Below are positions 1 to 64,000 of a DNA stretch of 64,000 nt, one piece after another. Source of the stretch: Escherichia phage AV112. A model generated the notes under the pieces. That model worked only from the letters and a program-made list of their open reading frames with translations. It ran no database searches and was not told the origin of the DNA. The translations under genes and the position numbers were made by a program. Numbering within the stretch: the first letter of the stretch is position 1; each line of letters begins with the position of its first letter. The stretch is taken from sequence record OR352942.1. The stretch is one strand, 5' to 3'.

Positions 1-48
1 ATCTCGCGTTAATTGTTGCGATGGTTTTTGCAGGTCTTACTTAAATTA

Positions 49-450
49 TTATAGATTCGGTTTATATGATTTAAATGTTTCGAATTCGCCTTTATTCATA
101 AGAGCTTTGAATTCGTCAGGACGCATAGCTTTGTCGTCGATAATCCAATCATATACTGGTTTATGTGTTAGCAAATTATGGTACTTCAATCCAATGTTTG
201 CCAAGTTCTGAATCAGACTTGGGAGAATGTCAATTGCTATACGACCAGGACCGACTGACTTCATACCACGAGCAGTGTAAAGCGTTATGGTATGCCCTGC
301 ATCATACAGGGCATTAATGGCAGACACCATTTCGACGTCTGGTTTGAAGTTCACGTAATCACGATTGTTATTCCACTCTGTTATACAATCATCGACATCA
401 AAACAAAGATTAAGCATGTTTTTTACACGGGGCATTAGATTCGTTCCCAT
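49..450 (-). CDS. HAD-superfamily phosphatase (small KdsC-like sugar-phosphate phosphatase)
   Basis: Translation has the HAD motif I FDVDDCIT and a C-terminal IIDDK acidic motif; the likely true start is the internal Met of MLNLCFDVDD. It lies in an operon with the isomerase and the NTase/kinase. Confidence 0.6.
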   Translation of the reverse strand: MGTNLMPRVKNMLNLCFDVDDCITEWNNNRDYVNFKPDVEMVSAINALYDAGHTITLYTARGMKSVGPGRIAIDILPSLIQNLANIGLKYHNLLTHKPVYDWIIDDKAMRPDEFKALMNKGEFETFKSYKPNL

Positions 451-2120
451 TGATGAGTGATATCGCCACCGATTGGACGATAGGAAACACCAGTTTCTTT
501 ATCAGTTAGTACCCATTTACCAGGATTTTTTGTAATCAGAGTAGCCGTTACAGGTTCTGCTACGTCATAACTAATAGAGCCGTCCTGAAGTACACGGCCC
601 ATGTTACGTAATTGCTTAGTCAGAAGTTCCATACCTTTATAATATGCGGCTACCGCTTTAAGTGGATTATTCTTGAAATAACCACCTAATGCAATCCAGA
701 TAATTGCCACTGCCAAATGATGATACTCGTTAAACGAACTCATCTTTCCATATTTGTAAACTAATGGATTGATGTTAATAGTCACATTACAAGTTGTTTC
801 ATCAATAGTAAACTGTCCCCAGGTCGGATTAGCGTTGAATTCATCATACCCTGAAACAGCATAAAGCACTTTAGCTTCGTCATACAATTTTGGTCCGTAA
901 ATCTTGGTTTCGCCAAAATATCCACGAGGGTCGATAAACTTGACTTCGCCGTTATCAGTAATCATAGTATTACTGAAGTTCGGGTCACCATGAATAACAG
1001 AGTACTGTCCCTGAGAACGGTTATGATAACGAATAAGGTGTTCTAAAGCTTGTTTCAACATTGGCTTCAGACGCCCAATCTTAGTGTAGTTCACATGTGT
1101 GATTTTACCAAATGAATCAATCAGTGGTTGAATACTTTCACAACGATCAATAACTTTCGTATAGAATTCTTTAGTGAAATCACGACGAACAGTTTCAGGA
1201 CTTACAAAATAAGTGTCTGTGCTGAATTTCAGTGCGTCTAAAATTGCATCAACAATTTGTGGACGAGCAAGACTCGATTTGGATTTAATATATTCAAATG
1301 CTGGCTTACCTTTAATGCGTTCCATTTCAAAGTTATTTTCATTAACAGAAACTAACTGAGGAACTGAATCTGATTTCACTTTAAGATACCATGAAATCTC
1401 ATCTTTCTGAAGAGCTCGGCCCTGTTCGGTTAATGCGAATTTAGTTACAGTTTCTTCACCAATTTCAACGGCATTAAAACTACGATTAAGTTCACGAACT
1501 TCATGAGCTTTTTCAAGTTTAGGCATATCACCTAAATCAATTAGATTCATAAGCTCTGATTTATTGAATGCACTGCCGTAAAGGAATTCTACGAAATCAC
1601 GTCCTTTGCAGTATTCATGAATTTCCTCATCAGTAGAACCCATATAGAATTCCCAGTCTTTGAACTGATAAATTCCTACAACATTACCACCTGTTGAACC
1701 TACGTTAGTGATATTTTCACCGTCGAAATTATATCGACATTCGTCGCCCTTAACATAGATTGCGTTAACATTCCAAGACCACGAACCAAAATCAGGAATA
1801 ATATCACACCAGTTAACAATTACATTATGGCCGTCTAAATCTTTGTGCAATTTAGCAAGAGCATAAGCAGAACCATATGCTTCATCAACTGTACGAATAG
1901 TCACATTGAACCCTTCTTGCTCACAATAAGCTCGAACAGTTTCAGCAAATTTTGAATGAACTACTACAATAATTTCATCTGCGCCAAGGTCAGAATAAAT
2001 TGTATACAAATTGCTCAGAATAGTGTCTTGTTTATAGTTAACAAGCACCTTAGGAATATGATGCGTTATTGGATACAAACGAGTTGCCAGTCCAGCACCA
2101 AGAATAACAGCTTTTTTCAT
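435..2120 (-). CDS. Bifunctional sugar-1-phosphate nucleotidyltransferase (N-terminal) and APH-fold sugar kinase (C-terminal)
   Basis: N-terminus AVILGAGLATRLYPIT resembles the GxGTRL motif of RmlA/GlmU-type NTP transferases. The C-terminal half carries HGDPNFSN and FIDPRG, the catalytic loop and metal-binding motifs of the aminoglycoside/choline/anomeric-sugar kinase fold. Confidence 0.6.
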   Translation of the reverse strand: MKKAVILGAGLATRLYPITHHIPKVLVNYKQDTILSNLYTIYSDLGADEIIVVVHSKFAETVRAYCEQEGFNVTIRTVDEAYGSAYALAKLHKDLDGHNVIVNWCDIIPDFGSWSWNVNAIYVKGDECRYNFDGENITNVGSTGGNVVGIYQFKDWEFYMGSTDEEIHEYCKGRDFVEFLYGSAFNKSELMNLIDLGDMPKLEKAHEVRELNRSFNAVEIGEETVTKFALTEQGRALQKDEISWYLKVKSDSVPQLVSVNENNFEMERIKGKPAFEYIKSKSSLARPQIVDAILDALKFSTDTYFVSPETVRRDFTKEFYTKVIDRCESIQPLIDSFGKITHVNYTKIGRLKPMLKQALEHLIRYHNRSQGQYSVIHGDPNFSNTMITDNGEVKFIDPRGYFGETKIYGPKLYDEAKVLYAVSGYDEFNANPTWGQFTIDETTCNVTININPLVYKYGKMSSFNEYHHLAVAIIWIALGGYFKNNPLKAVAAYYKGMELLTKQLRNMGRVLQDGSISYDVAEPVTATLITKNPGKWVLTDKETGVSYRPIGGDITHQWERI

Positions 2121-2161
2121 GTTGTGGTCCTCATTGGTAAGTAGGAGTATTGTACACTATT

Positions 2162-2305
2162 CTAGTTAAAGCATTCATACTTTGCTTGTAGTCCAATCAT
2201 AATCCATCCGATTATAAGAGTCGGAATCATTACTGGAGCCGTTAAGCTCCAGTAGATAGTCATGACAAGCATCAATAGTAAAAGTCCTATTGTTATTGCT
2301 TTCAT
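2162..2305 (-). CDS. Small hydrophobic protein, 47 aa (below the ORF-track cut-off)
   Basis: Manual translation gives MKAITIGLLLLMLVMTIYWSLTAPVMIPTLIIGWIMIGLQAKYECFN. Its ATG overlaps the TGA of the isomerase gene (ATGA), with a GAGG box upstream. Confidence 0.3.
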   Translation of the reverse strand: MKAITIGLLLLMLVMTIYWSLTAPVMIPTLIIGWIMIGLQAKYECFN

Positions 2306-2937
2306 TGTTCGCCTCGTAACATGGCACCTAGTGCACCGCCAGGGTGGAACTTAAGGAAGTCATTAGAGGTAAATCCACGTTCAGACGAAAGGTTGATAGC
2401 AAACGTATCGATAAGCGCTAACAACAATGTAGTGGACATGGTCGGAGCCAGAGAATTCTCATCAACCTCTACTGCGATGCCTGTACAGAACGTATAATCA
2501 AAAAGAGCTTCGTATTCTTGTGGAATGTCCGGGTTACAATGCAACAGAATCTGTTTGACGTTCGGACGAATCATTTTAAGATGCTTAGCCACGCCTATCA
2601 TTTCTTCAGTTTTACCAGAACGACTAATATGAATCAACACATCATTAGGCGCAATGAATCCTGCATCACCGTGAGAATAATGTCCAGTGTTCAAGTACAT
2701 ACTCGGGATACCGAGTGAAGCAAATGTCTCAGAAGCTTTAGTTGCAATATTAGCATTCTTACCAACACCTGTAATAATTACTCGGCTTTCATAATTACTA
2801 AGTCCAGGACGTCGAAGAGTTTCTAGAATAGCATTATAACGAGCAGGGTTTTGACTAATTACTTTGGCCATAGCGGCCAAAGAAGAAGCTTGTTTTATGA
2901 TTGCGTCAATAGCGATAGTAATAGGAGTAGTTTTCAT
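2302..2937 (-). CDS. SIS-domain sugar-phosphate isomerase (arabinose-5-phosphate isomerase KdsD/GutQ-like)
   Basis: Contains the SIS signature HISRSGKTEE and the overall SIS-domain pattern; it sits directly downstream of gene 43, where T4 carries imm, 42 and beta-gt. Confidence 0.6.
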   Translation of the reverse strand: MKTTPITIAIDAIIKQASSLAAMAKVISQNPARYNAILETLRRPGLSNYESRVIITGVGKNANIATKASETFASLGIPSMYLNTGHYSHGDAGFIAPNDVLIHISRSGKTEEMIGVAKHLKMIRPNVKQILLHCNPDIPQEYEALFDYTFCTGIAVEVDENSLAPTMSTTLLLALIDTFAINLSSERGFTSNDFLKFHPGGALGAMLRGEQ

Positions 2938-2977
2938 ATTTCTCTCATTTAATTAGTTTGCCGTCCATGTCATTATA

Positions 2978-5689
2978 TCAAAAATCGAACATATCGAACA
3001 GAGATGCTTTCTTCTCGTAATCGAGTTTCGCTGCTGATGTGAATCCTTCAAGTGGTTTAATAAATGTCTTCTCAAGGAGAACAGTGTAGTCCATCCAATG
3101 AAGTACGTCGTCTTTAATTAAATCTGTGATTTCAGTACCAGAAGGCCATGCGATACATTTATCACCGAATGGGTTTCCTTCACGTAAAGGCAGAACATAT
3201 ACTTTTTCACCTTCTACAACTTGTGGTGCATCGATATTACCTTTGATAGCACGGTTATACGTCAGAATTCCACGAATATGGAATGGGCATTTAGGACCAG
3301 GGAATCCACCTACATCATATTTAGCAATGTTATTCGCAGAAGATACTGACGCGATGCTAATATAATTCAATTGACGGAATTCTTTTTCAAACTCTTTAAA
3401 ATATTCTTGTAATGATTCTTCGCCTTCCTGAAGCATACGACGAATACATTCTTTAAGAGCTTTCTGTACTGCTTTAGGAGTCGAAGATTTCTGAGTCTCT
3501 AGACCCATGATTTTGAGTTTAGGCTCAGCGTATCTGGTTCCTTCCATATCCCACACGTTTAATGCATAACGTTTCTTACCAGTCCAGAATCCACCAATAC
3601 CTTTAGAACCGAGTGGAGGCCCAGCGATAGCTTCTCGGTCCATGAACATTAAGTGTTGTTTATTGTTCATGTATTCACACATTTCACGGAAACCTCTATC
3701 AATAGCTGGTTCCATACGTTCACGTGCAAACTTATCTAAGAAGTCTACCCAATGGTTGGTATCACGGAATTTAGATTCACCAACCTTATCGATAATTTTA
3801 TCAGCAGATACGTAAATAGAGTCTGTATCACCATAAAGAACGAAAGCTTCACCTTCTGTGCCACAAACTTCATTCAGATATTCATTAACTTTACGTTCAA
3901 TCCACTGTAAAGCCATTTGCCCGAATGTTGTGATTGCAGTAGCATTACGCAAATCGTAATAACGGAACCAAACGTTGCCAAGTGCACCATAAAGTGAGTT
4001 GATAAGCAATTTACGGTTAATTTGGGCAGTCATACCTGCAACTTCAGTACGTTGAGCTCTAAACAACATTTCATTAAGAGATTTAGCAGACAACTTTTTA
4101 ATCTTTTCTTTAATCTCATCACTGAAGTCGAAACGATAATCAACATCTAATGGTTCGTCAACAGAAAGATTAGGATTATGCAATGCCTCTTTAATTATTT
4201 CACCATTACGTTGAGCTGCAAGCATGTAACCTTTATGTTCTTTACGTTGATTAAAGACCTTAGTGATTTCAGTTGGAACAACACCGTCACGGTCTTTATA
4301 ATACATCATGCCGTTAGGAGAACAACTGTACACATCAGAAGGACGTTCAGCAACAGCGTTAATATAATCATGTAATGGAGCTACTTTAAACGTTCCTGCT
4401 ATTGTTTCTGGGCTAATATTCACTTGGCGAATAATACTTGGATACAGAGATGTAAGGTCGAAACTCATTACATATTTGTATCGATTTGGAATAGGTTCCT
4501 TAACAAAAGCGCCGGGATAAGGTTGAACCGGATGAGAACGACCTTGTGGAATCACCTTGTTCTGCTCTTTAAGGCTATTAAAAATAATAGCATCCCATGT
4601 TTTAATTGGGCTAAACACAGATTGAATCTGTATCTTAGCATAATAACCCATGTCCAAACTCAAGTTGATGAACTGACGTTTAGCATCAATTTGCAATACA
4701 CGATACACGTCGATAATGTTATAAGAAATATATCGTTGGTGATTGCTTTCACGAAGCTTAGAAATAGGGCCGTCATATTTCAGTTTACCAACGTTCAATT
4801 CAAATTCTGAAATGTAATCCAGAGAATACGACGGTTGATTGGTAAAAGAGAATTTTTTGTAAAGGTCAATGTAATCAAGAACAGAGATACCGAACAATGT
4901 AATGATTTCACGAGAACCATACATGTTTTCGATAACTTTAACACGAGTTTTACGATGTGGTGATAAACGTTTCGCAGTAGATTCGCCAAAAATATTCTTG
5001 ATTCGGTTATACACATATGGAATATCAAATGACTCAACGTTCCATCCAGTCAAAATGACAGGAGTTTTCTGTTGCCAGAAGTTGAGATATTCCATCAACA
5101 ATTCTTTTTCGTTATCGAACGGCATATAAATGATTTTATCGATAATTTCGGATGGGACTTCATCACCGCCTTGTTCTTGAAGCTTAGCCGCAATTTCGAT
5201 AGACCATTCTTCCACATTCCCGTATGGAGAATTCAAAAGGTCAAATACGTAGAACCTGTCGTCAATTGAGTCATAATGAGTGATAGCATCAATCGGATGT
5301 TTTGCTTGTGACGGCTCAGGGAACCCGTCTGGAGATGTTACTTCGATGTCGAAGTTAGCCACACGAATTTTTGTATGGTCGTATTTGATTTCATAGTTAT
5401 AAGTGTCAGACAAATACGCCAATTTGAAATCGTCCATGCCAAGTGCTTCAAGTCCGATATCTTCCATGCGTTTAATCCATTGGGAGGCATCACGCATATT
5501 GGCGAACAACTTACGAGTACACGGCTTACCGTAGATATCGAAATATTTCGTAGCCTGACTTTCCGGACAATGAGCAAACAGTGATGGTTTATATTCTACT
5601 TCACGAGTACGTTCACGGCCGTTAGAATCGATGTAACGTTCAAAAATTGAATCACCAATCTGTTCAACCGTTAAGTAAAATTCTTTCAT
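2978..5689 (-). CDS. 43: DNA polymerase gp43 (family B)
   Basis: 903 aa, starting MKEFYLTVEQIGDSIFERYIDSNGRERTREVEYKPSLFAH; collinear with recalled T4/RB69 gp43, with exonuclease and polymerase motifs such as YGDTDS. Confidence 0.97.
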   Translation of the reverse strand: MKEFYLTVEQIGDSIFERYIDSNGRERTREVEYKPSLFAHCPESQATKYFDIYGKPCTRKLFANMRDASQWIKRMEDIGLEALGMDDFKLAYLSDTYNYEIKYDHTKIRVANFDIEVTSPDGFPEPSQAKHPIDAITHYDSIDDRFYVFDLLNSPYGNVEEWSIEIAAKLQEQGGDEVPSEIIDKIIYMPFDNEKELLMEYLNFWQQKTPVILTGWNVESFDIPYVYNRIKNIFGESTAKRLSPHRKTRVKVIENMYGSREIITLFGISVLDYIDLYKKFSFTNQPSYSLDYISEFELNVGKLKYDGPISKLRESNHQRYISYNIIDVYRVLQIDAKRQFINLSLDMGYYAKIQIQSVFSPIKTWDAIIFNSLKEQNKVIPQGRSHPVQPYPGAFVKEPIPNRYKYVMSFDLTSLYPSIIRQVNISPETIAGTFKVAPLHDYINAVAERPSDVYSCSPNGMMYYKDRDGVVPTEITKVFNQRKEHKGYMLAAQRNGEIIKEALHNPNLSVDEPLDVDYRFDFSDEIKEKIKKLSAKSLNEMLFRAQRTEVAGMTAQINRKLLINSLYGALGNVWFRYYDLRNATAITTFGQMALQWIERKVNEYLNEVCGTEGEAFVLYGDTDSIYVSADKIIDKVGESKFRDTNHWVDFLDKFARERMEPAIDRGFREMCEYMNNKQHLMFMDREAIAGPPLGSKGIGGFWTGKKRYALNVWDMEGTRYAEPKLKIMGLETQKSSTPKAVQKALKECIRRMLQEGEESLQEYFKEFEKEFRQLNYISIASVSSANNIAKYDVGGFPGPKCPFHIRGILTYNRAIKGNIDAPQVVEGEKVYVLPLREGNPFGDKCIAWPSGTEITDLIKDDVLHWMDYTVLLEKTFIKPLEGFTSAAKLDYEKKASLFDMFDF

Positions 5690-5770
5690 TTAATTTCCTT
5701 TAGACGAGTTATTGTCTTTTGTTTGTTGATGAACTTATTATACTCCAAATGGGACCGAAGTCCCATTGCT

Positions 5771-6139
5771 TTAATTACCAATTGTATATTTTGCTTTCAA
5801 AGTCCAGTCATCTTTCTGTTTAAAAGAGATAACACGGAAGTTATTAGTCAGACCAAACAGATCTTCACGAGCAGAGTCTTCAATAACAATCAATCCCCAG
5901 TCTTCAAGCAACTGAGCAATCGAATCACGTCGCTGATAGTCTTCACCATCAATATCAACCTGACGTCCATCCATACGCAGCATTTCTTTAAAGTGGACGA
6001 TATAGTATTTACCTTGCTTTTGGAGGATATGACAAGACTGGTAAAGGACTTTATCCTTGTTATTAGCGATGCCCATACGGGTCAAAGTCTCTTTGACTTT
6101 CAGAAAATCTTCAGGGTTCTTCAATTTAATTTCAATCAT
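5771..6139 (-). CDS. regA: Translational repressor RegA
   Basis: 122 aa; near-identical over long stretches to recalled T4 RegA (KETLTRMGIANNKDKVLYQSCHIL...NNFRVISFKQK). Confidence 0.92.
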   Translation of the reverse strand: MIEIKLKNPEDFLKVKETLTRMGIANNKDKVLYQSCHILQKQGKYYIVHFKEMLRMDGRQVDIDGEDYQRRDSIAQLLEDWGLIVIEDSAREDLFGLTNNFRVISFKQKDDWTLKAKYTIGN

Positions 6140-6142
6140 TTT

Positions 6143-6706
6143 TTACCATTCCAATGCTATTTTTTTAAATTGTTTTTGTTCTTTCACATTTTTTGTAACT
6201 TCTTTGAGAAACTCATCAGTGACCATGGCCTTCAGTTCTTTAAGGACTATTGGCAACTTGTTATTTTTTTCAAGGAGCCGCTTATACTCAGTAGCATCAT
6301 TCATGTTTATTGTGTAATGTTTCATCAACAGTTTGATAACTAGTAACTCTGAAGTGTCTTCGACTAGTTTAGCCCATTTAGAGAATCGACGACCACGCGG
6401 AATTGCCGCCATCATATAGTTGAAGTGCGCTTCATCACTTAATTCAGAACCGACTAAGTTCATCATGTAAACAGCTGGCATACATTCTGGGAACTGGGAT
6501 AATGAGTTCTCAACCATAAATTTTGAGTAGTCGACCTGAGCAATTGACATAGATTTCTTTTCATTAATAGCATTAATGATTTTAAAGAATTCGTTCTCAG
6601 GTTTTTCTTTAAACATATCAGCACATTTTTGAATCGCATCAGCGTCATTAGACTTCCATGCAATTTGGTGCTCGTTAAGCCGGACGTCATCATCGAATAA
6701 GTTCAT
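6143..6706 (-). CDS. 62: Clamp-loader small subunit gp62
   Basis: 187 aa, the same length and position as T4 gp62, between regA and 44. Confidence 0.88.
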
Positions 6707-6707
6707 A

Positions 6708-7670
6708 TTATTTCCAAGTCAGTTCGCATGTCAGTTGAAGAAGCATATACATAACATGTAATTCAATATTACTTGCTAATCCATGAAACTTATTGTTTTC
6801 GCCTGCAATTTCATAAAGCGAAATAATACTTTTACCAGGTGCAACTTGGTCATAACATTCTGAAACTAATTTATCGATGAACCATGAATAATCTGCGGCA
6901 TATTTTGGAGCTAATGCACGAAGCTGTTTGATATCTTTGTTCTTCATTGCTTCGATAACATCAGAGACTGTGCCACGGTCATTAGTTACGATAGACAAAA
7001 TACCCGCATCAAGAACACCTTTAGACGAGTACTGGTCTAATTGGCCAATTGTGCGACGAAAGTCCGGGAAGTTCTTTTTAACCAGAGCTGCAACAACTTT
7101 CATATCAGCGATTTCGATATTTTCGTTCTTACAAATTTCAACCATACGATGAATCATTTTCTTCATCATCGATATTTTATCTTCTTCGGTTGGACGTCCG
7201 AATTCGATAACTCGACAACGACTACGTAATGGTTCAATAATTCCATCGATGTTGTTAGCAGTAATAATAATAGAGCAGTTACTAGAGAATTCTTCCATAA
7301 ACGTACGAAGGTGACGTTGTGATTCGGCGAGGCCACTACGGTCAAATTCATCAATAACAATAACTTTCGGCTTGCCTTCCATTGAGACTGAACGAGCGAA
7401 TGCGGTTAACGGTCCCCGTACAAAATCAATCTTACAATCAGAACCGTTGACGAACATCATTTCGGCATTGATATCATTACATAATGCTTTTGCTACGGTT
7501 GTTTTACCTGTACCAGGAGAAGGAGAGTGCAAAATAATATGAGGAAGTTTTCCTTTAGATACTAAAGACTTGAATGTTTCATGGTCATACGCAGGCAGAA
7601 TACATTCGTCAATGGAAGAAGGACGATATTTCTGTTCTAGAATGTGTTCTTTGGAATTGATAGTAATCAT
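6708..7670 (-). CDS. 44: Clamp-loader ATPase gp44
   Basis: 320 aa; Walker [11 protein letters not shown] and Walker B VIVIDEFD; collinear with recalled T4 gp44. Confidence 0.95.
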
Positions 7671-7745
7671 GTAATTTTCCTCATTAACATTAAACTGGAG
7701 GATTTCTCCTCCATAATCATATCACAATAAACGTAAAGCTTTGAC

Positions 7746-8432
7746 TTAGAAGTCGTGAGTAGAATCGGCTTCCATAGCAATAACATAACTTACTTGAGAG
7801 CTTTCAAACTTGGCTGCAACTTTATCACCAGCTCCCCACAACATTACTTTATAGTTACCTGGCTGGATTTTCATATTAGCCATATTGATTACGAAGTTAA
7901 AATTGTTAGAACCGTCATAATCGGTAAGAGTCAAAGAATACTTAGGACGAGTTAGTCCAGAATCTTCAACTTTATTATAGCCATTGATAACAATTTTACC
8001 ATCTTTATTTGTAATAGCAATTGTATCAATCTGAAGACCACGTGAAACTCGAAGCAATTGTTGAAGGTCTTCAGCTTTAATTTCAGTAATCACAGAAGCC
8101 ACTGGGAATTGAATTGGTTTATTAGGAAAAACAATGGTGCTCTTGTCAGCGGCAGGCCAATAAACCGTGGAACGTGTATCTGCAATTTTAATATTACCAT
8201 CGGTGTGCATTGAAATTTCAGCATCATCAGACACTAGACTCAAAATGCTTAAGAAGCTATTCAAATCATAAAGTGCTACGTCAAAATCAATTTCATCGGA
8301 GATATTTGCTTCCGCATAAGTGGTGCCATTAACTGCACGAGTCATAATAAATTTACCTTGACTCAGCAGAATGCCGGAGTTAATAGAGGCAAAGTTTTTC
8401 AGAATAGCGATAGTATCTTTAGACAGTTTCAT
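7746..8432 (-). CDS. 45: Sliding clamp gp45
   Basis: Start trimmed to MKLSKDTIAILKNF (228 aa), which matches the recalled T4 gp45 N-terminus; the ORF track's upstream Met adds 5 residues. Confidence 0.93.
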   Translation of the reverse strand: MKLSKDTIAILKNFASINSGILLSQGKFIMTRAVNGTTYAEANISDEIDFDVALYDLNSFLSILSLVSDDAEISMHTDGNIKIADTRSTVYWPAADKSTIVFPNKPIQFPVASVITEIKAEDLQQLLRVSRGLQIDTIAITNKDGKIVINGYNKVEDSGLTRPKYSLTLTDYDGSNNFNFVINMANMKIQPGNYKVMLWGAGDKVAAKFESSQVSYVIAMEADSTHDF

Positions 8433-8474
8433 TTTATTTCCTTTCAAGACAATTCAAAGTTTATAACAAATTTA

Positions 8475-8891
8475 TTACGCAGCAACCATTTGCTTTTTAA
8501 TAGCTTCAGGCAGTGATTCAATATATTCTGGAATTTTAGAAGCAACAATTTCGCCAGCTGCAATTAGTTGTTCGTCGGCATCAACACAGTAGAAATCTTC
8601 CAGACGCTCAGAACCATCTTTATCAAGAACGATTTTTCCGCCGGCTTCAATAGAATCTTTATAGTGCTTACGCATCAGATGAATCCACATATCAGATACA
8701 TCATTATCAATAAAACCATAAATCATAAAACGAGTTTCTTGTGGCAAAGATTGGAGTTTTTTAGCACTTGCGTCATCACAATGCAGGACCCATGCTTTAC
8801 GAACACGATTATGGTTATGTGGGTTAGCGTCAGTACGGATAGAAGTAACTTTCAGATCAGCAGCGGTGAAACCTTTAGCAGTAGTAAACAT
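8475..8891 (-). CDS. rpbA: RNA polymerase-binding protein RpbA (by position)
   Basis: 138 aa ORF in the T4 rpbA position between 45 and 46; identity rests on synteny only. Confidence 0.55.
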   Translation of the reverse strand: MFTTAKGFTAADLKVTSIRTDANPHNHNRVRKAWVLHCDDASAKKLQSLPQETRFMIYGFIDNDVSDMWIHLMRKHYKDSIEAGGKIVLDKDGSERLEDFYCVDADEQLIAAGEIVASKIPEYIESLPEAIKKQMVAA

Positions 8892-8903
8892 ATTATTTCT
8901 CTC

Positions 8904-9104
8904 TTATTCGTAGAAGTCGGTAACTGTCCATGCGGAATTGCGATTAGACATTATTTTATTATACTCATCTTTAAAAGCAGATTTGAGCATTTGTTCAGTA
9001 ACAATATGTTCTTCACCTGAAAACGTATTGGTCAAAACATATTTTTTAATTTCAGGGACAACGAGAAGATGTTGGCCGGTTGAATACTCCATGTTGTTCT
9101 CCAT
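8904..9104 (-). CDS. Hypothetical protein (T4 45.2 position)
   Basis: 66 aa ORF between rpbA and 46. Confidence 0.45.
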   Translation of the reverse strand: MENNMEYSTGQHLLVVPEIKKYVLTNTFSGEEHIVTEQMLKSAFKDEYNKIMSNRNSAWTVTDFYE

Positions 9105-9146
9105 TTAATTTGATGTGGTCATTATAACCACATCTTGTTAAAGCGT

Positions 9147-10835
9147 TTATGAAACAGTCATTACCGTAAATCGTCCAACTTTGCTCATTTGAAGATGTTG
9201 TCCATAACGTTGAGGGTCATGGTCTCGATGAGAGATAATGAACACATTAGTATTTTGTAAACTTCCAAGAATGGTATCTATAGCCTTAACAGCCTCAGAA
9301 TCGACAGCACCATCAAAAACCTCATCAAGAATCAGAGTGTTGATTTTAACACCAGAGACCTTTTCAGCAATATCTCGCCATGTAAACAACAATGCGATAT
9401 CGATACGTGCCTTTTCACCTTGACTAAATGAAGCATAACTAAAATCTTCACGACCACGTGATTTTATAGATTCATTGAATTCTTCGTCAATAGAAAACAC
9501 GTAATCAGCTTCCATGATTTTAAGATAATAGTTAATCTGCTTGTTGAACAGAGGCACATATTTTTTAATGATAGCACCTTTAATACCAGAATCTTTTAAC
9601 ATATCTGTGATAATACCACGATGGTATTTTTCAAGAACGATATCAGATTTTGTTTTAATGATTTTATCAAGTTCTTTTTGAAGCAAAGCTATCTCATCAG
9701 CATGGTCGATAAATTCCGCCGAGGCTTGTTCTATTGCAGCTTTAACTTTCTTAGCTTTATCAATAGTGGCAATCATTGCTTGTTTCTTGGTACGAATATC
9801 AGATGCAAGGTCCTGTTTAGTCTTAACATTAGCTCTATATTCGTCCACTAGGACACTCAGATTATCTCTGTGGCATGTAAGTTGCTCGAATGAGTGATTA
9901 CATTCGTGAAGCTTATCGGTAATCTTAGAGACAATAGGATCACCCTGGTGCAACTGCGATGCACAAGTAGGACATGTACCACCATCATGATACATCTTAA
10001 TAACTTTGTTATATGAGTCGATTTTAGATTTAATCAAGAATGCTTCTTGTCCGATCTTGTTGAATGCCTCAGTAGGGTCTTCGTCAAGAACGATATTAAG
10101 TAGACGCTCATTAGCTTCTTCAATTTCTGCTTTTAATGAACGAGCTTCTTTGGCTAGGTCGTCATACATATTCTGTAGACGCGCTACATTATCACCAGAT
10201 AATTTCTTTTGTCGTTCGATATTCTCGTTATAAATCTTAATTTGTTGGATAACACCATCTTTCTTGGCATCGAGAACTTGTCCCTGGGAATTAAGTTCTC
10301 GAACTTGAGACTTATTGATTTTATCCATTTCAGCGAGTGTGCCGACTTCTAAAAGGTCTTCGACAAGTTTTCTGCGAGCAGGGGTGCTAAGAGCCATGAA
10401 AGGGGTATACCCTGCCGTCCCAAGCACAACGATTTGTTTAAAAGACGCGTATGACATTCCGATGCTGCGTTCAAATTCTTCTTGGAAGTCACGACTGCTG
10501 GCAGATTCATCAAGACGAACACCGTCAACGGAGATTTCGAAAATATTGGGCTTTTGGCCACGTTTAATGAAGTATTTTTTACCATCGAATTCCATCCAAA
10601 GCTCAACTAAGAGCTCTTTCTTGTTCGTGCTATTAATGATTTGCCCTTTCTTAACATCACGAAATGGTTTACCGAAAAGTCCGAAAGTAATGGCTTCTAA
10701 CATCGTAGATTTGCCACCACCATTTTTACCAGTGATTAATGTCTTTTGGACTTTATCTAATTGGATATCGATAAAATTTTGCCCAACAGACATTATATTT
10801 TTATAACGAACACGATTTAATTTAAATGTTTTCAC
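9147..10835 (-). CDS. 46: Recombination endonuclease subunit gp46 (SbcC/Rad50-like ATPase)
   Basis: 562 aa; N-terminal Walker A GKNGGGKST, a long central coiled coil and a C-terminal ABC signature region; position matches T4 gene 46. Confidence 0.92.
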   Translation of the reverse strand: MKTFKLNRVRYKNIMSVGQNFIDIQLDKVQKTLITGKNGGGKSTMLEAITFGLFGKPFRDVKKGQIINSTNKKELLVELWMEFDGKKYFIKRGQKPNIFEISVDGVRLDESASSRDFQEEFERSIGMSYASFKQIVVLGTAGYTPFMALSTPARRKLVEDLLEVGTLAEMDKINKSQVRELNSQGQVLDAKKDGVIQQIKIYNENIERQKKLSGDNVARLQNMYDDLAKEARSLKAEIEEANERLLNIVLDEDPTEAFNKIGQEAFLIKSKIDSYNKVIKMYHDGGTCPTCASQLHQGDPIVSKITDKLHECNHSFEQLTCHRDNLSVLVDEYRANVKTKQDLASDIRTKKQAMIATIDKAKKVKAAIEQASAEFIDHADEIALLQKELDKIIKTKSDIVLEKYHRGIITDMLKDSGIKGAIIKKYVPLFNKQINYYLKIMEADYVFSIDEEFNESIKSRGREDFSYASFSQGEKARIDIALLFTWRDIAEKVSGVKINTLILDEVFDGAVDSEAVKAIDTILGSLQNTNVFIISHRDHDPQRYGQHLQMSKVGRFTVMTVS

Positions 10836-11697
10836 TTAAATTTTTCCTCATGAATTCAGAAACTAAAGCCTGTAAAGAACTTTGTATAGGATATCCTAAA
10901 TTGACTAAATTTTTAGAAAAAGTCACATATTTAGGTTTGTTCATTTTAACCCATTCATCGTAAAGCATATCAAAATTTTCCCAATGATATCCTTTTCTTC
11001 TAGATTTCAAATGAGTGTCTCTAACTTTAGGATTTTTCCAACTGCGTGAAACTCCAGCCGATAATGATTCTCTATATTCGGCTGTTTTAGATATTTTACG
11101 ACAAGCATCCAAATGTTTTTGTTTATTAATAGGGTCACTAAACCACTTTTGGGTCATAATAGAGACGGTTTCTTTAAATTCCTTTGAACTTGTCATAATT
11201 CTGTGTTTCTTTAAATTTTCCGGATTTTTAAACCATGCTTTTAAAGCTTGACTAATCTTAATTCTATTATCCTGATTGGAATAGTATAATGTCATTTTTA
11301 TAGAATTAACTTTACAAACATTTTCGAATTCTAAAGAATACGCCTCGGCTATATTATTTAGTTCATGCGTTGTACAATTTAAATTAAATCGCCCGGTATA
11401 CATTCTTTGAAGCGCGTTAATCATCTTGTGGTTGCCAGTTTTTGCCAAAATGCTATGTGCAATAAAATGGTTATAATGACTTAAATGACACAAGTTCCAT
11501 TTACATGTTTTAAAATCTGGAAAAATAGATTTTGGTAGTATATGGTGAACCTGAGTCAGTCCTTTTACTTTATTAGTTGAATTAGTTTTTATAAAGTTTA
11601 AATACTCATCAAGTCCTTCCCACGAAGGGAAGGAGGTTTTAAGAATTTTATAAATTTGAGTTTCATAATCAGTCTTCGTCATTATACGCGTCCTCAA
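10822..11697 (-). CDS. HNH homing endonuclease (free-standing, Mob-like) with NUMOD-type DNA-binding repeats
   Basis: HNH core QVHHILPKS...CKWNLCHLSHYNHFIAH, followed by repeated WFKNPE / WFSDP / WKNPK helix motifs. It is inserted between 46 and 47 and overlaps the gp46 start by 14 nt. Confidence 0.8.
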   Translation of the reverse strand: MRTRIMTKTDYETQIYKILKTSFPSWEGLDEYLNFIKTNSTNKVKGLTQVHHILPKSIFPDFKTCKWNLCHLSHYNHFIAHSILAKTGNHKMINALQRMYTGRFNLNCTTHELNNIAEAYSLEFENVCKVNSIKMTLYYSNQDNRIKISQALKAWFKNPENLKKHRIMTSSKEFKETVSIMTQKWFSDPINKQKHLDACRKISKTAEYRESLSAGVSRSWKNPKVRDTHLKSRRKGYHWENFDMLYDEWVKMNKPKYVTFSKNLVNLGYPIQSSLQALVSEFMRKNLSENI

Positions 11698-11926
11698 TAC
11701 ACGCTTCAGCCATTTTAAGAATAGAGCCAGGAGTATCGTTGTCCATTATATTAAAGCTAAATTCAACAGCCCAGTCGGTGCAGACATGAACTGCTTTAAC
11801 TTCATTACCTTCAACGCGTAATGGCTCAATCCAATACTTGATAGTGTTCTCGAATCCATCATCATCTTTAACGTCCATTTCAACTTCAAGCCTGAGTCCA
11901 GCATTGTTAAATTCATCTAAAGTCAT
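11669..11926 (-). CDS. Hypothetical acidic protein
   Basis: 85 aa ORF between gene 47 and the HNH gene. Confidence 0.45.
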   Translation of the reverse strand: MTLDEFNNAGLRLEVEMDVKDDDGFENTIKYWIEPLRVEGNEVKAVHVCTDWAVEFSFNIMDNDTPGSILKMAEACIEDAYNDED

Positions 11927-12942
11927 TGTGTTGCCTCAATATAAAGTTCGTTGGAATATTTGACCAGCGCTTCTCTGTCTTCGTCTGAGATATCTGGAAT
12001 CGCGTCAATATATTCTTTAATGATATCTTGAAGAGATTTAATCTCGATTTCCTGGTCGTCATCAGATTCAACACTGTTATCAACTTTAGAAACCATACGA
12101 AGAGAGTGAACTACTTTTTCAAGTTCAGATTCAAACTTAGTCAACTCTGAATCAATTTCTGATACTATAACACGTACGGCTAGATTAGTATAATCAGAAT
12201 AATTGATTTTGCCTTTAAACGGATAAGTGATTCGTCGATGCCATGTTGTTTCGTTAGGAATAAATTCCATACGTTCAACATCAGTGTCAAATACCCAAAA
12301 TCCGCGCGGGTCGTTCTCATCACCTGCAGTAAGGGTCCATGGTGTCCCAATATATTTGACGTTAGCAGCTTCAGAGATTGTGTGGAAGTGGCCGGACCAG
12401 ACTTGTTTATAGGTCTTTAAGAAATCAGGTTCAAGCCCATGAGACTTCATTCCTTTATAGAAATAAAAACCATTCAGTTCCCAGTGCCCAACACAATACG
12501 CTGCGGAAGAAGTCTTGATGTGCTCTAAGATTTCACCTGTATTTTCTTCGCACATCCATGGAACGATATCAATCAGACATCCGTCAAAATCTACAGTAGT
12601 TGGATGCTCGTAAATAGTAAAGTTTTCAAATTGAGTTAACAATTCAGAAACAGTGTTAGGTGTTATTGTATTCTTAAACGCCATGTCATGGTTTCCTATC
12701 GTGACATGAACGTGAATGCCTGCTTTAGAAATCATATCAACGATTTCACGATTGAATTCCATTGTACGATGTGTTATTGCTTTACGGACGTCAAACCAAT
12801 CACCGTACTGAATCCAAGTTTTAATCCCATGTTTCTTAGAGTATTCAATTGCTTGACGAATACCATCACGTTGAATATCTTGAACCCATGGGTCGTCTTG
12901 TTTGACTCCGATATGGAAGTCGCCTAAGTGCAAAATTTTCAT
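11923..12942 (-). CDS. 47: Recombination endonuclease subunit gp47 (SbcD/Mre11-like)
   Basis: 339 aa; MKILHLGDFH...GNHD phosphoesterase motifs; collinear with recalled T4 gp47. Confidence 0.94.
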   Translation of the reverse strand: MKILHLGDFHIGVKQDDPWVQDIQRDGIRQAIEYSKKHGIKTWIQYGDWFDVRKAITHRTMEFNREIVDMISKAGIHVHVTIGNHDMAFKNTITPNTVSELLTQFENFTIYEHPTTVDFDGCLIDIVPWMCEENTGEILEHIKTSSAAYCVGHWELNGFYFYKGMKSHGLEPDFLKTYKQVWSGHFHTISEAANVKYIGTPWTLTAGDENDPRGFWVFDTDVERMEFIPNETTWHRRITYPFKGKINYSDYTNLAVRVIVSEIDSELTKFESELEKVVHSLRMVSKVDNSVESDDDQEIEIKSLQDIIKEYIDAIPDISDEDREALVKYSNELYIEATQ

Positions 12943-12986
12943 ATTATTTCCTCATTAGTTAATTCATTCTATCATCCGCTTATAAA

Positions 12987-13013
12987 GCAAAAAAAGGAAC
13001 TCCGAAGAGTTCC
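12987..13013 (-). terminator. Rho-independent terminator (minus strand)
   Basis: Plus strand reads aaaaaaa-GGAACTC-cgaa-GAGTTCC: a 7-bp stem with a 4-nt loop, followed by a U-run on the minus-strand transcript. Confidence 0.6.
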
Positions 13014-13186
13014 TATCCACATAGTACACCATACAGAGGCTCATTTGAACTTTTAAATCGAATGGGCTTGTATGTAATAGTTCCTTCGGCTTTAGCTTTA
13101 TCATAAGACTCTTTAAAACGCCTCATTCTTTCTGCTTTGCCTTTACGGATTTTATCGAAATTTTCAGAGGTCAGGTCGTTCGTCAT
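13013..13186 (-). CDS. Small basic protein, 57 aa (below the ORF-track cut-off)
   Basis: Manual translation gives MTNDLTSENFDKIRKGKAERMRRFKESYDKAKAEGTITYKPIRFKSSNEPLYGVLCG; GAGGTG sits 7 nt upstream of the ATG, and the terminator follows directly. Confidence 0.35.
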   Translation of the reverse strand: MTNDLTSENFDKIRKGKAERMRRFKESYDKAKAEGTITYKPIRFKSSNEPLYGVLCG

Positions 13187-13406
13187 GCATAATCACCTCT
13201 CAGAAAATACCTAAATCGATTTCTCTCATCGTTTCCACCATTTCTTAACTTGAAATGAGTCAACCCACACGAGTTGTTTTGGGTCGGCCCTTACAACAGG
13301 TGGACAAATTTCTGTAATAGAACTGTCGTGATATTCCTTTTCAGAGATTTTAACACAAAGAGGACCTCCCAATTTAAGGGTGAACCCTGCGTTCAGCTTA
13401 AGACGT

Positions 13407-13730
13407 TTAAACTTTGTTTGAACTAGCGCCATTAATGATGTCCTCAATAGCCTGACGAGTAGTAACCCACTGGATTTTAATTAACTTGTCATTATATGGT
13501 TGTCGTAGAATATCCCGAGATTTCTTAATAGCATATTCGTAAGCTTCGAAGTTGTTTTGAATTGCTGCTTCTTGAGCATGAGCATAAAGACGGTTTAGTT
13601 CAAAACGATTCTTTTTAAGAATCTTTTCGGATTTTTTACGTGCTTCAGCTTCATTTTTCTTTTGGATTTCTTGTAGCATTTTAGCTACTGCATCTTCTGC
13701 TTCTTTATTTTCAATAATCTCGGTAGTCAT
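13407..13730 (-). CDS. Hypothetical protein
   Basis: 107 aa ORF in the interval where T4 carries alpha-gt and 47.1; no glycosyltransferase-sized ORF is present here. Confidence 0.5.
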   Translation of the reverse strand: MTTEIIENKEAEDAVAKMLQEIQKKNEAEARKKSEKILKKNRFELNRLYAHAQEAAIQNNFEAYEYAIKKSRDILRQPYNDKLIKIQWVTTRQAIEDIINGASSNKV

Positions 13731-13731
13731 A

Positions 13732-14025
13732 TTATCTCATTAAATTAAAATAAAAACGTCCATCCTCTTCAATACGGAACTCATACTCAACCGGAGTCCC
13801 ATTTATCGAAAATGACACGTCATGTGGGTTCAAAGGGTCGATGTCAAAATTAATTTTAAATTCACGACCCAACAGTTTTACCAAATAAGGGATTGCTTCG
13901 TCAAAAGGTTCTTCTAAGTAGTTAGAGATGTCAATTGTCATCCTCATATAAAAAATCCAAACTAGGCGAATCGCTAACAACTTCCTTCTTTTCAGCCCCA
14001 GGAGCTTTATAAGCGGATTCTTCAT
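13732..14025 (-). CDS. Hypothetical protein (start uncertain)
   Basis: 97 aa ORF whose 5' part overlaps the 3' end of gene 55; internal Met codons at 13945-13947 and 13939-13941 are alternative starts. Confidence 0.4.
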
Positions 14026-14488
14026 AATGCGTCATTTTATCGTAGATGTCTTGAATAAACGTTTCATCTACCAACGCTACCATATCATCGTCATGACTGT
14101 CGTAGACGTTATGAACGAAGTAACTATATTTCTTTGCAACTTCCTTACGTTCTTTTTTGATACGTTGGACAAAAGCATTAAAACAAGCTCGAGTTATGTA
14201 TGCATGTGGGTTATTGTACTTAGTTTCGTCGAAATTATGAAGTCCCTTAATAGAGGCTTCAATCCCATCTGCAATCATCTCCTGCTTCCAAGACTGGGTA
14301 TATCCTGAAAAGTTGAAACGTTTGGACAGGCCTTCGGCGATAAGCATAATTGCTAAACCGATGGTATCATTCTGACGAATAATTTTGTTTGGGTCTTTAT
14401 TATTTAAGAGCTCCTTTTTCCACTCGATTATAGCGGCGAGAAGCTCTTTATTATTCACATAGTTATTTTTAGGTTTTTGTTCAGTCAT
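13931..14488 (-). CDS. 55: Late-transcription sigma factor gp55
   Basis: 185 aa; near-identical to recalled T4 gp55 over NYVNNKELL...[25 protein letters not shown]. Confidence 0.94.
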
Positions 14489-14643
14489 AAGTACCTCTTA
14501 GCTCAATTCATAGGTCTATTATATCATAATATTTAGAGACCTATCTTAAAGCACGAGATACTACCAAAGATACGTAACTTTCATAAAGTTGTCGACTTAA
14601 AATTCACCAAACTTTTATTCGGTTATAGTAATTCGAGATAGTT

Positions 14644-14871
14644 TCATTCTATTTCCTTTGCTGCAAATAAGGCAGCATCCAACGAATCAAATTGGTCAAC
14701 GAAATCAATATTCAATGCATCGTCATCCGTAGCATATAACCACCATTGTTTGAATTCGTATTCTAGAATAAATCCAGGACCTTCAATCTGAGGAAGACCT
14801 AGACTATTTGTACTAACTTCATAACCAGCTAGACGCAGGTCATTAATCAAAGTTTCTGTTAATACGTTCAT
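14644..14871 (-). CDS. Hypothetical protein
   Basis: 75 aa ORF upstream of gene 55 (T4 55.x region). Confidence 0.45.
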   Translation of the reverse strand: MNVLTETLINDLRLAGYEVSTNSLGLPQIEGPGFILEYEFKQWWLYATDDDALNIDFVDQFDSLDAALFAAKEIE

Positions 14872-15200
14872 TTTACCGCCTTAACAATTTTCAGGTCAAC
14901 GAATTTTTTCTTACGTTGATTTTTCATACGACGGATAGTCTTTTCAGAGATTTCATGTTTCTGATAAGCTTTAGATTCAACACCAAATGCAGCAACGTCA
15001 AATTCAGAAAGAATATATTGTACTAGAATTTCACGAATAGAATTACGTCCAATTTTCTGGTCGTGTTTTTGCATGATTTCATAAAGACGGAATTCCCACG
15101 CGTCAAGAACTTGAGGAGTAACAATATTGCCGGATTCAAGAAGAGCAACAACTTTATCGAAAGCGAAAGAATTAACTACGTTTTTGATTTTAGTAGACAT
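14868..15200 (-). CDS. Hypothetical protein
   Basis: Start placed at MSTKIKNVV, preceded by GAGGAAAATAAT-ATG; the longer ORF-track start would place the ATG inside the -10 element of the promoter repeat. Confidence 0.5.
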   Translation of the reverse strand: MSTKIKNVVNSFAFDKVVALLESGNIVTPQVLDAWEFRLYEIMQKHDQKIGRNSIREILVQYILSEFDVAAFGVESKAYQKHEISEKTIRRMKNQRKKKFVDLKIVKAVK

Positions 15201-15218
15201 ATTATTTTCCTCGGTTAT

Positions 15219-15264
15219 TTTATTATCCAATGAGAGCATTATACTCTGCTCTCAAGAGTTTGTA
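15219..15264. repeat. 46-bp exact direct repeat, copy 1 (second copy at 45853..45898)
   Basis: tttattatccaatgagagcattatactctgctctcaagagtttgta occurs identically at both sites, each about 20 nt upstream of a minus-strand start codon. Confidence 0.8.
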
Positions 15265-15266
15265 AA
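15238..15266 (-). promoter_or_regulatory. Sigma70-type early promoter inside a 46-bp repeat
   Basis: Minus strand reads TTTACA, a 17-nt spacer, then TATAAT; the -10 hexamer sits in the loop of the palindrome TGAGAGCA/TGCTCTCA. Confidence 0.55.
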
Positions 15267-15269
15267 TCG

Positions 15270-15482
15270 TTATCCGAACTTTTTAGCGCCTTTCCAGCCT
15301 TCGTACATAACTGCACAAGTCAGTAATACAGCGTGCTGGCATTCTTTGTATTTGTAAATCCAGAACCAGCGTAAAAAGTCTTCATCCTCAACACCGTTGA
15401 GTTTCATGTTGGCAAAGAATTCGGCACGTTCTTCACGAAGTTGCCATGACACAATATTTTCAGGATTCATTTTGTGTTCCAA
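15270..15482 (-). CDS. Hypothetical protein
   Basis: 70 aa ORF. Confidence 0.4.
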   Translation of the reverse strand: MEHKMNPENIVSWQLREERAEFFANMKLNGVEDEDFLRWFWIYKYKECQHAVLLTCAVMYEGWKGAKKFG

Positions 15483-15608
15483 GCCCCGTTTTCGTCGATG
15501 AACTTAATCCAGTCATTTACAGACCATTTAGTTGTATCACCCTTTAGATTAACATTTAAAGTATATAATCCCTGCTTAAAAAGCATTCGTTTGATATTCA
15601 TAATTTCC

Positions 15609-15929
15609 TCAACTGTAACGATAACATTCGTTAGCTTTACGTTTGGCTTCAGTATGAGAAGTATTATAATCATAATCTTCTTTACTGTAAACATCTTTTT
15701 TCAACTTACGAACTTCTTTGCGGAGTTGTCGATTCATTTCGTTCTTGACTTCAGAATCAACGCCTTTCATACGTTTCCATTTATCCGAGCGGAAAATGTT
15801 TTCAACCATGTCTTTGTGGCTAACACCGTCAGGAGCTTTACGTTTACCAAAATAGTCGTAATCACGAACTTTCAAATCTTTACGACGATACGTTTTACCC
15901 ATAAGTACCTCAGAGGTTGATTGATACAA
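15609..15929 (-). CDS. Hypothetical basic protein
   Basis: 106 aa, Lys/Arg-rich ORF. Confidence 0.45.
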   Translation of the reverse strand: MYQSTSEVLMGKTYRRKDLKVRDYDYFGKRKAPDGVSHKDMVENIFRSDKWKRMKGVDSEVKNEMNRQLRKEVRKLKKDVYSKEDYDYNTSHTEAKRKANECYRYS

Positions 15930-16278
15930 TGCGTTTGATAAAATTCACTTCACTTACTGAAAGGTCTTTAAGACCGATTGATTCTAAACGCTGAGTAAGC
16001 GTCAACATCGGGATATAGTCCCAATGTGTTTTAGACGTTTGATAAGTACGGGCGCCATTAGCAATTTCAACGTTCAAATCAGAAATGGTAATGAATACCA
16101 GACGTTCGTTGTTTACATTAAGAGTTAGAACAACTTTCTTCGAATTCAGACTAATCATTTTGTTTTCCTCTATAGTAGATGGTTTAATCTTAACACATCT
16201 ATTGAGGATGTAAACTGTTTTATGAAAATATTTTCGATTTGAGAGGGGCACAAGGAGATAGTGAAGTGAAGATTCCAA
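15910..16278 (-). CDS. Hypothetical protein
   Basis: 122 aa ORF. Confidence 0.45.
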   Translation of the reverse strand: MESSLHYLLVPLSNRKYFHKTVYILNRCVKIKPSTIEENKMISLNSKKVVLTLNVNNERLVFITISDLNVEIANGARTYQTSKTHWDYIPMLTLTQRLESIGLKDLSVSEVNFIKRIVSINL

Positions 16279-16323
16279 TGGATTATATTAGAAATGAGAT
16301 AAAGAAGACCAGGCGGCACCTGG

Positions 16324-16647
16324 TCAATCTTCTATGATATCAGAGTCATATCCTAATGAAATCAAGGACTTTTTAAACTCTGCAATATTCTTTTGTTTCT
16401 TATCATTTAAAAATATGACAGGATAACGAATATTAAGTGAAGTGAATCCTGCACGTTTAGCAAGAGATACGATTAAAGGACGGTCATATTCAATCTTACC
16501 ATTATTAGTGAGGACTTTATAAAATGTATAAGGAGCATTGAGCTCCTTTAAAAGTTTTGTAACAGTATAACATCCTGGACAACGTCCTACTTCTTCAGGG
16601 ATGCCATAGATTTCAATCTTGTTCTTTAAGTTCGAGTTTTGTTCCAC
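16324..16647 (-). CDS. nrdH: Glutaredoxin-like redoxin (NrdH position); start uncertain, possibly GTG
   Basis: Thioredoxin-fold signature IEIYGIPEEVGRCPGCYTVTKLL with a CxxC pair; the first 40 residues of the ORF-track translation overlap the upstream ORF and are probably not translated. Confidence 0.5.
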   Translation of the reverse strand: MEQNSNLKNKIEIYGIPEEVGRCPGCYTVTKLLKELNAPYTFYKVLTNNGKIEYDRPLIVSLAKRAGFTSLNIRYPVIFLNDKKQKNIAEFKKSLISLGYDSDIIED

Positions 16648-16930
16648 GAGAAATAATTCCTTGGTAAGCCCAATAAGGAGGATTAACAGAATCCTCGCCA
16701 GAGTTTTCTTCAGGAAAATAAACCTGGATAACAAATCCAGATTCATCAAAGGTAAAATAAACTGTAGGTAATTCACCTAACAATTCAGCACGATTATTAA
16801 TTTCTTCGAGTTCTCGTTCGCATCCAGCCCAAAAACTAGGATTTAGACTACATTCATAGAAATAATAGTCATTACCGAACATATCAAAACCATTCCAACT
16901 CTCAACCACATACCGCTCAAAACTAATCAT
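16613..16930 (-). CDS. Hypothetical protein
   Basis: 105 aa ORF. Confidence 0.45.
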   Translation of the reverse strand: MISFERYVVESWNGFDMFGNDYYFYECSLNPSFWAGCERELEEINNRAELLGELPTVYFTFDESGFVIQVYFPEENSGEDSVNPPYWAYQGIISRGTKLELKEQD

Positions 16931-16932
16931 AA

Positions 16933-17172
16933 TTAAGCCTTTTTATCAAGAACAGAATTCAGTTTATTAGTAATTTTGTCCAAACGTTCATTGAATTCGC
17001 TGGAAGATAAACCCTTTTCAGGAGAAATTAAACTAATCACGAAAAATACAACAGTAAAAGGAATAAGAAAAATAGCTCCAACTGCCATAAACAAAAAGAA
17101 CGTTACAGTTGTAAGAAAATCAGCTAAACCTTTACGAAATTTATACATATTTACCCTTAATTGATTAACCAA
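16933..17172 (-). CDS. Small membrane protein
   Basis: 79 aa with one long hydrophobic segment (FLTTVTFFLFMAVGAIFLIPFTVVFFVISLI). Confidence 0.5.
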   Translation of the reverse strand: MVNQLRVNMYKFRKGLADFLTTVTFFLFMAVGAIFLIPFTVVFFVISLISPEKGLSSSEFNERLDKITNKLNSVLDKKA

Positions 17173-17262
17173 ACATTGATAAACACTAAACTATATTGCG
17201 AATAAAATTCTGGACCAAAACGAAAAATCATATCATTTATAGTATCCATAGTGTAATTCAAT

Positions 17263-17733
17263 TTAATCATGTTTCCACACCCCGTCGGTATTTGTCCAAA
17301 GTCGCTGATTATCTGATCCTCGCCACAGTTTTTTGGTCGGAAGATTTTTCTCATACTTCCCATCAATAATAACATCAACATATTTAAGCATTTCTAGTTG
17401 TTTAATATCTTCAAACTTATATCCTGTCCACAACCAAATGCTTTTATTGGGATAAAGTTTTTTTACTGTTTGAACAATGCAATGAACAACATCTTGGTTA
17501 TCAGGATAGAGAGGGTCTCCTCCAGTTATAGTTAATCCTTCTATATAATCATTATTCAAACATTCAATTAATTGTTCCAGCGTTTCACCGGTGAATGGGA
17601 TACCATTTCTAGCGTTCCATGTTGATTTATTATAACACCCCTCGCATTTATGCAAACAACCTGTAACGAAAAGAACGACCCTGCAACCGGGGCCATTCAC
17701 AAAATCGCAAGGATAAAATCTATCATAATTCAT
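17263..17733 (-). CDS. nrdG: Anaerobic ribonucleotide reductase activating protein NrdG (radical SAM)
   Basis: 156 aa with the CxxxCxxC cluster CLHKCEGC; immediately downstream of nrdD. Confidence 0.92.
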   Translation of the reverse strand: MNYDRFYPCDFVNGPGCRVVLFVTGCLHKCEGCYNKSTWNARNGIPFTGETLEQLIECLNNDYIEGLTITGGDPLYPDNQDVVHCIVQTVKKLYPNKSIWLWTGYKFEDIKQLEMLKYVDVIIDGKYEKNLPTKKLWRGSDNQRLWTNTDGVWKHD

Positions 17734-19547
17734 TGGTGTTTAACCCTATGCATGATTTCTTTATTTTTGCCGAGATTAAATCCGCGTTCGTTCGGATTTC
17801 CAAGATAACCGCATGTTCTTCTTATTGTGTTCATCTTTTTAGGATCAGTTTCTCCGCAAACTGAACAAACAAATCCGGTTTCAGTAGGAGTCATTTCATG
17901 AGTACTTCCACATGTAAAACATTTATCTACTGGCATATTAACACCAAAATAATCTAAATGTTGTGCAGCATAATCCCATACAGCCTCAAGACCTTTTAGG
18001 TTATTTTTCATATCAGGAAGTTCAACATAAGAAATGTGACCACCAGTCGCAATGAAATGATATGGCGCTTCACGAGAAATCTTTTCAAACGGAGTAATAT
18101 TTTCTTCTACTGAAACATGGAAACTATTAGTGTACCAGCCTTTATCAGTAACATCTTTTACACTTCCATATTTTTCTGTATCAAGTTTACAGAAGCGATA
18201 ACAAAGGTTTTCAGCAGGAGTAGAATACAAGCTAAAAGCAAAACCGGTTCTTTCAGTCCACTGCTTAAGACGAGCATTCATTTTAGTTAAAATTTCTTGC
18301 CCAATATCACGTCCGGCAAGAATATTCAATTCGTGAATACCAATGTATCCTAAAGACACTGAACTTCTACCGTTTTTAAATAACTCAATTATATCGTCAT
18401 CAGGTTTAAGACGAACCCCGAATGCACCTTCTTGGTAAAGAATAGGAGCAACAGTAGCTTTAACTCCTTTTAAGGAACTAATTCTACACATCAAAGCTTC
18501 AAAACACAAATCCATTCGCTCATTGAACAATTCGATAAATTTCTGTTCATTGAACTGTGTTCCAATATAAGAATCTAACGCAATGCGAGGAAGATTCAGT
18601 GTTACAACACCGAGATTATTACGTCCATCAAGAATTTCATTACCAGTCGAATCTTTCCATACGCTCAAGAAACTACGGCAACCCATTGGAGAAACAGGAA
18701 TAGACGAACCAGTGATAGCTTTATTGTTCTTAACTGAAATAATATCAGGATACATTCTTTTGCTTGCGCATTCTAAAGCAAGCTGTTTAATATCATAGTT
18801 CGGGTCGTCTTTATAAAGATTAACACCCTCTTCAACGAACATAACAAGTTTAGGGAAAATAGGAGTTATTCCATCACGACCAAGGCCTTTAATACGATTT
18901 TTCAGAATTGCTTTCTGAATCATTCGTTCAGTCCAGTCAGTTCCAGTACCAAATGTAATTGTTACAAAAGGCGTTTGTCCGTTTGAACTAAAGAGAGTAT
19001 TTACTTCGTATTCATACGCTTGGAATGCATCATATACGTCTTTTTCTGTTTTAGATTGAGCATAATTCAACGCATCAGCGATTTGCCATTTTTCTGCATC
19101 TTCAATATGTTTTGCATAGGTGCGTTTAACATAAGGAGAAAGAACTTTATCGACATTCGCAAATGTAGTTCCACCATACTGATGCGAAGCAACCTGTGCG
19201 GTAATTTGTGCCATAATTGCAGTAGCAACACCAATCGATTTAGGCGTTTCAATTTGAGCATTGCCTAATTTAAATCCATTCTCAAGCATTCCTTTTAAAT
19301 CTACTAAACAGCAATTAGTAAAAGGCAATGATATACTGTAATCTAAATCATGAAAATGAATTAATCCAACATTATGTGCATTTACAATATGACTTGGAAG
19401 AATACGACAAGCGATATGTTTAGAAACAATACCGGCCATTAAATCTCTTTTTGTTGGAAAGACACGAGAATCTTTGTTGGCGTTTTCGGTATTTAATTCT
19501 TTATCTTTATTTGAAATAAAATTTAAAACATCTTTCTCTAAAGACAT
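17730..19547 (-). CDS. nrdD: Anaerobic ribonucleoside-triphosphate reductase NrdD (glycyl radical enzyme)
   Basis: 605 aa with the C-terminal glycyl-radical motif RRTCGYLGNP and a Zn-ribbon CxxC pair; one uninterrupted ORF, so no intron. Confidence 0.95.
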   Translation of the reverse strand: MSLEKDVLNFISNKDKELNTENANKDSRVFPTKRDLMAGIVSKHIACRILPSHIVNAHNVGLIHFHDLDYSISLPFTNCCLVDLKGMLENGFKLGNAQIETPKSIGVATAIMAQITAQVASHQYGGTTFANVDKVLSPYVKRTYAKHIEDAEKWQIADALNYAQSKTEKDVYDAFQAYEYEVNTLFSSNGQTPFVTITFGTGTDWTERMIQKAILKNRIKGLGRDGITPIFPKLVMFVEEGVNLYKDDPNYDIKQLALECASKRMYPDIISVKNNKAITGSSIPVSPMGCRSFLSVWKDSTGNEILDGRNNLGVVTLNLPRIALDSYIGTQFNEQKFIELFNERMDLCFEALMCRISSLKGVKATVAPILYQEGAFGVRLKPDDDIIELFKNGRSSVSLGYIGIHELNILAGRDIGQEILTKMNARLKQWTERTGFAFSLYSTPAENLCYRFCKLDTEKYGSVKDVTDKGWYTNSFHVSVEENITPFEKISREAPYHFIATGGHISYVELPDMKNNLKGLEAVWDYAAQHLDYFGVNMPVDKCFTCGSTHEMTPTETGFVCSVCGETDPKKMNTIRRTCGYLGNPNERGFNLGKNKEIMHRVKHQ

Positions 19548-20359
19548 AATTCTAATTTATCCTTTTGAAATTCTTCGTCTAAATATGGGTTCCAACCCAT
19601 TTTAAACCTTTTGATGAAATTATCAATTCTAAATTTCGGTAAGTTTAAATCCGCAAAAATAGATGATTTACTTTTAAAATCTGGACCTAAATAATCATAT
19701 AAAATTTCTGCGTATTTTAACCATAATATACAAGTACCAGATTTAATTGCGTTCGGAGTTTTCCAAGGTTTTACACCATACATCGGATTTCCACTTCCTT
19801 TATGCCTGATAGAAGATGAAATTCCAATTTTAATTTTAGCTTCCTTTGTATGCGAAAATCCACGATGCGGATTTTCTTTCCAGTATTTTTTAGAAGCTTC
19901 TGATATTTTCTTTCTGGCTAAATTAGTATGATGCTTTCCATAAAATCCATGATTTTTGCCTTTATTACGATTTCTTTTAATCATGGTTATTGATTGCTTT
20001 TCTCTAGTTTCTTTAGAAGGAGAAATACCATATGTCGTAAATTTGCCATCAGCATATGCTAAATTAAAATACTCTTTATTCCATACATCTTTTTCTATAT
20101 TCTTTTGAAATTCAGCTTCAATGCTAGTTATTTGTTCATCTCCGACTAATTGAAAATATAATATTTCAACTTTCGGCGTTTCTTTCAATAAGGCTTTTTG
20201 AAATTCGGAAGATGACGAAGACGAATAATAAAATTTACCATTTTTATCAATAATATTCGTTCCATCAAAAGTGCAATTGGTTTTACTTCCAATGTAATAA
20301 TATGGTGGGGTTTTAGCATTAATTCTATTAATAAATGATAGTTTATATACTACATTCAT
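19538..20359 (-). CDS. GIY-YIG homing endonuclease (free-standing, Seg-like) with NUMOD3 repeats
   Basis: N-terminal VVYKLSFINRINAKTPPYYYIGSKTN (GIY-YIG core); C-terminal repeated KNHGFYGKHHT / ENPHRGFSHTKEAK / GSGNPMYGVKPW helices. It sits between 49 and nrdD and overlaps both. Confidence 0.75.
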   Translation of the reverse strand: MNVVYKLSFINRINAKTPPYYYIGSKTNCTFDGTNIIDKNGKFYYSSSSSSEFQKALLKETPKVEILYFQLVGDEQITSIEAEFQKNIEKDVWNKEYFNLAYADGKFTTYGISPSKETREKQSITMIKRNRNKGKNHGFYGKHHTNLARKKISEASKKYWKENPHRGFSHTKEAKIKIGISSSIRHKGSGNPMYGVKPWKTPNAIKSGTCILWLKYAEILYDYLGPDFKSKSSIFADLNLPKFRIDNFIKRFKMGWNPYLDEEFQKDKLELCL

Positions 20360-20829
20360 TTTAAACTCTTTCTAAGCTGCTTTTTGAATGAAGCTATTAA
20401 TTGTGTTTTGGTATCAGATTCATTATATTCAAATCCTCTTTGAAGCATCTCGGCCATCATTTCCTCTTTACCTAGTCTTGAGAACTCTTTAGTTTTGTCT
20501 GGAACAAAATTAGGATGGATATTATTATCAGAATAATCTTGTTTCAAATAAGCGAGAAGAGCTTCAAGCCATTCGAGGTAGTCGACATCACGTCCTTTAA
20601 GACCGGAACGGTTGAACTTATGCTTCATTTGACCTTCTGCTGCGTTGCACAGATTACAGAGTAATCCACGAACTCTACCGGCTTTTGGCCCGTTTAATTC
20701 ATGGTCGTGGTCAAGATGGTTACCTTGAACATCAGGGTCTAATTCACGGTGGCAAATAGGACACTTACCGTTCTGTGCATCATAAAATTTTTGTTTTTCT
20801 TCTTTATATTTTGCGCCTGATAATAACAT
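20356..20829 (-). CDS. 49: Endonuclease VII (Holliday-junction resolvase) gp49
   Basis: 157 aa; near-identical to recalled T4 endo VII, including CPICHREL...HLDHDHELNGPKAG...CNLCN. Confidence 0.94.
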   Translation of the reverse strand: MLLSGAKYKEEKQKFYDAQNGKCPICHRELDPDVQGNHLDHDHELNGPKAGRVRGLLCNLCNAAEGQMKHKFNRSGLKGRDVDYLEWLEALLAYLKQDYSDNNIHPNFVPDKTKEFSRLGKEEMMAEMLQRGFEYNESDTKTQLIASFKKQLRKSLK

Positions 20830-20864
20830 GATAAACCCTTACCTTAAATAGATAAGGGTATTTA

Positions 20865-21290
20865 TTAACTTAAACGTCTTTCTAAATATTCAATGTATTC
20901 TGCGGCTGCTTGCATCAGGTTACCTTCATAGCCGTCGTTATTTTCTTGTCCAGCTAATTTAGCTAATGCATAAGAAATTCGTTCACCTTCGAATTCACCA
21001 AGTTTACTACCTAGCACATCCGCAATATCAGCCGAATCAATTTCTTCGAGTTCATCTATTGAATGGGATTCCCAGAAGCACCAAAGAGAAGTATCACGGT
21101 CATAGATGCAAAGTTTCTCACCTGTGTTCAACATCACTTCGATAATGCCATGGCCGCCATAACCATCTTCGGTAGTAGTACCAATTACCTTGATGATTGT
21201 TCCTTTCTTTAATTCAGGAAACTTGTCTTGTAGTTCTTCATCTTCTTTAACAATCTTGAACCATTTACCGCGAGTTTCAGAAATATTCAT
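20865..21290 (-). CDS. Hypothetical acidic protein
   Basis: 141 aa ORF between 49 and nrdC. Confidence 0.45.
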   Translation of the reverse strand: MNISETRGKWFKIVKEDEELQDKFPELKKGTIIKVIGTTTEDGYGGHGIIEVMLNTGEKLCIYDRDTSLWCFWESHSIDELEEIDSADIADVLGSKLGEFEGERISYALAKLAGQENNDGYEGNLMQAAAEYIEYLERRLS

Positions 21291-21590
21291 ATCAATATCC
21301 TCTATAAAAGTTGCGATGCGTGCGTTTCGCTTTGCGAAGCTGACGTTTAGTTGGTCGAACCGTAAATGGTCGTCCGGAGAAAAAATTTGGTTCAGTTTTA
21401 ATCAACACATACCAATCGTGTTCGCCACTTTTTAATAAACGGTACAATAATTTAACTTGCATAATAATCTCTTCCCATTTCCAAATCAATCATATCGTTT
21501 ACTGTAGGTTCATCATAACACGTTTCTTTGTCGTTGTAAACTGTTTCGACGTCTGGCTCGACAGTTTCCCATCGAGCCGAATACCATGGT

Positions 21591-21926
21591 TTAACCCCGG
21601 AGTTTATTGAGCTCTTCATAATCAATCCAGGATTCTAGCCCTGACGGCAGGTCACATTCAATGTTCCACAGAAGCTCTTCGATGGCTTGTAGGCGATTAT
21701 ATTCTTCAACAGTAATAGTAACCATTGTTTCAGGCTTTTTAACCATCATGTCATTCATCAGAATGTACAGGTCTTCACAAACAGCCGGGTCGTCCCATGT
21801 CCATATTTCAGCATCTCGAACTAATGAAGTCGGAATCGAATTTAAAACTTCAAGCTTAGTAGGAGCGTCAGGGCCGAGAAGAGTTGCTACAAATTTATAC
21901 GCTCTGGCGAAATCAATATCATTCAT
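21591..21926 (-). CDS. Hypothetical protein
   Basis: 111 aa ORF. Confidence 0.45.
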   Translation of the reverse strand: MNDIDFARAYKFVATLLGPDAPTKLEVLNSIPTSLVRDAEIWTWDDPAVCEDLYILMNDMMVKKPETMVTITVEEYNRLQAIEELLWNIECDLPSGLESWIDYEELNKLRG

Positions 21927-22186
21927 TTAAAATATTCTCGCAGTTGGTCGAATCCACCAATGTGACTTCCGTCAGGAGCAAACACTTGAGGCATAGTCAA
22001 TCCGACTTGTGATTCACGTCCAAGCTTAACCAGAAGCTCAGCAATTTTCTCATCATCAAAAACACCTTTTTCTGGCATAACATTAATGAATTCGAATGGC
22101 TGTTTCTTAACAGTCAGTAATCGTTTCGCATTATCGCAATAAATGCATTTATGAATAGTAGAGTCATACCCGTACACTTTAAACAT
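21923..22186 (-). CDS. nrdC: Glutaredoxin NrdC (T4 thioredoxin)
   Basis: Start trimmed to MFKVYGYDSTIHKCIYCDNAKRLL, which is near-identical to recalled T4 NrdC (87 aa). Confidence 0.9.
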   Translation of the reverse strand: MFKVYGYDSTIHKCIYCDNAKRLLTVKKQPFEFINVMPEKGVFDDEKIAELLVKLGRESQVGLTMPQVFAPDGSHIGGFDQLREYFK

Positions 22187-22592
22187 TATTTTTCCTTTCA
22201 TCGATTAAATATGCAACGCCAAATACAATACATGTAATAAAACCTGTGATACAGATAGAAACCAACAACACTGTACCAAAGAACCAAATCAAGTTATCTT
22301 TAGTAGTTTGTTTGATATCCATCTCACGAATTTCTATAGCTATTGTATCACCTTTATTCAGAAGCGTATAAAACGACGGTGATACATGCCTGTCAAAAAC
22401 TCGACCTTGTTCATCTTTATAAACTGCAATAAATTCCAGTTTAGAATATTTTCCTGTAGATTGACCTGAAATTAATTCCACTACCTCCACAGGAATTACT
22501 TTAGTTTCCATGTAAGTATTCTGGCTGTTCCAAATGAATGGAATGATGGCAAAAACTAAAGCTACAATAAAACAACGAAGGCTATATCTCAT
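22179..22592 (-). CDS. Membrane protein
   Basis: 137 aa with N- and C-terminal hydrophobic segments. Confidence 0.5.
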   Translation of the reverse strand: MRYSLRCFIVALVFAIIPFIWNSQNTYMETKVIPVEVVELISGQSTGKYSKLEFIAVYKDEQGRVFDRHVSPSFYTLLNKGDTIAIEIREMDIKQTTKDNLIWFFGTVLLVSICITGFITCIVFGVAYLIDERKNNV

Positions 22593-22897
22593 TATAATGT
22601 TCTCTCAAATTTGTGGAAGCATTTACGGCATTTCAATTTCAAGTTATCAGTGGTCCAGTTAACCAGTTGGACTTGGATAGTTCCACATTCCGGGCATGGA
22701 TGTTTTGCTGCCGATTTGGCAGCATTTTCACGTCGTTCAACCATTTTCATTATTTCGTTCCATGCCGGAGGAACGAACTCTTCTTCACCGTGGATTTTAT
22801 CTCGCTGAACAAATTCAATCTTTGAACTATCGTCAATAAACTTAACCAAGCTGTGATTAGTGCTCATGTCAATATCCTCTAAAAGACGTAGTTTCAT
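22592..22897 (-). CDS. Zinc-ribbon protein
   Basis: 101 aa with CPECG...CRKC. Confidence 0.45.
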   Translation of the reverse strand: MKLRLLEDIDMSTNHSLVKFIDDSSKIEFVQRDKIHGEEEFVPPAWNEIMKMVERRENAAKSAAKHPCPECGTIQVQLVNWTTDNLKLKCRKCFHKFERTL

Positions 22898-23847
22898 TAT
22901 AAAACCTCAATGGCATTTCGTAAACCATCCGCTTTTGCATTCAGAGCTTTTAATGATTTAGTTTGTTCTGCAATCTGGGCTTCAACTTCTTTCAGACGAG
23001 ATTTGAGGTATTCGCGTTCTTCTCTTAAGTTATCAACTTTTTCTGCTTTAGGCTCTTTAATAGGCTTAGGTTTATACGTATTAGGGTTCTTCAGTTTAAT
23101 TAGAATGCGTGAACTGTACAGCATTGAACCATTATCTTCGGTTTCGTCATACATTTCCACTACGTCCATCATCTCCACCATCGTGCAGAGTTTATAAGAC
23201 AACGAACGAATAGTTTTGTTGTGCTTATTAATTTCTTTAGAGTTCATGGTGCCTAGATTACGCGAGTAGTAATAAGGAACCTGGATATCAACTGACAATG
23301 ATGCGTTACCATTGCCAGTTGGTTTGAATACTGCAGTAACCCAATCTTTAACATGAACTTTATTTGTACGGCCATCACCGCCAGTGAATAATTTACGAGA
23401 ATGTTTAAAAAGCATATTCACTTGGTTATTGAATTCACAAGCAAATTTATCAGCAAATTTAGTTTCAGGAATGGTAGATAACCAATCAGCTAAATGAGTC
23501 TTTTTAACATCGTTAATAATAGTAAATTCAACCAAATCAGTTTTAGATGTCACAGATTTAATAAAGCTCGGCTTCATAAAGTTTTTAATGTTATCGCGAG
23601 CTACAGTAGAAGATAATAAACGAGAACGTTTGAACCATTGAAGCAGTGTCCCTAATGAATGAGAATACGCATTCTGAGTATCTTTACAGATATGATTTTC
23701 TTGGCCTGTGTATGTACCAAAATCGCGAAGAATACCGCTTACTACAACTCGGTGTGGAACATCAAATCCTAATGAACCAGAAGCACGTTGGGCATGAACG
23801 TTAGCGATAAGACCTGCAAAATAATCAATGTAATGTGAACGTGTCAT
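22897..23847 (-). CDS. Hypothetical protein with coiled-coil C-terminus (tandem paralog 1 of 3)
   Basis: 316 aa; the C-terminal ~45 residues are heptad-rich (LREEREYLKSRLKEVEAQIAEQTKSLKALNAKADGLRNAIEVL). Confidence 0.55.
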   Translation of the reverse strand: MTRSHYIDYFAGLIANVHAQRASGSLGFDVPHRVVVSGILRDFGTYTGQENHICKDTQNAYSHSLGTLLQWFKRSRLLSSTVARDNIKNFMKPSFIKSVTSKTDLVEFTIINDVKKTHLADWLSTIPETKFADKFACEFNNQVNMLFKHSRKLFTGGDGRTNKVHVKDWVTAVFKPTGNGNASLSVDIQVPYYYSRNLGTMNSKEINKHNKTIRSLSYKLCTMVEMMDVVEMYDETEDNGSMLYSSRILIKLKNPNTYKPKPIKEPKAEKVDNLREEREYLKSRLKEVEAQIAEQTKSLKALNAKADGLRNAIEVL

Positions 23848-23875
23848 AATATTTTCCTCTCGTTAAGATAGAAAG

Positions 23876-23905
23876 ATTATACTCCAACCGTCCTTGGTTG
23901 TAAAC
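23876..23905 (-). promoter_or_regulatory. Sigma70-type early promoter
   Basis: Minus strand reads GTTTAC, an 18-nt spacer, then TATAAT. Confidence 0.5.
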
Positions 23906-23909
23906 TGAT

Positions 23910-24842
23910 TTATGATTTTAATGCATTCATTGCGTTAAAAAGTTTAGAGTACTGCAACTGGAGCTTGGTAACTACTTGTTGAGCATCACGAAGCTTAGCT
24001 TGTGCTTTGTCAAGTTCAACAGACAGTTGATCCACAGTGCCTTTGATTTGATTATAATAGTAATCTTCGGCAGGAAGAAGGCCGTTAGAGATTTCCAGTT
24101 TAGTCGTCGGTGTGCCGTTAAACATAACAGGTTGTGCTGAAGCTGCATTAATCTTACCGATAGTCGGGGCGACAATAATTGACGCTTCGAACGTTGCATT
24201 TTCCTTTTTAAGATTTTGATAGTATTCAGAGTCTTTGTGCCACCATGGCGCAGGAACCTTTTTACCAATAGATACACGAGCCTGGATAGCGATATGGCCC
24301 TTATTCTTGATAACGTCGATAATATTAAGCTCACGAGAATAAATTGCTTTAATCTGGTGAATATTATCACCTAACACTTCCAACGCTTGGTGGAATACAC
24401 GAGCAACGTTATCATTCTTAGGTTTATACGTAAGAGTGAACTCGTTCTCACTGATAACCATGATTTCTAACTTATCGTAAGTATATTTCAAATGTTTCAT
24501 GTTAATTGCTTGAGGACGAATACGAGAAGCAATGGCCATCAGATTGTTAAGGTTATTCCGGAACTGCTTAGCGAAATATTGTCCTTCACCACCAATACAA
24601 AAATTACGAAGTTTCTGTTTGGCTAATAAACGGCTGAACTCACCGTTTTTAATGAACTCTTTAACGGGTGTGTTAGTAACGCATTCAAATTGAGTAAACT
24701 TACGAGAAGTAATCCCATAATATGAACAGATTTCCTCAATCTCTTCAGGAGTCTTTACAGGCATACGGATAGGATTAGGACCTGGGGTATATGCGTTCGA
24801 GGTAAATTCTTTGATAAGTTCTCTACGTGTAATAGAAGCCAT
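23910..24842 (-). CDS. Hypothetical protein with coiled-coil C-terminus (tandem paralog 2 of 3)
   Basis: 310 aa; C-terminal coiled coil (VDQLSVELDKAQAKLRDAQQVVTKLQLQYSKLFNAMNALKS). Confidence 0.55.
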   Translation of the reverse strand: MASITRRELIKEFTSNAYTPGPNPIRMPVKTPEEIEEICSYYGITSRKFTQFECVTNTPVKEFIKNGEFSRLLAKQKLRNFCIGGEGQYFAKQFRNNLNNLMAIASRIRPQAINMKHLKYTYDKLEIMVISENEFTLTYKPKNDNVARVFHQALEVLGDNIHQIKAIYSRELNIIDVIKNKGHIAIQARVSIGKKVPAPWWHKDSEYYQNLKKENATFEASIIVAPTIGKINAASAQPVMFNGTPTTKLEISNGLLPAEDYYYNQIKGTVDQLSVELDKAQAKLRDAQQVVTKLQLQYSKLFNAMNALKS

Positions 24843-24897
24843 TTTATATTCCTCATGTTGAAAAATTTATTATACTCCAACCATCCTTGGTTGTACA

Positions 24898-25893
24898 TCA
24901 TTCCTTAAGAAGTTTTACTACTTGAATAAGATTAGCTCGTTCTGTTTTATTTTTACCGTTTAAGCCTGCTAATCGTGAGATTTCATCGTCAGTCTGTTGA
25001 ATAGTTACATTAAGTTCGTTAATCAAAGCTTCAAAGTATTTGATTTGCTCAGCATGTTTTGATTCAAATTTCTGAACCGGAATAACGTCTTGGTTTAGTT
25101 CATCAATAAGGTCTTTAAGAGCATCTTCTTGATTGATATCATATTCAACTTCTTTTATTTCTTCAACGAGCTCGTCTTTATATCTAACGTCTTTTAGTCC
25201 TGGTGCTGGTCCTGAAATCTCTTCTTTAAGAGTACAAACATATCCAATACGGTATCCAATGCCGTCTCGCTTGATATCAACTTCGTCAATAAATCCACAA
25301 TGTTTAAGACCAGAGCCGATTAAGTCAAAATATCCTTGACGACGTCCTTCAAACGTTACACGAACTACTAAGACAGTTTTACCTGCAACCTTTTGAAGCT
25401 CACATTTATAAAAGTTTGTTGAACCTGAATAACGTGGATGAGTTTTAAAGTTCATCTGACGATCTAGGCCCATTTGTAAGCGTGCTGATACGGCCATAAA
25501 ACGTGTTTGGTTCTCGTTAAGATGAGCAACAATCCATTTCAAAGGCATTTTACACTGTTCACGACCGAACAAATCAGTACGTCCTAGATTACGCAGGATG
25601 TTGTTAGAGTTAATCATCGACAGAACATTAAGTTTATTCAGCGCGCTGAAGATTCCATCAGCCATTGATTTTCCGTAACCTTTACACGCTTTAATAAGCG
25701 CTCGCGGTAGATTAGCATAGATTTCAGACGGCATATGAAAATCAAATTTACTAGTCAGTAATTGATGAACTTGGATAGCAATTTGCTCATAATTAAGTGC
25801 TCTGCGATCATTATGATCTTTAAACCACACTTTAATCTGTGAAGCACATAAACCGTTAATTTCATGTTTTACCGCATCAGATGTAATGCTCAT
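24898..25893 (-). CDS. Hypothetical protein with coiled-coil C-terminus (tandem paralog 3 of 3)
   Basis: 331 aa; C-terminal coiled coil. Confidence 0.55.
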   Translation of the reverse strand: MSITSDAVKHEINGLCASQIKVWFKDHNDRRALNYEQIAIQVHQLLTSKFDFHMPSEIYANLPRALIKACKGYGKSMADGIFSALNKLNVLSMINSNNILRNLGRTDLFGREQCKMPLKWIVAHLNENQTRFMAVSARLQMGLDRQMNFKTHPRYSGSTNFYKCELQKVAGKTVLVVRVTFEGRRQGYFDLIGSGLKHCGFIDEVDIKRDGIGYRIGYVCTLKEEISGPAPGLKDVRYKDELVEEIKEVEYDINQEDALKDLIDELNQDVIPVQKFESKHAEQIKYFEALINELNVTIQQTDDEISRLAGLNGKNKTERANLIQVVKLLKE

Positions 25894-25928
25894 ATCTATT
25901 TCCTCAGATTGAATTGGAACTCAAAACC

Positions 25929-25953
25929 ATTATAACCCGTCCTTGGGTAAAGC
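25929..25953 (-). promoter_or_regulatory. Candidate MotA-dependent middle promoter
   Basis: Minus strand reads cGCTTTA (MotA-box-like), a 13-nt spacer, then TATAAT. Confidence 0.4.
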
Positions 25954-25955
25954 GT

Positions 25956-26483
25956 TTATGCGTGAACCGTCTTTAAACGTTCTTCAAATTTCCGAAGAGT
26001 ACTAATACGTTCTGCTTTCTGTTTTGTATAGTTTGCAATACGTTCTGAAGTGAGAGCGTATCGTTCGTTTACTGTTTCTTTCATGAAGTCAGGGATTTCA
26101 CGAGAAGCTTTAATTTCATCAAACTTATCGAGTACTGCCTGGTCTTCAGCGATTAAATTTTCGTACATCTCGATATCTTTCTTGATGAAGTCGATATCTT
26201 CCTGGGTTACTTTGGATAAACGAGATGCTTTATCCTTTTTGTATTGCTCGTTAGTTTCACGAGACCAGAATAATGTACGTTTTTTGTTAGTGTTTTTGTA
26301 GACTTCCACAATTCCAACTGAATCGATGATAGCAATCCAATTCCAGCGAGATTTGAAAATCTGACCTCCGTCCACGGTAATCTCGTTACCATAAGCAACA
26401 TCATTAAAGAACTTGCTTTGTGCTTCAGATTTAAATTTACCGTCGTTATAATTTACCAGGTTGAAAATATCTTTAGCGTTCAT
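25956..26483 (-). CDS. Hypothetical protein
   Basis: 175 aa ORF. Confidence 0.5.
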   Translation of the reverse strand: MNAKDIFNLVNYNDGKFKSEAQSKFFNDVAYGNEITVDGGQIFKSRWNWIAIIDSVGIVEVYKNTNKKRTLFWSRETNEQYKKDKASRLSKVTQEDIDFIKKDIEMYENLIAEDQAVLDKFDEIKASREIPDFMKETVNERYALTSERIANYTKQKAERISTLRKFEERLKTVHA

Positions 26484-26510
26484 GTTTTACCTCCAGTAGT
26501 TGATAGGTCT

Positions 26511-26539
26511 ATAATAACACAACCATAGACCTTGTAAAC
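26511..26539 (-). promoter_or_regulatory. Sigma70-type early promoter
   Basis: Minus strand reads GTTTAC, a 17-nt spacer, TATTAT, then AGACCTATC. Confidence 0.55.
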
Positions 26540-26541
26540 AA

Positions 26542-26829
26542 CTAAAAGAAACTTTTTTCGGTATTTTTTCCACTGAACCAAACCGACTTCGGGACTTTCT
26601 GTAATTTTTCGGATTTAAGTTTCTCTTCCTGTTCTTTCTTATATGCATCCTTGTCGTACTGGAACAATTCTAAGGCATTCTTTTGTAGACGGTCTAAGGT
26701 AATTAAGGCTTTAGTTTTTCCTTTCAAGGAAGAGTCCTGGCGAACCTCCTCGCTATATTGCATCGTAGAACTAACCATACGATGAGCATACAGTTCGACT
26801 GCGGCTTTAATTTTTTGCATAAAATCCAT
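26542..26829 (-). CDS. Hypothetical protein
   Basis: 95 aa ORF. Confidence 0.45.
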   Translation of the reverse strand: MDFMQKIKAAVELYAHRMVSSTMQYSEEVRQDSSLKGKTKALITLDRLQKNALELFQYDKDAYKKEQEEKLKSEKLQKVPKSVWFSGKNTEKSFF

Positions 26830-26967
26830 AACATATCCTCTTTGATTTGTACACCATTATTTTTAAATATTTCTATGCCCTCAGTAGGTTCCTGGTGTCC
26901 TTCTTTGAGGTAAGCCATATGATTATTCATCTTTATGGCTTTTGTTACCTCAGAACTTCCTATAAGC

Positions 26968-27969
26968 TTATTTCAGTAAAGTAACTTCAGAGATTTCCTC
27001 CCAACCATCTTTATCAGTTGAAATAAAATCTGCTACATAAAGAGCCGTACGTAATGATACATTGCGAAGACGAGATACATTAGCCTTCATCCAGGACAAT
27101 GCTTTATACGTTTCTGCATCTGTCAGACCACGTTTCTGCATCATGTCAGTAGATAATATTACATCTTCAACTCGAACCATAATCTCTTCATTAGAGTGTA
27201 CTCCAAGGTCGAGATACACTGAACGAGATACTAAAGCTTGAAGGTGTGGGGCAAGTTTCGAACCGCGTTCTAACTCTTTATCGATATCAACGTTTGTAAT
27301 GAAAACGATAGTACCTTCAAACTCAAATTCTTTATCAATACCCTTATCATCGAGATAAGATGACGCAGTGCTCCAACAAACTTTGCGTTTATCTCCAGTA
27401 TCTAATGCTGCTTTAAGAAGGTTCAAGATGTCCATATCTGAGAATACGTCAACGTCGTCGATTAAGAGAACGCTGTCTGCATCACGGTTGAGCCAAAGTT
27501 GTTCGTAAAGGCCAATACCGGAGATTTTACCATTAATGCTTTTGTATTTGATGAAACCATTATCATTAGCGTTATTAAGTGCTTTATCCAGAGAATACGT
27601 CTTACCAATACCGGCTGCACCTGAAATAATGAGTGAACGAATTTTGCCATCGATAATGCCATTCGTCATCATGTTCATTACTTTAAAGCGTTTGTTGATA
27701 CGAGTTTTCATATCTTCAGTGCTTTCAACAACTGCAACTGGTGACGTCTCAACTCCTTCCATTACGATGTCTGATTTGAAGACCCATACTCCACGTTCAG
27801 ACCCATCAATCATAACGAAAATTTTACCATCACCTAAGTGGGAACATTCAGGATTAAGCTTTGCTGGGAACCATGTCTTTGTGGCAACATAAGAACCAGA
27901 GATTTCGTTATTACGATAAATACCTTTTTTGATTTGAACGTTGAACATTTTATTCTCCAATTTACTCAT
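26968..27969 (-). CDS. P-loop NTPase (AAA-like ATPase)
   Basis: Walker A IISGAAGIGKT and Walker B VLLIDDVD. Confidence 0.6.
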   Translation of the reverse strand: MSKLENKMFNVQIKKGIYRNNEISGSYVATKTWFPAKLNPECSHLGDGKIFVMIDGSERGVWVFKSDIVMEGVETSPVAVVESTEDMKTRINKRFKVMNMMTNGIIDGKIRSLIISGAAGIGKTYSLDKALNNANDNGFIKYKSINGKISGIGLYEQLWLNRDADSVLLIDDVDVFSDMDILNLLKAALDTGDKRKVCWSTASSYLDDKGIDKEFEFEGTIVFITNVDIDKELERGSKLAPHLQALVSRSVYLDLGVHSNEEIMVRVEDVILSTDMMQKRGLTDAETYKALSWMKANVSRLRNVSLRTALYVADFISTDKDGWEEISEVTLLK

Positions 27970-27986
27970 TTCGTTTCGATAGGTCT

Positions 27987-28015
27987 ATAATAACATGTTT
28001 AAAGCAAAAGTAAAC
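27987..28015 (-). promoter_or_regulatory. Sigma70-type early promoter
   Basis: Minus strand reads GTTTAC, a 17-nt spacer, then TATTAT. Confidence 0.55.
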
Positions 28016-28017
28016 AA

Positions 28018-28236
28018 TTATTTGCGACGAGATTTTTTGGTAAGAGGTTGAAAGAACACTGCTTTACCTGCTGGGGTTAAGGTGACTCGTAATGCATTAC
28101 CGATTCCTAAGGATGCTTTAACTAGACCTTTAGCTTTCAGTTCACCGAATGCTTGACGTTGGTCTGCATCACGAGTGTTAACCATAAGACCTTTATCACC
28201 TGCTTCACGAATCATTTCTAACATTTTGGTTTTCAT
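28018..28236 (-). CDS. Small hypothetical protein
   Basis: Start placed at MKTKMLEMIRE, preceded by AGAGGAGAACAAA-ATG. Confidence 0.45.
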   Translation of the reverse strand: MKTKMLEMIREAGDKGLMVNTRDADQRQAFGELKAKGLVKASLGIGNALRVTLTPAGKAVFFQPLTKKSRRK

Positions 28237-28344
28237 TTTGTTCTCCTCTTGTTTTGATAGGTCTATAATAACATATCCTAAAAGCATGTACACTACTTTT
28301 TAAAAATATTTTAACCCCCTAAAGGGACCCGAAGGTCCCCACAT

Positions 28345-28626
28345 TTACTTATCGCACTTAGCAACATAATTAGGCATATCACAGAATACGGAGCGAGTAA
28401 CTACTCGGCCCTTTGACCATGCTTCAGTTGCTTGTCCGGCTGTGCTATTAATATAGCTTGATCTAATGTTCTCAATACCCTGAGAATGTGATGCATTTAC
28501 CGAACCATTAGAAGACCCAGAAGACTGGTTACCACCAGCTCCTGCGCTACCGCTGGCTGCACCCGTGGTAGCACCAACAGAGAATGCCATCATTACTGCG
28601 AATAAACCAATTACTATTTTTTTCAT
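28345..28626 (-). CDS. Secreted Gly/Ser-rich small protein
   Basis: N-terminal signal peptide MKKIVIGLFAVMMAFSVGA, followed by a Gly/Ser/Asn-rich region. Confidence 0.5.
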   Translation of the reverse strand: MKKIVIGLFAVMMAFSVGATTGAASGSAGAGGNQSSGSSNGSVNASHSQGIENIRSSYINSTAGQATEAWSKGRVVTRSVFCDMPNYVAKCDK

Positions 28627-28657
28627 ATTTACCTCAAGTTAATGGTTATTTATCTAC

Positions 28658-29647
28658 TTATTTATAGTAAGAATTATGATTTTCGAGATAGACTTGTTCA
28701 AGGAAGTCATCCCAGAAACTCATATCTACTTTTTGTTGCATACCGTTCTTGGCAGCTTGTTCTGATGCATGTTCAACTTGGTCAACGATATCTTCTAGGA
28801 ATTCTTGTACAGTTTTAAACGTATGTTTACCAAGCTTAACATCGAGAATAAATGGAGCATCCTGAAGTGGGTAAACCAGGTCGCCGGTTTTATAAATTTC
28901 TAATAGTTGAAGTCCACCACGACATGCATGACTCAATGCTTTCCAGTCAATACCTTCGTTAGCTTCTGCCTTACGAGCACGTTCACCATAGTTCTCTTCC
29001 AGTTTAACCAGGATGGCATTGAACTCTTTATTGGTTAACGTGTCTTGGAATTTACGGTCTAACAGATTATAGAATGTTTGCTTACCTGTTTTCTCGTTTT
29101 CAGTTTCAACCCACGAAGCAAATTCACCTACAGGCAGAACATTCTTCATATGTGATAAACGAATTACTGCACCATTATCAAAGTATTGTCCCCATTCATT
29201 AGAACGTTTAAGGGCTTGACGAAGAACAGCCAGTCGAGAACCCTTGACACCGTATTTAGAAGCTTGTTTACGGACATACCCTAAATAAGATTTCATGTTA
29301 GTGGTATAGAAACGAGACCTGTTATCTTGAATATACTTCCATACATCAGGCAAATCGGATTTAACTACTAAACTTGGTGGAGTGTGAAGCATATCTAATG
29401 CGACGGTTTCGCCATCTGCAGCTAGTTTAAAGAAATATTTGAGACTATACAACTCATGGTCCACGTCGTCTTTTGTGTTCTTAGAAGATGTGTTATTTGT
29501 GTTCTTGCTCATATGTTCTTTAACGTTACCGGTCAAGATATCACGAGCATGAGGGACATAAATTTCTTTAAAATCGACGTCAGATTCAGGAGTAGACGTT
29601 CCATAAAGGTGGCTACCAAAGTAGCCTTTCATAATTGTTTTCATCAT
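28658..29647 (-). CDS. Nucleotidyltransferase-fold protein (Pol-beta superfamily)
   Basis: N-terminal GSHLYGTSTPESDVDF matches the GS-x(10)-DxD active-site signature of minimal NTases and of the OAS/CD-NTase families. Confidence 0.5.
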   Translation of the reverse strand: MMKTIMKGYFGSHLYGTSTPESDVDFKEIYVPHARDILTGNVKEHMSKNTNNTSSKNTKDDVDHELYSLKYFFKLAADGETVALDMLHTPPSLVVKSDLPDVWKYIQDNRSRFYTTNMKSYLGYVRKQASKYGVKGSRLAVLRQALKRSNEWGQYFDNGAVIRLSHMKNVLPVGEFASWVETENEKTGKQTFYNLLDRKFQDTLTNKEFNAILVKLEENYGERARKAEANEGIDWKALSHACRGGLQLLEIYKTGDLVYPLQDAPFILDVKLGKHTFKTVQEFLEDIVDQVEHASEQAAKNGMQQKVDMSFWDDFLEQVYLENHNSYYK

Positions 29648-30117
29648 TTGGCCTTATATTCGAGAGTAGGACAGATTTTTTCTTTACGAGCTTTAAGGTA
29701 TTCACCTATTAATGATTTCTTACGTTCAATAGGCTCAAGACCATTTTTAATTCGTTCTTGGTTTTGTGCAATGAGCTCAATTTCTTTATAATATTTTCTG
29801 TCGTTATATTTGTCTAACAACCAAGACGGACCAATTACCAACCCGGTAGCAATAAAAGCCATGACTGCTACCATTAAAATGCCTACACCAATTGAGGCCG
29901 GAACTAATGTCCATAGACTGCTAAAAACAAAGAATCTAGTTAAAATTTCCTGGCCAATGATTACTACTGCTGCTAAAATAGCAAATCCAATAATTGAAAC
30001 AGACAATACTGGGATTAACGTTTTCCAAAAATAAGCACACAACGTTTTCGGGCGATTCCATGTACTATTGAACGCGGCATAAATTTTAAAGTGCCAAGAG
30101 TTTTCATTGATAATCAT
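29644..30117 (-). CDS. Membrane protein
   Basis: 157 aa with two to three predicted transmembrane helices. Confidence 0.5.
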   Translation of the reverse strand: MIINENSWHFKIYAAFNSTWNRPKTLCAYFWKTLIPVLSVSIIGFAILAAVVIIGQEILTRFFVFSSLWTLVPASIGVGILMVAVMAFIATGLVIGPSWLLDKYNDRKYYKEIELIAQNQERIKNGLEPIERKKSLIGEYLKARKEKICPTLEYKAK

Positions 30118-30126
30118 AATAATTCC

Positions 30127-30657
30127 TTATTTCAAAGTCGGGATAATAGAATCAAGATAAGCTTTAAGAGCAACTGCTTCATCTTTGTCTAATGTAATGA
30201 TATGTTGACGAAGGTCATCAATTTGACGAATAACTACGACATCGCCATCTTCATAAGAAGGATTAACGCCTAAGACCGTTGTAGAGTCAGGGTTGGCCGG
30301 ATTTGTAATAAAAGCATTACGGCATTTAGCCCATTGAAGTTTGGCCTTTTTGGCTGTTTCAGATTCCACGAATTCTTTCACCTTAGTGACGAATGTTTTC
30401 CAATTATTAATAGAAAAACATTCGTCTTCAGTTTCGATATTAACCCCACTATAAAGTCCATGATAAAAACGAACTTGAAGGTCTTCGTCAATGTTAATTA
30501 CAGATGCATGGCCCGGTGGATTGAGTTTCAAAATCTTGTCCAGTTCCATAGGAAGAATAGTAGCAGCATCATCTTCTTGTGTCAGAACATACACATAACC
30601 ACGTTTTTCGATACATAAATCACCAAACAACTCGGTTGTTTCAATTACAGTTTTCAT
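30127..30657 (-). CDS. Hypothetical protein
   Basis: Start placed at MKTVIETTELFGD; the ORF-track start is a TTG codon. Confidence 0.45.
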   Translation of the reverse strand: MKTVIETTELFGDLCIEKRGYVYVLTQEDDAATILPMELDKILKLNPPGHASVINIDEDLQVRFYHGLYSGVNIETEDECFSINNWKTFVTKVKEFVESETAKKAKLQWAKCRNAFITNPANPDSTTVLGVNPSYEDGDVVVIRQIDDLRQHIITLDKDEAVALKAYLDSIIPTLK

Positions 30658-31216
30658 ATTATTCACCAATTAAAGTTTCAACAAAATTCACCAAAGCATT
30701 CTGGCAAGCATCAACCTGATTTTCATAAAAGTCTCCGTTATCATTTACCGCATGATAAGCTACATCATTCAAATCTGAATCGGCTTCACGTAAGTCACGG
30801 ATAAGGTCCATCAATTTATTAGCTTGTTCACGGGTCATTTTACCATACTCGTTTCAATAAGATTCACTATGCCGTTTACCATGTTATAAGTAAACATCGG
30901 ATAATTGTATTGTACTACAACATAAGCGATAAGCAAAAGTTTCATTTTGTTCTCCATTTGTTTTGGTAGGATTACTATATCATAGTCCTACCAAGACGTA
31001 AACTACCGATTGTGTTTTAAATGTTGATAAAGTTCTTCAACTTGTTTAGGGTCCAAAACAATTAAGTCATTTTCTTGGCGAAGATAAATCCATCCCTTAT
31101 CCCCAGGGCCATTTTTACAAAACATCACCACCGTATCATCATCTTCAGCGCTTTCAGGTAAAAGTTCAAGTACACCGTCTTCAGATTTTCCAGTATAATC
31201 GTAAAGCATAATGTCC

Positions 31217-31396
31217 TCACATAATCTCGTTAACATACATTTGTAATTCGGTGTGGGCTTCGGCCATCTTTTTCATAGCTTTGTTAATGTCGATGTCTCC
31301 ATCTTCGCATCCATGAGCATTTTCCCAATCAGATACCGCATTAGCGTACTCTTCAATCAAAAACATTAACTTAGAAATTTTTTCTTTACGTGTCAT
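31217..31396 (-). CDS. Small hypothetical protein
   Basis: Start placed at MTRKEKISKL, preceded by GAGGAGAACGTT-ATG. Confidence 0.4.
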   Translation of the reverse strand: MTRKEKISKLMFLIEEYANAVSDWENAHGCEDGDIDINKAMKKMAEAHTELQMYVNEIM

Positions 31397-31462
31397 AACG
31401 TTCTCCTCTAGTAAGTAAAGACTACTATAACACAACCTGAGGAGAAGTAAACTGCTAAACGC

Positions 31463-31490
31463 AAAAAAGCCCCAACCATAAGGAAGGGGC
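31463..31490 (-). terminator. Rho-independent terminator (minus strand), copy of a recurring hairpin
   Basis: Plus strand reads aaaaaa-GCCCCAACC-ataa-GGAAGGGGC; it lies downstream of rI. Confidence 0.6.
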
Positions 31491-31497
31491 TAGTAAA

Positions 31498-31800
31498 TTA
31501 GATAGATGTAGGCTCTAATTTTATTTTCATGAACTCGGCAAATTGTCTGGCAGTTTTTATGCCTTGTTCATGACATTCAAATGCATCATCACAGGGGCTA
31601 TTTTTGTAATGCTTTGCCATATACTTATAGAATTTTTCAGAATTCTCGACATTTTGAATTTCAAACAAAGTATATACGTTTTTAATCCCTGATTCCATAA
31701 AGTTATCAAAATATGGGTCGGTATACGCAGTACCAACGTTAGGAGTTGTTGCTGCAAAAAACCCCAGCATCGCCATGACAGCTATCGCTCTTAAGGCCAT
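31498..31800 (-). CDS. rI: Lysis-inhibition regulator rI
   Basis: 100 aa with a signal anchor; MALRAIAVMAMLGFF...DPYFDNFMESGIKNVYTLFE resembles recalled T4 rI; it sits adjacent to tk as in T4. Confidence 0.75.
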   Translation of the reverse strand: MALRAIAVMAMLGFFAATTPNVGTAYTDPYFDNFMESGIKNVYTLFEIQNVENSEKFYKYMAKHYKNSPCDDAFECHEQGIKTARQFAEFMKIKLEPTSI

Positions 31801-31812
31801 ATAGGCCTCCTG

Positions 31813-32025
31813 TTAATTTTGGCCAGTATTTATTTTTCGCCTTTGGACGGCCTTAACATCTGTGAGGTATTTTTCCAGCTTGCGCTTGCGTGTATAATCA
31901 GCTTTAGAACCAGTTTGACGGATATCCTCGTTTAAATGAGAAATAGAATGTCCTAATTCTCTTCGGATTTCATCCAATTGGGTTACAGTAAGATTACGAA
32001 GTTGTCTTTCGTTTAATTGCTGCAT
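31813..32025 (-). CDS. Hypothetical protein (rI.-1 position)
   Basis: 70 aa ORF. Confidence 0.4.
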
Positions 32026-32052
32026 ATATACCTCTTGGTTAGATATTAGTAT

Positions 32053-32634
32053 TTATAACAACCCTGTCAAATCATTCCAATGCTTCCGGCATAATGACAC
32101 ATATCTATCAGTATCACCAATTTCAATTTGACTGCCATCTGTAATTGGAAGTCCGTCTTCCGTGACTCTAGCTACCATTGTGGCCTTTTTACCACAGTGA
32201 CAGACACCTTTAAGTTCAACAAGCTTATCAGCAATAGCCATTAACGCTTGAGAACCTTCAAATAGATTACCTTTAAAATCTGTTCGTAGTCCATATGCCA
32301 TTACCGGCACATTGTATACGTCAACAATACGACTAAGTTGATACACCTTTTCAGTAGTTAAGAACTGAGCTTCGTCAACAAATACACAATGAATATCCTT
32401 TTGTGCTGCAGCCCATTTATAGAATTCAAAGATATCCATGTCTTTTGTAATTATATTGGCGTCCTGACGAATACCAATACGAGAGACTATTTCACCTTTT
32501 GAATCACGAGTATCAATAGCCGGTTTAAGAACTAATACACCCATGCCACGTTCTTTATAGTTATGTGCGGCAGTAAGTAATGAAGCAGACTTACCAGCGT
32601 TCATAGCGGCATATGTAAAAATTAAACTAGCCAT
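32053..32634 (-). CDS. tk: Thymidine kinase
   Basis: 193 aa; P-loop AAMNAGKS and a C-terminal Zn-ribbon CHCGKKA...C; collinear with recalled T4 Tk. Confidence 0.93.
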   Translation of the reverse strand: MASLIFTYAAMNAGKSASLLTAAHNYKERGMGVLVLKPAIDTRDSKGEIVSRIGIRQDANIITKDMDIFEFYKWAAAQKDIHCVFVDEAQFLTTEKVYQLSRIVDVYNVPVMAYGLRTDFKGNLFEGSQALMAIADKLVELKGVCHCGKKATMVARVTEDGLPITDGSQIEIGDTDRYVSLCRKHWNDLTGLL

Positions 32635-32635
32635 T

Positions 32636-32824
32636 TTAATCCTTAGTTAAATTTTCTAAATATGTTTTTAAATCATTTTCAGCTTTATCGATAGATTTTA
32701 CTAATTCGTAATATGTTTCGGCATCTCCATATTCAGAAGATAATTCAAAAGACAAATCCTTTTCTAAACTAATAATTTCACCAACTAAAAATAATATTTC
32801 GTTCTTTTGTTCGCGAGTAATCAT
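32636..32824 (-). CDS. Small acidic protein (tk.x paralog)
   Basis: 62 aa; similar to the neighbouring 63-aa ORF. Confidence 0.4.
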   Translation of the reverse strand: MITREQKNEILFLVGEIISLEKDLSFELSSEYGDAETYYELVKSIDKAENDLKTYLENLTKD

Positions 32825-33012
32825 AAGGAATTTATATAATCAATGAGTTCTTGTTCTTTATTATCGAATTCTTTAGAAAGTTCTTCGTACTCGTTTGCAC
32901 TAAAAGGACCGCATTCATTACAAACTTTTTCCAATTCACTATTTTTATCCATAACTTCATGGATAAGAGAAAAGAGTTTGTCTTTTTGTTCTTTACTTAA
33001 ACTCATAACCAT
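32821..33012 (-). CDS. Small acidic protein (tk.x paralog)
   Basis: 63 aa. Confidence 0.4.
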   Translation of the reverse strand: MVMSLSKEQKDKLFSLIHEVMDKNSELEKVCNECGPFSANEYEELSKEFDNKEQELIDYINSL

Positions 33013-33230
33013 GTCACCTTTAAGCAGTATTCTTCTACATGCTGTTTACGACCTTTCTTATCAATAAAGGTATATTCAACGAATGTTCCGATGTAGTCTT
33101 TATCTACATCATGTGGACTATTAATTGGACATTTGGTACGACAAATGCGTTCCCATTGACGAATAATTACTGCCTTATTCTTTGGGTCATATGGATGTGG
33201 ATAATGTATATTCATAATAATGGTTCCCAA
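33003..33230 (-). CDS. Hypothetical protein
   Basis: 75 aa ORF. Confidence 0.4.
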   Translation of the reverse strand: MGTIIMNIHYPHPYDPKNKAVIIRQWERICRTKCPINSPHDVDKDYIGTFVEYTFIDKKGRKQHVEEYCLKVTWL

Positions 33231-33709
33231 TCAACAATCACAATTTCTAGTTTAGTGGAATACGTATCTAAAATCTCTTCGATGACATCCCAGTTTCCAC
33301 CACCGATACCTGCACCAATTCTTGGCATATAAATTACAGGCTTTGTTATCTTATTCTTTCCGAATTCATTTAATTCTATTATACAATTCATTAAAGCATA
33401 GTACTCAAAATTAGGTCCAGGCTCAAACTGTGTATAAAGATTAAAGCAATAAGCTTTATGGGTCTTAAAATATTTTTCATAAACCGAATAAGTCCCGAGT
33501 TTAGACTCGTCTCCGAATTCGGTTTGAAGTTTATCGGCTTCTAAAATTTTTGGATAAGCCTTTGCTAATTGTCCTGCCACACCAGCGCCCATTGTATGAA
33601 AACAATTACACCCATGAGCAATATTATTACCTTTAGAAAACAGGGCGACAATATCGCCCTTGATATAGTTTTTAATCACTTGCTGCAAGTCCTCTAGTAT
33701 AAGAGTCAA
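33212..33709 (-). CDS. Macro-domain protein (ADP-ribose binding/processing)
   Basis: Gly-rich motifs NIAHGCNCFHTMGAGVAGQLAK and IGAGIGGGNW are characteristic of macro domains. Confidence 0.5.
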   Translation of the reverse strand: MTLILEDLQQVIKNYIKGDIVALFSKGNNIAHGCNCFHTMGAGVAGQLAKAYPKILEADKLQTEFGDESKLGTYSVYEKYFKTHKAYCFNLYTQFEPGPNFEYYALMNCIIELNEFGKNKITKPVIYMPRIGAGIGGGNWDVIEEILDTYSTKLEIVIVDWEPLL

Positions 33710-34019
33710 CTAGACGGTCCACCATAGAATTGCATGCTGCCTTATCTTTAGGTTCCGCCACCGAGCATTCTAATATTTGCCATTTTTTATAGTATCTTTT
33801 AATTAAGGTAGACGCCTTGAACCTACTAGTCGCCCCATCTTTTTCTCCGTCTTTATACGCATATAACAATTTTTGTGAAAAATCTACTTTACACTCTTGA
33901 CTTTTACCACAATAATCAGACGCTGTTCTGTTTGTATACTCCGTTACATCAGTATATGTAGTATTAGCAAGAGCGTTAAATGAAACCAAGCCAACTATTA
34001 AAGCCAACATTTTGGTCAT
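33672..34019 (-). CDS. Secreted protein (T4 vs position)
   Basis: 115 aa with signal peptide MTKMLALIVGLVSFNALA; assignment is by position only. Confidence 0.4.
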   Translation of the reverse strand: MTKMLALIVGLVSFNALANTTYTDVTEYTNRTASDYCGKSQECKVDFSQKLLYAYKDGEKDGATSRFKASTLIKRYYKKWQILECSVAEPKDKAACNSMVDRLVDSYTRGLAASD

Positions 34020-34558
34020 TCTTTTATTTCCAGTAGTTTGTTTGATTTAAGGTAATTAGCCTTTTCTAGGACTTCAGAAGCATATTTACTTCCAGCACTT
34101 GTCTTCCATCCCGCATTATATGAGGATATAGCTTTTCTTATATCCCCGTTATGTATATTTAACCAATAAGAAAATTCGATATAAGCCCATCTGGCTGAAT
34201 TAGACCGCTTAGATAGCATTTTCTTAATTTGGGCATCAGTCATATTATAACCAAGCTGGTTAATTCTTGCCCTCATTGTTGGTAGATAATTTTGGAACAT
34301 TCCATACGCATGGTGACCTTTCTTATCTTTAAGATTAATACCGGCAGATGATTCCTGCCATAGTATTGCGGCCATTATGTATCCAAGTCCTTTCTTATGC
34401 ATGTTTTCATGCGTTTTAAATTTTCCATCCTTAGAAAACTGTTCCCCAAACTGATAAGCATAATTCAAGTTATCGAGTTGGACATTACTAAAAGTATGCT
34501 CGGAGCTATGTGCTGATAATGAAAGAGCAAATAGACCAGCGAGTAGTGCTTTTCTCAT
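34016..34558 (-). CDS. Periplasmic lytic transglycosylase-like protein (SLT domain)
   Basis: Signal peptide plus LWQESSAG and GMFQ motifs typical of SLT-family catalytic sites. Confidence 0.55.
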   Translation of the reverse strand: MRKALLAGLFALSLSAHSSEHTFSNVQLDNLNYAYQFGEQFSKDGKFKTHENMHKKGLGYIMAAILWQESSAGINLKDKKGHHAYGMFQNYLPTMRARINQLGYNMTDAQIKKMLSKRSNSARWAYIEFSYWLNIHNGDIRKAISSYNAGWKTSAGSKYASEVLEKANYLKSNKLLEIKE

Positions 34559-34566
34559 GTTTACCT

Positions 34567-35025
34567 CTAGATTTTAATCACTGCTTTAGAAGCTTTTCCT
34601 GGTAGTCGTTTACTGTTAATAATAGCCATTCTGCATTGAAGAGTCTTCATTTTGAACGCTGGATTTTCGCGACAAACTGTAAGTCCTAACCAAAGATTTC
34701 CGTCAGTTATTTCTAAACGGCCTGGGCGATATTCGACACCTTCGACAAAATCTTCATCAACATCTGGACGTGCCGGCATTGATAAAAATTCTGTAACTTC
34801 TTTAACATGATTTTTTACTTTACGAAATAATTCAAAAACGTAGTTCTCATCTATTTCTCTCTGGATGGCACGATCTAAGAGATGTTGAGAATACTTGATA
34901 TGAAAGCCTGGTAGTCCAAGAGACTTTGCAGCATCTTTTATACCGGCATTTATTTTGCGGAACTCCGTTTCAAAGATTCGACGGAGTTTATTACGGCGGA
35001 TAAAAACGTCAGAATTGATAGTCAT
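34567..35025 (-). CDS. regB: Endoribonuclease RegB
   Basis: 152 aa; MTINSDVFIRRNKLRR...YSQHLLDRAIQREIDE...RMAIINSKRLPGKASKAVIK is near-identical to recalled T4 RegB. Confidence 0.88.
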   Translation of the reverse strand: MTINSDVFIRRNKLRRIFETEFRKINAGIKDAAKSLGLPGFHIKYSQHLLDRAIQREIDENYVFELFRKVKNHVKEVTEFLSMPARPDVDEDFVEGVEYRPGRLEITDGNLWLGLTVCRENPAFKMKTLQCRMAIINSKRLPGKASKAVIKI

Positions 35026-35054
35026 TTTTTATTTCTCCTCTAGTTGACAGGTCT

Positions 35055-35083
35055 ATAGTAACACATCTAGAGGAGAAGTAAAC
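35055..35083 (-). promoter_or_regulatory. Sigma70-type early promoter upstream of regB
   Basis: Minus strand reads GTTTAC, a 17-nt spacer, then TACTAT. Confidence 0.5.
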
Positions 35084-35087
35084 TACT

Positions 35088-35303
35088 TTATTGATAAAAT
35101 GGAGTTAAAGCCCAAGATTCTTTAGATACCATATCGGCGAAATGCCTCATCTCTTCGATTTGGCGACGACGCTGGTCAGCATAGTCTTCTTCGCCTTCTT
35201 CCTTACAATCTTCAAGGTCTTCTTCAAGATACTTTAAGTATTCACTACAAATTTTGTTGATCTTTTCTTGAAAGTCCAATAACCCTGTAATAGTAGAAGC
35301 CAT
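35088..35303 (-). CDS. Small acidic protein (vs.3 position)
   Basis: 71 aa ORF. Confidence 0.4.
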   Translation of the reverse strand: MASTITGLLDFQEKINKICSEYLKYLEEDLEDCKEEGEEDYADQRRRQIEEMRHFADMVSKESWALTPFYQ

Positions 35304-35569
35304 TAGTATTTTTCCTCAGGTCGAAATACTGCACGACACGCCCACATGCTGGCTTCTTTTAGATGTTGCTTAGCATACTTAAGAGCCTGCACTGCATCCA
35401 TATCTTCTTTGGTTTGTTGCTCTGATTCATTTTCTTTCAAGATATATGCTTCTTCAATCAGAGCATCAAACATCAATCCAAGACGGACTTCTGCATCTTT
35501 AATAGCGTTCACTTTACTGATTTTATCATCGGTATGCGGCTTGTAGCCTTTGATGTCTTCAATCGACAT
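35303..35569 (-). CDS. Small protein in the T4 vs.4 position (candidate Acb2-like cyclic-nucleotide sponge)
   Basis: 88 aa from MSIEDIKGYKPH, preceded by GAGGAAATTCCTT-ATG; identity is by position only. Confidence 0.35.
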   Translation of the reverse strand: MSIEDIKGYKPHTDDKISKVNAIKDAEVRLGLMFDALIEEAYILKENESEQQTKEDMDAVQALKYAKQHLKEASMWACRAVFRPEEKY

Positions 35570-35783
35570 AAGGAATTTCCTCATCGGTGGCAAGGTCATA
35601 TTCGACCAATTGGATAGGCTCATTAATACCGTATCCGCGTACAGTGATATCGGTTGACGGATATTTTCCAGTAATATCACCAATTCTAAATGATTCAATG
35701 AATGATTGCTCGCCTGAGCAACTAAACCAGGCGGCAAAACATTTTAAAACATCTTCAGACCCTTCTATAATCAATTTAGCCAT
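35559..35783 (-). CDS. Hypothetical protein (vs.5 position)
   Basis: 74 aa ORF. Confidence 0.4.
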   Translation of the reverse strand: MAKLIIEGSEDVLKCFAAWFSCSGEQSFIESFRIGDITGKYPSTDITVRGYGINEPIQLVEYDLATDEEIPYVD

Positions 35784-36145
35784 TATAGGCTCTCAGTAAA
35801 GGTACGAGCGATAACGTCGCGCTGCTGTTCCGGAGTCAGAGAGTTAAAGCGAACTGCATAACCGGATACACGGATGGTCAGCTGTGGATATTTTTCCGGA
35901 TGCTTAACTGCATCTTCCAGAGTTTCACGACGCAGAACGTTAACGTTCAGGTGTTGACCACCTTCAATTTTAACTTTAGGTTGATGTTCAATTTCAATTT
36001 CACGGGCATTCAAACCGTAGAAAATTTCTGGGTCTACAATAGCGTCTTCTTTAAAAGTCTTAGAGACAATAATCCGGGCTTGAGCACCGTCTTCAAAATA
36101 AATAGTGCCTTTATGTACACCTTCAAGAATTTGATATGCTTTCAT
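35783..36145 (-). CDS. Autonomous glycyl-radical cofactor protein (GrcA/YfiD-like)
   Basis: C-terminal 60 residues are essentially identical to recalled E. coli GrcA ([59 protein letters not shown]), including the RVSGY glycyl-radical motif. Confidence 0.8.
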
Positions 36146-36151
36146 ATAACC

Positions 36152-36508
36152 TCAATTAGAAAATAAATTTATCCAAGATTTTTCTTTAATCAAAAATGGG
36201 TCGGAATTAAACGCCATTAAACTTTGGGTGATTAATCCCTTAAATGGTCCATCAATAAATTCCATTTTGAAATGTGGAATACTAGTCATCAACCGTGCAT
36301 TAGGAGCAGTACAAAGAACCTGCTGACCTGCGAACGGACCTTTAGTCAAACGATATCGTTTAGGTTTAAAATGGTAAATCTCGTAATTTTCTACAAGAGC
36401 CCTTTTATTGCATACTGGGCTGTTATAACAATACTCAAAAACTTCAATAGTGGTCATCATTGCATTCCAATCACAAAAAATTGAGGACGAGCAATACCGC
36501 CGATGCAA
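36152..36508 (-). CDS. Hypothetical protein
   Basis: 118 aa ORF. Confidence 0.4.
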   Translation of the reverse strand: MHRRYCSSSIFCDWNAMMTTIEVFEYCYNSPVCNKRALVENYEIYHFKPKRYRLTKGPFAGQQVLCTAPNARLMTSIPHFKMEFIDGPFKGLITQSLMAFNSDPFLIKEKSWINLFSN

Positions 36509-37032
36509 TATTTGCTTTTGCAGCAGTGCTGTATTGCTTTAATATGGACATTGTAAATCTTATCCATATCAGGAGCTTTAATAGGCTCGTCAATTATATA
36601 CAGAATACGAGAAAGCGTTAATCCACGGAATTTAGAACCTTCATTACCAATAAAACTACGGACAGAATCAGTAAATAAACGGAATCGAATATCATCGCTA
36701 GAATAACGTGAAAATTCTTTTTTAATGTTGCCAGCAGAAATTTTAGCATAAGCTGAAGTATTAGAAAGAACAATAACTGTTCCACCATCGAGCAGCCAAT
36801 TAGCGGCAAAATTAGTTACTGCGGTAGATTTACCAGATTGTCTGCCACCGTCTAAACGAAGTGTACAGTACTGCTTGAGTACGTCTTCAAATGGTGGGGC
36901 ACAACCGTTCTTACAAATTTCTTCTACTCTAGCATCAGAATGGTGTGTAAAAGCATTCATCAGGGATAGATAAGGTCCAGTTAAAAATGTTCTCATATTA
37001 TTTCTCTTAAGGTTTGGGCCATTCCATGGCAC
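36457..37032 (-). CDS. P-loop protein
   Basis: Walker A DGGRQSGKST. Confidence 0.45.
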   Translation of the reverse strand: MPWNGPNLKRNNMRTFLTGPYLSLMNAFTHHSDARVEEICKNGCAPPFEDVLKQYCTLRLDGGRQSGKSTAVTNFAANWLLDGGTVIVLSNTSAYAKISAGNIKKEFSRYSSDDIRFRLFTDSVRSFIGNEGSKFRGLTLSRILYIIDEPIKAPDMDKIYNVHIKAIQHCCKSKYCIGGIARPQFFVIGMQ

Positions 37033-37274
37033 ATGTTAGGTCCTTCGATTCGCTATGTAAACCCATTACCGCACTTGGGCTCGACCTTATTACAGGTTGG
37101 CGGGAATCCCTCATAGAATCATGAGGTCCAGGTTGTTCCCATGTTATTTGAATGTAAATATTTTTGCCGTAATACTTATACCAGTGTGGCTTCGTTAAAA
37201 TTTTTTCATCGAGTCATTTTACCTCTCCAAGTAATTATGAATATACTATCACAATTTTAGGAGAAAGTAAACTG

Positions 37275-37577
37275 TTATTTACCTTTAATTACTTTAGCTG
37301 CTTCGATAGCCGCTTGCTGAAGGTCATCCATCGACATACCGAATTTAGAAGCAAAGTTATCAATTTTCTTTTCGACAGCATTCAAAGGCTTGGCCTGTTT
37401 ACCTTCATTAGCGCCAGGAAGAGCGAGAATACGCTCTTTGTCAATATAAAGGCTTACAAGTTTCTTACGGTCTTTATCGGACAAATCATGAAATGAATGG
37501 GCCTTTTTATTTATAGCGGCTTCTAATTTACCTGCACTCACTCGCGCTTCAGTAATAAATTCTTGATATGTTTTCAT
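37275..37577 (-). CDS. Internal protein (IP) with capsid-targeting sequence; ipII position
   Basis: Starts MKTYQEFITEA, matching the T4 internal-protein capsid-targeting consensus MKTYQEFIAE; 100 aa as for T4 IPII. Confidence 0.65.
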   Translation of the reverse strand: MKTYQEFITEARVSAGKLEAAINKKAHSFHDLSDKDRKKLVSLYIDKERILALPGANEGKQAKPLNAVEKKIDNFASKFGMSMDDLQQAAIEAAKVIKGK

Positions 37578-37618
37578 ATGTTTCCTTTAAATGTAAATAG
37601 GCCTAAATATAGGCCTTA

Positions 37619-38197
37619 TTAATTACCACGGGCTGCATTAGCAACGGCGTAAGCGTACTGAACATTAGCGTCTTTAAACGTACCTTTAGAGGTATCTAGT
37701 TCTGCCTTAAAGCCACCTTTAGCCATAACATCGGCAAATTCTTTACGGAAGGCCATTGCATCAAGACCTTTCCATGATGATTTGTGCTTGGCGAATTCAA
37801 GACCAGCGTAGTTGACAGCCTTAGCTAATTTATTATCAATGACCCATTTACCGGCTTTAGGCACAAACACCGGGCCTTTCTGTTTAGAGAATAGTTTTAA
37901 ATTCCAGCGACGAAGATCACTGTCGGCTTTAACAAAAGCTGCGTCTAAGTTACTAGCAACAACATCTTGAATATGGCCAAATTTAAGCCCATCAACTTCA
38001 ATATTTAAATCGGTACGCCAGCGAAGTCCTTCCCAAGCGAAGGCTTTAAAATCAGAAGCTTTTGTGGCTAGATATCGTTCAAGTGGAGCAGTTTTAGGGT
38101 CAAAGCCGTTACCGCCACGATAAGTCCACTCGTCCTTATTAATGCCTTGAGCTTTTCCTGCAAAGGCCTCGGCGATAAATTCTTTATATGTTTTCAT
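37619..38197 (-). CDS. Internal protein (IP) with capsid-targeting sequence; ipIII position
   Basis: Starts MKTYKEFIAEA; 192 aa. Confidence 0.65.
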   Translation of the reverse strand: MKTYKEFIAEAFAGKAQGINKDEWTYRGGNGFDPKTAPLERYLATKASDFKAFAWEGLRWRTDLNIEVDGLKFGHIQDVVASNLDAAFVKADSDLRRWNLKLFSKQKGPVFVPKAGKWVIDNKLAKAVNYAGLEFAKHKSSWKGLDAMAFRKEFADVMAKGGFKAELDTSKGTFKDANVQYAYAVANAARGN

Positions 38198-38260
38198 TTT
38201 TGTTTCCTTGTTTGTTTTGATAGAGTAATTATACCATATTAATACTTAAGCGTAAACTGT

Positions 38261-38521
38261 TTAAGCTTTACCGCCGGAAATAATTCCGAAGTTGTTAAAA
38301 TCGTATCCAATATCGTCAACATCTACTTTAGGACTTGTAGCAACATAAGCAATTTCACTACGTTTTGCATAGGTGTTGATTTCTTTACCATCGCCACCTA
38401 AGAAAAAATACCCATTACGTTTTAATGAGCCAAAGTCTTCCGCATCACCAATGAAAGCTTTAACTTTAAATTTAGGACCTTTGGCATCTGCTTCAGCGAT
38501 AAATTCTTGATACATTTTCAT
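38261..38521 (-). CDS. Internal-protein-like small protein
   Basis: Starts MKMYQEFIAEA. Confidence 0.55.
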   Translation of the reverse strand: MKMYQEFIAEADAKGPKFKVKAFIGDAEDFGSLKRNGYFFLGGDGKEINTYAKRSEIAYVATSPKVDVDDIGYDFNNFGIISGGKA

Positions 38522-38527
38522 TTTTCC

Positions 38528-38941
38528 TTAGTAAATTGATTTACCATAGTATTTGTACCAAGTAGGACGTTGAGCAATTTTTTCATCTAAGCGTGCTTGA
38601 CTTATCGCAATGGACGCTTCGGACGGGACATAATTATTACGAAATTCGGCAGGGATGTCGGAAATATCCTGGACAGTCGTGTCCTTGATTTTGAAACCAC
38701 GTTTCAAGCATTCAGCGATTAGCTCGATTTGTCGTAAACGTAAAAATTCGAGTTTGTCGTAAAAGAATGTTACGTGGCCGGTGCCTAAGATAAATGTTGG
38801 AGAGATTTTAAAATCCTTTACACGTTTACCATTTTGAACATGTTTACGGACTGCACCGAATACACGAGGTAATTCACGATACTCAGCCATAAGATGTTGG
38901 TCGGTCAGTTCAGAAACAAGTGTTAAATTGATACGGGTCAT
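38528..38941 (-). CDS. denV: Endonuclease V (pyrimidine-dimer DNA glycosylase)
   Basis: Start trimmed to [12 protein letters not shown]; near-identical to recalled T4 DenV across its length. Confidence 0.93.
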
Positions 38942-38968
38942 AATTTCCTCCAAGTAGTTGATGAATGT

Positions 38969-38998
38969 ATAGTATCAAAACCCTTGGAGGAAGTAAAC
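38969..38998 (-). promoter_or_regulatory. Sigma70-type early promoter upstream of denV
   Basis: Minus strand reads GTTTAC, an 18-nt spacer, then TACTAT. Confidence 0.5.
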
Positions 38999-38999
38999 A

Positions 39000-39281
39000 C
39001 TATTTTTCTGAAGCGCCTGAAATATATTTTTCAAGACGTTGTTTCATCAGCGAGCCGTTCTTAGCGATTTCTTCCGGTTTATCGCACATACGCAACAAGG
39101 CTTCAAGCTTAACGATATCACTGGTGCGTTCAAATTTGCGAGTATCTATCTTACTAGCAAGTTCAGAAATACGTGCTAATAGACTTTCGGCTTCAACCAA
39201 AGCTGCACCTAGCTTAGTTGCAAATGTGTCAGTAGCTTCGTTAAGAATAGATTCTGATAAAAATTCACTATATGTTTTCAT
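39000..39281 (-). CDS. Internal-protein-like protein
   Basis: Start at [10 protein letters not shown]; its ATG overlaps the stop codon of gene e (ATGA). Confidence 0.55.
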
Positions 39282-39766
39282 ATATACGCTTTCCAAGTTC
39301 CTGTTTTAAATGTTGAGATTACGCGTTTCGCGCGATTAGGTGTCTGACGATACCATTTAGATTGGGCTAGATTTACTGCCGCTTCGTCCCAACGTTTCTG
39401 TTGAAGCATACGAAGAGAATTAGTAAAACCGGCGACGCCTGCTACACCCATTTGGAAGACCATATTGACCAGTGCACATCGACGAACCGCATCTAAAGAA
39501 TCGTATACCGGTTTAAGTTTAGCATTACCCAAGATTCCGCGAACGGCTTTATCAACGTCTTCATTAAATAACTTTTCAGCCTCATCAAGGGTAATTGTAC
39601 CGTTGCATTTACGTCCGATCATTCTGTCAAGTTCAGCTTTAGCTACGGTTAAAGACGGGTTCTTTGTTACTAAATGACCTATGCCAATCGTCCAAAAGCC
39701 TTCAGTGTCTTTGTATAAAGTCAGTCTAAGACCTTCGTCATTACGAAGCATTTCAAATATATTCAT
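39278..39766 (-). CDS. e: Endolysin (T4 lysozyme)
   Basis: Start trimmed to [15 protein letters not shown], preceded by GGGAGGTATT-ATG; near-identical to recalled T4 lysozyme. Confidence 0.95.
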
Positions 39767-39800
39767 AATACCTCCCACGTTTATAGGAGGTATTTATTAC

Positions 39801-40259
39801 TTATAGGAGGGTAGTGAGCACCTTATATAATGATTTGCCCATTACATATTCCCATTGAGAAGGTTTAATTAAAGCGAATGCATCAAATTCAGGAATCTGA
39901 CGTCCGTCTTGGAATGTATGATAGGAATTACAAACACTGTTTCTGAATTGCTCGTGCTCTACAGGGATGGTATATAGGAACAGATGAATATTCTTATTGT
40001 CTGAGTAATGATGTTCACCTAGGTCTTTCAGGAAGGCAGGGTCATATTGTGTAAACCCAGTTTCTTCTTCGCATTCACGAACAGCGGCTTCGATAGGAGA
40101 TTCACCTGGCTCGACACGGCCTTTAGGAATATCCCACCGATGAGCTAAAGAACCTTTAGGACGAGAACCAGTTACACGCCCCATGAATAATTCTTTATCT
40201 TCGGTAAGGAAAATAATACCGGCTGATAGTTCTTTCACTTTATTTTTCTTACTCATCAT
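39801..40259 (-). CDS. nudE: Nudix hydrolase NudE
   Basis: Nudix box GRVEPGESPIEAAVRECEEETGF; lies next to e as in T4; the start among the two or three adjacent Met codons is uncertain. Confidence 0.85.
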   Translation of the reverse strand: MMSKKNKVKELSAGIIFLTEDKELFMGRVTGSRPKGSLAHRWDIPKGRVEPGESPIEAAVRECEEETGFTQYDPAFLKDLGEHHYSDNKNIHLFLYTIPVEHEQFRNSVCNSYHTFQDGRQIPEFDAFALIKPSQWEYVMGKSLYKVLTTLL

Positions 40260-40747
40260 CTCAAATTCCTGCATTCGGTAATAAAACGTTCAACTTCATT
40301 ATTCTTGGCCTTTATCTTGTCTTTACGTTCCTGTAAACTACTTTTAACAAGATTAATAATGATGGCGGCGGTACCGCCGCCAATGATGCCACCAACAACA
40401 CTTATGATACTAGATGCTAATAAGATAGCAATAATATCAACAAAACCGAAAGAACTCACCTTAGTACTGAAAAACCATATAGACGGCACAAATATAATCC
40501 ATCCTGTTATCCATTGGCACTTATTGAAAAACTTTTCAAGCTCAGCTTGAGTTGTTCGTATTACTTCATCGATAGGTTTATATCCATTAATGTATCTGTT
40601 CACGATAATACCTGCTGGCTGGTCGATTTTAAATTCTTGGCAAATATGTTTAACTAAGTAGGATGGACATCCTGTCCAATCTACTGAATAGTATGAAATA
40701 CCTTCATTGCCATCGTCTATATTAGACCAATATGTTTTGTTAATCAT
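40256..40747 (-). CDS. Membrane protein ending in a FITECR motif
   Basis: 163 aa with a C-terminal transmembrane region; ends ERFITECRNLR. Confidence 0.5.
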   Translation of the reverse strand: MINKTYWSNIDDGNEGISYYSVDWTGCPSYLVKHICQEFKIDQPAGIIVNRYINGYKPIDEVIRTTQAELEKFFNKCQWITGWIIFVPSIWFFSTKVSSFGFVDIIAILLASSIISVVGGIIGGGTAAIIINLVKSSLQERKDKIKAKNNEVERFITECRNLR

Positions 40748-41418
40748 TACCAGCCTTCCATAGGGAATTCCAGATAAACTTGAGCATTGACACGAATTTC
40801 ATTGGTAATCTTTTTAACTCGGTCTGTATTACGAGATACACGTCCGAACCAACGCCATCCATTACTAATTGCACGAGAACCAGTGTGCCATGTTTGCCAA
40901 TCAAACTGAAGAAGAGTACGATCTGGAGCTTCCCATTTCTCTAGTTCACCTTTTTCGATTTTTTCGAGGACTTCTTTGTGCCACTGGCGATAGATAAGTT
41001 CGCCATCAGGAATCTGACTGAACTCTGCAGTTCCTGTTGCAAAATGAGTAGGACACACATCAGCGTTAACAAGACCAAGAATATGTTCAGAATGGTAACG
41101 AGGGTTGTCATAGTCAGGTTGTCCTGCAGTAATAAAGTGTTGACCAACTGGAATATCAGGGCGTGGTACGTCATCATGGTGATAGCCTGGGATTGCAGGA
41201 TACCAACCAGGCATCAGCATGTGGACTCGTGAATCAAATACAACCTGGTCGGTGTTCCAATCATCAGGAAGATTTTGGATAAAGCTACGAGTAATTGGGC
41301 CACCATTATCAAAAGCAAAATTCAAATCGCAGTTAAAGAACATAGGCTCGTTTTTAATCTGGTTGTTTTTAATCTCATGAGCAAAACCACCTACTGCACG
41401 AGCTTGGCTATTAAACAT
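40747..41418 (-). CDS. Hypothetical protein
   Basis: 223 aa, His/Asp-rich ORF with no recognisable family. Confidence 0.5.
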   Translation of the reverse strand: MFNSQARAVGGFAHEIKNNQIKNEPMFFNCDLNFAFDNGGPITRSFIQNLPDDWNTDQVVFDSRVHMLMPGWYPAIPGYHHDDVPRPDIPVGQHFITAGQPDYDNPRYHSEHILGLVNADVCPTHFATGTAEFSQIPDGELIYRQWHKEVLEKIEKGELEKWEAPDRTLLQFDWQTWHTGSRAISNGWRWFGRVSRNTDRVKKITNEIRVNAQVYLEFPMEGW

Positions 41419-41434
41419 ATTATTTTCCTCGATA

Positions 41435-41740
41435 TTATTTTCCTCGGCATTCTTTAATGAAATTTTCTAGATTGGTAGATTCAATAGCTTTTTTACGAGC
41501 TTCTGCGTGTTCTTCTTCAGACAATTTACATTTATAATTGACCCAGGCATTATGGTCGAAACTAGTCGTGGCATATAATAACAATGCTCCGACGAATAAT
41601 AAAAACGGTGATAAGAATACAAAACCAGGAACACCATCCATATCGTAAGCCTTTTGTAATACTGCAACAGAAAGGGCCGCGTAAAAAGGTGATGCAAATA
41701 TTGTTAAAAGACCAATTCGGTTGGTTTCTGTTAATTTCAT
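41435..41740 (-). CDS. Membrane protein ending in a FIKECR motif
   Basis: 101 aa with two transmembrane helices; ends ENFIKECRGK. Confidence 0.5.
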   Translation of the reverse strand: MKLTETNRIGLLTIFASPFYAALSVAVLQKAYDMDGVPGFVFLSPFLLFVGALLLYATTSFDHNAWVNYKCKLSEEEHAEARKKAIESTNLENFIKECRGK

Positions 41741-41768
41741 ATTATTCTCCTCATGTTTTAATAGGACT

Positions 41769-41798
41769 ACTATAACATAGTCCTATCATGTTGTAAAC
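41769..41798 (-). promoter_or_regulatory. Sigma70-type early promoter with palindromic -10 region
   Basis: Minus strand reads GTTTAC, an 18-nt spacer, then TATAGT, embedded in the inverted repeat ATAGGACTA/TAGTCCTAT. Confidence 0.5.
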
Positions 41799-41810
41799 AG
41801 TTTTGTGAAG

Positions 41811-42767
41811 TTATTTGAAAGGTTTCACCATATGAAAATTTTCTTTAAACCGTTTGATGTAATCATTTTTGCCGAGCTTATGATACATAGCCACTACTTC
41901 ATAATAGTTCTCGTATGCGTACTCACGGAACCAACCAGAGGTGATGCTTGTACAGACCTTTTCCAATGCCATCATGAAACTGGCTTCAGGGTTAATTTTA
42001 AAGTCATTAGGAATCTGAGAACGTTCTAATGCTAGTACACATGATTCTTCGTATACACCGGCCAATTTGACCATTTCTGGTAATGATTCGAACTTCTCTC
42101 GTGAGGTCATGACTTCAGAACCGTCTTTCATATAAAATGTATACGCTGGACGGTCTGTTAGCGCAATGGCTTCATGAATAGTATCATGGTCATATGTATA
42201 GATGTCATCTTTAAAGAACGCACTTTTAGAAGTGTCAAGAACTGGGTGAGCATAGTTCAAGGTTTCTTTCTGGCGTTTCAGCATAATTTCAGTAAGTTCA
42301 TCGTTCAGTGTAACACCTTTACCGCGAAGATACTGAATATGGTTCATAGTCTTTAAAAAGAATGGATTATTTTTCTTGAAACGATGAGACATCTTAATTG
42401 CAAGACACATCTCAGGAGTTGCCCAGTAAAACCCGTTCAAACGGTCTTTAGTCAAATTTTTCTTGGCGTATTTTAAAAGGTCATAAGAAGACGTGAAATC
42501 TTCAGGAGTGAGTTCACCGACTAATTCACGGACATTAGTGATTGCCGGAACAATATATGCTTCAAAATGAGTTTCGCGTCCGTTATGGAAACATTTGAAA
42601 ACTTGGACACCAGGGTTATCTTGATGAACGTATACACCCATCATTTGATTTTTGAATGCATTCCAAGAACCTTGGTCTGCAATAAAGTCCCAGTCACTAT
42701 TTTTGATAGCGTTAGAATCAATAAGACCGTGATAGTGAAGTGCACGAGAACCAATAACTAACATCAT
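41811..42767 (-). CDS. Hypothetical protein
   Basis: 318 aa ORF. Confidence 0.5.
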   Translation of the reverse strand: MMLVIGSRALHYHGLIDSNAIKNSDWDFIADQGSWNAFKNQMMGVYVHQDNPGVQVFKCFHNGRETHFEAYIVPAITNVRELVGELTPEDFTSSYDLLKYAKKNLTKDRLNGFYWATPEMCLAIKMSHRFKKNNPFFLKTMNHIQYLRGKGVTLNDELTEIMLKRQKETLNYAHPVLDTSKSAFFKDDIYTYDHDTIHEAIALTDRPAYTFYMKDGSEVMTSREKFESLPEMVKLAGVYEESCVLALERSQIPNDFKINPEASFMMALEKVCTSITSGWFREYAYENYYEVVAMYHKLGKNDYIKRFKENFHMVKPFK

Positions 42768-42795
42768 AATATTTTCCTCGGATTAATTCATTAAC

Positions 42796-43047
42796 TTAAA
42801 TTTCACGACATGCGATATCATATTCATCCCATAGGTCATCGTGTGAAGCCTCTACTAATGGAACGATTGTACCATTTATGTCTTCATTATAAGGGCAAAT
42901 TGTACAGTGTGCATCTTCGAATCGGATGCCTTTGTGTTCAGATTTTTTATAACGCATATCGAATATCTTTGCAAACTTTTCACGAGTAATGGTTTTAGCA
43001 ACCACTTTGGTTCCAACACTTTCGTAATAAATCATTGTGGACTCCAT
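42796..43047 (-). CDS. Small Cys/His-containing protein
   Basis: 83 aa; HCTICPYN...ACREI. Confidence 0.45.
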   Translation of the reverse strand: MESTMIYYESVGTKVVAKTITREKFAKIFDMRYKKSEHKGIRFEDAHCTICPYNEDINGTIVPLVEASHDDLWDEYDIACREI

Positions 43048-43063
43048 TTAATTTGATAGGACT

Positions 43064-43093
43064 ACTATAACATAGCCCTATCTTGTTGTAAAC
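43064..43093 (-). promoter_or_regulatory. Sigma70-type early promoter with palindromic -10 region
   Basis: Same architecture as the promoter at 41769, with the palindrome TAGGACTA/TAGCCCTA. Confidence 0.5.
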
Positions 43094-43097
43094 TGTT

Positions 43098-43295
43098 TTA
43101 GCAAGAATAACTAGATGATACCCAGCCTTGAACAGTAATACTATTATTTGATACCGAGATTGCATTCTGGAGATTCAAACCTGCATTATCTTCAATCCAC
43201 AATGTAACTTCTTCGCGTTCTTCTGTTGCAATTTGGAACAGGTTTTCTAGGGCAGCTACTGCCGTACGTACAGCACAATCCAATTCACGAGACAT
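43098..43295 (-). CDS. Small protein, C-terminal W-V-SSS-x-SC family (member 1)
   Basis: 65 aa; ends QGWVSSSYSC. Confidence 0.45.
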   Translation of the reverse strand: MSRELDCAVRTAVAALENLFQIATEEREEVTLWIEDNAGLNLQNAISVSNNSITVQGWVSSSYSC

Positions 43296-43304
43296 GTAGT
43301 TTCC

Positions 43305-43577
43305 TTAGCAAGTGTGAGAAGATGCAATCCAACCACCAGTTTCAAGGCTCAGGTTGTAGTCGTATTGGTAAACGTCAGCCCATTCAGCATAGCCGTTTTT
43401 TGTACAACGTTCAAGATCGGCTTTAAGTTGTCCGGGTGAATGATATGTTCCACCCATACCATAAGCTGGATACAAGTCGAATGTTGTGTTTTGTTTATCA
43501 GCAATTTCTTTGGCAGCCTCAATAGCTGCATAGATTTTTGCTACGGCTTCAGCCAGTTCGGTTTGTTCTTTAGACAT
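43305..43577 (-). CDS. Small protein, C-terminal W-I-ASS-x-TC family (member 2)
   Basis: 90 aa; ends GGWIASSHTC. Confidence 0.5.
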   Translation of the reverse strand: MSKEQTELAEAVAKIYAAIEAAKEIADKQNTTFDLYPAYGMGGTYHSPGQLKADLERCTKNGYAEWADVYQYDYNLSLETGGWIASSHTC

Positions 43578-43586
43578 AATGATTCC

Positions 43587-43892
43587 TTAGCACAACGCAG
43601 AAGACGAAACCCAAGCACCTTCAGTAATAACGTAACCATTACCTTCACGCTTAACATCGCCACCATTATTTTCAATTTCATCTTTCATCCACTGGGATAC
43701 GATTTCACCCTTAGGATAATAAGTACGACCGCTACCATAATCACCTACAGAAAATGATACGGCGTATTGGTCTGCGATCTTTGTTGCTTCTTCTTCGATA
43801 CGTTCAGCTTGATTCAGAAGTTTATAAATTGCATCTGAAGCGGATTTGGCATCATTAAACTCTGGTACTTTAATTTCAATAATCTTACTCAT
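43587..43892 (-). CDS. Small protein, C-terminal W-V-SSS-x-LC family (member 3)
   Basis: 101 aa; ends GAWVSSSALC. Confidence 0.5.
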   Translation of the reverse strand: MSKIIEIKVPEFNDAKSASDAIYKLLNQAERIEEEATKIADQYAVSFSVGDYGSGRTYYPKGEIVSQWMKDEIENNGGDVKREGNGYVITEGAWVSSSALC

Positions 43893-44248
43893 TTTCTACA
43901 TTCCTTAATAAAGTTTTCGATTGTTTCATTTTCACGTCTAGCTAGGAGTTCATTATAACTAATCATTTGAGAAGCGTAAACCTTTTTATTTTTCTTGTTA
44001 TGGTTTATAAAATCGTAGTAAAAATAGACTACAGTACAAAATGATGCGATGGATGCAAAGGCTTGGGTATACCGTAAGTCCTGCCATTGGTCTGTGAATC
44101 CACCAGTGTTCCCTATAAATCCTAACACAACGCCGTCAATAAGAAATCCAACTAATCCAAAGGCAAATCCCATGCCAATACTCATAATAAAAATTAGAAT
44201 GTTCTCACCAAGAGAAGGCCATACGGTTAAGAGTTGAGGCTTTTGCAT
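43889..44248 (-). CDS. Membrane protein ending in a FIKECR motif
   Basis: 119 aa with two transmembrane helices; ends ENFIKECRK. Confidence 0.5.
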   Translation of the reverse strand: MQKPQLLTVWPSLGENILIFIMSIGMGFAFGLVGFLIDGVVLGFIGNTGGFTDQWQDLRYTQAFASIASFCTVVYFYYDFINHNKKNKKVYASQMISYNELLARRENETIENFIKECRK

Positions 44249-44622
44249 CTTATTTCCTTAACGAATTCCATAGCTTCTTCATATTCGTACTTTTTAACAG
44301 CTTCATCATACTGAGCTTGGGCTTTTGCGCACTGAACTTTCCATTCTCTTAATCGGGCTCTATAATGACGTCCTTGGTGCCAATATCCTACCCAATTAAT
44401 AGGCATTAATAAAAACGGTACAATAAGTGGTGCGACGAACATTAATGAAAATGCTGCATCAGACGATATAACTTCACTAGAATCTAAAACAGCTCCTATA
44501 ATCGTAAAGATTAAAAATGCTAAAGCTAAAATAGGGCCAAATAGTACTTCGTTTGGGATTAATTTACGCTTGTATTCATACGCCCAGGGCTTAATTGGCA
44601 TGTATAGGGTTGGCTTTGACAT
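44227..44622 (-). CDS. Membrane protein
   Basis: Start placed at MSKPTLYMPIK; two transmembrane helices; ends EFVKEIRCKSLNS. Confidence 0.45.
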   Translation of the reverse strand: MSKPTLYMPIKPWAYEYKRKLIPNEVLFGPILALAFLIFTIIGAVLDSSEVISSDAAFSLMFVAPLIVPFLLMPINWVGYWHQGRHYRARLREWKVQCAKAQAQYDEAVKKYEYEEAMEFVKEIRCKSLNS

Positions 44623-45208
44623 ATTCTCTACATTCCATAATAAATTGCTCAAGGATTAAATTGTTAGTGAAATTAGGACTAACAACCATGGTTTCATAAA
44701 GCGCATCAATAGCACTTAAAGCATCAACTCTTTTAAGCAAAGGCTTGCCTTCATACATAGTTTCAGAATCGACGATTAACGTAAAGTAATATTTTTTATT
44801 ATTGACCAGAACTTCTGTATCAATATAAAACATGTTAGATCTTAAAAGCTTATCTCTAAAACCATAATAATCTTCAGAGCGTTCGCTGATATATTCCAAT
44901 TCAGTGTTTAAACAACAAACAGACCACGTAGGAGCAACGAAATCAGTGAATCTAATATCATGGTCTGCAACTAGTTTAGCAATAGCTCCGATATCATGAA
45001 TCATAATACCTGGGGCTAATAAAGATTTTCGGTTATTTGCATATTCAGTTGTCTCATAAGAAGACGACCAGTACCATTTACGTCCAGTTGCAACATATCG
45101 TAATGAATCAACTAAAGACGTAGGTGGATTTACCTTATTTCGGAACTCTTCGAACATTGAGTCAATATCATTATTTTGGTTTCGCATGTTAACTCCTTTA
45201 TTATCCAA
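44591..45208 (-). CDS. Hypothetical protein with FIMECR near the C-terminus
   Basis: 205 aa ORF. Confidence 0.45.
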   Translation of the reverse strand: MDNKGVNMRNQNNDIDSMFEEFRNKVNPPTSLVDSLRYVATGRKWYWSSSYETTEYANNRKSLLAPGIMIHDIGAIAKLVADHDIRFTDFVAPTWSVCCLNTELEYISERSEDYYGFRDKLLRSNMFYIDTEVLVNNKKYYFTLIVDSETMYEGKPLLKRVDALSAIDALYETMVVSPNFTNNLILEQFIMECREYVKANPIHAN

Positions 45209-45236
45209 AAGGAGGACCGGAGTCCTCCGTATTATT

Positions 45237-45830
45237 TTATTTCAAAGAGTTAATATATTCTTGTACATCAGCAGAAGTGGTTTCGACACCAGCTGGAGTG
45301 CCATTGAACGTTTCAACACGAGTCAGAGTGTCTTCGATATCAACCTTAGTCAGTGCAGCGATTTCAATTACATCGTCAGCCGTAGAGATACCAAGGGCAT
45401 TGGCTGCTCGAGTTTCACGAATGTATTCGAGTTTGATTGCCAGGTTCTGACGAGCATCGTCAAGTTCAACCACCTTACGAGCAATTTCAATTCGCATAGC
45501 AGCGTACCCGTCAGCTTTTGTATTAAGTTGTTCGGCGGTTCGACGATACAGAAGACCAAGCTTAGCATGCATGGTAACATCTTGTCCTTCAGCCAGGAGC
45601 TTACGAATTTCAAGTTCCTTAGAAGCGGCTTGCTTATTCTTTTCATTAACAAGTTCGCGAATACGTTTTTCTTCATTAATAGATTTAACAGAAGCCGTTT
45701 TTAGTTCTTTGATTTGGGTAATCAACTTATCTGCGGCTGCGTTATACTGTTCTTCGACAGTCAGATTTTTAGCCATAGCAGTACCCAGTTTAGTGCGGAT
45801 GAATTCAACAAGTTTCTTCAGTGTGTTCAT
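45237..45830 (-). CDS. Coiled-coil protein (possibly PspA/IM30-like)
   Basis: Start placed at [10 protein letters not shown]; long heptad-rich helices; the PspA resemblance is by overall pattern only. Confidence 0.4.
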
Positions 45831-45852
45831 ATTATTACCTTTCAATTGGTGG

Positions 45853-45898
45853 TTTATTATCCAATGAGAGCATTATACTCTGCTCTCAAGAGTTTGTA
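45853..45898. repeat. 46-bp exact direct repeat, copy 2 (first copy at 15219..15264)
   Basis: Identical to copy 1; contains a TATAAT hexamer in the palindrome loop on the minus strand. Confidence 0.8.
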
Positions 45899-45901
45899 CA
45901 C

Positions 45902-46183
45902 TTATTTGTACGAATTAATAATCTCTTCCATTTTATCCAGAACATGGATATCGATTATACGAGGAAGTGCCGAAAGATTAGAACCGTCGAAAGATTTAAG
46001 GTCTTCCAAAATAATATTTTCAATGGCCTTTAAAGCTTCCGCAGATTCTGATGCAGAATTAAATTCAGGAATTTCTCCAAAAAGACGTAAGAATGAACCA
46101 AAGTATTCTGCGGCGATTTCTTTAGCTTGTTCGATATCAGACTTAAACATTTTGTTTTCCTCATTTGTTGGTGGAGTAATCAT
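45902..46183 (-). CDS. Hypothetical acidic protein
   Basis: 93 aa ORF. Confidence 0.4.
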   Translation of the reverse strand: MITPPTNEENKMFKSDIEQAKEIAAEYFGSFLRLFGEIPEFNSASESAEALKAIENIILEDLKSFDGSNLSALPRIIDIHVLDKMEEIINSYK

Positions 46184-46207
46184 ATCACCATCCTTGGCGT
46201 TTGTACA

Positions 46208-46711
46208 TCATTTATTTTTAATTTTGCAAATTTTTTCTGCTTCAGCAATTGCAGCGTCAATGATGCTTTGTGCAATTTTATTACTAGTTGACCTGGCAAT
46301 CACACTAAGAACAATTTCTTTTTCTTCACCACCCCAACCCCAAGTCCTTTGTTCGTGGGTACCTTTAACTACAGCTGAAACTTCAACAGAACGTCCACCA
46401 TCAGAAGTTTTAACATCTACAACCCAATCACCATCTTTCTCTTCTACCCTTGATTTATCCCAAGAAATACTAATATATGATTCGTTGTCAATAGAAGTCG
46501 CCGGGTTTTTCTCTACCGTAAGACCTTCACTTTCCAGCCATTCAATAGTATTTGCGCATAAATCGGAGGAACACCTCATCGGGAACCGGCAAGATTTTTC
46601 ACCTTTAGATGCGGCGTTATACATCTTTTCTAAAATACGCTTTTGCACGTTTTTAAAAATAGTTTCAGCAGATTCTTCAGATTTTTTATTCAGTTCAGTA
46701 TAAAGACTCAT
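46208..46711 (-). CDS. Hypothetical protein
   Basis: 167 aa ORF. Confidence 0.45.
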   Translation of the reverse strand: MSLYTELNKKSEESAETIFKNVQKRILEKMYNAASKGEKSCRFPMRCSSDLCANTIEWLESEGLTVEKNPATSIDNESYISISWDKSRVEEKDGDWVVDVKTSDGGRSVEVSAVVKGTHEQRTWGWGGEEKEIVLSVIARSTSNKIAQSIIDAAIAEAEKICKIKNK

Positions 46712-46801
46712 AACATTTTCCTATGTTGTTGATAAGTCTATAGTATCATGTCCTTAGAAGAAGTAAACATCTTTATGAAATATTTTTATGCCCTAGATAC
46801 C

Positions 46802-46828
46802 AAAAAGCCCCAACCGTAAGGAAGGGGC
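46802..46828 (-). terminator. Rho-independent terminator (minus strand), copy of a recurring hairpin
   Basis: Plus strand reads aaaaa-GCCCCAACC-gtaa-GGAAGGGGC. Confidence 0.6.
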
Positions 46829-46834
46829 ATTCTA

Positions 46835-47299
46835 TTATTTAATTTGTTTAGCAGACCAGATACGGTCTTTAATAAGTTTTTGGATATCTTCAACATACTC
46901 AAGGCTATGAGCGTGAGGATTATCTTTGAAGCTATGTGCTCGTGCCAGTTTCTGGCCTTCTGTTTTGATTACTAAAAGCTCTTTAAGAATTGCTTCATAC
47001 TTAGAAATAATTCCTTTGGCGATATTTTTTTCTTGAGCGGCTTTAGGGTCCGCTTTTGGCGCAGGTGCTTTACCTGTAGCTTTCTGGAACAATTCACCTG
47101 ATGCAGCTAGGCTTTTAAAAACTCGGCTAACAGTATTAGCATTAGTAAAACCTTCGGCTTTAAAATCTCTAATAAAACGGAAACGTTCTTCATCAGAGGC
47201 GTCTTTGTAAGAATATTTACCTGCTCTAATTGCTGCAATCGCAGCGGCTTTTACATCTGAACTAGATTGTTCAGTCAAAAATTCAGCGTATGATTTCAT
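46835..47299 (-). CDS. Internal-protein-like protein with capsid-targeting sequence
   Basis: Starts MKSYAEFLTEQ. Confidence 0.5.
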   Translation of the reverse strand: MKSYAEFLTEQSSSDVKAAAIAAIRAGKYSYKDASDEERFRFIRDFKAEGFTNANTVSRVFKSLAASGELFQKATGKAPAPKADPKAAQEKNIAKGIISKYEAILKELLVIKTEGQKLARAHSFKDNPHAHSLEYVEDIQKLIKDRIWSAKQIK

Positions 47300-47343
47300 G
47301 TTGCTTTTCCTAAGTTAATTAACTTATCTATTTATTATTATGC

Positions 47344-47371
47344 AAAAAAGCCCCAACCTTTCGGAAGGGGC
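47344..47371 (-). terminator. Rho-independent terminator closing the tRNA/stable-RNA transcription unit
   Basis: Plus strand reads aaaaaa-GCCCCAACC-tttc-GGAAGGGGC. Confidence 0.6.
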
Positions 47372-47423
47372 TATGCCTTGCGGCAACCTTGTCGGGGTTC
47401 CACCTGCTAAGGCAAGTGTTTGT

Positions 47424-47515
47424 ACGAAACGCCGGGATTCGAACCCGGTTATTAAGCAGTTGACGCTACTCAATATTTTTAAAAGGCCATATCTCGACCA
47501 TATCCGAACGTTCCG
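47424..47515 (-). ncRNA. tRNA-like element or small stable RNA (T4 rnaC/rnaD position)
   Basis: Minus strand has a canonical T-arm CCGGG-TTCGAAT-CCCGG and a 7-bp acceptor-like stem (CGGAACG pairing with CGTTTCG), but the ~60-nt body does not fold as D and anticodon arms. Confidence 0.3.
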
Positions 47516-47683
47516 TCAAAAACGCTACTCGGCTTACGGCAAAGATATTTCCTCGAATCGATAATTCTGTGCGCCGTTTCAGCTGTGATAGTAAAGAACC
47601 AGAACACAGTAAAACTGTGGGAGGAACTATACTCCAGGGAACATCAGTCCGACGACTTACCGGTAGCGACCCGGTTTCTTGTT

Positions 47684-47759
47684 TGGTCGAGACAGTAGGG
47701 GTCGAACCTACGACCTAGGACTTAGAAGGTCCTTGCTCTTCCTTCTGAGCTATGCCTCG
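47684..47759 (-). tRNA. tRNA-Arg (anticodon TCT)
   Basis: Manual cloverleaf: acceptor CGAGGCA/TGTCTCG, D-arm GCTC-AGAAGGAA-GAGC, anticodon loop CTTCTAA, T-arm GTAGG-TTCGACC-CCTAC, encoded CCA. Confidence 0.85.
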
Positions 47760-47763
47760 GATT

Positions 47764-47838
47764 TGGCGGACATGCATGGATTCGAACCATGGACCAATTG
47801 ATTAACAGTCAACTGCTCTACCACTGAGCTACACATCC
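47764..47838 (-). tRNA. tRNA-Asn (anticodon GTT)
   Basis: Manual cloverleaf: acceptor GGATGTG/CATGTCC, anticodon loop CTGTTAA, T-loop TTCGAAT, encoded CCA. Confidence 0.8.
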
Positions 47839-47842
47839 AAAT

Positions 47843-47929
47843 TGGTTGGGAGTGATGGAGTCGAACCACCTGAGTCGCAATGACAATGGATTTACAGTCC
47901 ACACCGCTACCTCTACGGGATAACTCCCC
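47843..47929 (-). tRNA. tRNA-Tyr (anticodon GTA), long variable arm
   Basis: Anticodon arm GTGGA-CTGTAAA-TCCAT, long variable arm, T-arm GGTGG-TTCGACT-CCATC, encoded CCA; the 5' acceptor boundary is uncertain by 1 nt (a 1:72 mismatch if the start is 47929). Confidence 0.6.
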
Positions 47930-47938
47930 AAATTAATT

Positions 47939-48013
47939 TGGTGGCCCTGGGTGGAATTGAACCACCATCTGGCGATTATGAGTCGCTTGCTTGAACCTTC
48001 CAGCTACAGGGCC
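47939..48013 (-). tRNA. tRNA with CAT anticodon (Ile-lysidine type as in T4, or Met)
   Basis: Acceptor GGCCCTG/CAGGGCC, anticodon loop CTCATAA, T-arm GGTGG-TTCAATT-CCACC, encoded CCA. Confidence 0.8.
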
Positions 48014-48014
48014 T

Positions 48015-48090
48015 TGGTGCTGATTGACGGAATTGAACCACCGACCTTCTCATTACAAGTGAGTTGCTCTACCTACTGAGCTAAATCAGC
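48015..48090 (-). tRNA. tRNA-Thr (anticodon TGT)
   Basis: Acceptor GCTGATT/AATCAGC, D-arm GCTC-AGTAGGTA-GAGC, anticodon loop CTTGTAA, encoded CCA. Confidence 0.85.
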
Positions 48091-48095
48091 AAAAC

Positions 48096-48185
48096 TGGCG
48101 GAGGCGATAGGATTTGAACCTATGAGTCGCCGGAGCGACTGCCGGTTTTCAAGACCGGTGCATTAAACCACTCTGCCACGCCTCC
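48096..48185 (-). tRNA. tRNA-Ser (anticodon TGA), type II
   Basis: Acceptor GGAGGCG/CGCCTCC, anticodon arm CCGGT-CTTGAAA-ACCGG, long variable arm, T-loop TTCAAAT, encoded CCA. Confidence 0.85.
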
Positions 48186-48187
48186 AG

Positions 48188-48261
48188 TCTCCATACAAGG
48201 ATTTGAACCTTGGACCTCCTGATCCCAAATCAGGCGCTCTACCAAACTGAGCTACACGGAG
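48188..48261 (-). tRNA. tRNA-Pro (anticodon TGG)
   Basis: Acceptor CTCCGTG/TATGGAG (C1:G72), anticodon loop TTTGGGA, T-loop TTCAAAT; CCA is not encoded. Confidence 0.8.
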
Positions 48262-48271
48262 TAAATTAAAT

Positions 48272-48345
<74 letters not shown>

Positions 48346-48350
48346 AAATT

Positions 48351-48437
48351 TGGTGCGAGAAGTGGGACTCGAACCCACAAGGAAATCATTCCGCAGCATT
48401 TTAAGTGCTGTGCCTTTACCAATTTGACCATTCTCGC
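48351..48437 (-). tRNA. tRNA-Leu (anticodon TAA), type II
   Basis: Acceptor GCGAGAA/TTCTCGC, anticodon arm CAGCA-CTTAAAA-TGCTG, long variable arm, T-arm GTGGG-TTCGAGT-CCCAC, encoded CCA. Confidence 0.85.
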
Positions 48438-48438
48438 G

Positions 48439-48511
48439 CTGGGAATAAAGGACTCGAACCTTTGCATCCTGGAATCAAAATCCAGTGCCTTACCAACTTG
48501 GCTAATTCCCA
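48439..48511 (-). tRNA. tRNA-Gln (anticodon TTG)
   Basis: Acceptor TGGGAAT/ATTCCCA (U1:A72, typical of Gln), anticodon loop TTTTGAT, T-loop TTCGAGT; CCA is not encoded; only 1 nt separates it from tRNA-Leu. Confidence 0.85.
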
Positions 48512-48608
48512 ATTATTAACAAAGGCTCTCAAGCAAGAACCCTTGATGATAGAGGGTATTAATCAGTGCGATATGAGTTAATAATAACAAATAATTCTTA
48601 AAGCATAT

Positions 48609-48902
48609 TTACCATTTATGATAATACATATTTACGATGCATTCAAGACCCAAAGGATTCTTGAAAATATCATATTCAAGAGGACCTTTTTCCGTTTCAA
48701 TAAAGAAATCAAAGTTAACTGTGTTAAATTTACGGTCTTCCTTTACTAATTTAACTTGAGAAGATGAACGGTCAATGTAAACCTTTTCAACTTCAAAACA
48801 TGTTAAAATGCCATAATCATCAATCAAGGCTTTAGCCGCATCTTGATCATATTTATATCCATTTTCAATGGATGATACTTTCGCATAAAGAATCATTATC
48901 AA
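48609..48902 (-). CDS. Hypothetical protein
   Basis: 97 aa ORF upstream of the tRNA cluster. Confidence 0.45.
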   Translation of the reverse strand: MIMILYAKVSSIENGYKYDQDAAKALIDDYGILTCFEVEKVYIDRSSSQVKLVKEDRKFNTVNFDFFIETEKGPLEYDIFKNPLGLECIVNMYYHKW

Positions 48903-49318
48903 CCTTCATCAACAATAGTATGCGTATTGGCATTTACAATTTGCCACCAATCAAAGCGATTAGAACCATACATCAGTTTGTTTTCATTTTCTTTGATAAT
49001 ATCACGGAGTTCATCTTCAGTGGCGGCTTTCGCGATTAAATCAGCATATCCACCACGAGGATAATAATTATCACCTGCAAAAAGTAAAAAGTTTGGTTTA
49101 ATGTTATTGAACTCTTCAAGAGTAATAACTTTTCCTGACGGTTGAACAATCTCTACATATTTATATCCCAATTTTTGAGCAGCATCTACTGCTTCAAGCA
49201 AAGTATCATGAGCCCATCCAATTTGACAACCTGGCTTTTCAGATGGATTAGCCTGATAATCCGCATACACTTTGTACATTCTATTCACCTTTAGAAATTT
49301 TATCCATAACGATAGCAA
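48899..49318 (-). CDS. Hypothetical protein
   Basis: 139 aa ORF. Confidence 0.45.
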   Translation of the reverse strand: MLSLWIKFLKVNRMYKVYADYQANPSEKPGCQIGWAHDTLLEAVDAAQKLGYKYVEIVQPSGKVITLEEFNNIKPNFLLFAGDNYYPRGGYADLIAKAATEDELRDIIKENENKLMYGSNRFDWWQIVNANTHTIVDEG

Positions 49319-49466
49319 TTAAACCAATTAAAAATGCTACTACAAGTGAAAACACATTTTCTGCTGTAGTTAATAATCCGCATATAAATCCAACAAACAT
49401 TGAAAAACTAAAAGCGGAAGCAGAAATTGCAATAGCAACATTTCGAATTAATTCACAACGTTTCAT
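49281..49466 (-). CDS. Small membrane protein
   Basis: 61 aa, almost entirely hydrophobic. Confidence 0.4.
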   Translation of the reverse strand: MKRCELIRNVAIAISASAFSFSMFVGFICGLLTTAENVFSLVVAFLIGLIAIVMDKISKGE

Positions 49467-49524
49467 TTTATTCTCCTCTGTAGTTGATAGGGTAATAGTA
49501 TCACTACCCCATCTAAAAGTAAAC

Positions 49525-49797
49525 TCATTTTAAATAAATTGCGTATTTTTTATAGCCACCAGGCTCGTGTCGAAGACCCTTATCATTAGCAAAACGCTCA
49601 ATGTTGTTAATTTGATTCTGGTCAAGTTCAGAGATGTCAAACACGAAATAGTTACGTTTGTTACCAACTGTTACATAGTCAGTTAAATCAATACCATATA
49701 GGTAATTGATGTCAGCAATCATAGTCTTGACAGCTTTGCTAATTTTTACTTTTTCGTTAAAAGTAGCTTCATTGATAAATTCTTTAAATGTTTTCAT
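49525..49797 (-). CDS. Internal-protein-like protein with capsid-targeting sequence
   Basis: Starts MKTFKEFINEA. Confidence 0.55.
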   Translation of the reverse strand: MKTFKEFINEATFNEKVKISKAVKTMIADINYLYGIDLTDYVTVGNKRNYFVFDISELDQNQINNIERFANDKGLRHEPGGYKKYAIYLK

Positions 49798-49828
49798 TTT
49801 ATTTTCTTAATTAATTTTGATAGGACCT

Positions 49829-49858
49829 ACTATAACATAGTCCTATCAACATGTAAAC
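49829..49858 (-). promoter_or_regulatory. Sigma70-type early promoter with palindromic -10 region
   Basis: Minus strand reads GTTTAC, an 18-nt spacer, then TATAGT, within TAGGACTA/TAGGTCCTA. Confidence 0.5.
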
Positions 49859-49860
49859 TA

Positions 49861-50124
49861 TTAAATACCTGCTTCGCGCTTAACATAAGCAACATAAGCT
49901 TCGATAGCTTTCTTGCTGGTAATTTTTACCTGACCGCGTCCGTTGCCTTCTTTAGAGTTTTTCTTAACAACTACATTACCATCTTTAACACCCCATACAT
50001 GGACATAAGTACCGATGTTTCGGTCGTAGAACATTGCATGGTCGTTGTTGTAAGAGAATGATTCGTAGTTCTCTGTCAGAGTAGAAGATTGAGATTCAGC
50101 GATAAATTCTTTATACGTTTTCAT
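49861..50124 (-). CDS. Internal protein, ipI position
   Basis: Starts MKTYKEFIAES; adjacent to 57B as in T4. Confidence 0.6.
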   Translation of the reverse strand: MKTYKEFIAESQSSTLTENYESFSYNNDHAMFYDRNIGTYVHVWGVKDGNVVVKKNSKEGNGRGQVKITSKKAIEAYVAYVKREAGI

Positions 50125-50158
50125 TTTATTTCCTTGAGGTCGTTTATTTGATAGGATG

Positions 50159-50188
50159 ATAGTAACACACCATCATCCTTATGTAAAC
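50159..50188 (-). promoter_or_regulatory. Sigma70-type early promoter
   Basis: Minus strand reads GTTTAC, an 18-nt spacer, then TACTAT, within the palindrome AGGATGATGG/CCATCATCCT. Confidence 0.5.
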
Positions 50189-50200
50189 TGTTTTGTGAAA

Positions 50201-50886
<686 letters not shown>

Positions 50887-50890
50887 TTTA

Positions 50891-51625
50891 TTACCTTAAG
50901 ATTGTTTCAATTTTAGAATAAAGCTCTTCTAAAGAGCCGTCGTTTGTAATAACTAAATCGCCTTCTTCAATAGGCAATCCAGCTTCTGTAATATGTTTAT
51001 CAGTGGATTCCGTACCAGAGCGAACCACATGAATAACTGTAGCACCCATCGCTCTAGCGGTTTCCATTTCATGGACTTGGCGTGTATCGGTTACAACATA
51101 GTAATCGAAATCACTTCCAATATAATCCATATAGTTTAATGCAAAAAGTTTAACCCAATACATACGGTCAAATAAATTAACGACAACATCCGTACCGAGG
51201 GCTTGCATAAGACGGCGGATTGACCATGTGTCGTTGATATTATTTATAGCTTCACGCAGTGCTTCATATGGTTTAATATCTAGATATGAATACCCACCTT
51301 CTAATGATGATAATACTTTAACATTATTAATTGGTAAATATTGACTTTGTAAATAAATTAGCGCTTCTTCAATTAATTCAATAACATCCAACTTATTGAT
51401 ATTTAATGGTGTTTCACGGTCATATCCAATACCTTCAAAGTATTCATATTTCAACTCAGTGAATACAGCAGGGTTTTCGGCGTGTCTACGTCCCCAGGCT
51501 ATTGCTAGAGCGTCTTTAATCGGATATGCCAATTGGTATTTTACGGATTTAAAGTTTGAATTGATGTAATCAGCAGTAGTGTCTTTACCACTACGTTTGA
51601 TGCCGCTTAAAAAGATTAGCTCCAT
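50891..51625 (-). CDS. 1: Deoxynucleoside monophosphate kinase gp1
   Basis: 244 aa; P-loop LSGIKRSGKDTTAD and overall collinearity with recalled T4 gp1. Confidence 0.93.
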   Translation of the reverse strand: MELIFLSGIKRSGKDTTADYINSNFKSVKYQLAYPIKDALAIAWGRRHAENPAVFTELKYEYFEGIGYDRETPLNINKLDVIELIEEALIYLQSQYLPINNVKVLSSLEGGYSYLDIKPYEALREAINNINDTWSIRRLMQALGTDVVVNLFDRMYWVKLFALNYMDYIGSDFDYYVVTDTRQVHEMETARAMGATVIHVVRSGTESTDKHITEAGLPIEEGDLVITNDGSLEELYSKIETILR

Positions 51626-51678
51626 AGGTTTTCCTCATATAATTTATGAGTGATTATAACATACGGAGCTAGAAGCGA

Positions 51679-52269
51679 TTAACGCAAGGAAGGGTGTCTA
51701 GAAATGGAGTTAGATTCGACTGCTTGACGTGGTTGTTGAGATACAATGACCTCGCCATCCTTTTCTATCGTCATATACGCGTAGTGAATAGTTGCTACGC
51801 ACGTAACGGCAGGGTCAGAGTCTTCGGTGTAACTAAATTCAATTTCACTCAAATCAGAAATCCATGGTTTATAGAAATTTGCTGTCAAAACTACTTCGGT
51901 CTTATTGTTGTTTAAAATGTGCAAAGTAACAAACTCAGGACCATCGGAGTGGGCCGTATTATGTCCGGTTATATAGTTATTAGTGCTGAGCATCCATTTA
52001 TACATGTTCATCCAGGACGTCATGTCTTCATCAACTATAAATCGTACAACAAAAGGGTCGTATTCAAATGTGGTGCCTGCACGCATTGCACGTCCTAGCC
52101 CCATTGTGCCTGTCACAGTTTCAACAACAGGAATTCTCACACCTGGTAATGGAGCCGTTTGGGCATTGAGCACAAAACCTGAAGTTCGTGTACTATCTGG
52201 GATATCCACAACAAAGTTTGTTATATTTGTTTGGTTAAAAATCTGTCTCGCTGGACGAGTCATAAGCAC
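51679..52269 (-). CDS. 3: Tail completion protein gp3 (by position; start uncertain)
   Basis: 196 aa ORF between gene 1 and gene 2, as in T4. Confidence 0.6.
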   Translation of the reverse strand: MLMTRPARQIFNQTNITNFVVDIPDSTRTSGFVLNAQTAPLPGVRIPVVETVTGTMGLGRAMRAGTTFEYDPFVVRFIVDEDMTSWMNMYKWMLSTNNYITGHNTAHSDGPEFVTLHILNNNKTEVVLTANFYKPWISDLSEIEFSYTEDSDPAVTCVATIHYAYMTIEKDGEVIVSQQPRQAVESNSISRHPSLR

Positions 52270-52365
52270 CTCAAAAACGCTTTAATAAAAATGCAGTATA
52301 ATGGTTTTAGGTCTCTTCCATTAATCTGGTTCAACAGAATATCAGAAGAACGGAAGAGAATAGAA

Positions 52366-53187
52366 TTAAGATTTCCAAACAGTATTCGCAGAGAAACGTT
52401 TTCCTTTTGACATAAACTGCTGAGTAGGTAACATGATTATGTTAGCCCAGTCTTTAGGAGCTATTTCTGTTATTGTTCCTCTAATGTGGCCTGGCAGGTA
52501 TGCTTTAATCATTTTGTCAGCACCTTGAAATCCTTTCACCTTGCTCCAGTCTATCTTCAACTTTGTGTTATTAGTAATAGTAGTTGTGCTAGCATATTGC
52601 TTCAGCAATTCTTCAAGAAACTGTTGACGTGCTTTAGGTGGGATATAGTGCAAGTTTAACCCATACATCAAATTATGTTTACCTAATCCTAAATAAATAA
52701 TCAAAGGATATCGGTCCCAGTATGGCAGAGTATCTTTATGTTTAGCATCATACACGTAGGTATAAATTTTGCCTGGCGTAGGCTTGACTACTTTATGACC
52801 TTTTACACTTTTCTTAATTGTTTCAACAAACCACTTAGATGATTTGTTGTTTACTGCTGCACCTTCATTTCTAATCTTTTCTCGTATTGAACTGCGAAAC
52901 GAGTTTATCATCAGAAGTTGACGTTCTTGCTTATTTAGTTTATTTTTAGGTTTAGATTCAAGCGTTTCAATTTTCTGTTCAGTTTTAATAGCTGATGCAT
53001 ATTTAGACATTGCAGACTTAAACGTCGAGTATTTTATTCCTTTTGATTCTGCAAATGCTTTTGCAGTGATTCCTTTCTCTTTAGCTTTCTTGTACTCTAA
53101 TCCTACCTTAATCCATTTTCTTTCGTTAATAGACCTTGCGATCTTAACTACTTGCACCCCTTCAGATATAACTTGGAATATACTCAT
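52366..53187 (-). CDS. 2: DNA end-protector gp2 (by position and size)
   Basis: 273 aa, in the T4 gene 2 position (T4 gp2 is 274 aa). Confidence 0.65.
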
Positions 53188-53189
53188 AA

Positions 53190-53639
53190 TTACCCCTTGT
53201 ATCCGAGTTTTCTAAGACCATCTTCGGTTAGAACTCGGAATTTTATATTTCTCTTTTCAGCAACAGCTGAGGCAGCTTTCCATTTGTCGCAGTTCACAGA
53301 CCAGGTATATATTTCATTCATATAACGTTTCTTTGCTGCAGTCGTAAGATTTGCAGGCTTAATAGGTGGTTGAGTTTCTTTCTTTGGTTTTATTTCTACA
53401 AAGAACTCTTGACCTGATGCATCTTTCATCCATATGTCCATAAAGTATCGACGTTTCTTACCTTCAGCATTACAAAAATATGGAATTACTGCCGTTTCGC
53501 TGCCCCATGCAATAATTTCTGGATTTTTATCTAACCATTCGAAAAAGAATTTTTCCCAGTTTGAACGATACGTTATTTTGGTATGGTCTCCACGGTATTT
53601 TTTTAAATTTTTTGGGACCCATTTACCAGAGTAGGCCAT
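53190..53639 (-). CDS. 4: Head completion protein gp4
   Basis: Start trimmed to [14 protein letters not shown] (149 aa, as for T4 gp4); a late promoter lies 27 nt upstream. Confidence 0.75.
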
Positions 53640-53650
53640 GTTGTCCTCCT

Positions 53651-53658
53651 TATAAATA
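53651..53658 (+). promoter_or_regulatory. T4-type late promoter TATAAATA for gene 53
   Basis: Exact TATAAATA about 40 nt upstream of the gene 53 start. Confidence 0.7.
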
Positions 53659-53665
53659 GTATTAT

Positions 53666-53673
53666 TATTTATA
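53666..53673 (-). promoter_or_regulatory. T4-type late promoter TATAAATA for gene 4 (divergent)
   Basis: Plus strand tatttata is the reverse complement of TATAAATA, 27 nt upstream of the gene 4 ATG. Confidence 0.65.
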
Positions 53674-53700
53674 CCAATTTCATATTGGAAGGAGACTATC

Positions 53701-54276
53701 TTGTTATTTACATTCTTCGACCCAATAGGATATAGTGCTAAAACAGTTAATAAGAATGCACCTACTATTCCTATGACAGACATATTTCGTAACTATAAAG
53801 AGTACTTTAAACGTGTTGCTGCCAATTATAGATTACGTTCTTATTACATTAAAGGCTCTCCGCGTCCTGAAGAACTAGCAAACATAATTTATGGCAACCC
53901 TCAATTATACTGGGTCCTTTTGATGTGTAATGACAACTATGATCCGTATTATGGCTGGATTACATCTCAGGAAGCAGCGTATCAAGCTTCTATTCAGAAA
54001 TATGCTAATGCCGGCGGCGACCAAGTTCTTTATCATATTAATGAAAATCATGAGAAATTTTACAATTTGGTTTCATATCCGGACGAGCCTTTAGTGTGGT
54101 ACGATAAAGGTGATGAAGCTCGTAAGTATCCGCAATATAAAGGACCTTTAGCTGCAGTAGATACTTATGAAGCGGCAGTATTAGATAATGAAAAACTTCG
54201 TAAAATAAAAATTGTTGCAAAAGAAGATATAAACTCGTTTATCACAGATTTGATTCGTGAGATGGAGATTGCATAA
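53701..54276 (+). CDS. 53: Baseplate wedge protein gp53
   Basis: 191 aa; MLFTFFDPIGYSAKTVNKNAPTIPMTDIFRNY is near-identical to recalled T4 gp53; the apparent start is TTG with AAGGAG upstream. Confidence 0.93.
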   Translation: MLFTFFDPIGYSAKTVNKNAPTIPMTDIFRNYKEYFKRVAANYRLRSYYIKGSPRPEELANIIYGNPQLYWVLLMCNDNYDPYYGWITSQEAAYQASIQKYANAGGDQVLYHINENHEKFYNLVSYPDEPLVWYDKGDEARKYPQYKGPLAAVDTYEAAVLDNEKLRKIKIVAKEDINSFITDLIREMEIA

Positions 54277-56009
54277 TGGAAATGATTAGCAGTAGCCTTA
54301 ATTGGTTCGTTGGTGTTGTCGAGGACAGAATGGACCCATTAAAACAAGGGCGAGTTCGAGTTCGAGTCGTTGGTCTTCATCCGGCGCAGAGAACACAAGG
54401 TGATGTACAAGGTATTCCTACAGAAAAACTTCCATGGATGACTGTTATTCAACCTATTACGTCTGCATCAATGTCAGGTATTGGTGGTTCTGTTACAGGT
54501 CCTGTTGAAGGAACTCGAGTATATGGTCATTTCTTAGACAAATGGAAAACAAACGGGATTGTACTTGGTACATACGGTGGAATAGTACGTGAAAAGCCTA
54601 ATAGACTTGAAGGTTTTTCAGACCCGACAGGCCAGTATCCGCGACGTTTAGGTAATGATACGAACGTACTAAACCAAGGTGGTGAAGCTGGTTATTATTC
54701 GAACTCTAACGTAATTCAAGATAACAACTTAGATTATGGTATAAACCCAGACGATACAGATTTAGCAAATATTCCAGAAGATGATGACCCTAATTTTACA
54801 ATAACAGAAATGTTACGTCGTGACGAAGGTCTTCGTGATAAAGTGTATTGGGACCATCTAGGGTATCCTACAGTAGGTATTGGACACCTTATCGTAATGG
54901 AAAAGACCCGAGACATGACTCGAATTAATAAATTGTTATCCGATCAAGTAGGGCGTGAAGTAACAGGAAATCCGGGAACTATTACATTAGAAGAAGCAAC
55001 AGCGTTATTTGAGAAGGACCTTGCTAAGATGCAGAAAGACATTCGTTCTAATTCTAAAGTAGGTCCTGTTTATGCTAAAATGAACAGATCTCGCCAAATG
55101 GCATTAGAAAACATGTGCTTCCAGATGGGCGTTGGCGGTGTAGCAAAATTCAATACTATGCTTAAAGCAATGGCCACAGGCGATTGGAAAACCGCATACA
55201 AATCTGGGCGCGATTCGTTATGGTTCCAACAGACTAAAGGGCGTGCTTCACGTGTAACAACAATTATTTTAACTGGTAACATGGAATCATATGGCGTTCC
55301 TGTTAAAACACCACCTTCACCAGGAGTTGGTGCCGATTTAGTTACTAGAAATACCGATCCAGAAGACCCAGCTGGTCCTCCTGTTCCGTTAGATTCACGT
55401 ATCCTTTTTAAAGAACCGGAATCAAGTTATCGTGGTGAGTATCCATATGTTCATGCTATGGAAACAGAAAGCGGTCATATCCAAGAATTTGACGATACTC
55501 CAGGTAATGAACGTTATCGCTTAGTTCATCCAACAGGGTCATATGAGGAAGTTTCTCCGTCTGGGCGTCGTACTCGTAAAACTGTAGAAGACCTTTTTGA
55601 CATCACTAATGGCGACGGGAACTTCTTGATTTCTGGTGATAAACTTGTTAACGTTGGTGCTAATGAAATATATTATAATATGGCAGACCGCCTCCATCAA
55701 ATAGACGGCAATGACACAATCTTTATTCGTGGTAACCAATCTAAAACTGTTGAAGGTGATGGAACTCTTTACGTTAAGGGTAATATCAAAATAGTCGTTG
55801 ACGGAAATGCAGATATTCTTGTTAAAGGTGATGCTAAAACTCAGGTCGAAGGGAATCATGATTACACCGTCAACGGAAACGTTAAATGGACTGTTAATGG
55901 TAATGTTGATATGACTGTTGCTGGGGATTGGGCAGAAACAATGTCTACAATGAGCTCAGTAGCTTCAGGACAATACACTGTTGACGGATCTCGTATTGAT
56001 ATTGGGTAA
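54276..56009 (+). CDS. 5: Baseplate hub and tail lysozyme gp5
   Basis: 577 aa; N-terminal OB domain, central lysozyme domain (GLRDKVYWDHLGYPTVGIGHL) and C-terminal beta-helix repeats (VEGDGTLYVKGNIKIVVDGN...). Confidence 0.95.
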   Translation: MEMISSSLNWFVGVVEDRMDPLKQGRVRVRVVGLHPAQRTQGDVQGIPTEKLPWMTVIQPITSASMSGIGGSVTGPVEGTRVYGHFLDKWKTNGIVLGTYGGIVREKPNRLEGFSDPTGQYPRRLGNDTNVLNQGGEAGYYSNSNVIQDNNLDYGINPDDTDLANIPEDDDPNFTITEMLRRDEGLRDKVYWDHLGYPTVGIGHLIVMEKTRDMTRINKLLSDQVGREVTGNPGTITLEEATALFEKDLAKMQKDIRSNSKVGPVYAKMNRSRQMALENMCFQMGVGGVAKFNTMLKAMATGDWKTAYKSGRDSLWFQQTKGRASRVTTIILTGNMESYGVPVKTPPSPGVGADLVTRNTDPEDPAGPPVPLDSRILFKEPESSYRGEYPYVHAMETESGHIQEFDDTPGNERYRLVHPTGSYEEVSPSGRRTRKTVEDLFDITNGDGNFLISGDKLVNVGANEIYYNMADRLHQIDGNDTIFIRGNQSKTVEGDGTLYVKGNIKIVVDGNADILVKGDAKTQVEGNHDYTVNGNVKWTVNGNVDMTVAGDWAETMSTMSSVASGQYTVDGSRIDIG

Positions 56010-56012
56010 CAT

Positions 56013-56528
56013 ATGGCACAAATACTTCCTTTAAATACCGACTTAGGAGAAGACATGGAAGGGGCGTCTATTGACGTCCTTTTTACTCCACAGTTAGAAA
56101 CAACCGAAACTTTAGTGTCAATAAATATAACAGATTATGAACCGACACAAGGCATTACGGTAGATGGTAATCGTTTATATGGAACATATGAAAGTGTGTT
56201 TAGCTTTTCTTCGGATGCATTGAAATACCGATTAAATGACGATTTTGAAACCGCATCTTCATGGGACGATTTACCAAAAGATGAATCCACACAGTTATAT
56301 TTGTGGAGAGCTCCTCAGAATCTTCGTAAAGTGTTTAGTTATACGGTTGAAATGATTTATAACTACCAAGAAGAAAGTTCATCAGGCGGCTCTAGAAGTG
56401 ACTCTGGTACAGAACCTCCACCGGCTCCAGTACAAAAAACTCTTACTAAGGTTTATACAAAAACTATAGTAGGAAATTGGAGCAAATGGGCTCGACAATT
56501 ACGAAACTATGTTTATGTGAGGCCGTGA
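56013..56528 (+). CDS. Hypothetical protein gp5.1 (by position)
   Basis: 171 aa ORF between 5 and 5.4. Confidence 0.55.
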
Positions 56529-56530
56529 AA

Positions 56531-56824
56531 ATGTCTGGCTTAAGTTACGACAAGTGCGTTACAGCAGGTCATGAAGCATGGCCTCCTACTGTAATAAATG
56601 CTTCCCAATCTAAAGTGTTCACCGGTGGTATTCCTGTTCTTGTGGCAGGAGACCAAATAACACCTCATACAGAAACTAAAAAACCATACGAGACTCATGG
56701 AGGTGTTACTGAACCTCGTACATCTAAAGTATACGTCACCGGTAAAAAGGCCGTTCAAATGGCCGACCCAATTTCATGCGGGGATACTGTTTCTCAGGCC
56801 TCGTCAAAAGTCTTTATAAAATAG
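56531..56824 (+). CDS. 5.4: PAAR-repeat spike-tip protein gp5.4
   Basis: Start trimmed to [19 protein letters not shown] (97 aa); PAAR-like repeats. Confidence 0.8.
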
Positions 56825-56832
56825 GAATTAAA

Positions 56833-58806
56833 ATGGCAAACACTCCTGTAAATTATCAATTAACCCGAACAGCGAATGCTATTCCCGAGATTTTTATCGG
56901 GGGCACATTTGCCGAAATCAAACAGAACATTATCGAATGGCTCAATGGACAGAATGAATTTCTTGATTATGATTTTGAAGGTTCGCGTTTAAACGTATTG
57001 TGTGACCTTTTAGCATATAACACTCTTTACATCCAACAGTTCAGTAATAGTGCAGTGTATGAAAGTTTTATGCGTACTGCAAACTTGCGTAGTTCTGTTG
57101 TACAAGCGGCTCAAGATAACGGATATCTGCCTTCATCTAAATCAGCAGCACAAACAGAAATTATGCTCACATGTACGGATGCATTAAATAGAAACTATAT
57201 CACCATTCCACGCGGCACTCGTTTCTTAGCATACGCTAAAGATACTTCTGTTAACCCGTATAACTTTGTTTCTACTGAAGATGTCATTGTAGTTAAAGAC
57301 AAAAATAACCAATATTTTCCACGTCTTCGATTAGCTCAAGGACGTATTGTTCGCACTGAATTAACATTTGATAGATTAAAACCTATCATTATTCGTGATA
57401 AGAATATTGACCGTAATTTGGTTAAGTTGTATGTTGACGGAGCAGAATGGATTAACTGGACTCGTAAGTCGATGGTTCACGCTGGTTCTACGTCAACAAT
57501 CTATTATATGCGTGAAACAGTTGATGGGAACACTGAATTTTATTTTGGTGAAGGCGAAATTTCTATTAACACATCAGAAGGTGCGTTAACATCTAACTAT
57601 ATTGGTGGCCTTAAACCTGTTCAGGGTTCTAAAATTGTAATTGAGTATATTTCTACTAACGGCGCAGATGCTAACGGTGCTGTAGGATTTTCTTATGCCG
57701 ATACATTAGCTAATATCACGGTAATCGGTATTAACGAGAACCCTAGCAATAACCCAGACTTTGTTGGGGCTGATGGTGGTGGCGACCCTGAAGATATTGA
57801 ACGTATCCGCGAATTAGGCACAATTAAACGCGAAACTCAACAACGTTGTGTAACTGCTTCCGACTATGACACATTCGTCTCTGAGCGGTTTGGTTCTATT
57901 ATTCAAGCGGTTCAAACATTCACAGATTCATCTAAGCCTGGGTACGCATTTATTGCTGCTAAACCTAAGTCTGGGTTGTATTTGACTTCTGTTCAACGTG
58001 ATGATATCAAAAACTATTTAAATGATTATAACTTAGGGACTATTACACCTGTTGTTATTTCGCCTGATTATTTGTTTATCAAAATGAATATCAAAGTTAC
58101 GTACGCGTTGAATAAACTCCAAGAATCAGAACAATATCTTGAAGGGCAGATTATTAATAAAATAGACCGTTATTATATTGAAGATGTAGAAATTTTTAAC
58201 TCATCATTTGCAAAATCTAAAATGCTAACTTATGTCGATGATGCAGATATTTCTATTATTGGTTCTTCAGCTACTATTCAAATGGTTCGCGAAGTACAAA
58301 ACTTCTATAAAACGCCTGAGGCCGGTATTAAATACAATAATCAGATTAAAGATAGATCGATGGAATCTAATATATTCTCGTTTGATTCACACAGACCTAA
58401 TCCAGAAAATGCAAACGAAACTATTAAATATGGTGTTCGCATAGTATCTTCTGACCGTAATGACCGTGGCATAGGTCAAGTTATTATTGGTCCATTTGCA
58501 GACGGCGATGTTGTTGAAAACGAAAATATACAACCTTATACAGGTAATGATTTTAATAAACTTACTGTTACTGACGGACGAAACAAATACTATTCAATTG
58601 GTGAAGTGAATTATCCTGCCGATTCGATTTATTGGAACATTGCTAAAATTGACCTCACTTCAGACCGTTTTGAAGTTCAAACAATTGAACTTTATTCCGA
58701 CCCTGCAGATGATATTATTTTTACAAAGGATGGTTCTTTAATCGTATTCGAAAATGACTTACGTCCTCAGTACTTAACTATAGATTTGGAGCCTATTTCA
58801 CAATGA
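56833..58806 (+). CDS. 6: Baseplate wedge protein gp6
   Basis: Start trimmed to MANTPVNYQLTRTANAIPEIF, which matches the recalled T4 gp6 N-terminus. Confidence 0.93.
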   Translation: MANTPVNYQLTRTANAIPEIFIGGTFAEIKQNIIEWLNGQNEFLDYDFEGSRLNVLCDLLAYNTLYIQQFSNSAVYESFMRTANLRSSVVQAAQDNGYLPSSKSAAQTEIMLTCTDALNRNYITIPRGTRFLAYAKDTSVNPYNFVSTEDVIVVKDKNNQYFPRLRLAQGRIVRTELTFDRLKPIIIRDKNIDRNLVKLYVDGAEWINWTRKSMVHAGSTSTIYYMRETVDGNTEFYFGEGEISINTSEGALTSNYIGGLKPVQGSKIVIEYISTNGADANGAVGFSYADTLANITVIGINENPSNNPDFVGADGGGDPEDIERIRELGTIKRETQQRCVTASDYDTFVSERFGSIIQAVQTFTDSSKPGYAFIAAKPKSGLYLTSVQRDDIKNYLNDYNLGTITPVVISPDYLFIKMNIKVTYALNKLQESEQYLEGQIINKIDRYYIEDVEIFNSSFAKSKMLTYVDDADISIIGSSATIQMVREVQNFYKTPEAGIKYNNQIKDRSMESNIFSFDSHRPNPENANETIKYGVRIVSSDRNDRGIGQVIIGPFADGDVVENENIQPYTGNDFNKLTVTDGRNKYYSIGEVNYPADSIYWNIAKIDLTSDRFEVQTIELYSDPADDIIFTKDGSLIVFENDLRPQYLTIDLEPISQ

Positions 58807-61800
58807 CAGTAAAAGCGCCAGCAGTCACAAGTCTCAGAATATCCAAGTTGTCCGCTAACCAAGTTCAAATACGCTGGGATGACGTTGGTGCTAATTTCTA
58901 CTATTTCGTAGAAATCGCTGAGACTAAAACGTCAGACGGGGAAATAATTCCACCTGCCAACTACAGATGGGTAAATTTAGGATATACTCCTAATAGCAAC
59001 TGGTTCGAAAATAGCTTAGACCCATTAACTTCTTATATTATTCGTGTATCAACTGCCGCCGAAGGCTTCGAGAGATCTGATTGGGTATATACCGAAATAT
59101 TTGAATCATTTCAGACCAACGCGTATACATTTCAACATATGATTGAAATGCAATTGGCTAACAGTTTTATTAGAGAAAAATTTACAAATAACAACATGGC
59201 TTATGTCGATTTTAATAACGACACTATAATGGCAGCTCTAATGAATGAATCGTTCCAATTTAGCCCTGCTTATGCGGATATTTCATCTATTAAAAATTTC
59301 ATTATTGGCGAAAATGAGTATCATGAAATTCAAGGTTCGATTCAACAGGTGTGTCATGATATAAACCGTGTTTATTTGATGGAATCCGAAGGAATTCTTT
59401 ATTTGTTTGAACGGTATCAGCCTGTGGTTAAAGTCTCTAATGATAAGGGACAAACCTGGAAATCGGTTAAATTGTTTAATGACCGTGTAGGGTACCCTGT
59501 ATCAAGAACAGTGTATTACCAGACGGATCACACCACGTATGTTCTTGGGTATGATAAATTATTTTACGGCCGTAAATCAACCGACGTTCGTTGGTCTGCC
59601 GATGATGTGAGATTTAGTTCTCAAGATATAACATTTGCTAAAATTGGCGACCAATTAAATTTAGGATTTGATGTAGAAATATTTGGTAACTACGCATCAT
59701 TACCTGCTAACGTATCACGTATTGCAGAAGCTATCGTTTGCAATGACGATTATGTATACGTTGCTGCTCGAGATAAAGTTCGTTTTATTAAAACTAGTAA
59801 TGCCCCTATTGATTCGGACCCGTTATCTCCGACATATTCCGAACGTTTGTTTGAACAAGAAACATTTAACATCACAGGTAACCCTAAGGCAGTTTGCTAT
59901 AAAATGGATTCTGTCGGTGGTAAAATATTTGCACTGATTGTCGGTGAAGTTGTTAATCTTAATGACGACCCGAGGACCACTCCTATTGTTGATTCTGCTG
60001 ATAAGGGTGTTTACGTTCTAGACCATGATGCTGGCACATTTAAACGTGTGTTTGGTAATACTGAAGAAGAACGCCGTCGTATTGAACCTGGGTACACCAG
60101 TATGTCTACTGATGGTGTTGAGTTATCTATTTCATCTAGTAATTTTAAATTTTTAGAATCAGATATTGTTGATGACCAAAAAACACAAGTCAAGTACGGT
60201 TTAAACGGTGCTGTTAAATACGAGTATCCTCGCGAATGGTTGGCTGATAAACATTATCATATGATGTCATTTATTTCAACTGAAGACTCTCAATGGGAAT
60301 CGTTCACTCCTCAACCGATGGAATACTATGCTGAGCCATTCTTTAGTTATTCTAGAAAGTCTGGTACTCGTTGTTGGATTAATAACTCAGACAAGGCCGT
60401 TGTAATTTATTCTGATTTACTTTACACTAAGGTTATTGAGAGTCATCCACTTAGTTCTCCAGACCGTGAAGTTCATGAATATTGGAAGGACGGTGACTGT
60501 ACAATAGTGATGCCTAACGTAGATTTCACCGGATTTAAAAAATATGCATCTGGCATGATTTTCTATAAAGCATCAGGTGAGATTATTTCTTATTATGATT
60601 TTAGTTACCGTGTTAGAGATAATGTTTCTATAATTTGGAAGCCTACTAATGTATTCTTAACAGCATCGTTACAAAACCAAGAAAAAGATACCACATGGTC
60701 TCCTGTGGAAGAGAACGGTATTGCGGACCCAGATTTACGACCATTGCTCACTACAATGATGCCGGAGTCTTATCTTTTAGATAATACAAACTTCGAAGCA
60801 TTCTGCGAGGCTTATATTCAGTATCTTTCTGACGGCTATGGGACCCATTATAACAACCTTTTAAATCTTATTAAAAATCAATATCCGCGAGAAGAACATG
60901 CGTGGGAATATTTATGGTCTGAGATTTATAAACGAAACATTTACTTAAACGCCGAAAAACGCGATTTAGTGTCTCGTTTCTTTGAATCAAGAAGTTATGA
61001 CTTCTATTCAACTAAAGGAACTGAAGCATCATATAAATTCTTGTTTAAAGTGCTTTATAATGAAGATGTTGAAATTGAAATTGAATCTAGTTCCGGGACC
61101 GAATATGATATCATCATTGAATCTGATTCGTTGACAGAAGATTTGGTCGGACAAACCATATACACCGCTACAGGACGTTGTAATGTGACGTATATCGAGA
61201 GAAGTTACTCTAAAGGTAAATTACAATGGGCTGTAACAATTCACAACCTCTTAGGTCGTTTAATCCAAGGACAGGAAGTTAAAGCTGAAAGACTCCCTGG
61301 TTTTGAAGGTGAAATTGTTCGTGGTATTAAAGGTAAGGAGCTTTCTCAGAACAACATCGATTACATAAATCGTGGTAGAGCATACTACGTAATGAAGATT
61401 AAATCTAAACTTCCATCATCTCGTTGGAAATCAGACGTATTACGTTTTGTTCATCCGGTTGGATTTGGATTTATCGCAATTACCCTTCTCACAATGTTTA
61501 TTAACACCGGATTAACACTTAAACATGTTGAAACCATTATTAATAAATACAAAAACTATAAGTGGGATTCTGGATTACCGACTAAATATGCAGACCGAGT
61601 GGCTAAATTAGACCCACAAGGAAATGTTGAGTTTAACCCTATTACAGGTGAAGCGATATATGAAATAGGCCCTATGGCTGGTCAAGATTATCCATTGCCT
61701 GAAGATTATAACGCTGAAAACAATAACTCCATATTTCAAGGTCAACTTCCATCGGAACGACGTAAACTGATGAGCCCATTATTTGATGCGTCCGGAACAA

Positions 61801-61901
61801 CATTCTCTAGATTTAGAGATTTGGTTGAACAACGGTTAATCGATAATGTAGGAAATCCAAGAGACCCCGTGAATCCACCACAGGTTAAATTAGATGAATG
61901 A
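58803..61901 (+). CDS. 7: Baseplate wedge protein gp7
   Basis: 1032 aa, the same length as T4 gp7, in the same position. Confidence 0.9.
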   Translation: MTVKAPAVTSLRISKLSANQVQIRWDDVGANFYYFVEIAETKTSDGEIIPPANYRWVNLGYTPNSNWFENSLDPLTSYIIRVSTAAEGFERSDWVYTEIFESFQTNAYTFQHMIEMQLANSFIREKFTNNNMAYVDFNNDTIMAALMNESFQFSPAYADISSIKNFIIGENEYHEIQGSIQQVCHDINRVYLMESEGILYLFERYQPVVKVSNDKGQTWKSVKLFNDRVGYPVSRTVYYQTDHTTYVLGYDKLFYGRKSTDVRWSADDVRFSSQDITFAKIGDQLNLGFDVEIFGNYASLPANVSRIAEAIVCNDDYVYVAARDKVRFIKTSNAPIDSDPLSPTYSERLFEQETFNITGNPKAVCYKMDSVGGKIFALIVGEVVNLNDDPRTTPIVDSADKGVYVLDHDAGTFKRVFGNTEEERRRIEPGYTSMSTDGVELSISSSNFKFLESDIVDDQKTQVKYGLNGAVKYEYPREWLADKHYHMMSFISTEDSQWESFTPQPMEYYAEPFFSYSRKSGTRCWINNSDKAVVIYSDLLYTKVIESHPLSSPDREVHEYWKDGDCTIVMPNVDFTGFKKYASGMIFYKASGEIISYYDFSYRVRDNVSIIWKPTNVFLTASLQNQEKDTTWSPVEENGIADPDLRPLLTTMMPESYLLDNTNFEAFCEAYIQYLSDGYGTHYNNLLNLIKNQYPREEHAWEYLWSEIYKRNIYLNAEKRDLVSRFFESRSYDFYSTKGTEASYKFLFKVLYNEDVEIEIESSSGTEYDIIIESDSLTEDLVGQTIYTATGRCNVTYIERSYSKGKLQWAVTIHNLLGRLIQGQEVKAERLPGFEGEIVRGIKGKELSQNNIDYINRGRAYYVMKIKSKLPSSRWKSDVLRFVHPVGFGFIAITLLTMFINTGLTLKHVETIINKYKNYKWDSGLPTKYADRVAKLDPQGNVEFNPITGEAIYEIGPMAGQDYPLPEDYNAENNNSIFQGQLPSERRKLMSPLFDASGTTFSRFRDLVEQRLIDNVGNPRDPVNPPQVKLDE

Positions 61902-62898
61902 TTCAAGTGTTATCTATCGTGCAATAGTTACATCAAAATTTAGAACAGAGAAAATGCTGAATTTTTATAATTCAGTCGGGGATGGAGATGATAAGAACTC
62001 CATTTATATTACGTTTGGACGTTCAGAGCCTTGGGCGTCAAATGAAAATGAGGTGGGCTTCGCCCCACCTTATCCTACAGATTCTGTTCTTGGTGTTACT
62101 GATATGTGGACCCATATGATGGGTACCGTTAAAGTTTTACCTTCAATGTTAGATTCTGTTATTCCTAGACGTGATTGGGGAGATGTGCGATATCCAGACC
62201 CTTACACGTTTAGAATTAACGATATAGTCGCATGTAATACTGCTCCGTACAACGCGACAGAAGTTGGAGCTGGTTGGTTAATTTACCGTTGTTTAGATGT
62301 CCCTGACGTAGGGCTCTGTTCAATAGAATCTTTAGATAATAAAGATGAATGTCTTAAATTAGGTGGTAAATGGACTCCGTCTGTTCGTTCTATGTCTCCT
62401 CCTGAAGGCAGAGGCGATGCTAATGGGGTTATCGAAACTGGTGATGGATATATTTGGGAATACCTTTATGAGATTCCTGCCGATGTGTCAATTAACCGTT
62501 GCACTAATGAATATCTTGTAGTTCCATGGCCGGAAGAAATTAAAGAAGACCCAACCCGTTGGGGATATGAAAATAACTTAACTTGGCAACAAGACGACTA
62601 TGGCTTGATTTACCGTGTTAAAGCCAATACGATGCGGTTTAAAGCATATTTTGATTCTGTTTATTTCCCTGAGGCAGCTTTGCCTGGTAACAAGGGTTTT
62701 AGGCAGATATCAATTATCGCAAACCCGTTAGAAGCTAAGAAAAATCCAAATGACCCTAATGTTAAAGCAGAAAAAGATTATTACGACCCTAGAGACCTGC
62801 AGCGTCATTCCGGTGAAATGATTTATATGGAAAACCGACCACCTGTTATTATGGCAATGGACCAAACAGAAGAAATTAACATTTTGTTTATGTTTTAA
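61894..62898 (+). CDS. 8: Baseplate wedge protein gp8
   Basis: 334 aa, the same length as T4 gp8. Confidence 0.9.
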   Translation: MNDSSVIYRAIVTSKFRTEKMLNFYNSVGDGDDKNSIYITFGRSEPWASNENEVGFAPPYPTDSVLGVTDMWTHMMGTVKVLPSMLDSVIPRRDWGDVRYPDPYTFRINDIVACNTAPYNATEVGAGWLIYRCLDVPDVGLCSIESLDNKDECLKLGGKWTPSVRSMSPPEGRGDANGVIETGDGYIWEYLYEIPADVSINRCTNEYLVVPWPEEIKEDPTRWGYENNLTWQQDDYGLIYRVKANTMRFKAYFDSVYFPEAALPGNKGFRQISIIANPLEAKKNPNDPNVKAEKDYYDPRDLQRHSGEMIYMENRPPVIMAMDQTEEINILFMF

Positions 62899-62901
62899 TT
62901 A

Positions 62902-62925
62902 GGGAGCCTTCGGGCTCCCATTTTT
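62902..62925 (+). terminator. Rho-independent terminator after gene 8
   Basis: GGGAGCC-ttcg-GGCTCCC hairpin followed by aTTTTT. Confidence 0.7.
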
Positions 62926-62930
62926 GTATC

Positions 62931-62938
62931 TATAAATA
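62931..62938 (+). promoter_or_regulatory. T4-type late promoter TATAAATA for gene 9
   Basis: Exact TATAAATA 33 nt upstream of the gene 9 ATG. Confidence 0.7.
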
Positions 62939-62970
62939 GAATATAATATCGGACAACAAAAGGCAGAATT

Positions 62971-63843
62971 ATGGCATTTTTTAAGCAAACTCCTAAACAA
63001 TTAATCGATACCGGCGAAATTGGTAATGCCTCAACAGGTGATATCTTATTCGACGGTGGTAATAAAATAAATGACGATATCAACGCTATTTACAATGCAT
63101 TTGGCGATCAACGTAAAATGGCTGTAGCAGATGGAACCGGACCTACAGGTCAAACTATTCATGCCACAGGTTATTATCAAAAAGGAAAGGCGGTCGATTA
63201 TCAAACTCCTATTAAACCCGGCACCATGCATGATATTGATGCTTCTGATGGTGGTGTGATTGTTATTATTGACCGTCCTGAATTAGGTGACTCTGTAGAA
63301 TTCATAAACTCTAATGGGTCTATTTCTGTTAACAATCCTTTAAGTATCCAAGTAACCGATGGTTCAATTAAAGGCGTTCTTAATAATCTTGTTATTTCCA
63401 CCCCTTATACCCATGTTGTTCTTCGTTGTATTGAACTTAATGGGACAACTTCAGTATGGAATTATTCTACTGATAGCATGTTTGGGCAGAAAGAATCTCC
63501 TGTCGATGGGACCTGGAGTCTTACAGGAAACACAGTTTCTATTCCTCTGTTTTATCGCACAGATTATAACATGGCTAAATTGCTTGTTACATGTCAATCC
63601 GCCGACGGTAGAAAAATAAAAACATGCGAAATAAATATTCTAATAGATACAATTAACTCAGAAGTTCTTTCTACCGAATTTGCAGTAATGCGAGTTGGTA
63701 ATGTAGATGAAACCGACGAGATTGCTAATATTAGCTTTAGTATTATTAACAACTTTGTTACTATGACGATTACATCTGATATTATTGGATTACGTTCAGC
63801 AGTTAAAATTATCTCAACTCAGAAAATTGGGGTCGCTCAATAA
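62971..63843 (+). CDS. 9: Baseplate wedge / tail-fibre socket protein gp9
   Basis: 290 aa (T4 gp9 is 288 aa); position between 8 and 10. Confidence 0.88.
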   Translation: MAFFKQTPKQLIDTGEIGNASTGDILFDGGNKINDDINAIYNAFGDQRKMAVADGTGPTGQTIHATGYYQKGKAVDYQTPIKPGTMHDIDASDGGVIVIIDRPELGDSVEFINSNGSISVNNPLSIQVTDGSIKGVLNNLVISTPYTHVVLRCIELNGTTSVWNYSTDSMFGQKESPVDGTWSLTGNTVSIPLFYRTDYNMAKLLVTCQSADGRKIKTCEINILIDTINSEVLSTEFAVMRVGNVDETDEIANISFSIINNFVTMTITSDIIGLRSAVKIISTQKIGVAQ

Positions 63844-64000
63844 TGAAACAAAATATTAAAATTGGTAACGTCGTTGATGACGGACAAGGCGATTACCTTC
63901 GTCGAGGTGGTGAAAAAATAAATGAGAACTTTGACGAAATCTATTATGAATTAGGTGATGGTGAAGTTCCTTATTCCGCTGGTGCATGGAAGACTTATGA
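63843..64000 (+). CDS. 10: Baseplate wedge protein gp10 (5' partial, runs off the window)
   Basis: Translation MKQNIKIGNVVDDGQGDYLRRGGEKINENFDEIYYELGDGEVPYSAGAWKTY matches the recalled T4 gp10 N-terminus; the ATG overlaps the gene 9 stop (TAATG). Confidence 0.85.
   Translation, partial: MKQNIKIGNVVDDGQGDYLRRGGEKINENFDEIYYELGDGEVPYSAGAWKTY

What the first reader, a model, noticed from the sequence alone, without database searches (positions are those of the whole stretch)
49..2937. Phage-encoded sugar-nucleotide pathway in place of the glucosyltransferase loci: likely non-glucose hmC-DNA glycosylation
Directly downstream of gene 43 sit a SIS-domain sugar-phosphate isomerase (HISRSGKTEE), a fused sugar-1-phosphate nucleotidyltransferase (GAGLATRLYPIT) plus APH-fold sugar kinase (HGDPNFSN, FIDPRG), and a HAD phosphatase (FDVDDCIT). 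At the same time no alpha-glucosyltransferase-sized ORF exists between 47 and 55 (12943..13930), where T4 carries alpha-gt. Isomerase, phosphatase, anomeric kinase and nucleotidyltransferase together would make an activated pentose from a host pentose phosphate. T-even phages normally glucosylate hmC from host UDP-glucose; RB69 has been reported to arabinosylate hmC instead. The transferase itself is not in this window and may lie just upstream of position 1.
Basis: partly seen in the sequence, partly recalled or inferred. Interest (0 to 1): 0.8.

Follow-up and report, generated by a model that had tools for sequence, protein, structure and literature searches.

The report
Phage UDP-arabinose pathway for DNA arabinosylation
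These genes of an RB69-like coliphage are the already published pathway that turns a host pentose phosphate into UDP-arabinose, which the phage uses to put arabinose on its modified cytosines, so the finding is real but a rediscovery.

Summary
The window is 100% identical to Escherichia phage AV113, a Mosigvirus related to RB69. Directly downstream of gene 43, on the minus strand, four tightly packed genes occupy 49..2937:
- a CBS-less SIS arabinose-5-phosphate isomerase;
- a conserved 47-aa membrane ORF;
- a 561-aa fusion of a sugar-1-phosphate nucleotidyltransferase with an APH/choline-kinase-fold kinase;
- a small HAD phosphatase.

They are 97.7-99.7% identical to RB69 gp55, ORF054c, gp52:53 and gp51. 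The phosphatase matches PDB 9iqw at 126 of 128 residues. No alpha-gt-sized ORF lies between genes 47 and 55.

This module was flagged in 2018 as the likely UDP-arabinose source in RB69. Papers from 2025-2026 describe it as the route ribulose-5-P -> arabinose-5-P -> arabinose-1,5-bisP -> arabinose-1-P -> UDP-arabinofuranose.

- The acceptor base is 5-hydroxycytosine, not hmC.
- The kinase acts before the phosphatase.
- The first transferase lies 2.2-3.1 kb before position 1, beyond a U32-family gene and the 5-hydroxy-dCMP synthase gene.

Verdict: already known, low interest. One side lead is the unexplained RlhA-like U32 gene next to the window, which may be an oxygen-independent cytosine hydroxylase.

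The parts
2302..2937 (-). Single-domain (CBS-less) SIS arabinose-5-phosphate isomerase, 211 aa; homologue of RB69 gp55 (ORF055c). Proposed step: D-ribulose-5-P <-> D-arabinose-5-P.
   Evidence: Pfam SIS 1.7e-10; NCBIfam KpsF/GutQ 2.2e-32, KdsD 1.2e-30, GutQ 1.7e-22, all below the equivalog cut-offs because the CBS half is missing. PDB sequence hits: 3etn 5.5e-25, 5uqi, and 2xhz (E. coli KdsD SIS domain) 6.5e-19. Equivalents of KdsD K59/H88/E111/E152 and the HPGGALG histidine are kept as K60, H89, E112, E157 and H198. 99.1% identical to RB69 ORF055c. phrog_5670 'arabinose 5-phosphate isomerase' 2e-116.
2162..2305 (-). Conserved 47-aa hydrophobic ORF (about two predicted membrane helices); homologue of RB69 ORF054c. 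Its start overlaps the isomerase stop as ATGA. Role unknown.
   Evidence: ORF. ATGA overlap and a GAGGA ribosome-binding site ahead of the next gene. phrog_3610 covers 47/47 positions, E=4.5e-27. An ORF of the same size, annotated 'transmembrane segment(s)', sits at the same place in Serratia phage LC53.
435..2120 (-). Bifunctional 561-aa protein; homologue of RB69 gp52:53 and analogue of HY126 AfhE. The N-terminal ~205 residues (about 1506..2120) are a sugar-1-phosphate nucleotidyltransferase, proposed to convert Araf-1-P + UTP to UDP-Araf. The C-terminal ~355 residues (about 438..1505) are an APH/choline-kinase-fold kinase, proposed to convert arabinose-5-P to arabinose-1,5-bisphosphate.
   Evidence: Pfam NTP_transferase 8.5e-10. 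AF2 whole-protein model pLDDT 93.6; Foldseek hits RmlA, MurU, HddC, LicC and GMPPB at E~1e-8. AF2 C-terminal model pLDDT 93.4; top hits 3ham APH(2'')-IIa at 1.4e-7, then ethanolamine/choline kinases and macrolide phosphotransferases. Invariant in 41 homologues: G10, R14, K24 (NTase signature); D379, N384 (HGDxxxxN); D397 (IDPRG). 99.5-99.7% identical to RB69 ORF053c plus ORF052c, which are split there by a sequencing error. The 54%-identical Thanatos homologue TH1_060 is essential for phage growth.
49..435 (-). HAD-superfamily phosphatase, 128 aa from the ATG at 435 (an in-frame ATG at 450 would give 133 aa); homologue of RB69 gp51 and analogue of HY126 AfhF. Proposed step: arabinose-1,5-bisphosphate -> arabinose-1-phosphate.
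   Evidence: TIGR01689 4.2e-13. 126/128 identical to PDB 9iqw and related to 1xpj at 5e-10. 97.7% identical to RB69 ORF051c. TAATG stop/start overlap with the upstream gene. The function of the HY126 homologue as a Mg2+-dependent phosphatase is reported in PMC13326640.
12943..13930 (-). Interval between genes 47 and 55 that lacks an alpha-glucosyltransferase gene. It holds only three small ORFs: 13013..13186, 13407..13730 and 13732..13941.
   Evidence: ORF list and AV113 annotation. T4 carries 47.1, a-gt (1203 nt), mobB and a-gt.2-5 in this interval.
1..48 (.). Intergenic spacer between the phosphatase stop and the start of the U32-family gene. That gene's ATG lies 7 nt before window position 1, so the module continues off the window edge.
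   Evidence: AV113 annotation: U32-family CDS at record 94833..95993; window position 1 corresponds to record 96000.

Best explanation
Window 49..2937 is the sugar-activation half of the arabinosyl-5-hydroxycytosine DNA-modification module of RB69-type (Mosigvirus) phages. The proposed steps are:

1. The SIS protein diverts host D-ribulose-5-phosphate to D-arabinose-5-phosphate. This is inferred from homology and conserved KdsD catalytic residues.
2. The C-terminal APH-fold kinase domain of the 561-aa protein phosphorylates C1 to give arabinofuranose-1,5-bisphosphate.
3. The small HAD phosphatase removes the 5-phosphate.
4. The N-terminal nucleotidyltransferase domain condenses arabinofuranose-1-phosphate with UTP to give UDP-D-arabinofuranose.

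Steps 2-4 are reported as biochemically shown for the HY126 proteins AfhE and AfhF. I know this only from the summary in Lee et al. 2026. They are inferred here from near-identity.

UDP-Araf is then used by two glycosyltransferases encoded outside the window. These are the homologue of RB69 gp46:47, 2.2-3.1 kb before position 1, and the homologue of RB69 gp3 near rIIA. They put one or two arabinoses on 5-hydroxycytosine. That base is made as 5-hydroxy-dCMP by the thymidylate-synthase homologue that replaces T4 gene 42. The modified DNA resists restriction enzymes. The four genes are packed with overlapping stop/start codons (ATGA, TAATG) downstream of gene 43, consistent with co-expression.
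For: - Identity: the window is 100% identical to phage AV113, a Mosigvirus. The proteins are 97.7-99.7% identical to RB69 gp51, gp52:53, ORF054c and gp55.
- Family and fold. Catalytic motifs are invariant across 41 homologues down to 30% identity.
- Solved structures: the phosphatase is 126/128 identical to 9iqw. The adjacent TS homologue is 235/238 identical to 9iqc/9ir2/9iqu.
- Literature: Thomas 2018 proposed this module between gene 43 and uvsX as the UDP-arabinose source, and showed that ORF053c plus ORF052c is one 561-aa gene. Lee 2026 gives the pathway, the HY126 AfhE/AfhF activities, 5hoC as the base, and UDP-Araf as the donor that works in vitro. PMC13390438 finds 5-ara-dC and 5-ara-ara-dC in another Mosigvirus.
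- Gene order: isomerase, fusion protein, phosphatase, (U32), TS homologue, GT and kinase are kept in Serratia LC53 and Acinetobacter Apostate.
- Rosetta-stone fusions: single chains with HAD-SIS-NTase-kinase architecture exist.
- Genetics: the Thanatos homologue is essential for phage growth.
- No glucosyltransferase: there is no alpha-gt ORF, and no match to either arabinosyltransferase anywhere in the window.
Against: - Nothing was measured for AV113 itself. Its DNA chemistry is inferred from near-identical relatives.
- I could not read the primary biochemical papers (He 2026, Mahler 2025). The step order and the UDP specificity rest on their summary in Lee 2026.
- Lee's own Table 1 still labels the phosphatase as 'dephosphorylates Araf5P to Ara' and the kinase as 'phosphorylates Ara to Araf1P'. 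The paper's text gives the other order.
- That 9iqw and 9iqc are the HY126 proteins is inferred from entry names, adjacent entry codes and Lee's text. It was not verified.
- The isomerase activity of the phage SIS protein is not reported as assayed. Single-domain SIS proteins can have other specificities.
- The Thanatos study detected no pyrophosphorylase activity for TH1_060 with xylose-1-P.
Confidence: 0.9

Rival explanations
1. Same enzymes and same product, but in the order the first reader proposed: isomerase, then phosphatase giving free D-arabinose, then anomeric kinase giving Araf-1-P, then nucleotidyltransferase.
For: Table 1 of Lee 2026 labels RB69 gp51 'dephosphorylates Araf5p to Ara' and the C-terminal domain 'phosphorylates Ara to Araf1p'. 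Many salvage-type anomeric sugar kinases of the APH fold act on free sugars; this point is from my own knowledge.
Against: The text of the same paper says HY126 AfhE is an arabinose-5-phosphate kinase making Araf-1,5-P2, and that AfhF dephosphorylates the bisphosphate. The closest AFDB fold match cited there for the phosphatase is a heptose-1,7-bisphosphate 7-phosphatase.
Confidence: 0.07
2. The pathway makes an activated sugar for a target other than phage DNA, for example host LPS/Kdo or capsule remodelling, or glycosylation of virion proteins. That would make it an auxiliary metabolic module unrelated to DNA modification.
For: The closest cellular families are capsule/LPS enzymes: KpsF/KdsD, and the TIGR01689 'capsule biosynthesis phosphatase'. 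In cyanophage S-SRM01 the same three genes sit among glycosyltransferases and NDP-sugar epimerases, with no T4-type DNA-modification genes in view. The giant-virus-like contig also shows no DNA-modification context.
Against: In Straboviridae the genes are always adjacent to the 5-hydroxy-dCMP synthase, a nucleotide kinase and the DNA arabinosyltransferase. RB69-type virion DNA contains arabinose on every cytosine. E. coli is not known to make NDP-arabinose.
Confidence: 0.02
3. T4-type modification: the phage glucosylates hydroxymethylcytosine using host UDP-glucose, and these genes are irrelevant to DNA.
For: The phage is a T-even relative with a gene-42-like thymidylate-synthase homologue.
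Against: There is no alpha-gt or beta-gt homologue. The TS homologue is 98.7% identical to PDB 9iqc, which I take (inferred) to be the flavin-dependent 5-hydroxylase that Lee 2026 attributes to He et al. In an ungapped register it carries the D169N/N177D-type substitutions. Mosigvirus DNA was measured to carry arabinose, not glucose.
Confidence: 0.01

Closest known systems
RB69 gp51 / gp52:53 / gp55 (ORF051c, ORF053c+052c, ORF055c): the UDP-arabinose genes of the Mosigvirus arabinosyl-5-hydroxycytosine module (Thomas et al. 2018; Lee et al. 2026)
   Same: Same genes, same order and same position between gene 43 and uvsX. Protein identity is 97.7-99.7%.
   Different: In this phage the 561-aa gene is intact. 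In the RB69 GenBank record it is split by a one-base sequencing error. Nothing else of substance differs.
AfhE / AfhF of E. coli phage HY126 (He et al. 2026, as summarised in PMC13326640)
   Same: Same bifunctional kinase plus UDP-sugar pyrophosphorylase, and same Mg2+-dependent HAD phosphatase. The window phosphatase is 126/128 identical to PDB 9iqw, and the neighbouring hydroxylase is 235/238 identical to 9iqc.
   Different: That 9iqw and 9iqc are the HY126 proteins is inferred, not verified. No AfhE-like structure was found in the PDB by sequence. No activity has been measured for this phage.
Bacterial arabinose-5-phosphate isomerases KdsD / GutQ / KpsF, and the single-domain form from Bacteroides fragilis (PDB 3etn)
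   Same: SIS fold. The five KdsD catalytic positions are conserved, including the HPGGALG histidine.
   Different: It lacks the C-terminal tandem CBS domains of KdsD/GutQ (211 aa against about 325 aa) and scores below the equivalog cut-offs. Its product feeds a nucleotide sugar rather than Kdo.
T4 alpha- and beta-glucosyltransferase system acting on hydroxymethylcytosine
   Same: Complete replacement of cytosine, post-replicative glycosylation, and a restriction-evasion role. The first transferase sits at the beta-gt position next to the TS-family gene.
   Different: The sugar donor is phage-made UDP-arabinofuranose, not host UDP-glucose. The acceptor is 5-hydroxycytosine, not hmC. The transferases are unrelated in sequence, and there is no alpha-gt locus.
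MurU/AmgK and LicC/LicA-type pairs of an APH-fold kinase with a small nucleotidyltransferase
   Same: The same two folds work in tandem to activate a small molecule. MurU and LicC are among the top fold matches for the N-terminal domain, and choline kinase LicA is among those for the C-terminal domain.
   Different: Here the two are fused in one chain with the nucleotidyltransferase first. The kinase substrate is already a sugar 5-phosphate, so an extra phosphatase is needed.

Membership tests
Phage arabinosyl-5-hydroxycytosine (Afh-type) DNA modification module | Bifunctional arabinose-5-P kinase / UDP-arabinose pyrophosphorylase (AfhE-like; nucleotidyltransferase N-terminal, APH-fold kinase C-terminal) | tested here: met
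   561-aa ORF at 435..2120. Both folds were confirmed on AF2 models with pLDDT ~93. Catalytic motifs are invariant. 99.6% identical to RB69 gp52:53.
Phage arabinosyl-5-hydroxycytosine (Afh-type) DNA modification module | Small HAD phosphatase (AfhF-like) | tested here: met
   49..435. 126/128 identical to PDB 9iqw. TIGR01689 4e-13.
Phage arabinosyl-5-hydroxycytosine (Afh-type) DNA modification module | Arabinose-5-phosphate isomerase encoded next to the fusion gene | tested here: met
   2302..2937. KdsD/KpsF family hits and conserved catalytic residues.
Phage arabinosyl-5-hydroxycytosine (Afh-type) DNA modification module | Thymidylate-synthase homologue that makes 5-hydroxy-dCMP (flavin-dependent; D169N signature) | tested here: met
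   Outside the window (L001 9838..10554). 235/238 identical to PDB 9iqc/9ir2/9iqu and 99.2% identical to RB69 gp48. RB69 gp48 is marked as experimentally confirmed in Lee 2026. The motif HMRSQNCAVVMQLD reads as R166/S167 kept, D169->N and N177->D in an ungapped register. BLAST placed a 2-residue gap differently, so the residue mapping itself is not secure.
Phage arabinosyl-5-hydroxycytosine (Afh-type) DNA modification module | DNA arabinosyltransferase(s) of GT-B type | tested here: inconclusive
   A 299-aa ORF (L001 8939..9838) is 99% identical to RB69 ORF047c plus ORF046c, the proposed first transferase. It has no Pfam or PDB sequence hit, and I could not model it. The GT fold is taken from Lee 2026 Table 1. 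Neither transferase is inside the window.
Phage arabinosyl-5-hydroxycytosine (Afh-type) DNA modification module | Virion DNA carries mono- or di-arabinosyl-5-hydroxy-dC in place of dC | not testable with these tools
   Measured for RB69 and Mosigvirus NP, not for AV113.
KdsD/GutQ arabinose-5-phosphate isomerase (NCBIfam equivalogs NF008141, NF008581) | SIS domain followed by two CBS domains; score above the equivalog cut-off | tested here: not met
   Only the SIS half is present, at 211 aa. Scores are 107 and 80 bits against cut-offs of 505 and 481. It works like a KdsD SIS domain but is not a full member. It resembles the single-domain form 3etn.
Sugar-1-phosphate nucleotidyltransferase (Pfam PF00483) | GxGxRLxPxTxxxPK signature and Rossmann-like NTase fold; score above the gathering threshold | tested here: met
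   39.1 bits against a 21.2 cut-off. G10, R14 and K24 are invariant. Foldseek aligns about 225-255 columns to RmlA, MurU and LicC.
APH / choline-kinase phosphotransferases (Pfam PF01636) | Bilobal kinase fold with the HxDxxxxN catalytic loop and a downstream metal-binding Asp | tested here: met
   By sequence this protein gives only sub-threshold hits, but homologues reach PF01636. The fold match has probability 1.00 (top hit 3ham). H377, D379, N384 and D397 are conserved.
T4-type glucosyl-hmC system | Alpha-gt and/or beta-gt glucosyltransferase genes | tested here: not met
   No alpha-gt-sized ORF between genes 47 and 55. No annotated or Pfam-detectable glycosyltransferase among the large unassigned ORFs of the window.

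The most novel reading that the evidence does not exclude
The 386-aa peptidase-U32-family gene that starts 7 nt before window position 1 (homologue of RB69 ORF050c) has no tested function in the papers I could read. It may be an oxygen-independent, Fe-S and prephenate-dependent cytosine C5 hydroxylase of the RlhA/TrhP/UbiU-UbiV type. If so, the module would carry an anaerobic route to 5-hydroxycytosine alongside the O2- and flavin-dependent thymidylate-synthase homologue. The sugar pathway in the window could then be used in the anoxic gut.

Supporting points:
- Among the four E. coli U32 paralogues, the best profile match is RlhA, the 23S rRNA 5-hydroxycytidine synthase.
- A chorismate mutase gene, whose product makes prephenate, follows the U32 gene in Serratia phage LC53. 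One is also annotated at the U32 match in Klebsiella phage KLB31.
- The gene is present in phages of Enterobacterales and Shewanella. It is absent from the Acinetobacter phage cluster I inspected, and no Acinetobacter phage appears in the listing.
- Homologues at 50-58% identity sit in nucleotide-metabolism neighbourhoods of other large phage contigs.

He 2026 and Mahler 2025 could not be read and may already address this.
Probability: 0.3. Interest if true: 0.65.

Novelty: already known. Interest (0 to 1): 0.15.

Why it matters
The system is biologically important. It lets a T-even-like phage make a sugar nucleotide that its host lacks and coat every cytosine with arabinose, which changes how restriction enzymes, CRISPR nucleases and type IV systems see its DNA.

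For this window it adds no new knowledge. The genes are near-identical to RB69 and HY126 genes that have been described, and for HY126 reportedly characterised biochemically. One of the three enzymes matches a solved structure that I take to be the HY126 protein.

The practical value is better annotation of AV113, where three of the four genes are labelled 'hypothetical protein'. The report also corrects the common 'ara-hmC' label to arabinosyl-5-hydroxycytosine. The adjacent U32-family gene is the one piece of the module that remains unexplained and testable.

Tried and rejected
- Sigma-70 promoter and terminator scan of 1..6200: 20 promoter-like sites against 20.9 expected, so it says nothing about the transcription unit.
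- PDB sequence search with the 561-aa protein: it found only nucleotidyltransferases, and no AfhE-like entry.
- Foldseek with the whole 561-aa model: the top 50 hits were all nucleotidyltransferases. I therefore remodelled the C-terminal 357 residues alone to test the kinase fold.
- BLASTP of the TS homologue against E. coli ThyA (sequence from memory): the gap placement is ambiguous around the D169 position. I rely on the 98.7% identity to 9iqc instead.
- Search for a glycosyltransferase inside the window: tblastn with both arabinosyltransferases gave only chance hits (E >= 0.1). Pfam on ten large unassigned ORFs gave DUF7235, RlaP, AAA/HTH, DUF7275/7277 and NUMOD3, and no GT.
- Is the small ORF after the U32 gene in RB69/AV113 a chorismate mutase, as in LC53? 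There is no similarity and no Pfam or NCBIfam hit, so only some lineages carry one.
- U32-family profile against PDB sequences: nothing meaningful. A single-sequence search also found nothing.
- He et al. 2026 and Mahler et al. 2025 could not be retrieved.
- Rfam scan of the whole window: only the ten tRNAs.

Full report
**Origin of the window.** Bases 1-6000 are 100% identical to Escherichia phage AV113 (OR352943.1, record 96000-101999). AV113 is a Mosigvirus (Straboviridae, Tevenvirinae) from Danish wastewater. A further 151 phage records are 95-99% identical over this stretch. The 903-aa ORF at 2978..5689 is annotated as the DNA polymerase, gene 43.

**Check of the observation.** On the minus strand downstream of gene 43 lie four genes:

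| Coordinates | Length | Assignment |
|---|---|---|
| 2302..2937 | 211 aa | SIS isomerase |
| 435..2120 | 561 aa | nucleotidyltransferase + kinase fusion |
| 49..435 | 128 aa | HAD phosphatase |

- The ORF lister extends the last gene to an in-frame ATG at 450.
- The junctions are tight. The isomerase stop overlaps the 47-aa ORF's start as ATGA. The fusion gene's stop overlaps the phosphatase start as TAATG. A GAGGA ribosome-binding site precedes the fusion gene. Together these suggest a co-translated block.
- Between gene 47 (11923..12942) and gene 55 (13931..14488) there are only ORFs of 57, 107 and 69-97 aa. T4 carries 47.1, alpha-gt, mobB and a-gt.2-5 in that interval.

**Isomerase.**
- Pfam SIS scores E=1.7e-10. 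NCBIfam gives KpsF/GutQ 2.2e-32 and KdsD 1.2e-30. All are below the equivalog cut-offs, because the protein has only the SIS half and no CBS pair.
- The best solved relatives are 3etn (Bacteroides fragilis, single domain; 5.5e-25), 5uqi, and the E. coli KdsD SIS domain 2xhz (6.5e-19).
- Counting along the printed alignment to 2xhz, the KdsD positions K59, H88, E111 and E152 correspond to K60, H89, E112 and E157 here. The C-terminal HPGGALG histidine (H198) is also kept. That these are the KdsD catalytic residues is from my own knowledge of the KdsD literature, not a tool result.

**Fusion protein.**
- By sequence, only the first ~100 residues reach a curated threshold (NTP_transferase 8.5e-10). 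Kinase families appear only at E~1e-3.
- A database search gave 312 homologues. Several of them have precomputed APH (PF01636) hits.
- In an alignment of 41 homologues down to 30% identity, the following are invariant: G10, R14 and K24 (the GxGxR...K nucleotidyltransferase signature); D379 and N384 (the HGDxxxxN catalytic loop, where H377 is nearly invariant); and D397 (IDPRG).
- The AlphaFold2 model of the whole protein has mean pLDDT 93.6. Its Foldseek matches are RmlA, MurU, HddC, LicC and GMPPB.
- Those hits hid the second domain, so I modelled residues 205-561 alone (pLDDT 93.4). The top match is APH(2'')-IIa 3ham (E=1.4e-7, probability 1.00). Ethanolamine/choline kinases and macrolide phosphotransferases follow.

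**Phosphatase.** It hits TIGR01689, 'capsule biosynthesis phosphatase' (4e-13). It is 126/128 identical to PDB 9iqw and related to 1xpj.

**What is already known.**
- The four products are 99.1%, 97.2%, 99.5-99.7% and 97.7% identical to RB69 ORF055c, 054c, 053c+052c and 051c (RB69 layout).
- Thomas et al. 2018 (PMC6024577) found arabinose in RB69 DNA. They showed that ORF053c and ORF052c are one 561-residue gene split by a sequencing error. They proposed ORF055c and ORF53_52c, within an eight-gene module between gene 43 and uvsX, as candidates for making UDP-arabinose.
- Lee et al. 2026 (PMC13326640) assign RB69 gp55, gp52:53 and gp51 to the route Ru5P -> Araf5P -> Araf-1,5-P2 -> Araf1P -> UDP-Araf. 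They cite He et al. 2026 for biochemical proof with the HY126 proteins. AfhE is described as a dual A5P kinase / UDP-arabinose pyrophosphorylase, and AfhF as a Mg2+-dependent phosphatase.
- Lee et al. also show that the base is 5-hydroxycytosine joined to arabinose by an ether link. The base is made as 5-hydroxy-dCMP by the thymidylate-synthase homologue gp48, using O2 and a flavin. UDP-Araf serves as donor in vitro.
- An independent paper on another Mosigvirus measured 5-ara-dC and 5-ara-ara-dC. It calls the earlier ara-hmC assignment erroneous.
- The 54%-identical homologue in Shewanella phage Thanatos is essential for phage growth.

**Surroundings outside the window.** Before position 1, AV113 encodes, in order:

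| Gene | Length | RB69 counterpart / note |
|---|---|---|
| Peptidase_U32 protein | 386 aa | ORF050c |
| small ORF | 49 aa | ORF049c position |
| thymidylate-synthase homologue | 238 aa | gp48 |
| proposed first arabinosyltransferase | 299 aa | 99% identical to ORF047c+046c |
| thymidylate-kinase-like protein | 182 aa | ORF045c |
| uvsX | | |

- The TS homologue is 235/238 identical to PDB 9iqc/9ir2/9iqu.
- The second transferase (RB69 ORF003c) lies near rIIA.
- Neither transferase has a match inside the window.
- In T4 the same interval reads uvsX, segA, beta-gt, 42, imm, imm.1, 43. The sugar genes therefore take the imm slot, and the first transferase takes the beta-gt slot.

**Independent support for one pathway.**
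- The order isomerase, fusion gene, phosphatase is kept in Serratia phage LC53, Acinetobacter phage Apostate and even a cyanophage.
- More distant homologues (31-35% identity) are single chains of about 890-955 aa with the architecture HAD-SIS-NTP_transferase-kinase. This is a Rosetta-stone fusion of all four activities.

**Verdict on the interpretation.** The core is right: a phage-made activated pentose, arabinose as in RB69, no alpha-gt, and the transferase off the left edge of the window. Three details are wrong or outdated:
- The acceptor is 5-hydroxycytosine, not hmC.
- The kinase acts on A5P before the phosphatase. Table 1 of Lee et al. still carries the other labelling.
- The transferase is 2.2-3.1 kb away, not adjacent.

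**Limits.**
- Nothing was measured for AV113 itself.
- The primary biochemical papers could not be read.
- That 9iqw and 9iqc are the HY126 proteins is inferred.

**Side lead: the U32-family gene.**
- Lee et al. label RB69 gp50 'sugar or heterocycle reductase' without a test. Their text does not mention U32, prephenate or RlhA.
- The known U32-family enzymes RlhA and TrhP hydroxylate C5 of cytidine or uridine in RNA, without O2, using prephenate. RlhA contains an Fe-S cluster. Their membership of the U32 family is from my own knowledge.
- A profile of the phage family matches E. coli RlhA best: hhalign probability 83.7%, E=8e-6, 204 columns. The other paralogues score worse: TrhP 0.005, UbiU 0.011, UbiV 0.1.
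- The family has ten invariant cysteines.
- In Serratia phage LC53 a chorismate mutase (PF01817, 1.7e-11) directly follows the U32 gene. One is also annotated at the U32 match in Klebsiella phage KLB31.
- The gene occurs in 221 phage records, all at 80% identity or more. This holds even where the fusion protein is only 43% identical. The ten commonest host groups listed are all Enterobacterales, and a Shewanella phage appears among the rows shown.
- No Acinetobacter phage appears in the U32 listing, although 57 hold the fusion gene. The Apostate cluster has no U32 gene, and none is listed for DLP3.
- E. coli Dhakavirus AnYang also lacks it. It is therefore not essential for the modification.
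- Homologues at 50-58% identity sit next to dCMP deaminase, thymidylate kinase, DnaE, UDG and SSB on large phage-like contigs. Others sit next to NT5C, a deoxynucleoside kinase and a nucleoside deoxyribosyltransferase.
- No held paper combines U32, TrhP or RlhA with phage DNA modification.
- This remains a hypothesis, and it concerns a gene outside the window.

**Scores.** The finding is real and correctly read in outline, but it is already known. Interest is 0.15.

Noticed in passing
L001 10834..11994 (minus); AV113 record 94833..95993; the gene's start is 7 nt before window position 1: The 386-aa Peptidase_U32 protein of the module (RB69 ORF050c) has no tested function. Among E. coli's four U32 paralogues it best matches RlhA, the prephenate/Fe-S 5-hydroxycytidine synthase (hhalign 83.7%, E=8e-6). 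It has ten invariant cysteines. Its 50-58% identical homologues sit in nucleotide-metabolism neighbourhoods on other large phage contigs. It may be an O2-independent cytosine hydroxylase.
   Followed up: partly
L004 9847..10191 (Serratia phage LC53); also annotated at hit H101, Klebsiella phage vB_KM5a1-KLB31: In LC53 a chorismate mutase gene (PF01817, 1.7e-11) directly follows the U32 gene inside the DNA-modification module. In KLB31 a chorismate mutase is annotated at the U32 match. RB69 and AV113 instead have an unrelated 49-79 aa ORF at that position. Chorismate mutase makes prephenate, the hydroxyl donor of RlhA and TrhP.
   Followed up: partly
phage collection: The U32 protein is at least 80% identical in all 221 phage records that hold it. 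This includes Klebsiella phages whose nucleotidyltransferase/kinase is only 43% identical to the window's. That points to very strong constraint or recent exchange of this one gene.
   Followed up: no
window 2162..2305 (minus): A 47-aa ORF with about two hydrophobic helices is wedged between the isomerase and the fusion gene. Its start overlaps the isomerase stop (ATGA). It is conserved as phrog_3610 and is present at the same place in Serratia phage LC53. No role is proposed in the papers I read.
   Followed up: partly
L006 8001..10781 (GCA_013558355.1, 103-kb contig); proteins P0084, P0088, P0089, P0091, P0092: Single-chain fusions of about 890-955 aa with HAD-SIS-NTP_transferase-kinase architecture are 31-35% identical to the window's fusion protein. 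One sits between MutS+HNH, RNA polymerase Rpb2 and Rpb10 genes, which is a giant-virus-like context. Another is in the Ceratiomyxa fruticulosa transcriptome. A one-protein version of the pathway may exist in giant viruses or protists.
   Followed up: partly
L005 4411..6823 (Synechococcus phage S-SRM01): A cyanophage keeps the order SIS, NTase/kinase, small phosphatase. Here the genes sit among several glycosyltransferases and NDP-sugar epimerases, with no T4-type DNA-modification genes in view. The pathway may serve a different glycan target there.
   Followed up: no
window 47684..48511 (minus): A cluster of ten tRNA genes: Arg, Asn, Tyr, Met, Thr, Ser, Pro, Gly, Leu, Gln. The Mosigvirus NP is listed with only two tRNAs. 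This tRNA-rich cluster may therefore be unusual for the genus.
   Followed up: no
window 10822..11682 (minus): A 286-aa ORF with no Pfam hit lies between genes 46 and 47 and overlaps both. T4 has only the small 46.1 and 46.2 ORFs at that place.
   Followed up: no
window 19538..20359 (minus): A 273-aa NUMOD3-motif homing endonuclease gene is inserted between nrdD and gene 49, overlapping both neighbours.
   Followed up: no
window 21923..29644 (AV113 record 117922..125643): The GenBank record labels a run of ten unrelated ORFs 'thioredoxin', apparently an annotation carry-over. Pfam instead gives DUF7235, an AAA/HTH protein, an RlaP-type nucleotidyltransferase, or nothing. Three of the four genes of the finding are labelled 'hypothetical protein'.
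   Followed up: partly

Follow-up and report, generated by a model that had tools for sequence, protein, structure and literature searches.

Phage AV113, a member of the genus Mosigvirus, carries directly upstream of gene 46 an intact reading frame, and sequence comparisons support the identification of its product as a free-standing HNH homing endonuclease of the T-even Mob family. Such endonuclease genes are abundant in T4-like phages, and the AV113 gene is a new member of this known kind, belonging to a previously uncharacterised clade. A preliminary description of the window, the 64,000-nucleotide stretch of AV113 DNA analysed here, had proposed a free-standing HNH homing endonuclease at this position. 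The proposal is supported by homology to Mob proteins, by invariant HNH residues that lie on a predicted beta-beta-alpha unit, and by the pattern of presence and absence of the gene among related phages. The explanation that we favor, and consider probable, is that this Mob-family enzyme has a target at the 5' end of gene 46, and that its homing involves co-conversion of adjoining gene 46 sequence, immunity conferred by a sequence patch, and a promoter embedded in the mobile cassette.

Results

Organization of the locus and junctions of the cassette

With TTG 11697 as its outermost start, the intact reading frame spans 10822..11697 on the minus strand. The most likely start is ATG 11682 rather than this TTG, since the ATG is the start given in GenBank, coincides with the start of gene 46.1 in phages that do not carry the endonuclease, and has a GAGG sequence 9 nt upstream (Table 1). 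The GenBank product in AV113 is "hypothetical protein" (WPK34797.1), an annotation corrected here; sister phages label the identical gene "MobD-like homing endonuclease", "HNH endonuclease" or "mobile endonuclease". The GC content of the reading frame is 0.28-0.31, as against 0.36-0.44 in its flanks.

Table 1. Positions of features at the gene 46 locus of AV113 (window coordinates)
Feature	Position	Strand	Description
gene 46	9147..10835	-	Rad50/SbcC-like ATPase, SMC/Rad50-like; downstream neighbor
mosaic patch in gene 46	10770..10805	-	nt 31-66, codons 11-22; endonuclease-linked; candidate homing or immunity site
endonuclease 3' end / gene 46 start overlap	10822..10835	-	14 nt; endonuclease ends S-E-N-I-stop
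homing endonuclease ORF (putative)	10822..11682	-	286 aa + stop; intact in all 8 carrier phages
foreign cassette	10835..11660	-	826 bp, low GC; found by comparison with empty-site phage G2285
C-terminal small helical domain (predicted)	10849..10989	-	residues 232-278; possibly helix-turn-helix
T4-type middle-promoter-like motif	10943..10969	-	MotA box TATGCTTTA, 12 nt, TAAAAT; within endonuclease coding sequence
three helical repeats	10996..11274	-	residues 137-166, 167-196, 200-229; all helical, pLDDT >90; presumed DNA-binding modules
predicted HNH (beta-beta-alpha-metal) core	11443..11556	-	residues 43-80; invariant H46 H47 N63 H72 H76
segment from resident gene 46.1	11661..11682	-	start + first 7 codons (MTKTDYE)
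gene 46.2	11669..11926	-	T4_Y03C family; upstream neighbor of endonuclease
gene 47	11923-12942		Metallophos

The segment retained from gene 46.1 is identical in the endonuclease-less phages PhAPEC2, G2285, WFK and PTE-Eco05. The last 14 nt of gene 46.2 lie within it, and the endonuclease therefore uses the translation start of gene 46.1 and its coupling to gene 46.2. Beyond this segment, the cassette takes the place of 215 bp of gene 46.1, from codon 8 to the end (codons 8-79), and both of its junctions lie at a short repeat, TATGAAA / (A/G)TGAAA. As read from these junctions, the arrangement is an in-frame fusion that replaces the body of gene 46.1 rather than a plain intergenic insertion. 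The earlier placement of the gene between genes 46 and 47 holds in that it lies between gene 47 plus 46.2 and gene 46; the site is not intergenic, since codons 8-79 of 46.1 have been replaced. T4 has only the small ORFs 46.1 and 46.2 at this position, as had been stated.

At its other end the cassette extends 14 nt into gene 46, and the previously noted overlap with the gp46 start is confirmed. The cassette changes the gene 46 start codon to GTG, as compared with ATG in endonuclease-less Mosigviruses, and supplies the GAGGA sequence ahead of this GTG. A GTG start does not serve as a hallmark of carriers, as T4 and STML-198 use GTG too.

Relationship to Mob proteins and the predicted HNH core

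The endonuclease matches PHROG 655, "homing endonuclease" (E=7e-32), and PHROG 12434, "HNH endonuclease" (E=2.7e-12). By tblastn it is related to mobD of T4 and RB phages (29% identity over 82% of the query, E=4e-13), to mobC of PST (36%, E=2e-18) and to MobE of RB43 (E=9e-9). In published classifications the Mob proteins of T4 are HNH nucleases whose DNA-binding region is C-terminal, and target nicking is described for MobA and MobE (PMC2988022; PMC5714182); MobE is an active endonuclease (PMC2790892).

The AV113 product contains an HNH-type pattern, HH-x15-N-x8-H-x3-H, whose five residues are invariant in an alignment of 60 homologues and constitute the sole invariant block across these diverse sequences. 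In the predicted model these residues fall on strands 43-47 and 64-68 and helix 69-80, with a pLDDT of about 97 there and 93.5 for the model. At the level of prediction, the protein thus has the beta-beta-alpha unit of HNH / His-Me finger nucleases.

Searches with curated profiles and against solved structures gave no clear HNH match. None of the Pfam and NCBIfam HNH models (PF01844, PF13392 and others) matched the endonuclease or its T6 and Melville relatives at E<=1, and scans of these three copies with Pfam and NCBIfam returned no NUMOD hit and only chance-level matches, for example to GerD. PF01844 was reached by just 2 of the 60 homologues, at E of about 0.005. A single-sequence search of the PDB found no HNH or nuclease relative and one weak, unrelated match (interferon-gamma, E=0.24); a PDB search with the 60-sequence profile gave no matches, and comparison of the predicted structure with solved HNH nucleases gave no significant structural match.

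Helical repeats and C-terminal domain

More than half of the endonuclease is predicted to be helical repeat or DNA-binding-like. The three repeated modules share the pattern x-S-x7-W-(F/K)-x-(N/D)-P-x5-H, and the similarities between the first and second and between the second and third repeats are significant against shuffled sequences. They had been described as three NUMOD-like DNA-binding helices. The three helical modules stand; their assignment to NUMOD was obtained neither with Pfam nor with a custom HMM. NUMOD3 (PF07460) and other Pfam NUMOD models did not match the endonuclease at E<=1; NUMOD3 is present in 23 of the 60 homologues and absent from the AV113 protein, and the Pfam I-HmuI_NUMOD-like model is matched by 2 of the 60. 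When 17 NUMOD3 segments of the homologues were used to build a custom HMM, the AV113 protein scored 2.4 bits, compared with a maximum of 5.3 among 500 shuffles. Because the Pfam models do not match and the custom score lies within shuffle noise, the NUMOD-like label is plausible at most. Local alignment against the NUMOD3-positive endonuclease at 19538-20359 gave as its top result a pairing of RIKISQALKAWFKNPEN with RKKISEASKKYWKENPH (BLASTP E=0.41).

Distribution, diversity and selection

At 99.4-100% identity the gene occurs in 9 records, representing 8 phages, of approximately 170 Mosigvirus records; the remaining records have gene 46.1 at that spot. Both states are found within the species mar005p1, in which G2469 and 172859UKE1 carry the gene and mar005P1 records have the endonuclease-less gene 46 allele. 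A comparison of the junction across relatives, which the preliminary description had proposed as a check, is therefore clearly favorable.

The 8 carriers are otherwise Mosigviruses that have diverged by 2-4%, and the cassette is nearly invariant among them. The cassette has a nucleotide diversity of 0.0030 and gene 46 nt 1-100 one of 0.0025; the corresponding values are 0.030 for gene 46.2, 0.040 for the 3' end of gene 47 together with 46.2, and 0.019 for gene 46 nt 100-1100, so that diversity in the cassette is 6-13 times below that of its flanks. This trough shows the recent spread of one cassette, and homing and passive recombination are alike compatible with it. Further genes of the window, for example at 13600-14400, are also near-identical among these phages. 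A left-flank haplotype linked to the endonuclease was ruled out, as haplotypes are shuffled to within approximately 8-20 nt of the ATG.

All 8 copies are free of internal stops, and their variant sites comprise 8 synonymous and 4 non-synonymous changes; relative to the Melville copy, dN/dS is approximately 0.27. As judged from its coding sequence, the endonuclease gene has evolved under purifying selection.

Relatives at the same locus

Gene 46 lies directly downstream of this endonuclease clade in every lineage examined. Relatives immediately upstream of gene 46 were found in T6 and T2 (42% amino acid identity by codon alignment, approximately 45% by tblastn), in Melville (56% amino acid and 67% DNA identity) and in the metagenomic contig P0003 (L016; 54% amino acid identity); the gene on their own upstream side is 46.1 in T6 and T2, and gene 47 in Melville and P0003. 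The T6 homologue is YP_010067209. That of Melville, a Salmonella phage of the Melville-like Gelderlandviruses, is YP_009615533, annotated as "MobD-like homing endonuclease". The homologues of T6, Melville and the metagenomic P0003 contig are full-length and, like the AV113 gene, adjacent to gene 46, at 42-56% amino acid identity; they differ in genus and in upstream neighbor. The 14-nt overlap with gene 46 is common to AV113, Melville and the P0003 contig. Unlike AV113, T6 retains an intact 46.1, has no overlap with gene 46 and has no MotA box at the corresponding position, and the first 18 nt of its endonuclease reading frame are those of a T4-type gene 46 start, after which come codons 7-12 of 46.1. 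A scan of IMG/VR with the clade alignment gave no confirmed relatives, and no paper describing an endonuclease gene at the 46/47 locus came up in literature searches.

A mosaic patch at the 5' end of gene 46

Nucleotides 67-120 of gene 46 group by genus, with 98% identity between AV113 and PhAPEC2 and 96% between Melville and S16. Nucleotides 31-66 group instead by endonuclease lineage: AV113 is 81% identical to T6 and 67% to PhAPEC2, and Melville is 72% identical to AV113 and 56% to S16. Melville nucleotides 1-30 are 93% identical to those of T6 and 67% to those of S16. The patch encodes Y-K-N-I-M-S-V-G-Q in AV113 and Y-Q-N-I-M-S-V-G-G in the common endonuclease-less allele. In two genera, then, the first 66 or so nucleotides of gene 46 track the endonuclease and not the genus, which looks like a footprint of co-conversion. 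Since the imported piece has the same endpoint in both genera, it yields a concrete prediction of the homing site, at approximately nt 30-70 of gene 46.

The patch is not strictly tied to the gene, because five endonuclease-less Mosigviruses (G2285, WFK, WFL6982, ESCO47 and PTE-Eco05) have the same patch together with an intact 46.1, and T4 has the endonuclease-type gene 46 allele without the endonuclease gene. Those five phages exclude the patch as a strict part of the cassette, and it could be an ordinary mosaic segment. Approximately 155 Mosigvirus records have the endonuclease-less gene 46 allele.

A promoter-like motif within the endonuclease gene

Counted from its first base, the MotA-type motif is 134 nt upstream of the start of gene 46, and the Melville copy has the motif at this same distance. 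Within the window the motif pattern was observed 11 times, against 2.0 expected. In T4, PhAPEC2 and G2285, the 1300 nt that precede gene 46 do not contain it. The motif overlaps the conserved codons D-M/L-L-Y-x-E-W-V/I-K-M, and its conservation could therefore be a by-product of constraint on the protein. There is precedent for embedded promoters in segG, segA, segE, mobB and mobC, and promoters of this kind that favor retention have been described in other T4 endonuclease genes (PMC2988022).

A scan of 10500-13300 for sigma-70 promoters and terminators gave chance-level results except for a terminator upstream of gene 47, and the nearest MotA-type promoter upstream of the endonuclease lies before gene 47. 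The reading frame is free-standing among conserved genes, co-oriented with them, promoter-less and sporadic, as is typical of Mob-type genes.

Discussion

The favored mechanism begins with a mixed infection, in which the endonuclease would bind, through its three helical repeats and C-terminal domain, a site within or close to the 5' end of gene 46 (approximately nt 30-70) on genomes that have the endonuclease-less allele. The N-terminal HNH domain would nick or cut this site, and T4-type recombination-dependent repair would copy the cassette, along with the adjoining gene 46 segment, from the carrier genome. The variant gene 46 patch would make the carrier refractory to cutting, and the MotA-type middle promoter in the 3' part of the cassette, which probably drives gene 46, would favor retention of the cassette. 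Extended to the whole clade, the proposal becomes more tentative: the clade may be a homing system for the 5' end of gene 46 that has crossed among Tequatrovirus, Mosigvirus and Gelderlandvirus, importing approximately 66 nt of gene 46 each time, with a MotA-dependent promoter controlling gene 46.

A different account would make the gene a decaying or inactive relic that once homed, is now dead or without targets, and is passed among Mosigviruses by ordinary homologous recombination. Decay does occur in the clade, as the T6-type gene is present in T2 as two separate ORFs, of 204 and 85 aa; the patch allele without the gene, in five Mosigviruses and T4, is what is expected late in a homing cycle; and curated HNH models leave the protein unmatched. 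All 8 Mosigvirus copies, however, are intact and keep the catalytic residues, most of their variation is synonymous, and the confinement of the diversity trough to the cassette and approximately 100 nt of gene 46 suggests recent active spread. Targets are also plentiful, given the roughly 155 records with the endonuclease-less allele, and we consider a relic unlikely. Less likely again is that the protein merely binds DNA sequence-specifically and has an HNH-like motif by chance or in degenerate form, although its largely helical, DNA-binding-like make-up and the lack of matches to Pfam and NCBIfam HNH models or of significant structural matches to solved HNH nucleases would fit. Such a reading must contend with an invariant motif block, in 60 diverse homologues, on a beta-beta-alpha unit, and with homology to MobC, MobD and the active enzyme MobE, and it is the most improbable that we considered.

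It is also quite improbable that a benefit to the host phage outweighs mobility, whether because the cassette provides gene 46 with a middle promoter and a ribosome-binding site or because the protein excludes rival phages by cutting their DNA without efficient homing. The MotA box kept at 134 nt in Melville and missing upstream of gene 46 in endonuclease-less phages, the cassette-borne GAGGA, and the precedent of retention-favoring promoters in other T4 endonuclease genes (PMC2988022) all speak for such a role. Gene 46 is nevertheless expressed without the cassette in most Mosigviruses and in T4, the motif may have been conserved for the sake of the protein, and a benefit of this kind would be additional to homing and no substitute for it.

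The closest known systems are the T4 Mob proteins. MobD, MobC and MobE have an N-terminal HNH domain homologous to that of the AV113 protein (with MobD, the homology covers 82% of the length of the AV113 protein), and the Mob architecture of an N-terminal HNH domain and a C-terminal DNA-binding region is the same. The lifestyle is likewise shared: a promoter-less, co-oriented cassette that translationally overlaps its upstream gene and occurs sporadically beside a conserved gene of DNA metabolism (PMC2988022). The AV113 protein is nonetheless only 29-37% identical to T4 MobD, MobC and MobE, and, unlike them, is fused at its N-terminus to seven codons of the gene that it replaced. Its locus is 46.2|46 and those of the Mob genes are nrdC.11/mobD.1, nrdG/nrdD and nrdB/nrdA, so its target is presumably another one. 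[quoted passage not shown] I-HmuI differs in being intron-encoded and in belonging to another His-Me finger group, HNH_3 (PMC5714182), and it gave no match to the AV113 protein in the PDB sequence, profile or structure comparisons. T4 SegG and gene 32 resemble the AV113 locus, as interpreted here, in that the neighboring gene shows a co-conversion footprint and the endonuclease ORF contains a promoter for the gene downstream (PMC2988022). SegG belongs to the GIY-YIG enzymes, and its distant cut site and marker exclusion have been shown experimentally, whereas their AV113 counterparts are inferred.

The locus offers a clean natural example in which both the occupied and the empty site are known, together with the precise junctions, and in which the same clade occupies the same site in four lineages. 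If the proposed target is correct, the element would attack the gene for the Rad50-like subunit that itself processes the breaks on which homing depends; if the cassette controls gene 46, a selfish element would have rewired the expression of an essential recombination gene. The first 22 codons and the start codon of gene 46 differ between carriers and non-carriers, a difference that matters for comparing or engineering Mosigvirus recombination genes and for tracking recombination between therapeutic phages.

The endonuclease ORF replaces gene 46.1

Over 4.2 kb surrounding the ORF, the sequence matches Escherichia phage AV113 (OR352943.1) at 100% identity; AV113 is a Mosigvirus of the RB69-like group among T4 relatives. 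The ORF and its neighbours, genes 47, 46.2 and 46, all lie on the minus strand (see the table). The preliminary description had run the ORF to 11697, the TTG that opens its longest form; the true start is almost certainly the ATG at 11682, because the GenBank annotation uses it, a GAGG lies 9 nt upstream, and this ATG with the next seven codons is the start of gene 46.1 in phages lacking the ORF. At 11690-11691, 8-9 nt 5' of the ATG, five of the eight carrier phages have GAGGACGCG, and the other three have GAGGATGC(G/A), as do all four endonuclease-less phages examined; with the C variant, a small stem of 4 bp (GCGT…ACGC) could form around the ribosome-binding site.

Features of the endonuclease locus and related features of the window
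Feature	Position	Strand	Remarks
Gene 47	11923-12942	-	Metallophos
Gene 46.2	11669-11926	-	Pfam T4_Y03C, E=3.6e-44
ORF, longest form	10822-11697	-	TTG start
ORF, preferred form	10822-11682	-	ATG 11682, 286 aa
Cassette	10835-11660	-	826 bp; replaces 215 bp of 46.1, codon 8 to end
T4 middle-promoter motif	10943-10969		TATGCTTTA, 12 nt, TAAAAT; first base 134 nt 5' of gene 46 start
Gene 46	9147-10835	-	SMC/Rad50-like
Repeats R1, R2, R3 of ORF protein	residues 137-166, 167-196, 200-229		mutual similarity significant vs shuffles
nrdD	17730-19547		
Second homing endonuclease gene	19538-20359	-	free-standing; 273 aa
Gene 49 (endonuclease VII)	20356-20829		

In PhAPEC2, G2285, WFK and PTE-Eco05, Mosigviruses without the ORF, its place is taken by gene 46.1 (DUF5487, 79 aa). 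Base-exact mapping of the cassette junctions against G2285 revealed that the supposed intergenic insertion is instead an in-frame fusion replacing 46.1. At the left junction the ORF retains the 46.1 ATG and first seven codons (MTKTDYE), together with the 14-nt overlap of 46.1 with gene 46.2; at the right junction it extends 14 nt into gene 46 (…S-E-N-I-stop), in agreement with the overlap described previously, and the sole change in gene 46 between carrier and G2285 is ATG to GTG. A short repeat is found at both junctions (TATGAAA in 46.1, (A/G)TGAAA at the gene 46 start), and the GC content of the cassette is 0.28-0.31, compared with 0.36-0.44 in its surroundings. T4, as had been stated, holds just 46.1 and 46.2 at this site. 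Because no promoter stands out in a sigma-70-like scan around the cassette, and the nearest T4-type middle promoter motif 5' of it lies before gene 47, just past a terminator, the cassette is considered promoter-less, as are T4 mobA, mobC, mobD and mobE (PMC2988022).

The encoded protein is related to the Mob endonucleases

The proposal of a free-standing HNH homing endonuclease gene was essentially right, and the gene is of the Mob type. Its product matches PHROG 655 ('homing endonuclease') over almost its full length (E=7e-32) and PHROG 12434 ('HNH endonuclease', E=2.7e-12). By tblastn the protein is homologous to the T-even Mob proteins, matching T4 and RB mobD (29% identity, 82% of the query, E=4e-13), mobC (36% identity, N-terminal 59%, E=2e-18) and RB43 mobE (E=9e-9). 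T4 mob genes join an HNH domain to a separate C-terminal region for DNA binding, and target DNA is nicked by MobA and MobE (PMC2988022). MobE is active as a homing endonuclease (PMC2790892), and a classification of the His-Me finger superfamily puts MobA-E into its main HNH group (PMC5714182). In sister records this gene, identical in sequence, already goes under the name 'MobD-like homing endonuclease' or 'HNH endonuclease', and experimental work on it was not found in the literature.

Across 60 aligned homologues, only Y27, H46, H47, I48, L49, P50, S52, N63, H72 and H76 are invariant. In the AlphaFold model (pLDDT 93.5), with which a separate model of residues 1-105 only agrees, these residues lie on a strand (43-47), a second strand (64-68) and a helix (69-80), a predicted arrangement that corresponds to the HNH beta-beta-alpha-metal layout. 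Pfam and NCBIfam HNH models matched neither the ORF protein nor its T6 and Melville relatives, and PDB sequence and profile searches returned no HNH or nuclease relative, only a single weak unrelated match; given these results, the HNH assignment is a predicted one, resting on family homology, motif and modelled fold rather than on a curated model.

The model makes the last 180 residues entirely helical, and the three repeats within them are real: the similarity of R1 and R2 exceeds that of all 2000 shuffles, and that of R2 and R3 gives p~0.001. The HNH core and three helical modules of the preliminary description were upheld; its NUMOD label is unproven. Pfam NUMOD3 matches 23 of the 60 homologues and not the ORF protein, which a custom NUMOD3 HMM did not distinguish from shuffles; when it is aligned locally with another endonuclease of the window, one that does have NUMOD3, the best alignment (E=0.41) is suggestive, not significant. 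NUMOD is a reasonable guess for these repeats, as yet unconfirmed.

Related genes adjoin gene 46 in four lineages

The ORF is an uncharacterised member of a known endonuclease type. Its clade occupies this one site in four lineages, and gene 46 bears a cross-genus footprint. Full-length relatives lie between 46.1 and 46 in T6 (42% aa identity by codon alignment, ~45% by tblastn), and between genes 47 and 46 in Salmonella phage Melville and its relatives (Gelderlandvirus, 56% aa) and on a metagenomic contig (protein P0003, 54% aa). Gene 46 is their sole constant neighbour, each lying directly 5' of it; a more distant homologue, P0004, adjoins a DNA polymerase gene, not gene 46. T2 has a T6-type copy, likewise directly 5' of gene 46, that is broken into 204-aa and 85-aa ORFs (comparison sequence L018, 1188-2040), and RB68 also yields two pieces in tblastn, which fits a gene decaying once it had been fixed. 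Between lineages dN/dS is about 0.27-0.4 (dS is saturated), which points to purifying selection on the endonuclease protein.

The T6 ORF (L004 3807-3842) is a chimera when compared with T4 (L006 4968-4985, 5153-5170): it opens with 18 nt that, like the DNA upstream of them, match the T4 gene 46 start exactly (GTGAAGAATTTTAAACTT); then come 18 nt that are 46.1 codons 7-12 (DINDEF, 17/18 nt identical) and, after these, the endonuclease. The actual gene 46 of T6 begins at a new ATGAAATCA. In two lineages, therefore, the endonuclease ORF has taken over a resident gene's 5' end. The Gelderlandvirus 47-46 interval exists in three states, a 40-aa 46.1-like remnant in S16 (L019 781-903), a direct overlap of genes 47 and 46 in STML-198 (L020 781-784), and the endonuclease in Melville; across genera the locus is a hotspot of change.

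Recent spread among Mosigviruses

Only nine records, representing eight phages (AV113, phiEC1, PNJ-9, G2469, F2, SQ17, 172859UKE1 and pEK20), carry the gene, at 99.4-100% nucleotide identity; all eight are Mosigviruses with the gene at the identical site. In about 160 other Mosigvirus-like records gene 46 is of the endonuclease-less allele, and species mar005p1 contains both states, a presence/absence polymorphism such as was expected of the mobile gene originally proposed. The gene is intact in all eight copies, with eight of 12 variable sites synonymous. Nucleotide diversity, computed region by region among the carriers, is 0.0030 in the cassette and 0.0025 in gene 46 nt 1-100, 0.019 in gene 46 nt 100-1100, 0.030 in gene 46.2, and 0.040 in the gene 47 3' end plus 46.2. 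Flanking haplotypes are shuffled up to about 8-20 nt from the left junction and, on the right, from about gene 46 nt 96 onward. Low cassette diversity between shuffled flanks therefore shows that a single cassette recently entered several diverged backbones, and the tract that always travels with it reaches rightward into gene 46; by itself, this pattern fits driven homing or passive recombination alike.

At 12400-12999, in the 5' part of gene 47, PNJ-9 and pEK20 are just 65-90% identical to AV113, with adjacent DNA at 97-99%, another short mosaic segment in the 46/47 operon.

A proposed footprint in the 5' end of gene 46

A patch spanning nt 34-66 of gene 46, present in every Mosigvirus carrier, differs from the common allele at 12 of 33 positions, six sites being synonymous. 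Independently, in the Gelderlandviruses, Melville (with the endonuclease) differs from S16 and STML-198 (without it) at ~26 positions within gene 46 nt 1-64 and by just ~1.5% beyond them; in both genera the divergent tract ends just before ATTGATAT(C/T)CAA. Identity matrices computed for nt 1-30, 31-66 and 67-120 place the last interval by genus (AV113-PhAPEC2 98%, Melville-S16 96%, T6-T4 100%) and nt 31-66 by endonuclease lineage (AV113-T6 81% and AV113-T4 83% vs AV113-PhAPEC2 67%; Melville-AV113 72% vs Melville-S16 56%), with PhAPEC2 closest to S16 and STML-198; at nt 1-30, Melville shares 93% identity with T6 and 67% with S16. In translation, the allele linked to the endonuclease reads Y-(K/S)-N-I-M-S-V-G-Q, and the endonuclease-less allele Y-Q-N-I-M-S-V-G-G.

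We read this tract as a putative co-conversion footprint. Because the DNA between a free-standing endonuclease gene and its break is always co-inherited (PMC2988022), the tract points to a candidate homing site lying somewhere in gene 46 nt ~30-70. Five Mosigviruses, however, combine the patch with an intact 46.1, and T4 has the endonuclease-type gene 46 allele without the gene. Such phages could be refractory survivors or former hosts; they also leave room for a duller reading of the patch, as an ordinary mosaic segment.

A probable embedded middle promoter

The cassette probably contains an embedded middle promoter. The Melville copy has the motif at exactly equal distance from gene 46, and none occurs within 1300 nt 5' of gene 46 in T4, PhAPEC2 or G2285; because the motif overlaps conserved codons, its function as a promoter is something we infer. 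Promoters of downstream genes are embedded in segG, segA, segE, mobB and mobC, which is believed to help the endonuclease gene persist (PMC2988022); that of the cassette would be a parallel case. Across the window there are 11 occurrences of the core pattern (2.0±1.4 expected), 8/11 on the gene-sense strand, and these MotA-box sites form a candidate list of middle promoters for the source Mosigvirus. Minus-strand examples of the MotA-box and -10 pattern (TGCTTYA N11-13 TANNNT) are at 843-868, 2149-2173, 9661-9685, 12966-12989, 20422-20447, 33373-33398 and 48581-48605.

Other endonuclease genes

A second gene of this kind sits between nrdD and gene 49 (see the table); it matches PHROG 7504 and 314 ('homing endonuclease') and Pfam NUMOD3 (E=6e-7), and its N-terminus is GIY-YIG-looking (VYKLSF…YYYIGSK). 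Towards its 3' end (~9208-9347), gene 46 has a hyper-diverged patch of ~140 nt that spans the Walker B and His-loop region and exists as two alleles. A second, opposite-strand endonuclease gene (717 bp; L002 674-1390, L011 4174-4890 and L013 189-905 in the comparison sequences) lies between 45.2 and 46 in F2, G2469 and G2285, all with allele B; in SQ17, pEK20 and WFK, allele B is present but this gene is not, and AV113 has allele A, also without it. The pattern at the 3' end of gene 46 repeats that at its 5' end.

Follow-up and report, generated by a model that had tools for sequence, protein, structure and literature searches.

Absence of alpha-glucosyltransferase between genes 47 and 55 of an RB69-like Mosigvirus predicted to carry arabinosylated 5-hydroxycytosine

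Introduction

When the alpha-glucosyltransferase gene (a-gt) is missing from its usual place between genes 47 and 55 of a T4-like phage, has it moved elsewhere in the genome, was it lost or never acquired, and what modification does the phage DNA carry? The T4 enzyme, a GT-B glycosyltransferase (Pfam PF11440), glucosylates 5-hydroxymethylcytosine (5hmC) at its hydroxymethyl group. In T4 the gene order is 47, 47.1, a-gt, mobB, a-gt.2, a-gt.3, a-gt.4, a-gt.5, 55, and in phage RB14 it is the same without mobB. A first-pass annotation of the 64,000-nucleotide stretch of DNA analyzed here (the window) reported that the a-gt of about 400 aa found at this position in T4 was missing, and tied its loss to a replacement module next to gene 43. 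The size given for the T4 gene agrees with the T4 record (400 aa).

The absence of a-gt from RB69-type phages is already known. RB69 was reported to have no homolog of a-gt, b-gt or ba-gt (Thomas et al., 2018, PMC6024577), and its lack of homologs of both glucosyltransferases of T4, alpha and beta, was recently restated (Lee et al., 2026, PMC13326640). The a-gt-less gene order also stands in the RB69 RefSeq record, and the distribution of these modification genes over the Tevenvirinae has been tabulated (Nikulin & Zimin, 2021, PMC8056088). Below we identify the source of the window, correct the gene list of the 47-55 interval, and compare the locus with T4, RB69 and selected other Tevenvirinae.

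Materials and Methods

The complete genome of Escherichia phage AV113 (OR352943.1; 167,942 bp) was rebuilt from the window and four additional pieces of the record, whose overlaps were identical. The window corresponds to record positions 96000-159999, with window position 1 at 96000. Glucosyltransferase queries were compared with all six frames of this genome by tblastn. An a-gt HMM was constructed from four a-gt sequences and run with filters off against the 688 stop-to-stop ORFs of the AV113 genome. A neighbor-joining tree of 13 taxa with 300 bootstraps was calculated from gp47 and gp55, and so reflects two flanking genes only. The T4 records NC_000866 and AF158101 carry no promoter or terminator annotation, and the promoter table of PMC2988021 was used.

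Results and Discussion

Source genome and gene content of the 47-55 interval

Megablast of window positions 11500-15000 returned a full-length match of 100% identity to phage AV113, and numerous RB69-like phages (F2, PhAPEC2, APCEc01 and HY126 among them) matched at 97-98%. AV113 is classified in the genus Mosigvirus (RB69-like), within the Tevenvirinae subfamily of the Straboviridae. Its gp47 and gp55 are 100% and 99.5% identical to those of RB69, respectively, and it differs from RB69 in carrying an HNH-type homing endonuclease ORF at the site of RB69 46.1.

Table 1. Features of the 47-55 interval and of the modification genes of phage AV113. Coordinates are window positions, except where a position in the AV113 record is given.
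Feature	Position	Strand	Evidence
HAD-type phosphatase of the arabinose pathway, RB69 gp51 / AfhF-like, 128 aa	49..435	-	97.7% identical to RB69p051; role from PMC13326640
Bifunctional sugar-1-phosphate nucleotidyltransferase / kinase, RB69 gp52:53, AfhE-like, 561 aa	435..2120	-	99.5-99.7% identical to RB69p052 and RB69p053; role from PMC13326640
Arabinose-5-phosphate isomerase, RB69 gp55 homolog, 211 aa	2302..2937	-	99.1% identical to RB69p055; Pfam SIS
Gene 43, DNA polymerase, 903 aa	2978..5689	-	100% identical to RB69 gp43
Gene 47, SbcD-like recombination endonuclease subunit, 339 aa	11923..12942	-	76% identical to T4 gp47 over 339 aa; phrog_100, E = 1.6e-135
Predicted MotA-dependent middle promoter for gene 47	12966..12989	-	MotA box TGCTTTA, 11-nt spacer, -10 element TAGAAT
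Intrinsic terminator (predicted)	12988..13014	-	8-bp stem AGGAACTC/GAGTTCCT, UUCG tetraloop, then T7; overlaps a-gt.2 stop codon
a-gt.2 ortholog, 57 aa, DUF5486	13013..13186	-	75% identical to T4 a-gt.2; Pfam DUF5486 E = 4.5e-28; phrog_2140
a-gt.3 ortholog, 68 aa from ATG	13226..13432	-	72% identical to T4 a-gt.3 over 65 aa, E = 7e-30; phrog_1648, E = 3e-34
a-gt.4 ortholog, 107 aa, DUF2654	13407..13730	-	58% identical to T4 a-gt.4; Pfam DUF2654 E = 1e-27
a-gt.5 ortholog, 71 aa, DUF5491	13732..13947	-	47% identical to T4 a-gt.5 over full length; Pfam DUF5491
Gene 55, late sigma factor, 185 aa	13931..14488	-	91% identical to T4 gp55; phrog_234, E = 3.7e-68
Putative GT-B arabinosyltransferase, RB69 gp3 / ORF003c homolog	AV113 71049-72149		99% identical
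Putative GT-B arabinosyltransferase, RB69 gp46:47 homolog, 299 aa	AV113 92938-93837		99% identical
5-Hydroxy-dCMP synthase, ThyA homolog, RB69 gp48	AV113 93837-94553, just outside the window		99.2% identical over 238 aa; Pfam Thymidylat_synt

Every ORF of interest in the 47-55 region lies on the minus strand. Genes 47 and 55, which the first-pass annotation had placed correctly, enclose four conserved genes, a-gt.2, a-gt.3, a-gt.4 and a-gt.5 (Table 1), and no large (~400-aa) ORF lies between them, as that annotation had stated. Its list of small ORFs (57, 107 and 97 aa) requires revision. The 57- and 107-aa ORFs correspond to a-gt.2 and a-gt.4, but the 68-aa a-gt.3 had been missed and the 97-aa ORF is too long. 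The a-gt.3 ortholog is also without annotation in the AV113 GenBank record, although the gene is named a-gt.3 in RB69. The 97-aa ORF (13732..14025) was rejected as a gene, with the T4 a-gt.5 alignment, PHROG and Pfam DUF5491 all indicating an a-gt.5 frame over-extended into gene 55. The T4 a-gt.5 alignment begins at 13947 and the PHROG match at residue 27 of the ORF; from that start, a-gt.5 overlaps gene 55 by 17 nt, as it does in T4. The GenBank start for the gene is 13941 (69 aa). The gene list of the interval is corrected accordingly, and includes the a-gt.3 missing from the AV113 record.

The small ORFs were ruled out as a replacement for a-gt because all four, a-gt.2 to a-gt.5, are present in T4 as well. 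A match of a-gt.2 to phrog_17354, named "head maturation protease", looks like an annotation error, as do the structural-protein names given to the a-gt.x ORFs in the T2 record. A literature search found no papers on a-gt.2 to a-gt.5, and a PDB sequence search found no relative of a-gt.4 with a solved structure.

The RB69 interval has the same order as that of AV113 (47, a-gt.2, a-gt.3, a-gt.4, a-gt.5, 55), with a nearly identical junction. T4 shares both flanking genes and orthologs of all four a-gt.x genes, at 47-91% identity, but additionally carries 47.1, a-gt and the homing endonuclease gene mobB, a total of about 2.2 kb. At this site AV113 has a spacer of only 70 bp, from the a-gt.2 stop codon to the gene 47 start, with no remnant of a-gt left in it. 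That the gap reflects a deletion peculiar to the AV113 isolate, or an artefact of its assembly, is practically inconceivable, as the 988-bp 47-55 interval is found as one aligned piece, with at least 95% nucleotide identity, in about 147 independent phage genomes, RB69 included.

Absence of T4-type glucosyltransferases from the genome

Searches of the whole 167,942-bp AV113 genome by tblastn detected no homolog of T4 a-gt (best E = 1.4), of T4 b-gt (best E = 3.7) or of the T2-type ba-gt, for which the RB14 sequence served as query (best E = 0.82). Of the two divergent a-gt queries, that from Klebsiella phage RCIP0032 gave a best E of 0.51 and that from Erwinia phage Cronus gave zero matches. 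The best ORF in the a-gt HMM search of the 688 AV113 ORFs reached E = 0.13 (6.5 bits) and has weak AAA/HTH Pfam signals but no glycosyltransferase signal. Likewise, no Pfam glycosyltransferase family was matched by 10 other window ORFs of 223-333 aa. There was thus no alpha-glucosyltransferase homolog elsewhere in the genome to make up for the one missing from the T4 position (best tblastn E = 0.5, best HMM E = 0.13). By these measures of sequence similarity, the absence of a-gt, b-gt and ba-gt is genome-wide in AV113.

It is extremely unlikely that a-gt is still present but has moved or diverged past easy recognition. Distant GT-B enzymes do exist in this genome: RB69 ORF003c was described as a very remote GT-B relative, with about 10% identity (PMC6024577), and AV113 encodes a homolog 99% identical to it. 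These remote GT-B proteins are, however, assigned as arabinosyltransferases (putative for RB69) and not as glucosyltransferases (PMC13326640), and the sugar reported in RB69 DNA is arabinose, not glucose (Thomas et al., 2018, PMC6024577). The tblastn and HMM searches described above, which covered six frames of the full genome, also argue against a hidden a-gt.

The arabinosyl-5-hydroxycytosine gene set

The modified base of RB69 was identified as mono- and poly-arabinosylated 5-hydroxycytosine (5hoC), not hydroxymethylcytosine (Lee et al., 2026, PMC13326640). In that work, RB69 gp48 makes 5-hydroxy-dCMP, the UDP-arabinose supply is proposed to proceed via gp55, gp52:53 and gp51, and arabinosyltransferase roles are putatively given to gp46:47 and gp3. 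The AV113 DNA from uvsX to gene 43 codes for a nucleotide kinase, a 299-aa protein, a ThyA homolog, a U32-family protein, a 128-aa protein, a 561-aa NTP-transferase/kinase fusion and a SIS-domain isomerase. All counterparts of the RB69 modification proteins p045-p055 were found in AV113, with 97-99.7% protein identity; members of the cluster are the kinase p045, arabinosyltransferase p046:47, 5-hydroxy-dCMP synthase p048, U32-like p050, HAD protein p051, p052:53 and the arabinose-5-phosphate isomerase (API) p055. The link that the first-pass annotation made to the module next to gene 43 holds: window positions 49..2937, with the adjoining DNA upstream, encode the RB69 arabinosylation cluster. 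The polarity implied by calling the absence of a-gt a "loss" is only moderately supported, as discussed below.

Pfam domains lend support to members of the cluster. The isomerase gene adjoins gene 43 and is annotated as D-arabinose-5-phosphate isomerase. The 561-aa ORF has a Pfam NTP_transferase domain at its N-terminus and weak matches to kinase families at its C-terminus, and the ThyA homolog shares only 25% identity with T4 gp42. Neither the gp46:47 nor the gp3 homolog of AV113 has a Pfam domain, and their GT-B assignment rests on the RB69 literature. Both p046:47 and p052:53 are single intact ORFs in AV113 but are split in the RB69 record, a split that has been attributed to sequencing error (PMC13326640).

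By analogy with RB69, this pathway would operate in place of T4 gp42 (5hm-dCMP synthase) and the glucosyltransferases. The thymidylate synthase homolog would produce 5-hydroxy-dCMP; arabinose-5-phosphate isomerase, the bifunctional kinase/uridylyltransferase and the HAD phosphatase would convert ribulose-5-phosphate to UDP-arabinose; and the two GT-B arabinosyltransferases would act on 5hoC in DNA. An alpha-glucosyltransferase would have no 5hmC acceptor in AV113, because this phage carries the RB69 5hoC gene set instead. From gene content we infer that AV113 DNA carries the same modification as RB69. The locus is of the ordinary RB69/Mosigvirus type at the sequence level, in that every search for a T4-type glucosyltransferase was negative and every comparison with the RB69 arabinosyl-5hoC gene set was positive. 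We conclude that the window comes from an RB69-like Mosigvirus in which 47.1, a-gt and mobB are missing relative to T4, and in which the arabinosyl-5hoC pathway very probably leaves no need for alpha-glucosyltransferase.

In practical terms, the absence of a-gt marks an RB69-type (Mosigvirus) virus, in which arabinosylated 5-hydroxycytosine would be expected rather than glucosyl-5hmC. The expected base in turn predicts how sensitive the phage is to type IV restriction, DNA glycosylases and CRISPR, as well as genetic isolation from T4-type phages. These points have all been published for RB69, and the present observation has little importance beyond correct annotation.

Terminator and middle promoter at the a-gt.2/47 junction

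The terminator reported in the interval by the first-pass annotation was recovered by a terminator scan as a minus-strand hairpin at 13014..12995, followed by T7, with a fold of -13.2 kcal/mol and z = -3.65. Directly downstream is a predicted middle promoter, in which the MotA box (in context, TTTTGCTTTA) is followed by 11 nt and TAGAAT at 12989..12966 of the minus strand. The predicted start site is near 12959, and is followed by the Shine-Dalgarno sequence GAGG and the gene 47 ATG at 12942. Read on the minus strand, the junction runs from the a-gt.2 stop codon through GGAACTC-TTCG-GAGTTCC and TTTTTT-TGCTTTA-TAAGCGGATGA-TAGAAT-GAATTAACTAAT-GAGG-AAATAAT-ATG into gene 47. The T4 middle-promoter consensus (PMC2988021) combines a good sigma-70 -10 element with a MotA box, (a/t)(a/t)(a/t)TGCTTtA, that lies 12 +/- 1 bp upstream of it, and TGCTTTA with 11 nt and TAGAAT fits this consensus. 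Across the window, the middle-promoter pattern has 8 matches versus 1.16 expected, six of them on the minus strand. AV113 also has an annotated MotA-like regulator and an annotated anti-sigma factor.

T4, like AV113, has a UUCG-loop hairpin after a-gt.2 and a MotA-type middle promoter. The two phages differ in copy number, as the hairpin, GCTTTA and -10 module occurs twice in T4 (after a-gt.2 and after a-gt) and once in AV113. The T4 copies coincide with PmobB (start 38682) and P47 (start 36576), two experimentally mapped middle promoters (PMC2988021). Related hairpin/promoter modules lie 5' of gene 47 (or 47.1) in phages VR25, CHI14, RCIP0032, NM4.3 and EnC15, and a module precedes a-gt in RCIP0032 and Cronus as well. 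The promoter element TGCTTTA is kept in RB69 and VR25 and is altered (TGCTAT or TGCTTT) in CHI14, RCIP0032, NM4.3 and EnC15.

This arrangement suggests that transcripts passing through gene 55 and the a-gt.x genes would end at the UUCG hairpin just after a-gt.2, and that a MotA/AsiA-dependent promoter directly downstream would restart transcription into genes 47-46. On the strength of these motifs, the a-gt.2/47 junction of AV113 is likely a terminate-then-restart site.

Loss or absence from the start

The a-gt gene is missing from the 47-55 slot in representatives of seven other genera: IME08 (Dhakavirus), VR25 (Gaprivervirus), CHI14 (Winklervirus), STML-198 (Gelderlandvirus), NM4.3 (Moonvirus), EnC15 (Karamvirus) and RB49 (Krischvirus). 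This brings the sampled genera without a-gt in the slot to eight, including Mosigvirus. A tblastn search of a phage collection with T4 a-gt returned 657 records, among which Tequatrovirus matched at 90-100% identity, Erwinia phage Cronus at 56.5%, and a few others more distantly. Another 143 records fall in the 60-80% identity band, where the sampled rows all belong to Klebsiella or Raoultella phages, with identities of about 66%. In both RCIP0032 and Cronus, a-gt occupies exactly the slot that it has in T4, which places the gene at the same site in three distant Tevenvirinae lineages.

Divergence of a-gt among these lineages runs parallel to that of the neighboring gp47. Pairwise a-gt identities are 67% for T4 and RCIP0032, 57% for T4 and Cronus, and 59% for RCIP0032 and Cronus, and the corresponding gp47 identities are 70.5%, 66% and 69%. 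In the gp47+gp55 tree, 296 of 300 bootstraps join Tequatrovirus to Mosigvirus as its sister and 200 of 300 place Cronus near the base, with weak support for the deep nodes (176-200 of 300). The a-gt-positive taxa were grouped together in none of the 300 bootstraps. Because the slot is shared, a-gt and gp47 diverge in parallel, and the a-gt-positive taxa are scattered in the tree, we favor, with moderate support from these comparisons, the interpretation that a-gt is an old resident gene that was probably lost several times, including in Mosigvirus. The weak deep nodes, the mosaic nature of T4-like phages, the lack of any a-gt remnant in the 70-bp spacer, and the closeness of the AV113 junction to that of the a-gt-less VR25 are observations on the other side.

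A possible though rather unlikely alternative is that Mosigvirus never had a-gt, the a-gt-less junction being ancestral and a cassette of promoter, gene and terminator having entered laterally, by insertion into the terminator/promoter module upstream of gene 47, once in Tequatrovirus and independently in the Klebsiella and Erwinia phages. Absence of a-gt from the slot in most sampled genera is consistent with this history. The AV113 junction is nearest to that of Gaprivervirus VR25 (40 of 50 nt), with 47.1 missing in both phages, which would also fit an ancestral a-gt-less state and lateral gain of the cassette in Tequatrovirus. The duplicated hairpin/promoter modules around the cassette in T4, RCIP0032 and Cronus are, moreover, the trace expected of integration resembling that of PeSLs, the promoter/stem-loop cassettes of T4-type phages (Arbiol et al., 2010, PMC2839356; Comeau et al., 2014, PMC4122927). 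The same history would, however, require homologous genes to have been inserted three times at precisely one site, and it sits poorly with the parallel a-gt and gp47 divergence, with the sister relationship of Tequatrovirus to Mosigvirus, and with the near-basal position of the a-gt-positive Cronus in the tree.

Whether the gene was lost, as we favor, or gained, recombination between the repeated terminator/middle-promoter modules is a plausible route by analogy with PeSLs. The likeness lies in short repeated terminator and promoter motifs around a variable gene, and is an analogy only; the described PeSLs carry early promoters and lie in hyperplastic regions, whereas the promoter at the AV113 junction is of the MotA middle type. 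In 50-nt alignments, the AV113 junction has 27-35 identities with three Tequatrovirus module copies, which is equivocal. A recognizable chimeric junction derived from the T4 PmobB or P47 module was dropped as a candidate on account of these alignments and the shortness of the junction. As a more tentative suggestion still, the UUCG-hairpin/MotA-middle-promoter modules around a-gt in T4, the Klebsiella phage and Cronus might be portable sites for recombination, comparable to PeSLs but with middle promoters, with the single Mosigvirus module perhaps being the scar of a precise a-gt excision that followed a switch from 5hmC to 5hoC.

The gene 47 region

Homing endonucleases seem to favour the slot immediately upstream of gene 47, an apparent insertion hot spot filled by mobB in T4, by an HNH-AP2 endonuclease gene in RB49 and by an unannotated stretch in IME08. 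On reading the IME08 DNA by eye, this stretch seems to encode an endonuclease-like C-terminus that has been absorbed into an over-long gp47 annotation.

Coordinates of features in the window and in related phage records (L002, T4; L005 and L006, pieces of the AV113 record; L010, IME08; L018, RB49).
Feature	Location	Strand	Match or annotation
HNH/MobD-like homing-endonuclease ORF, 291 aa	window 10822..11697	(-)	phrog_655, E = 7e-32
a-gt.3 ortholog	window 13226..13432	(-)	unannotated in AV113 GenBank record; annotated in RB69
273-aa ORF	window 19538..20359	(-)	NUMOD3 motif
333-aa ORF	window 26968..27969	(-)	weak AAA/STAND-NTPase and HTH signals, all under Pfam cut-offs
329-aa ORF	window 28658..29647	(-)	RlaP, E = 7.7e-13
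AV113 "gene 42"	record 93837..94553 (L005 33837..34553), outside window		99.2% identical to RB69 gp48
DAHP-synthase-family protein, 330 aa	record 34730..35722 (L006), outside window		Pfam DAHP_synth_1, E = 2e-74
mobB, upstream of gene 47	T4 L002 5886..6680		
HNH-AP2 endonuclease, upstream of gene 47	RB49 L018 2381..2935		
Unannotated 563-bp stretch, upstream of gene 47	IME08 L010 1976..2538		

Between genes 46 and 46.2, AV113 carries the HNH/MobD-like ORF; this place is taken by a small gene, 46.1 (DUF5487), in RB69 and T4. The ORF is polymorphic across the Mosigviruses: F2, SQ17 and pEK20 carry it, and in PhAPEC2, APCEc01, HY126 and many others homology is lost to the left of window position ~11661. 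The NUMOD3 ORF, directly downstream of an nrdD-like gene (17730..19547) and overlapping its end, is likely a further homing endonuclease gene.

In T4, the experimentally mapped middle promoter P47 has a -10 element (TATAAT) that overlaps the annotated ATG of 47.1 (L002 4583..4589). Transcripts from P47 therefore begin within 47.1, and this ORF is translatable from read-through RNA only. Close homologs of 47.1 are present in CHI14 (Winklervirus) and NM4.3 (Moonvirus); none was found in Mosigvirus, VR25 (Gaprivervirus), Klebsiella phage RCIP0032 or Erwinia phage Cronus.

AV113 annotation and additional ORFs

While nearly identical to RB69 gp48, a 5-hydroxy-dCMP synthase confirmed by experiment (PMC13326640), the product of AV113 "gene 42" shares only 25% identity with T4 gp42, and its GenBank label "dCMP hydroxymethylase" is probably wrong. 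Elsewhere in AV113, a dCMP deaminase gene adjoins that of the DAHP-synthase-family protein, which could conceivably be tied to the arabinose metabolism of this phage. KDO8P synthase, a user of arabinose-5-phosphate, belongs to the same Pfam family. The AV113 GenBank record also leaves a 220-bp stretch without annotation at the a-gt.3 ortholog.

Two additional ORFs of the window, of 333 and 329 aa, are listed in the table. RlaP, matched by the latter, is a Pol-beta-type nucleotidyltransferase of an RNA repair pathway.
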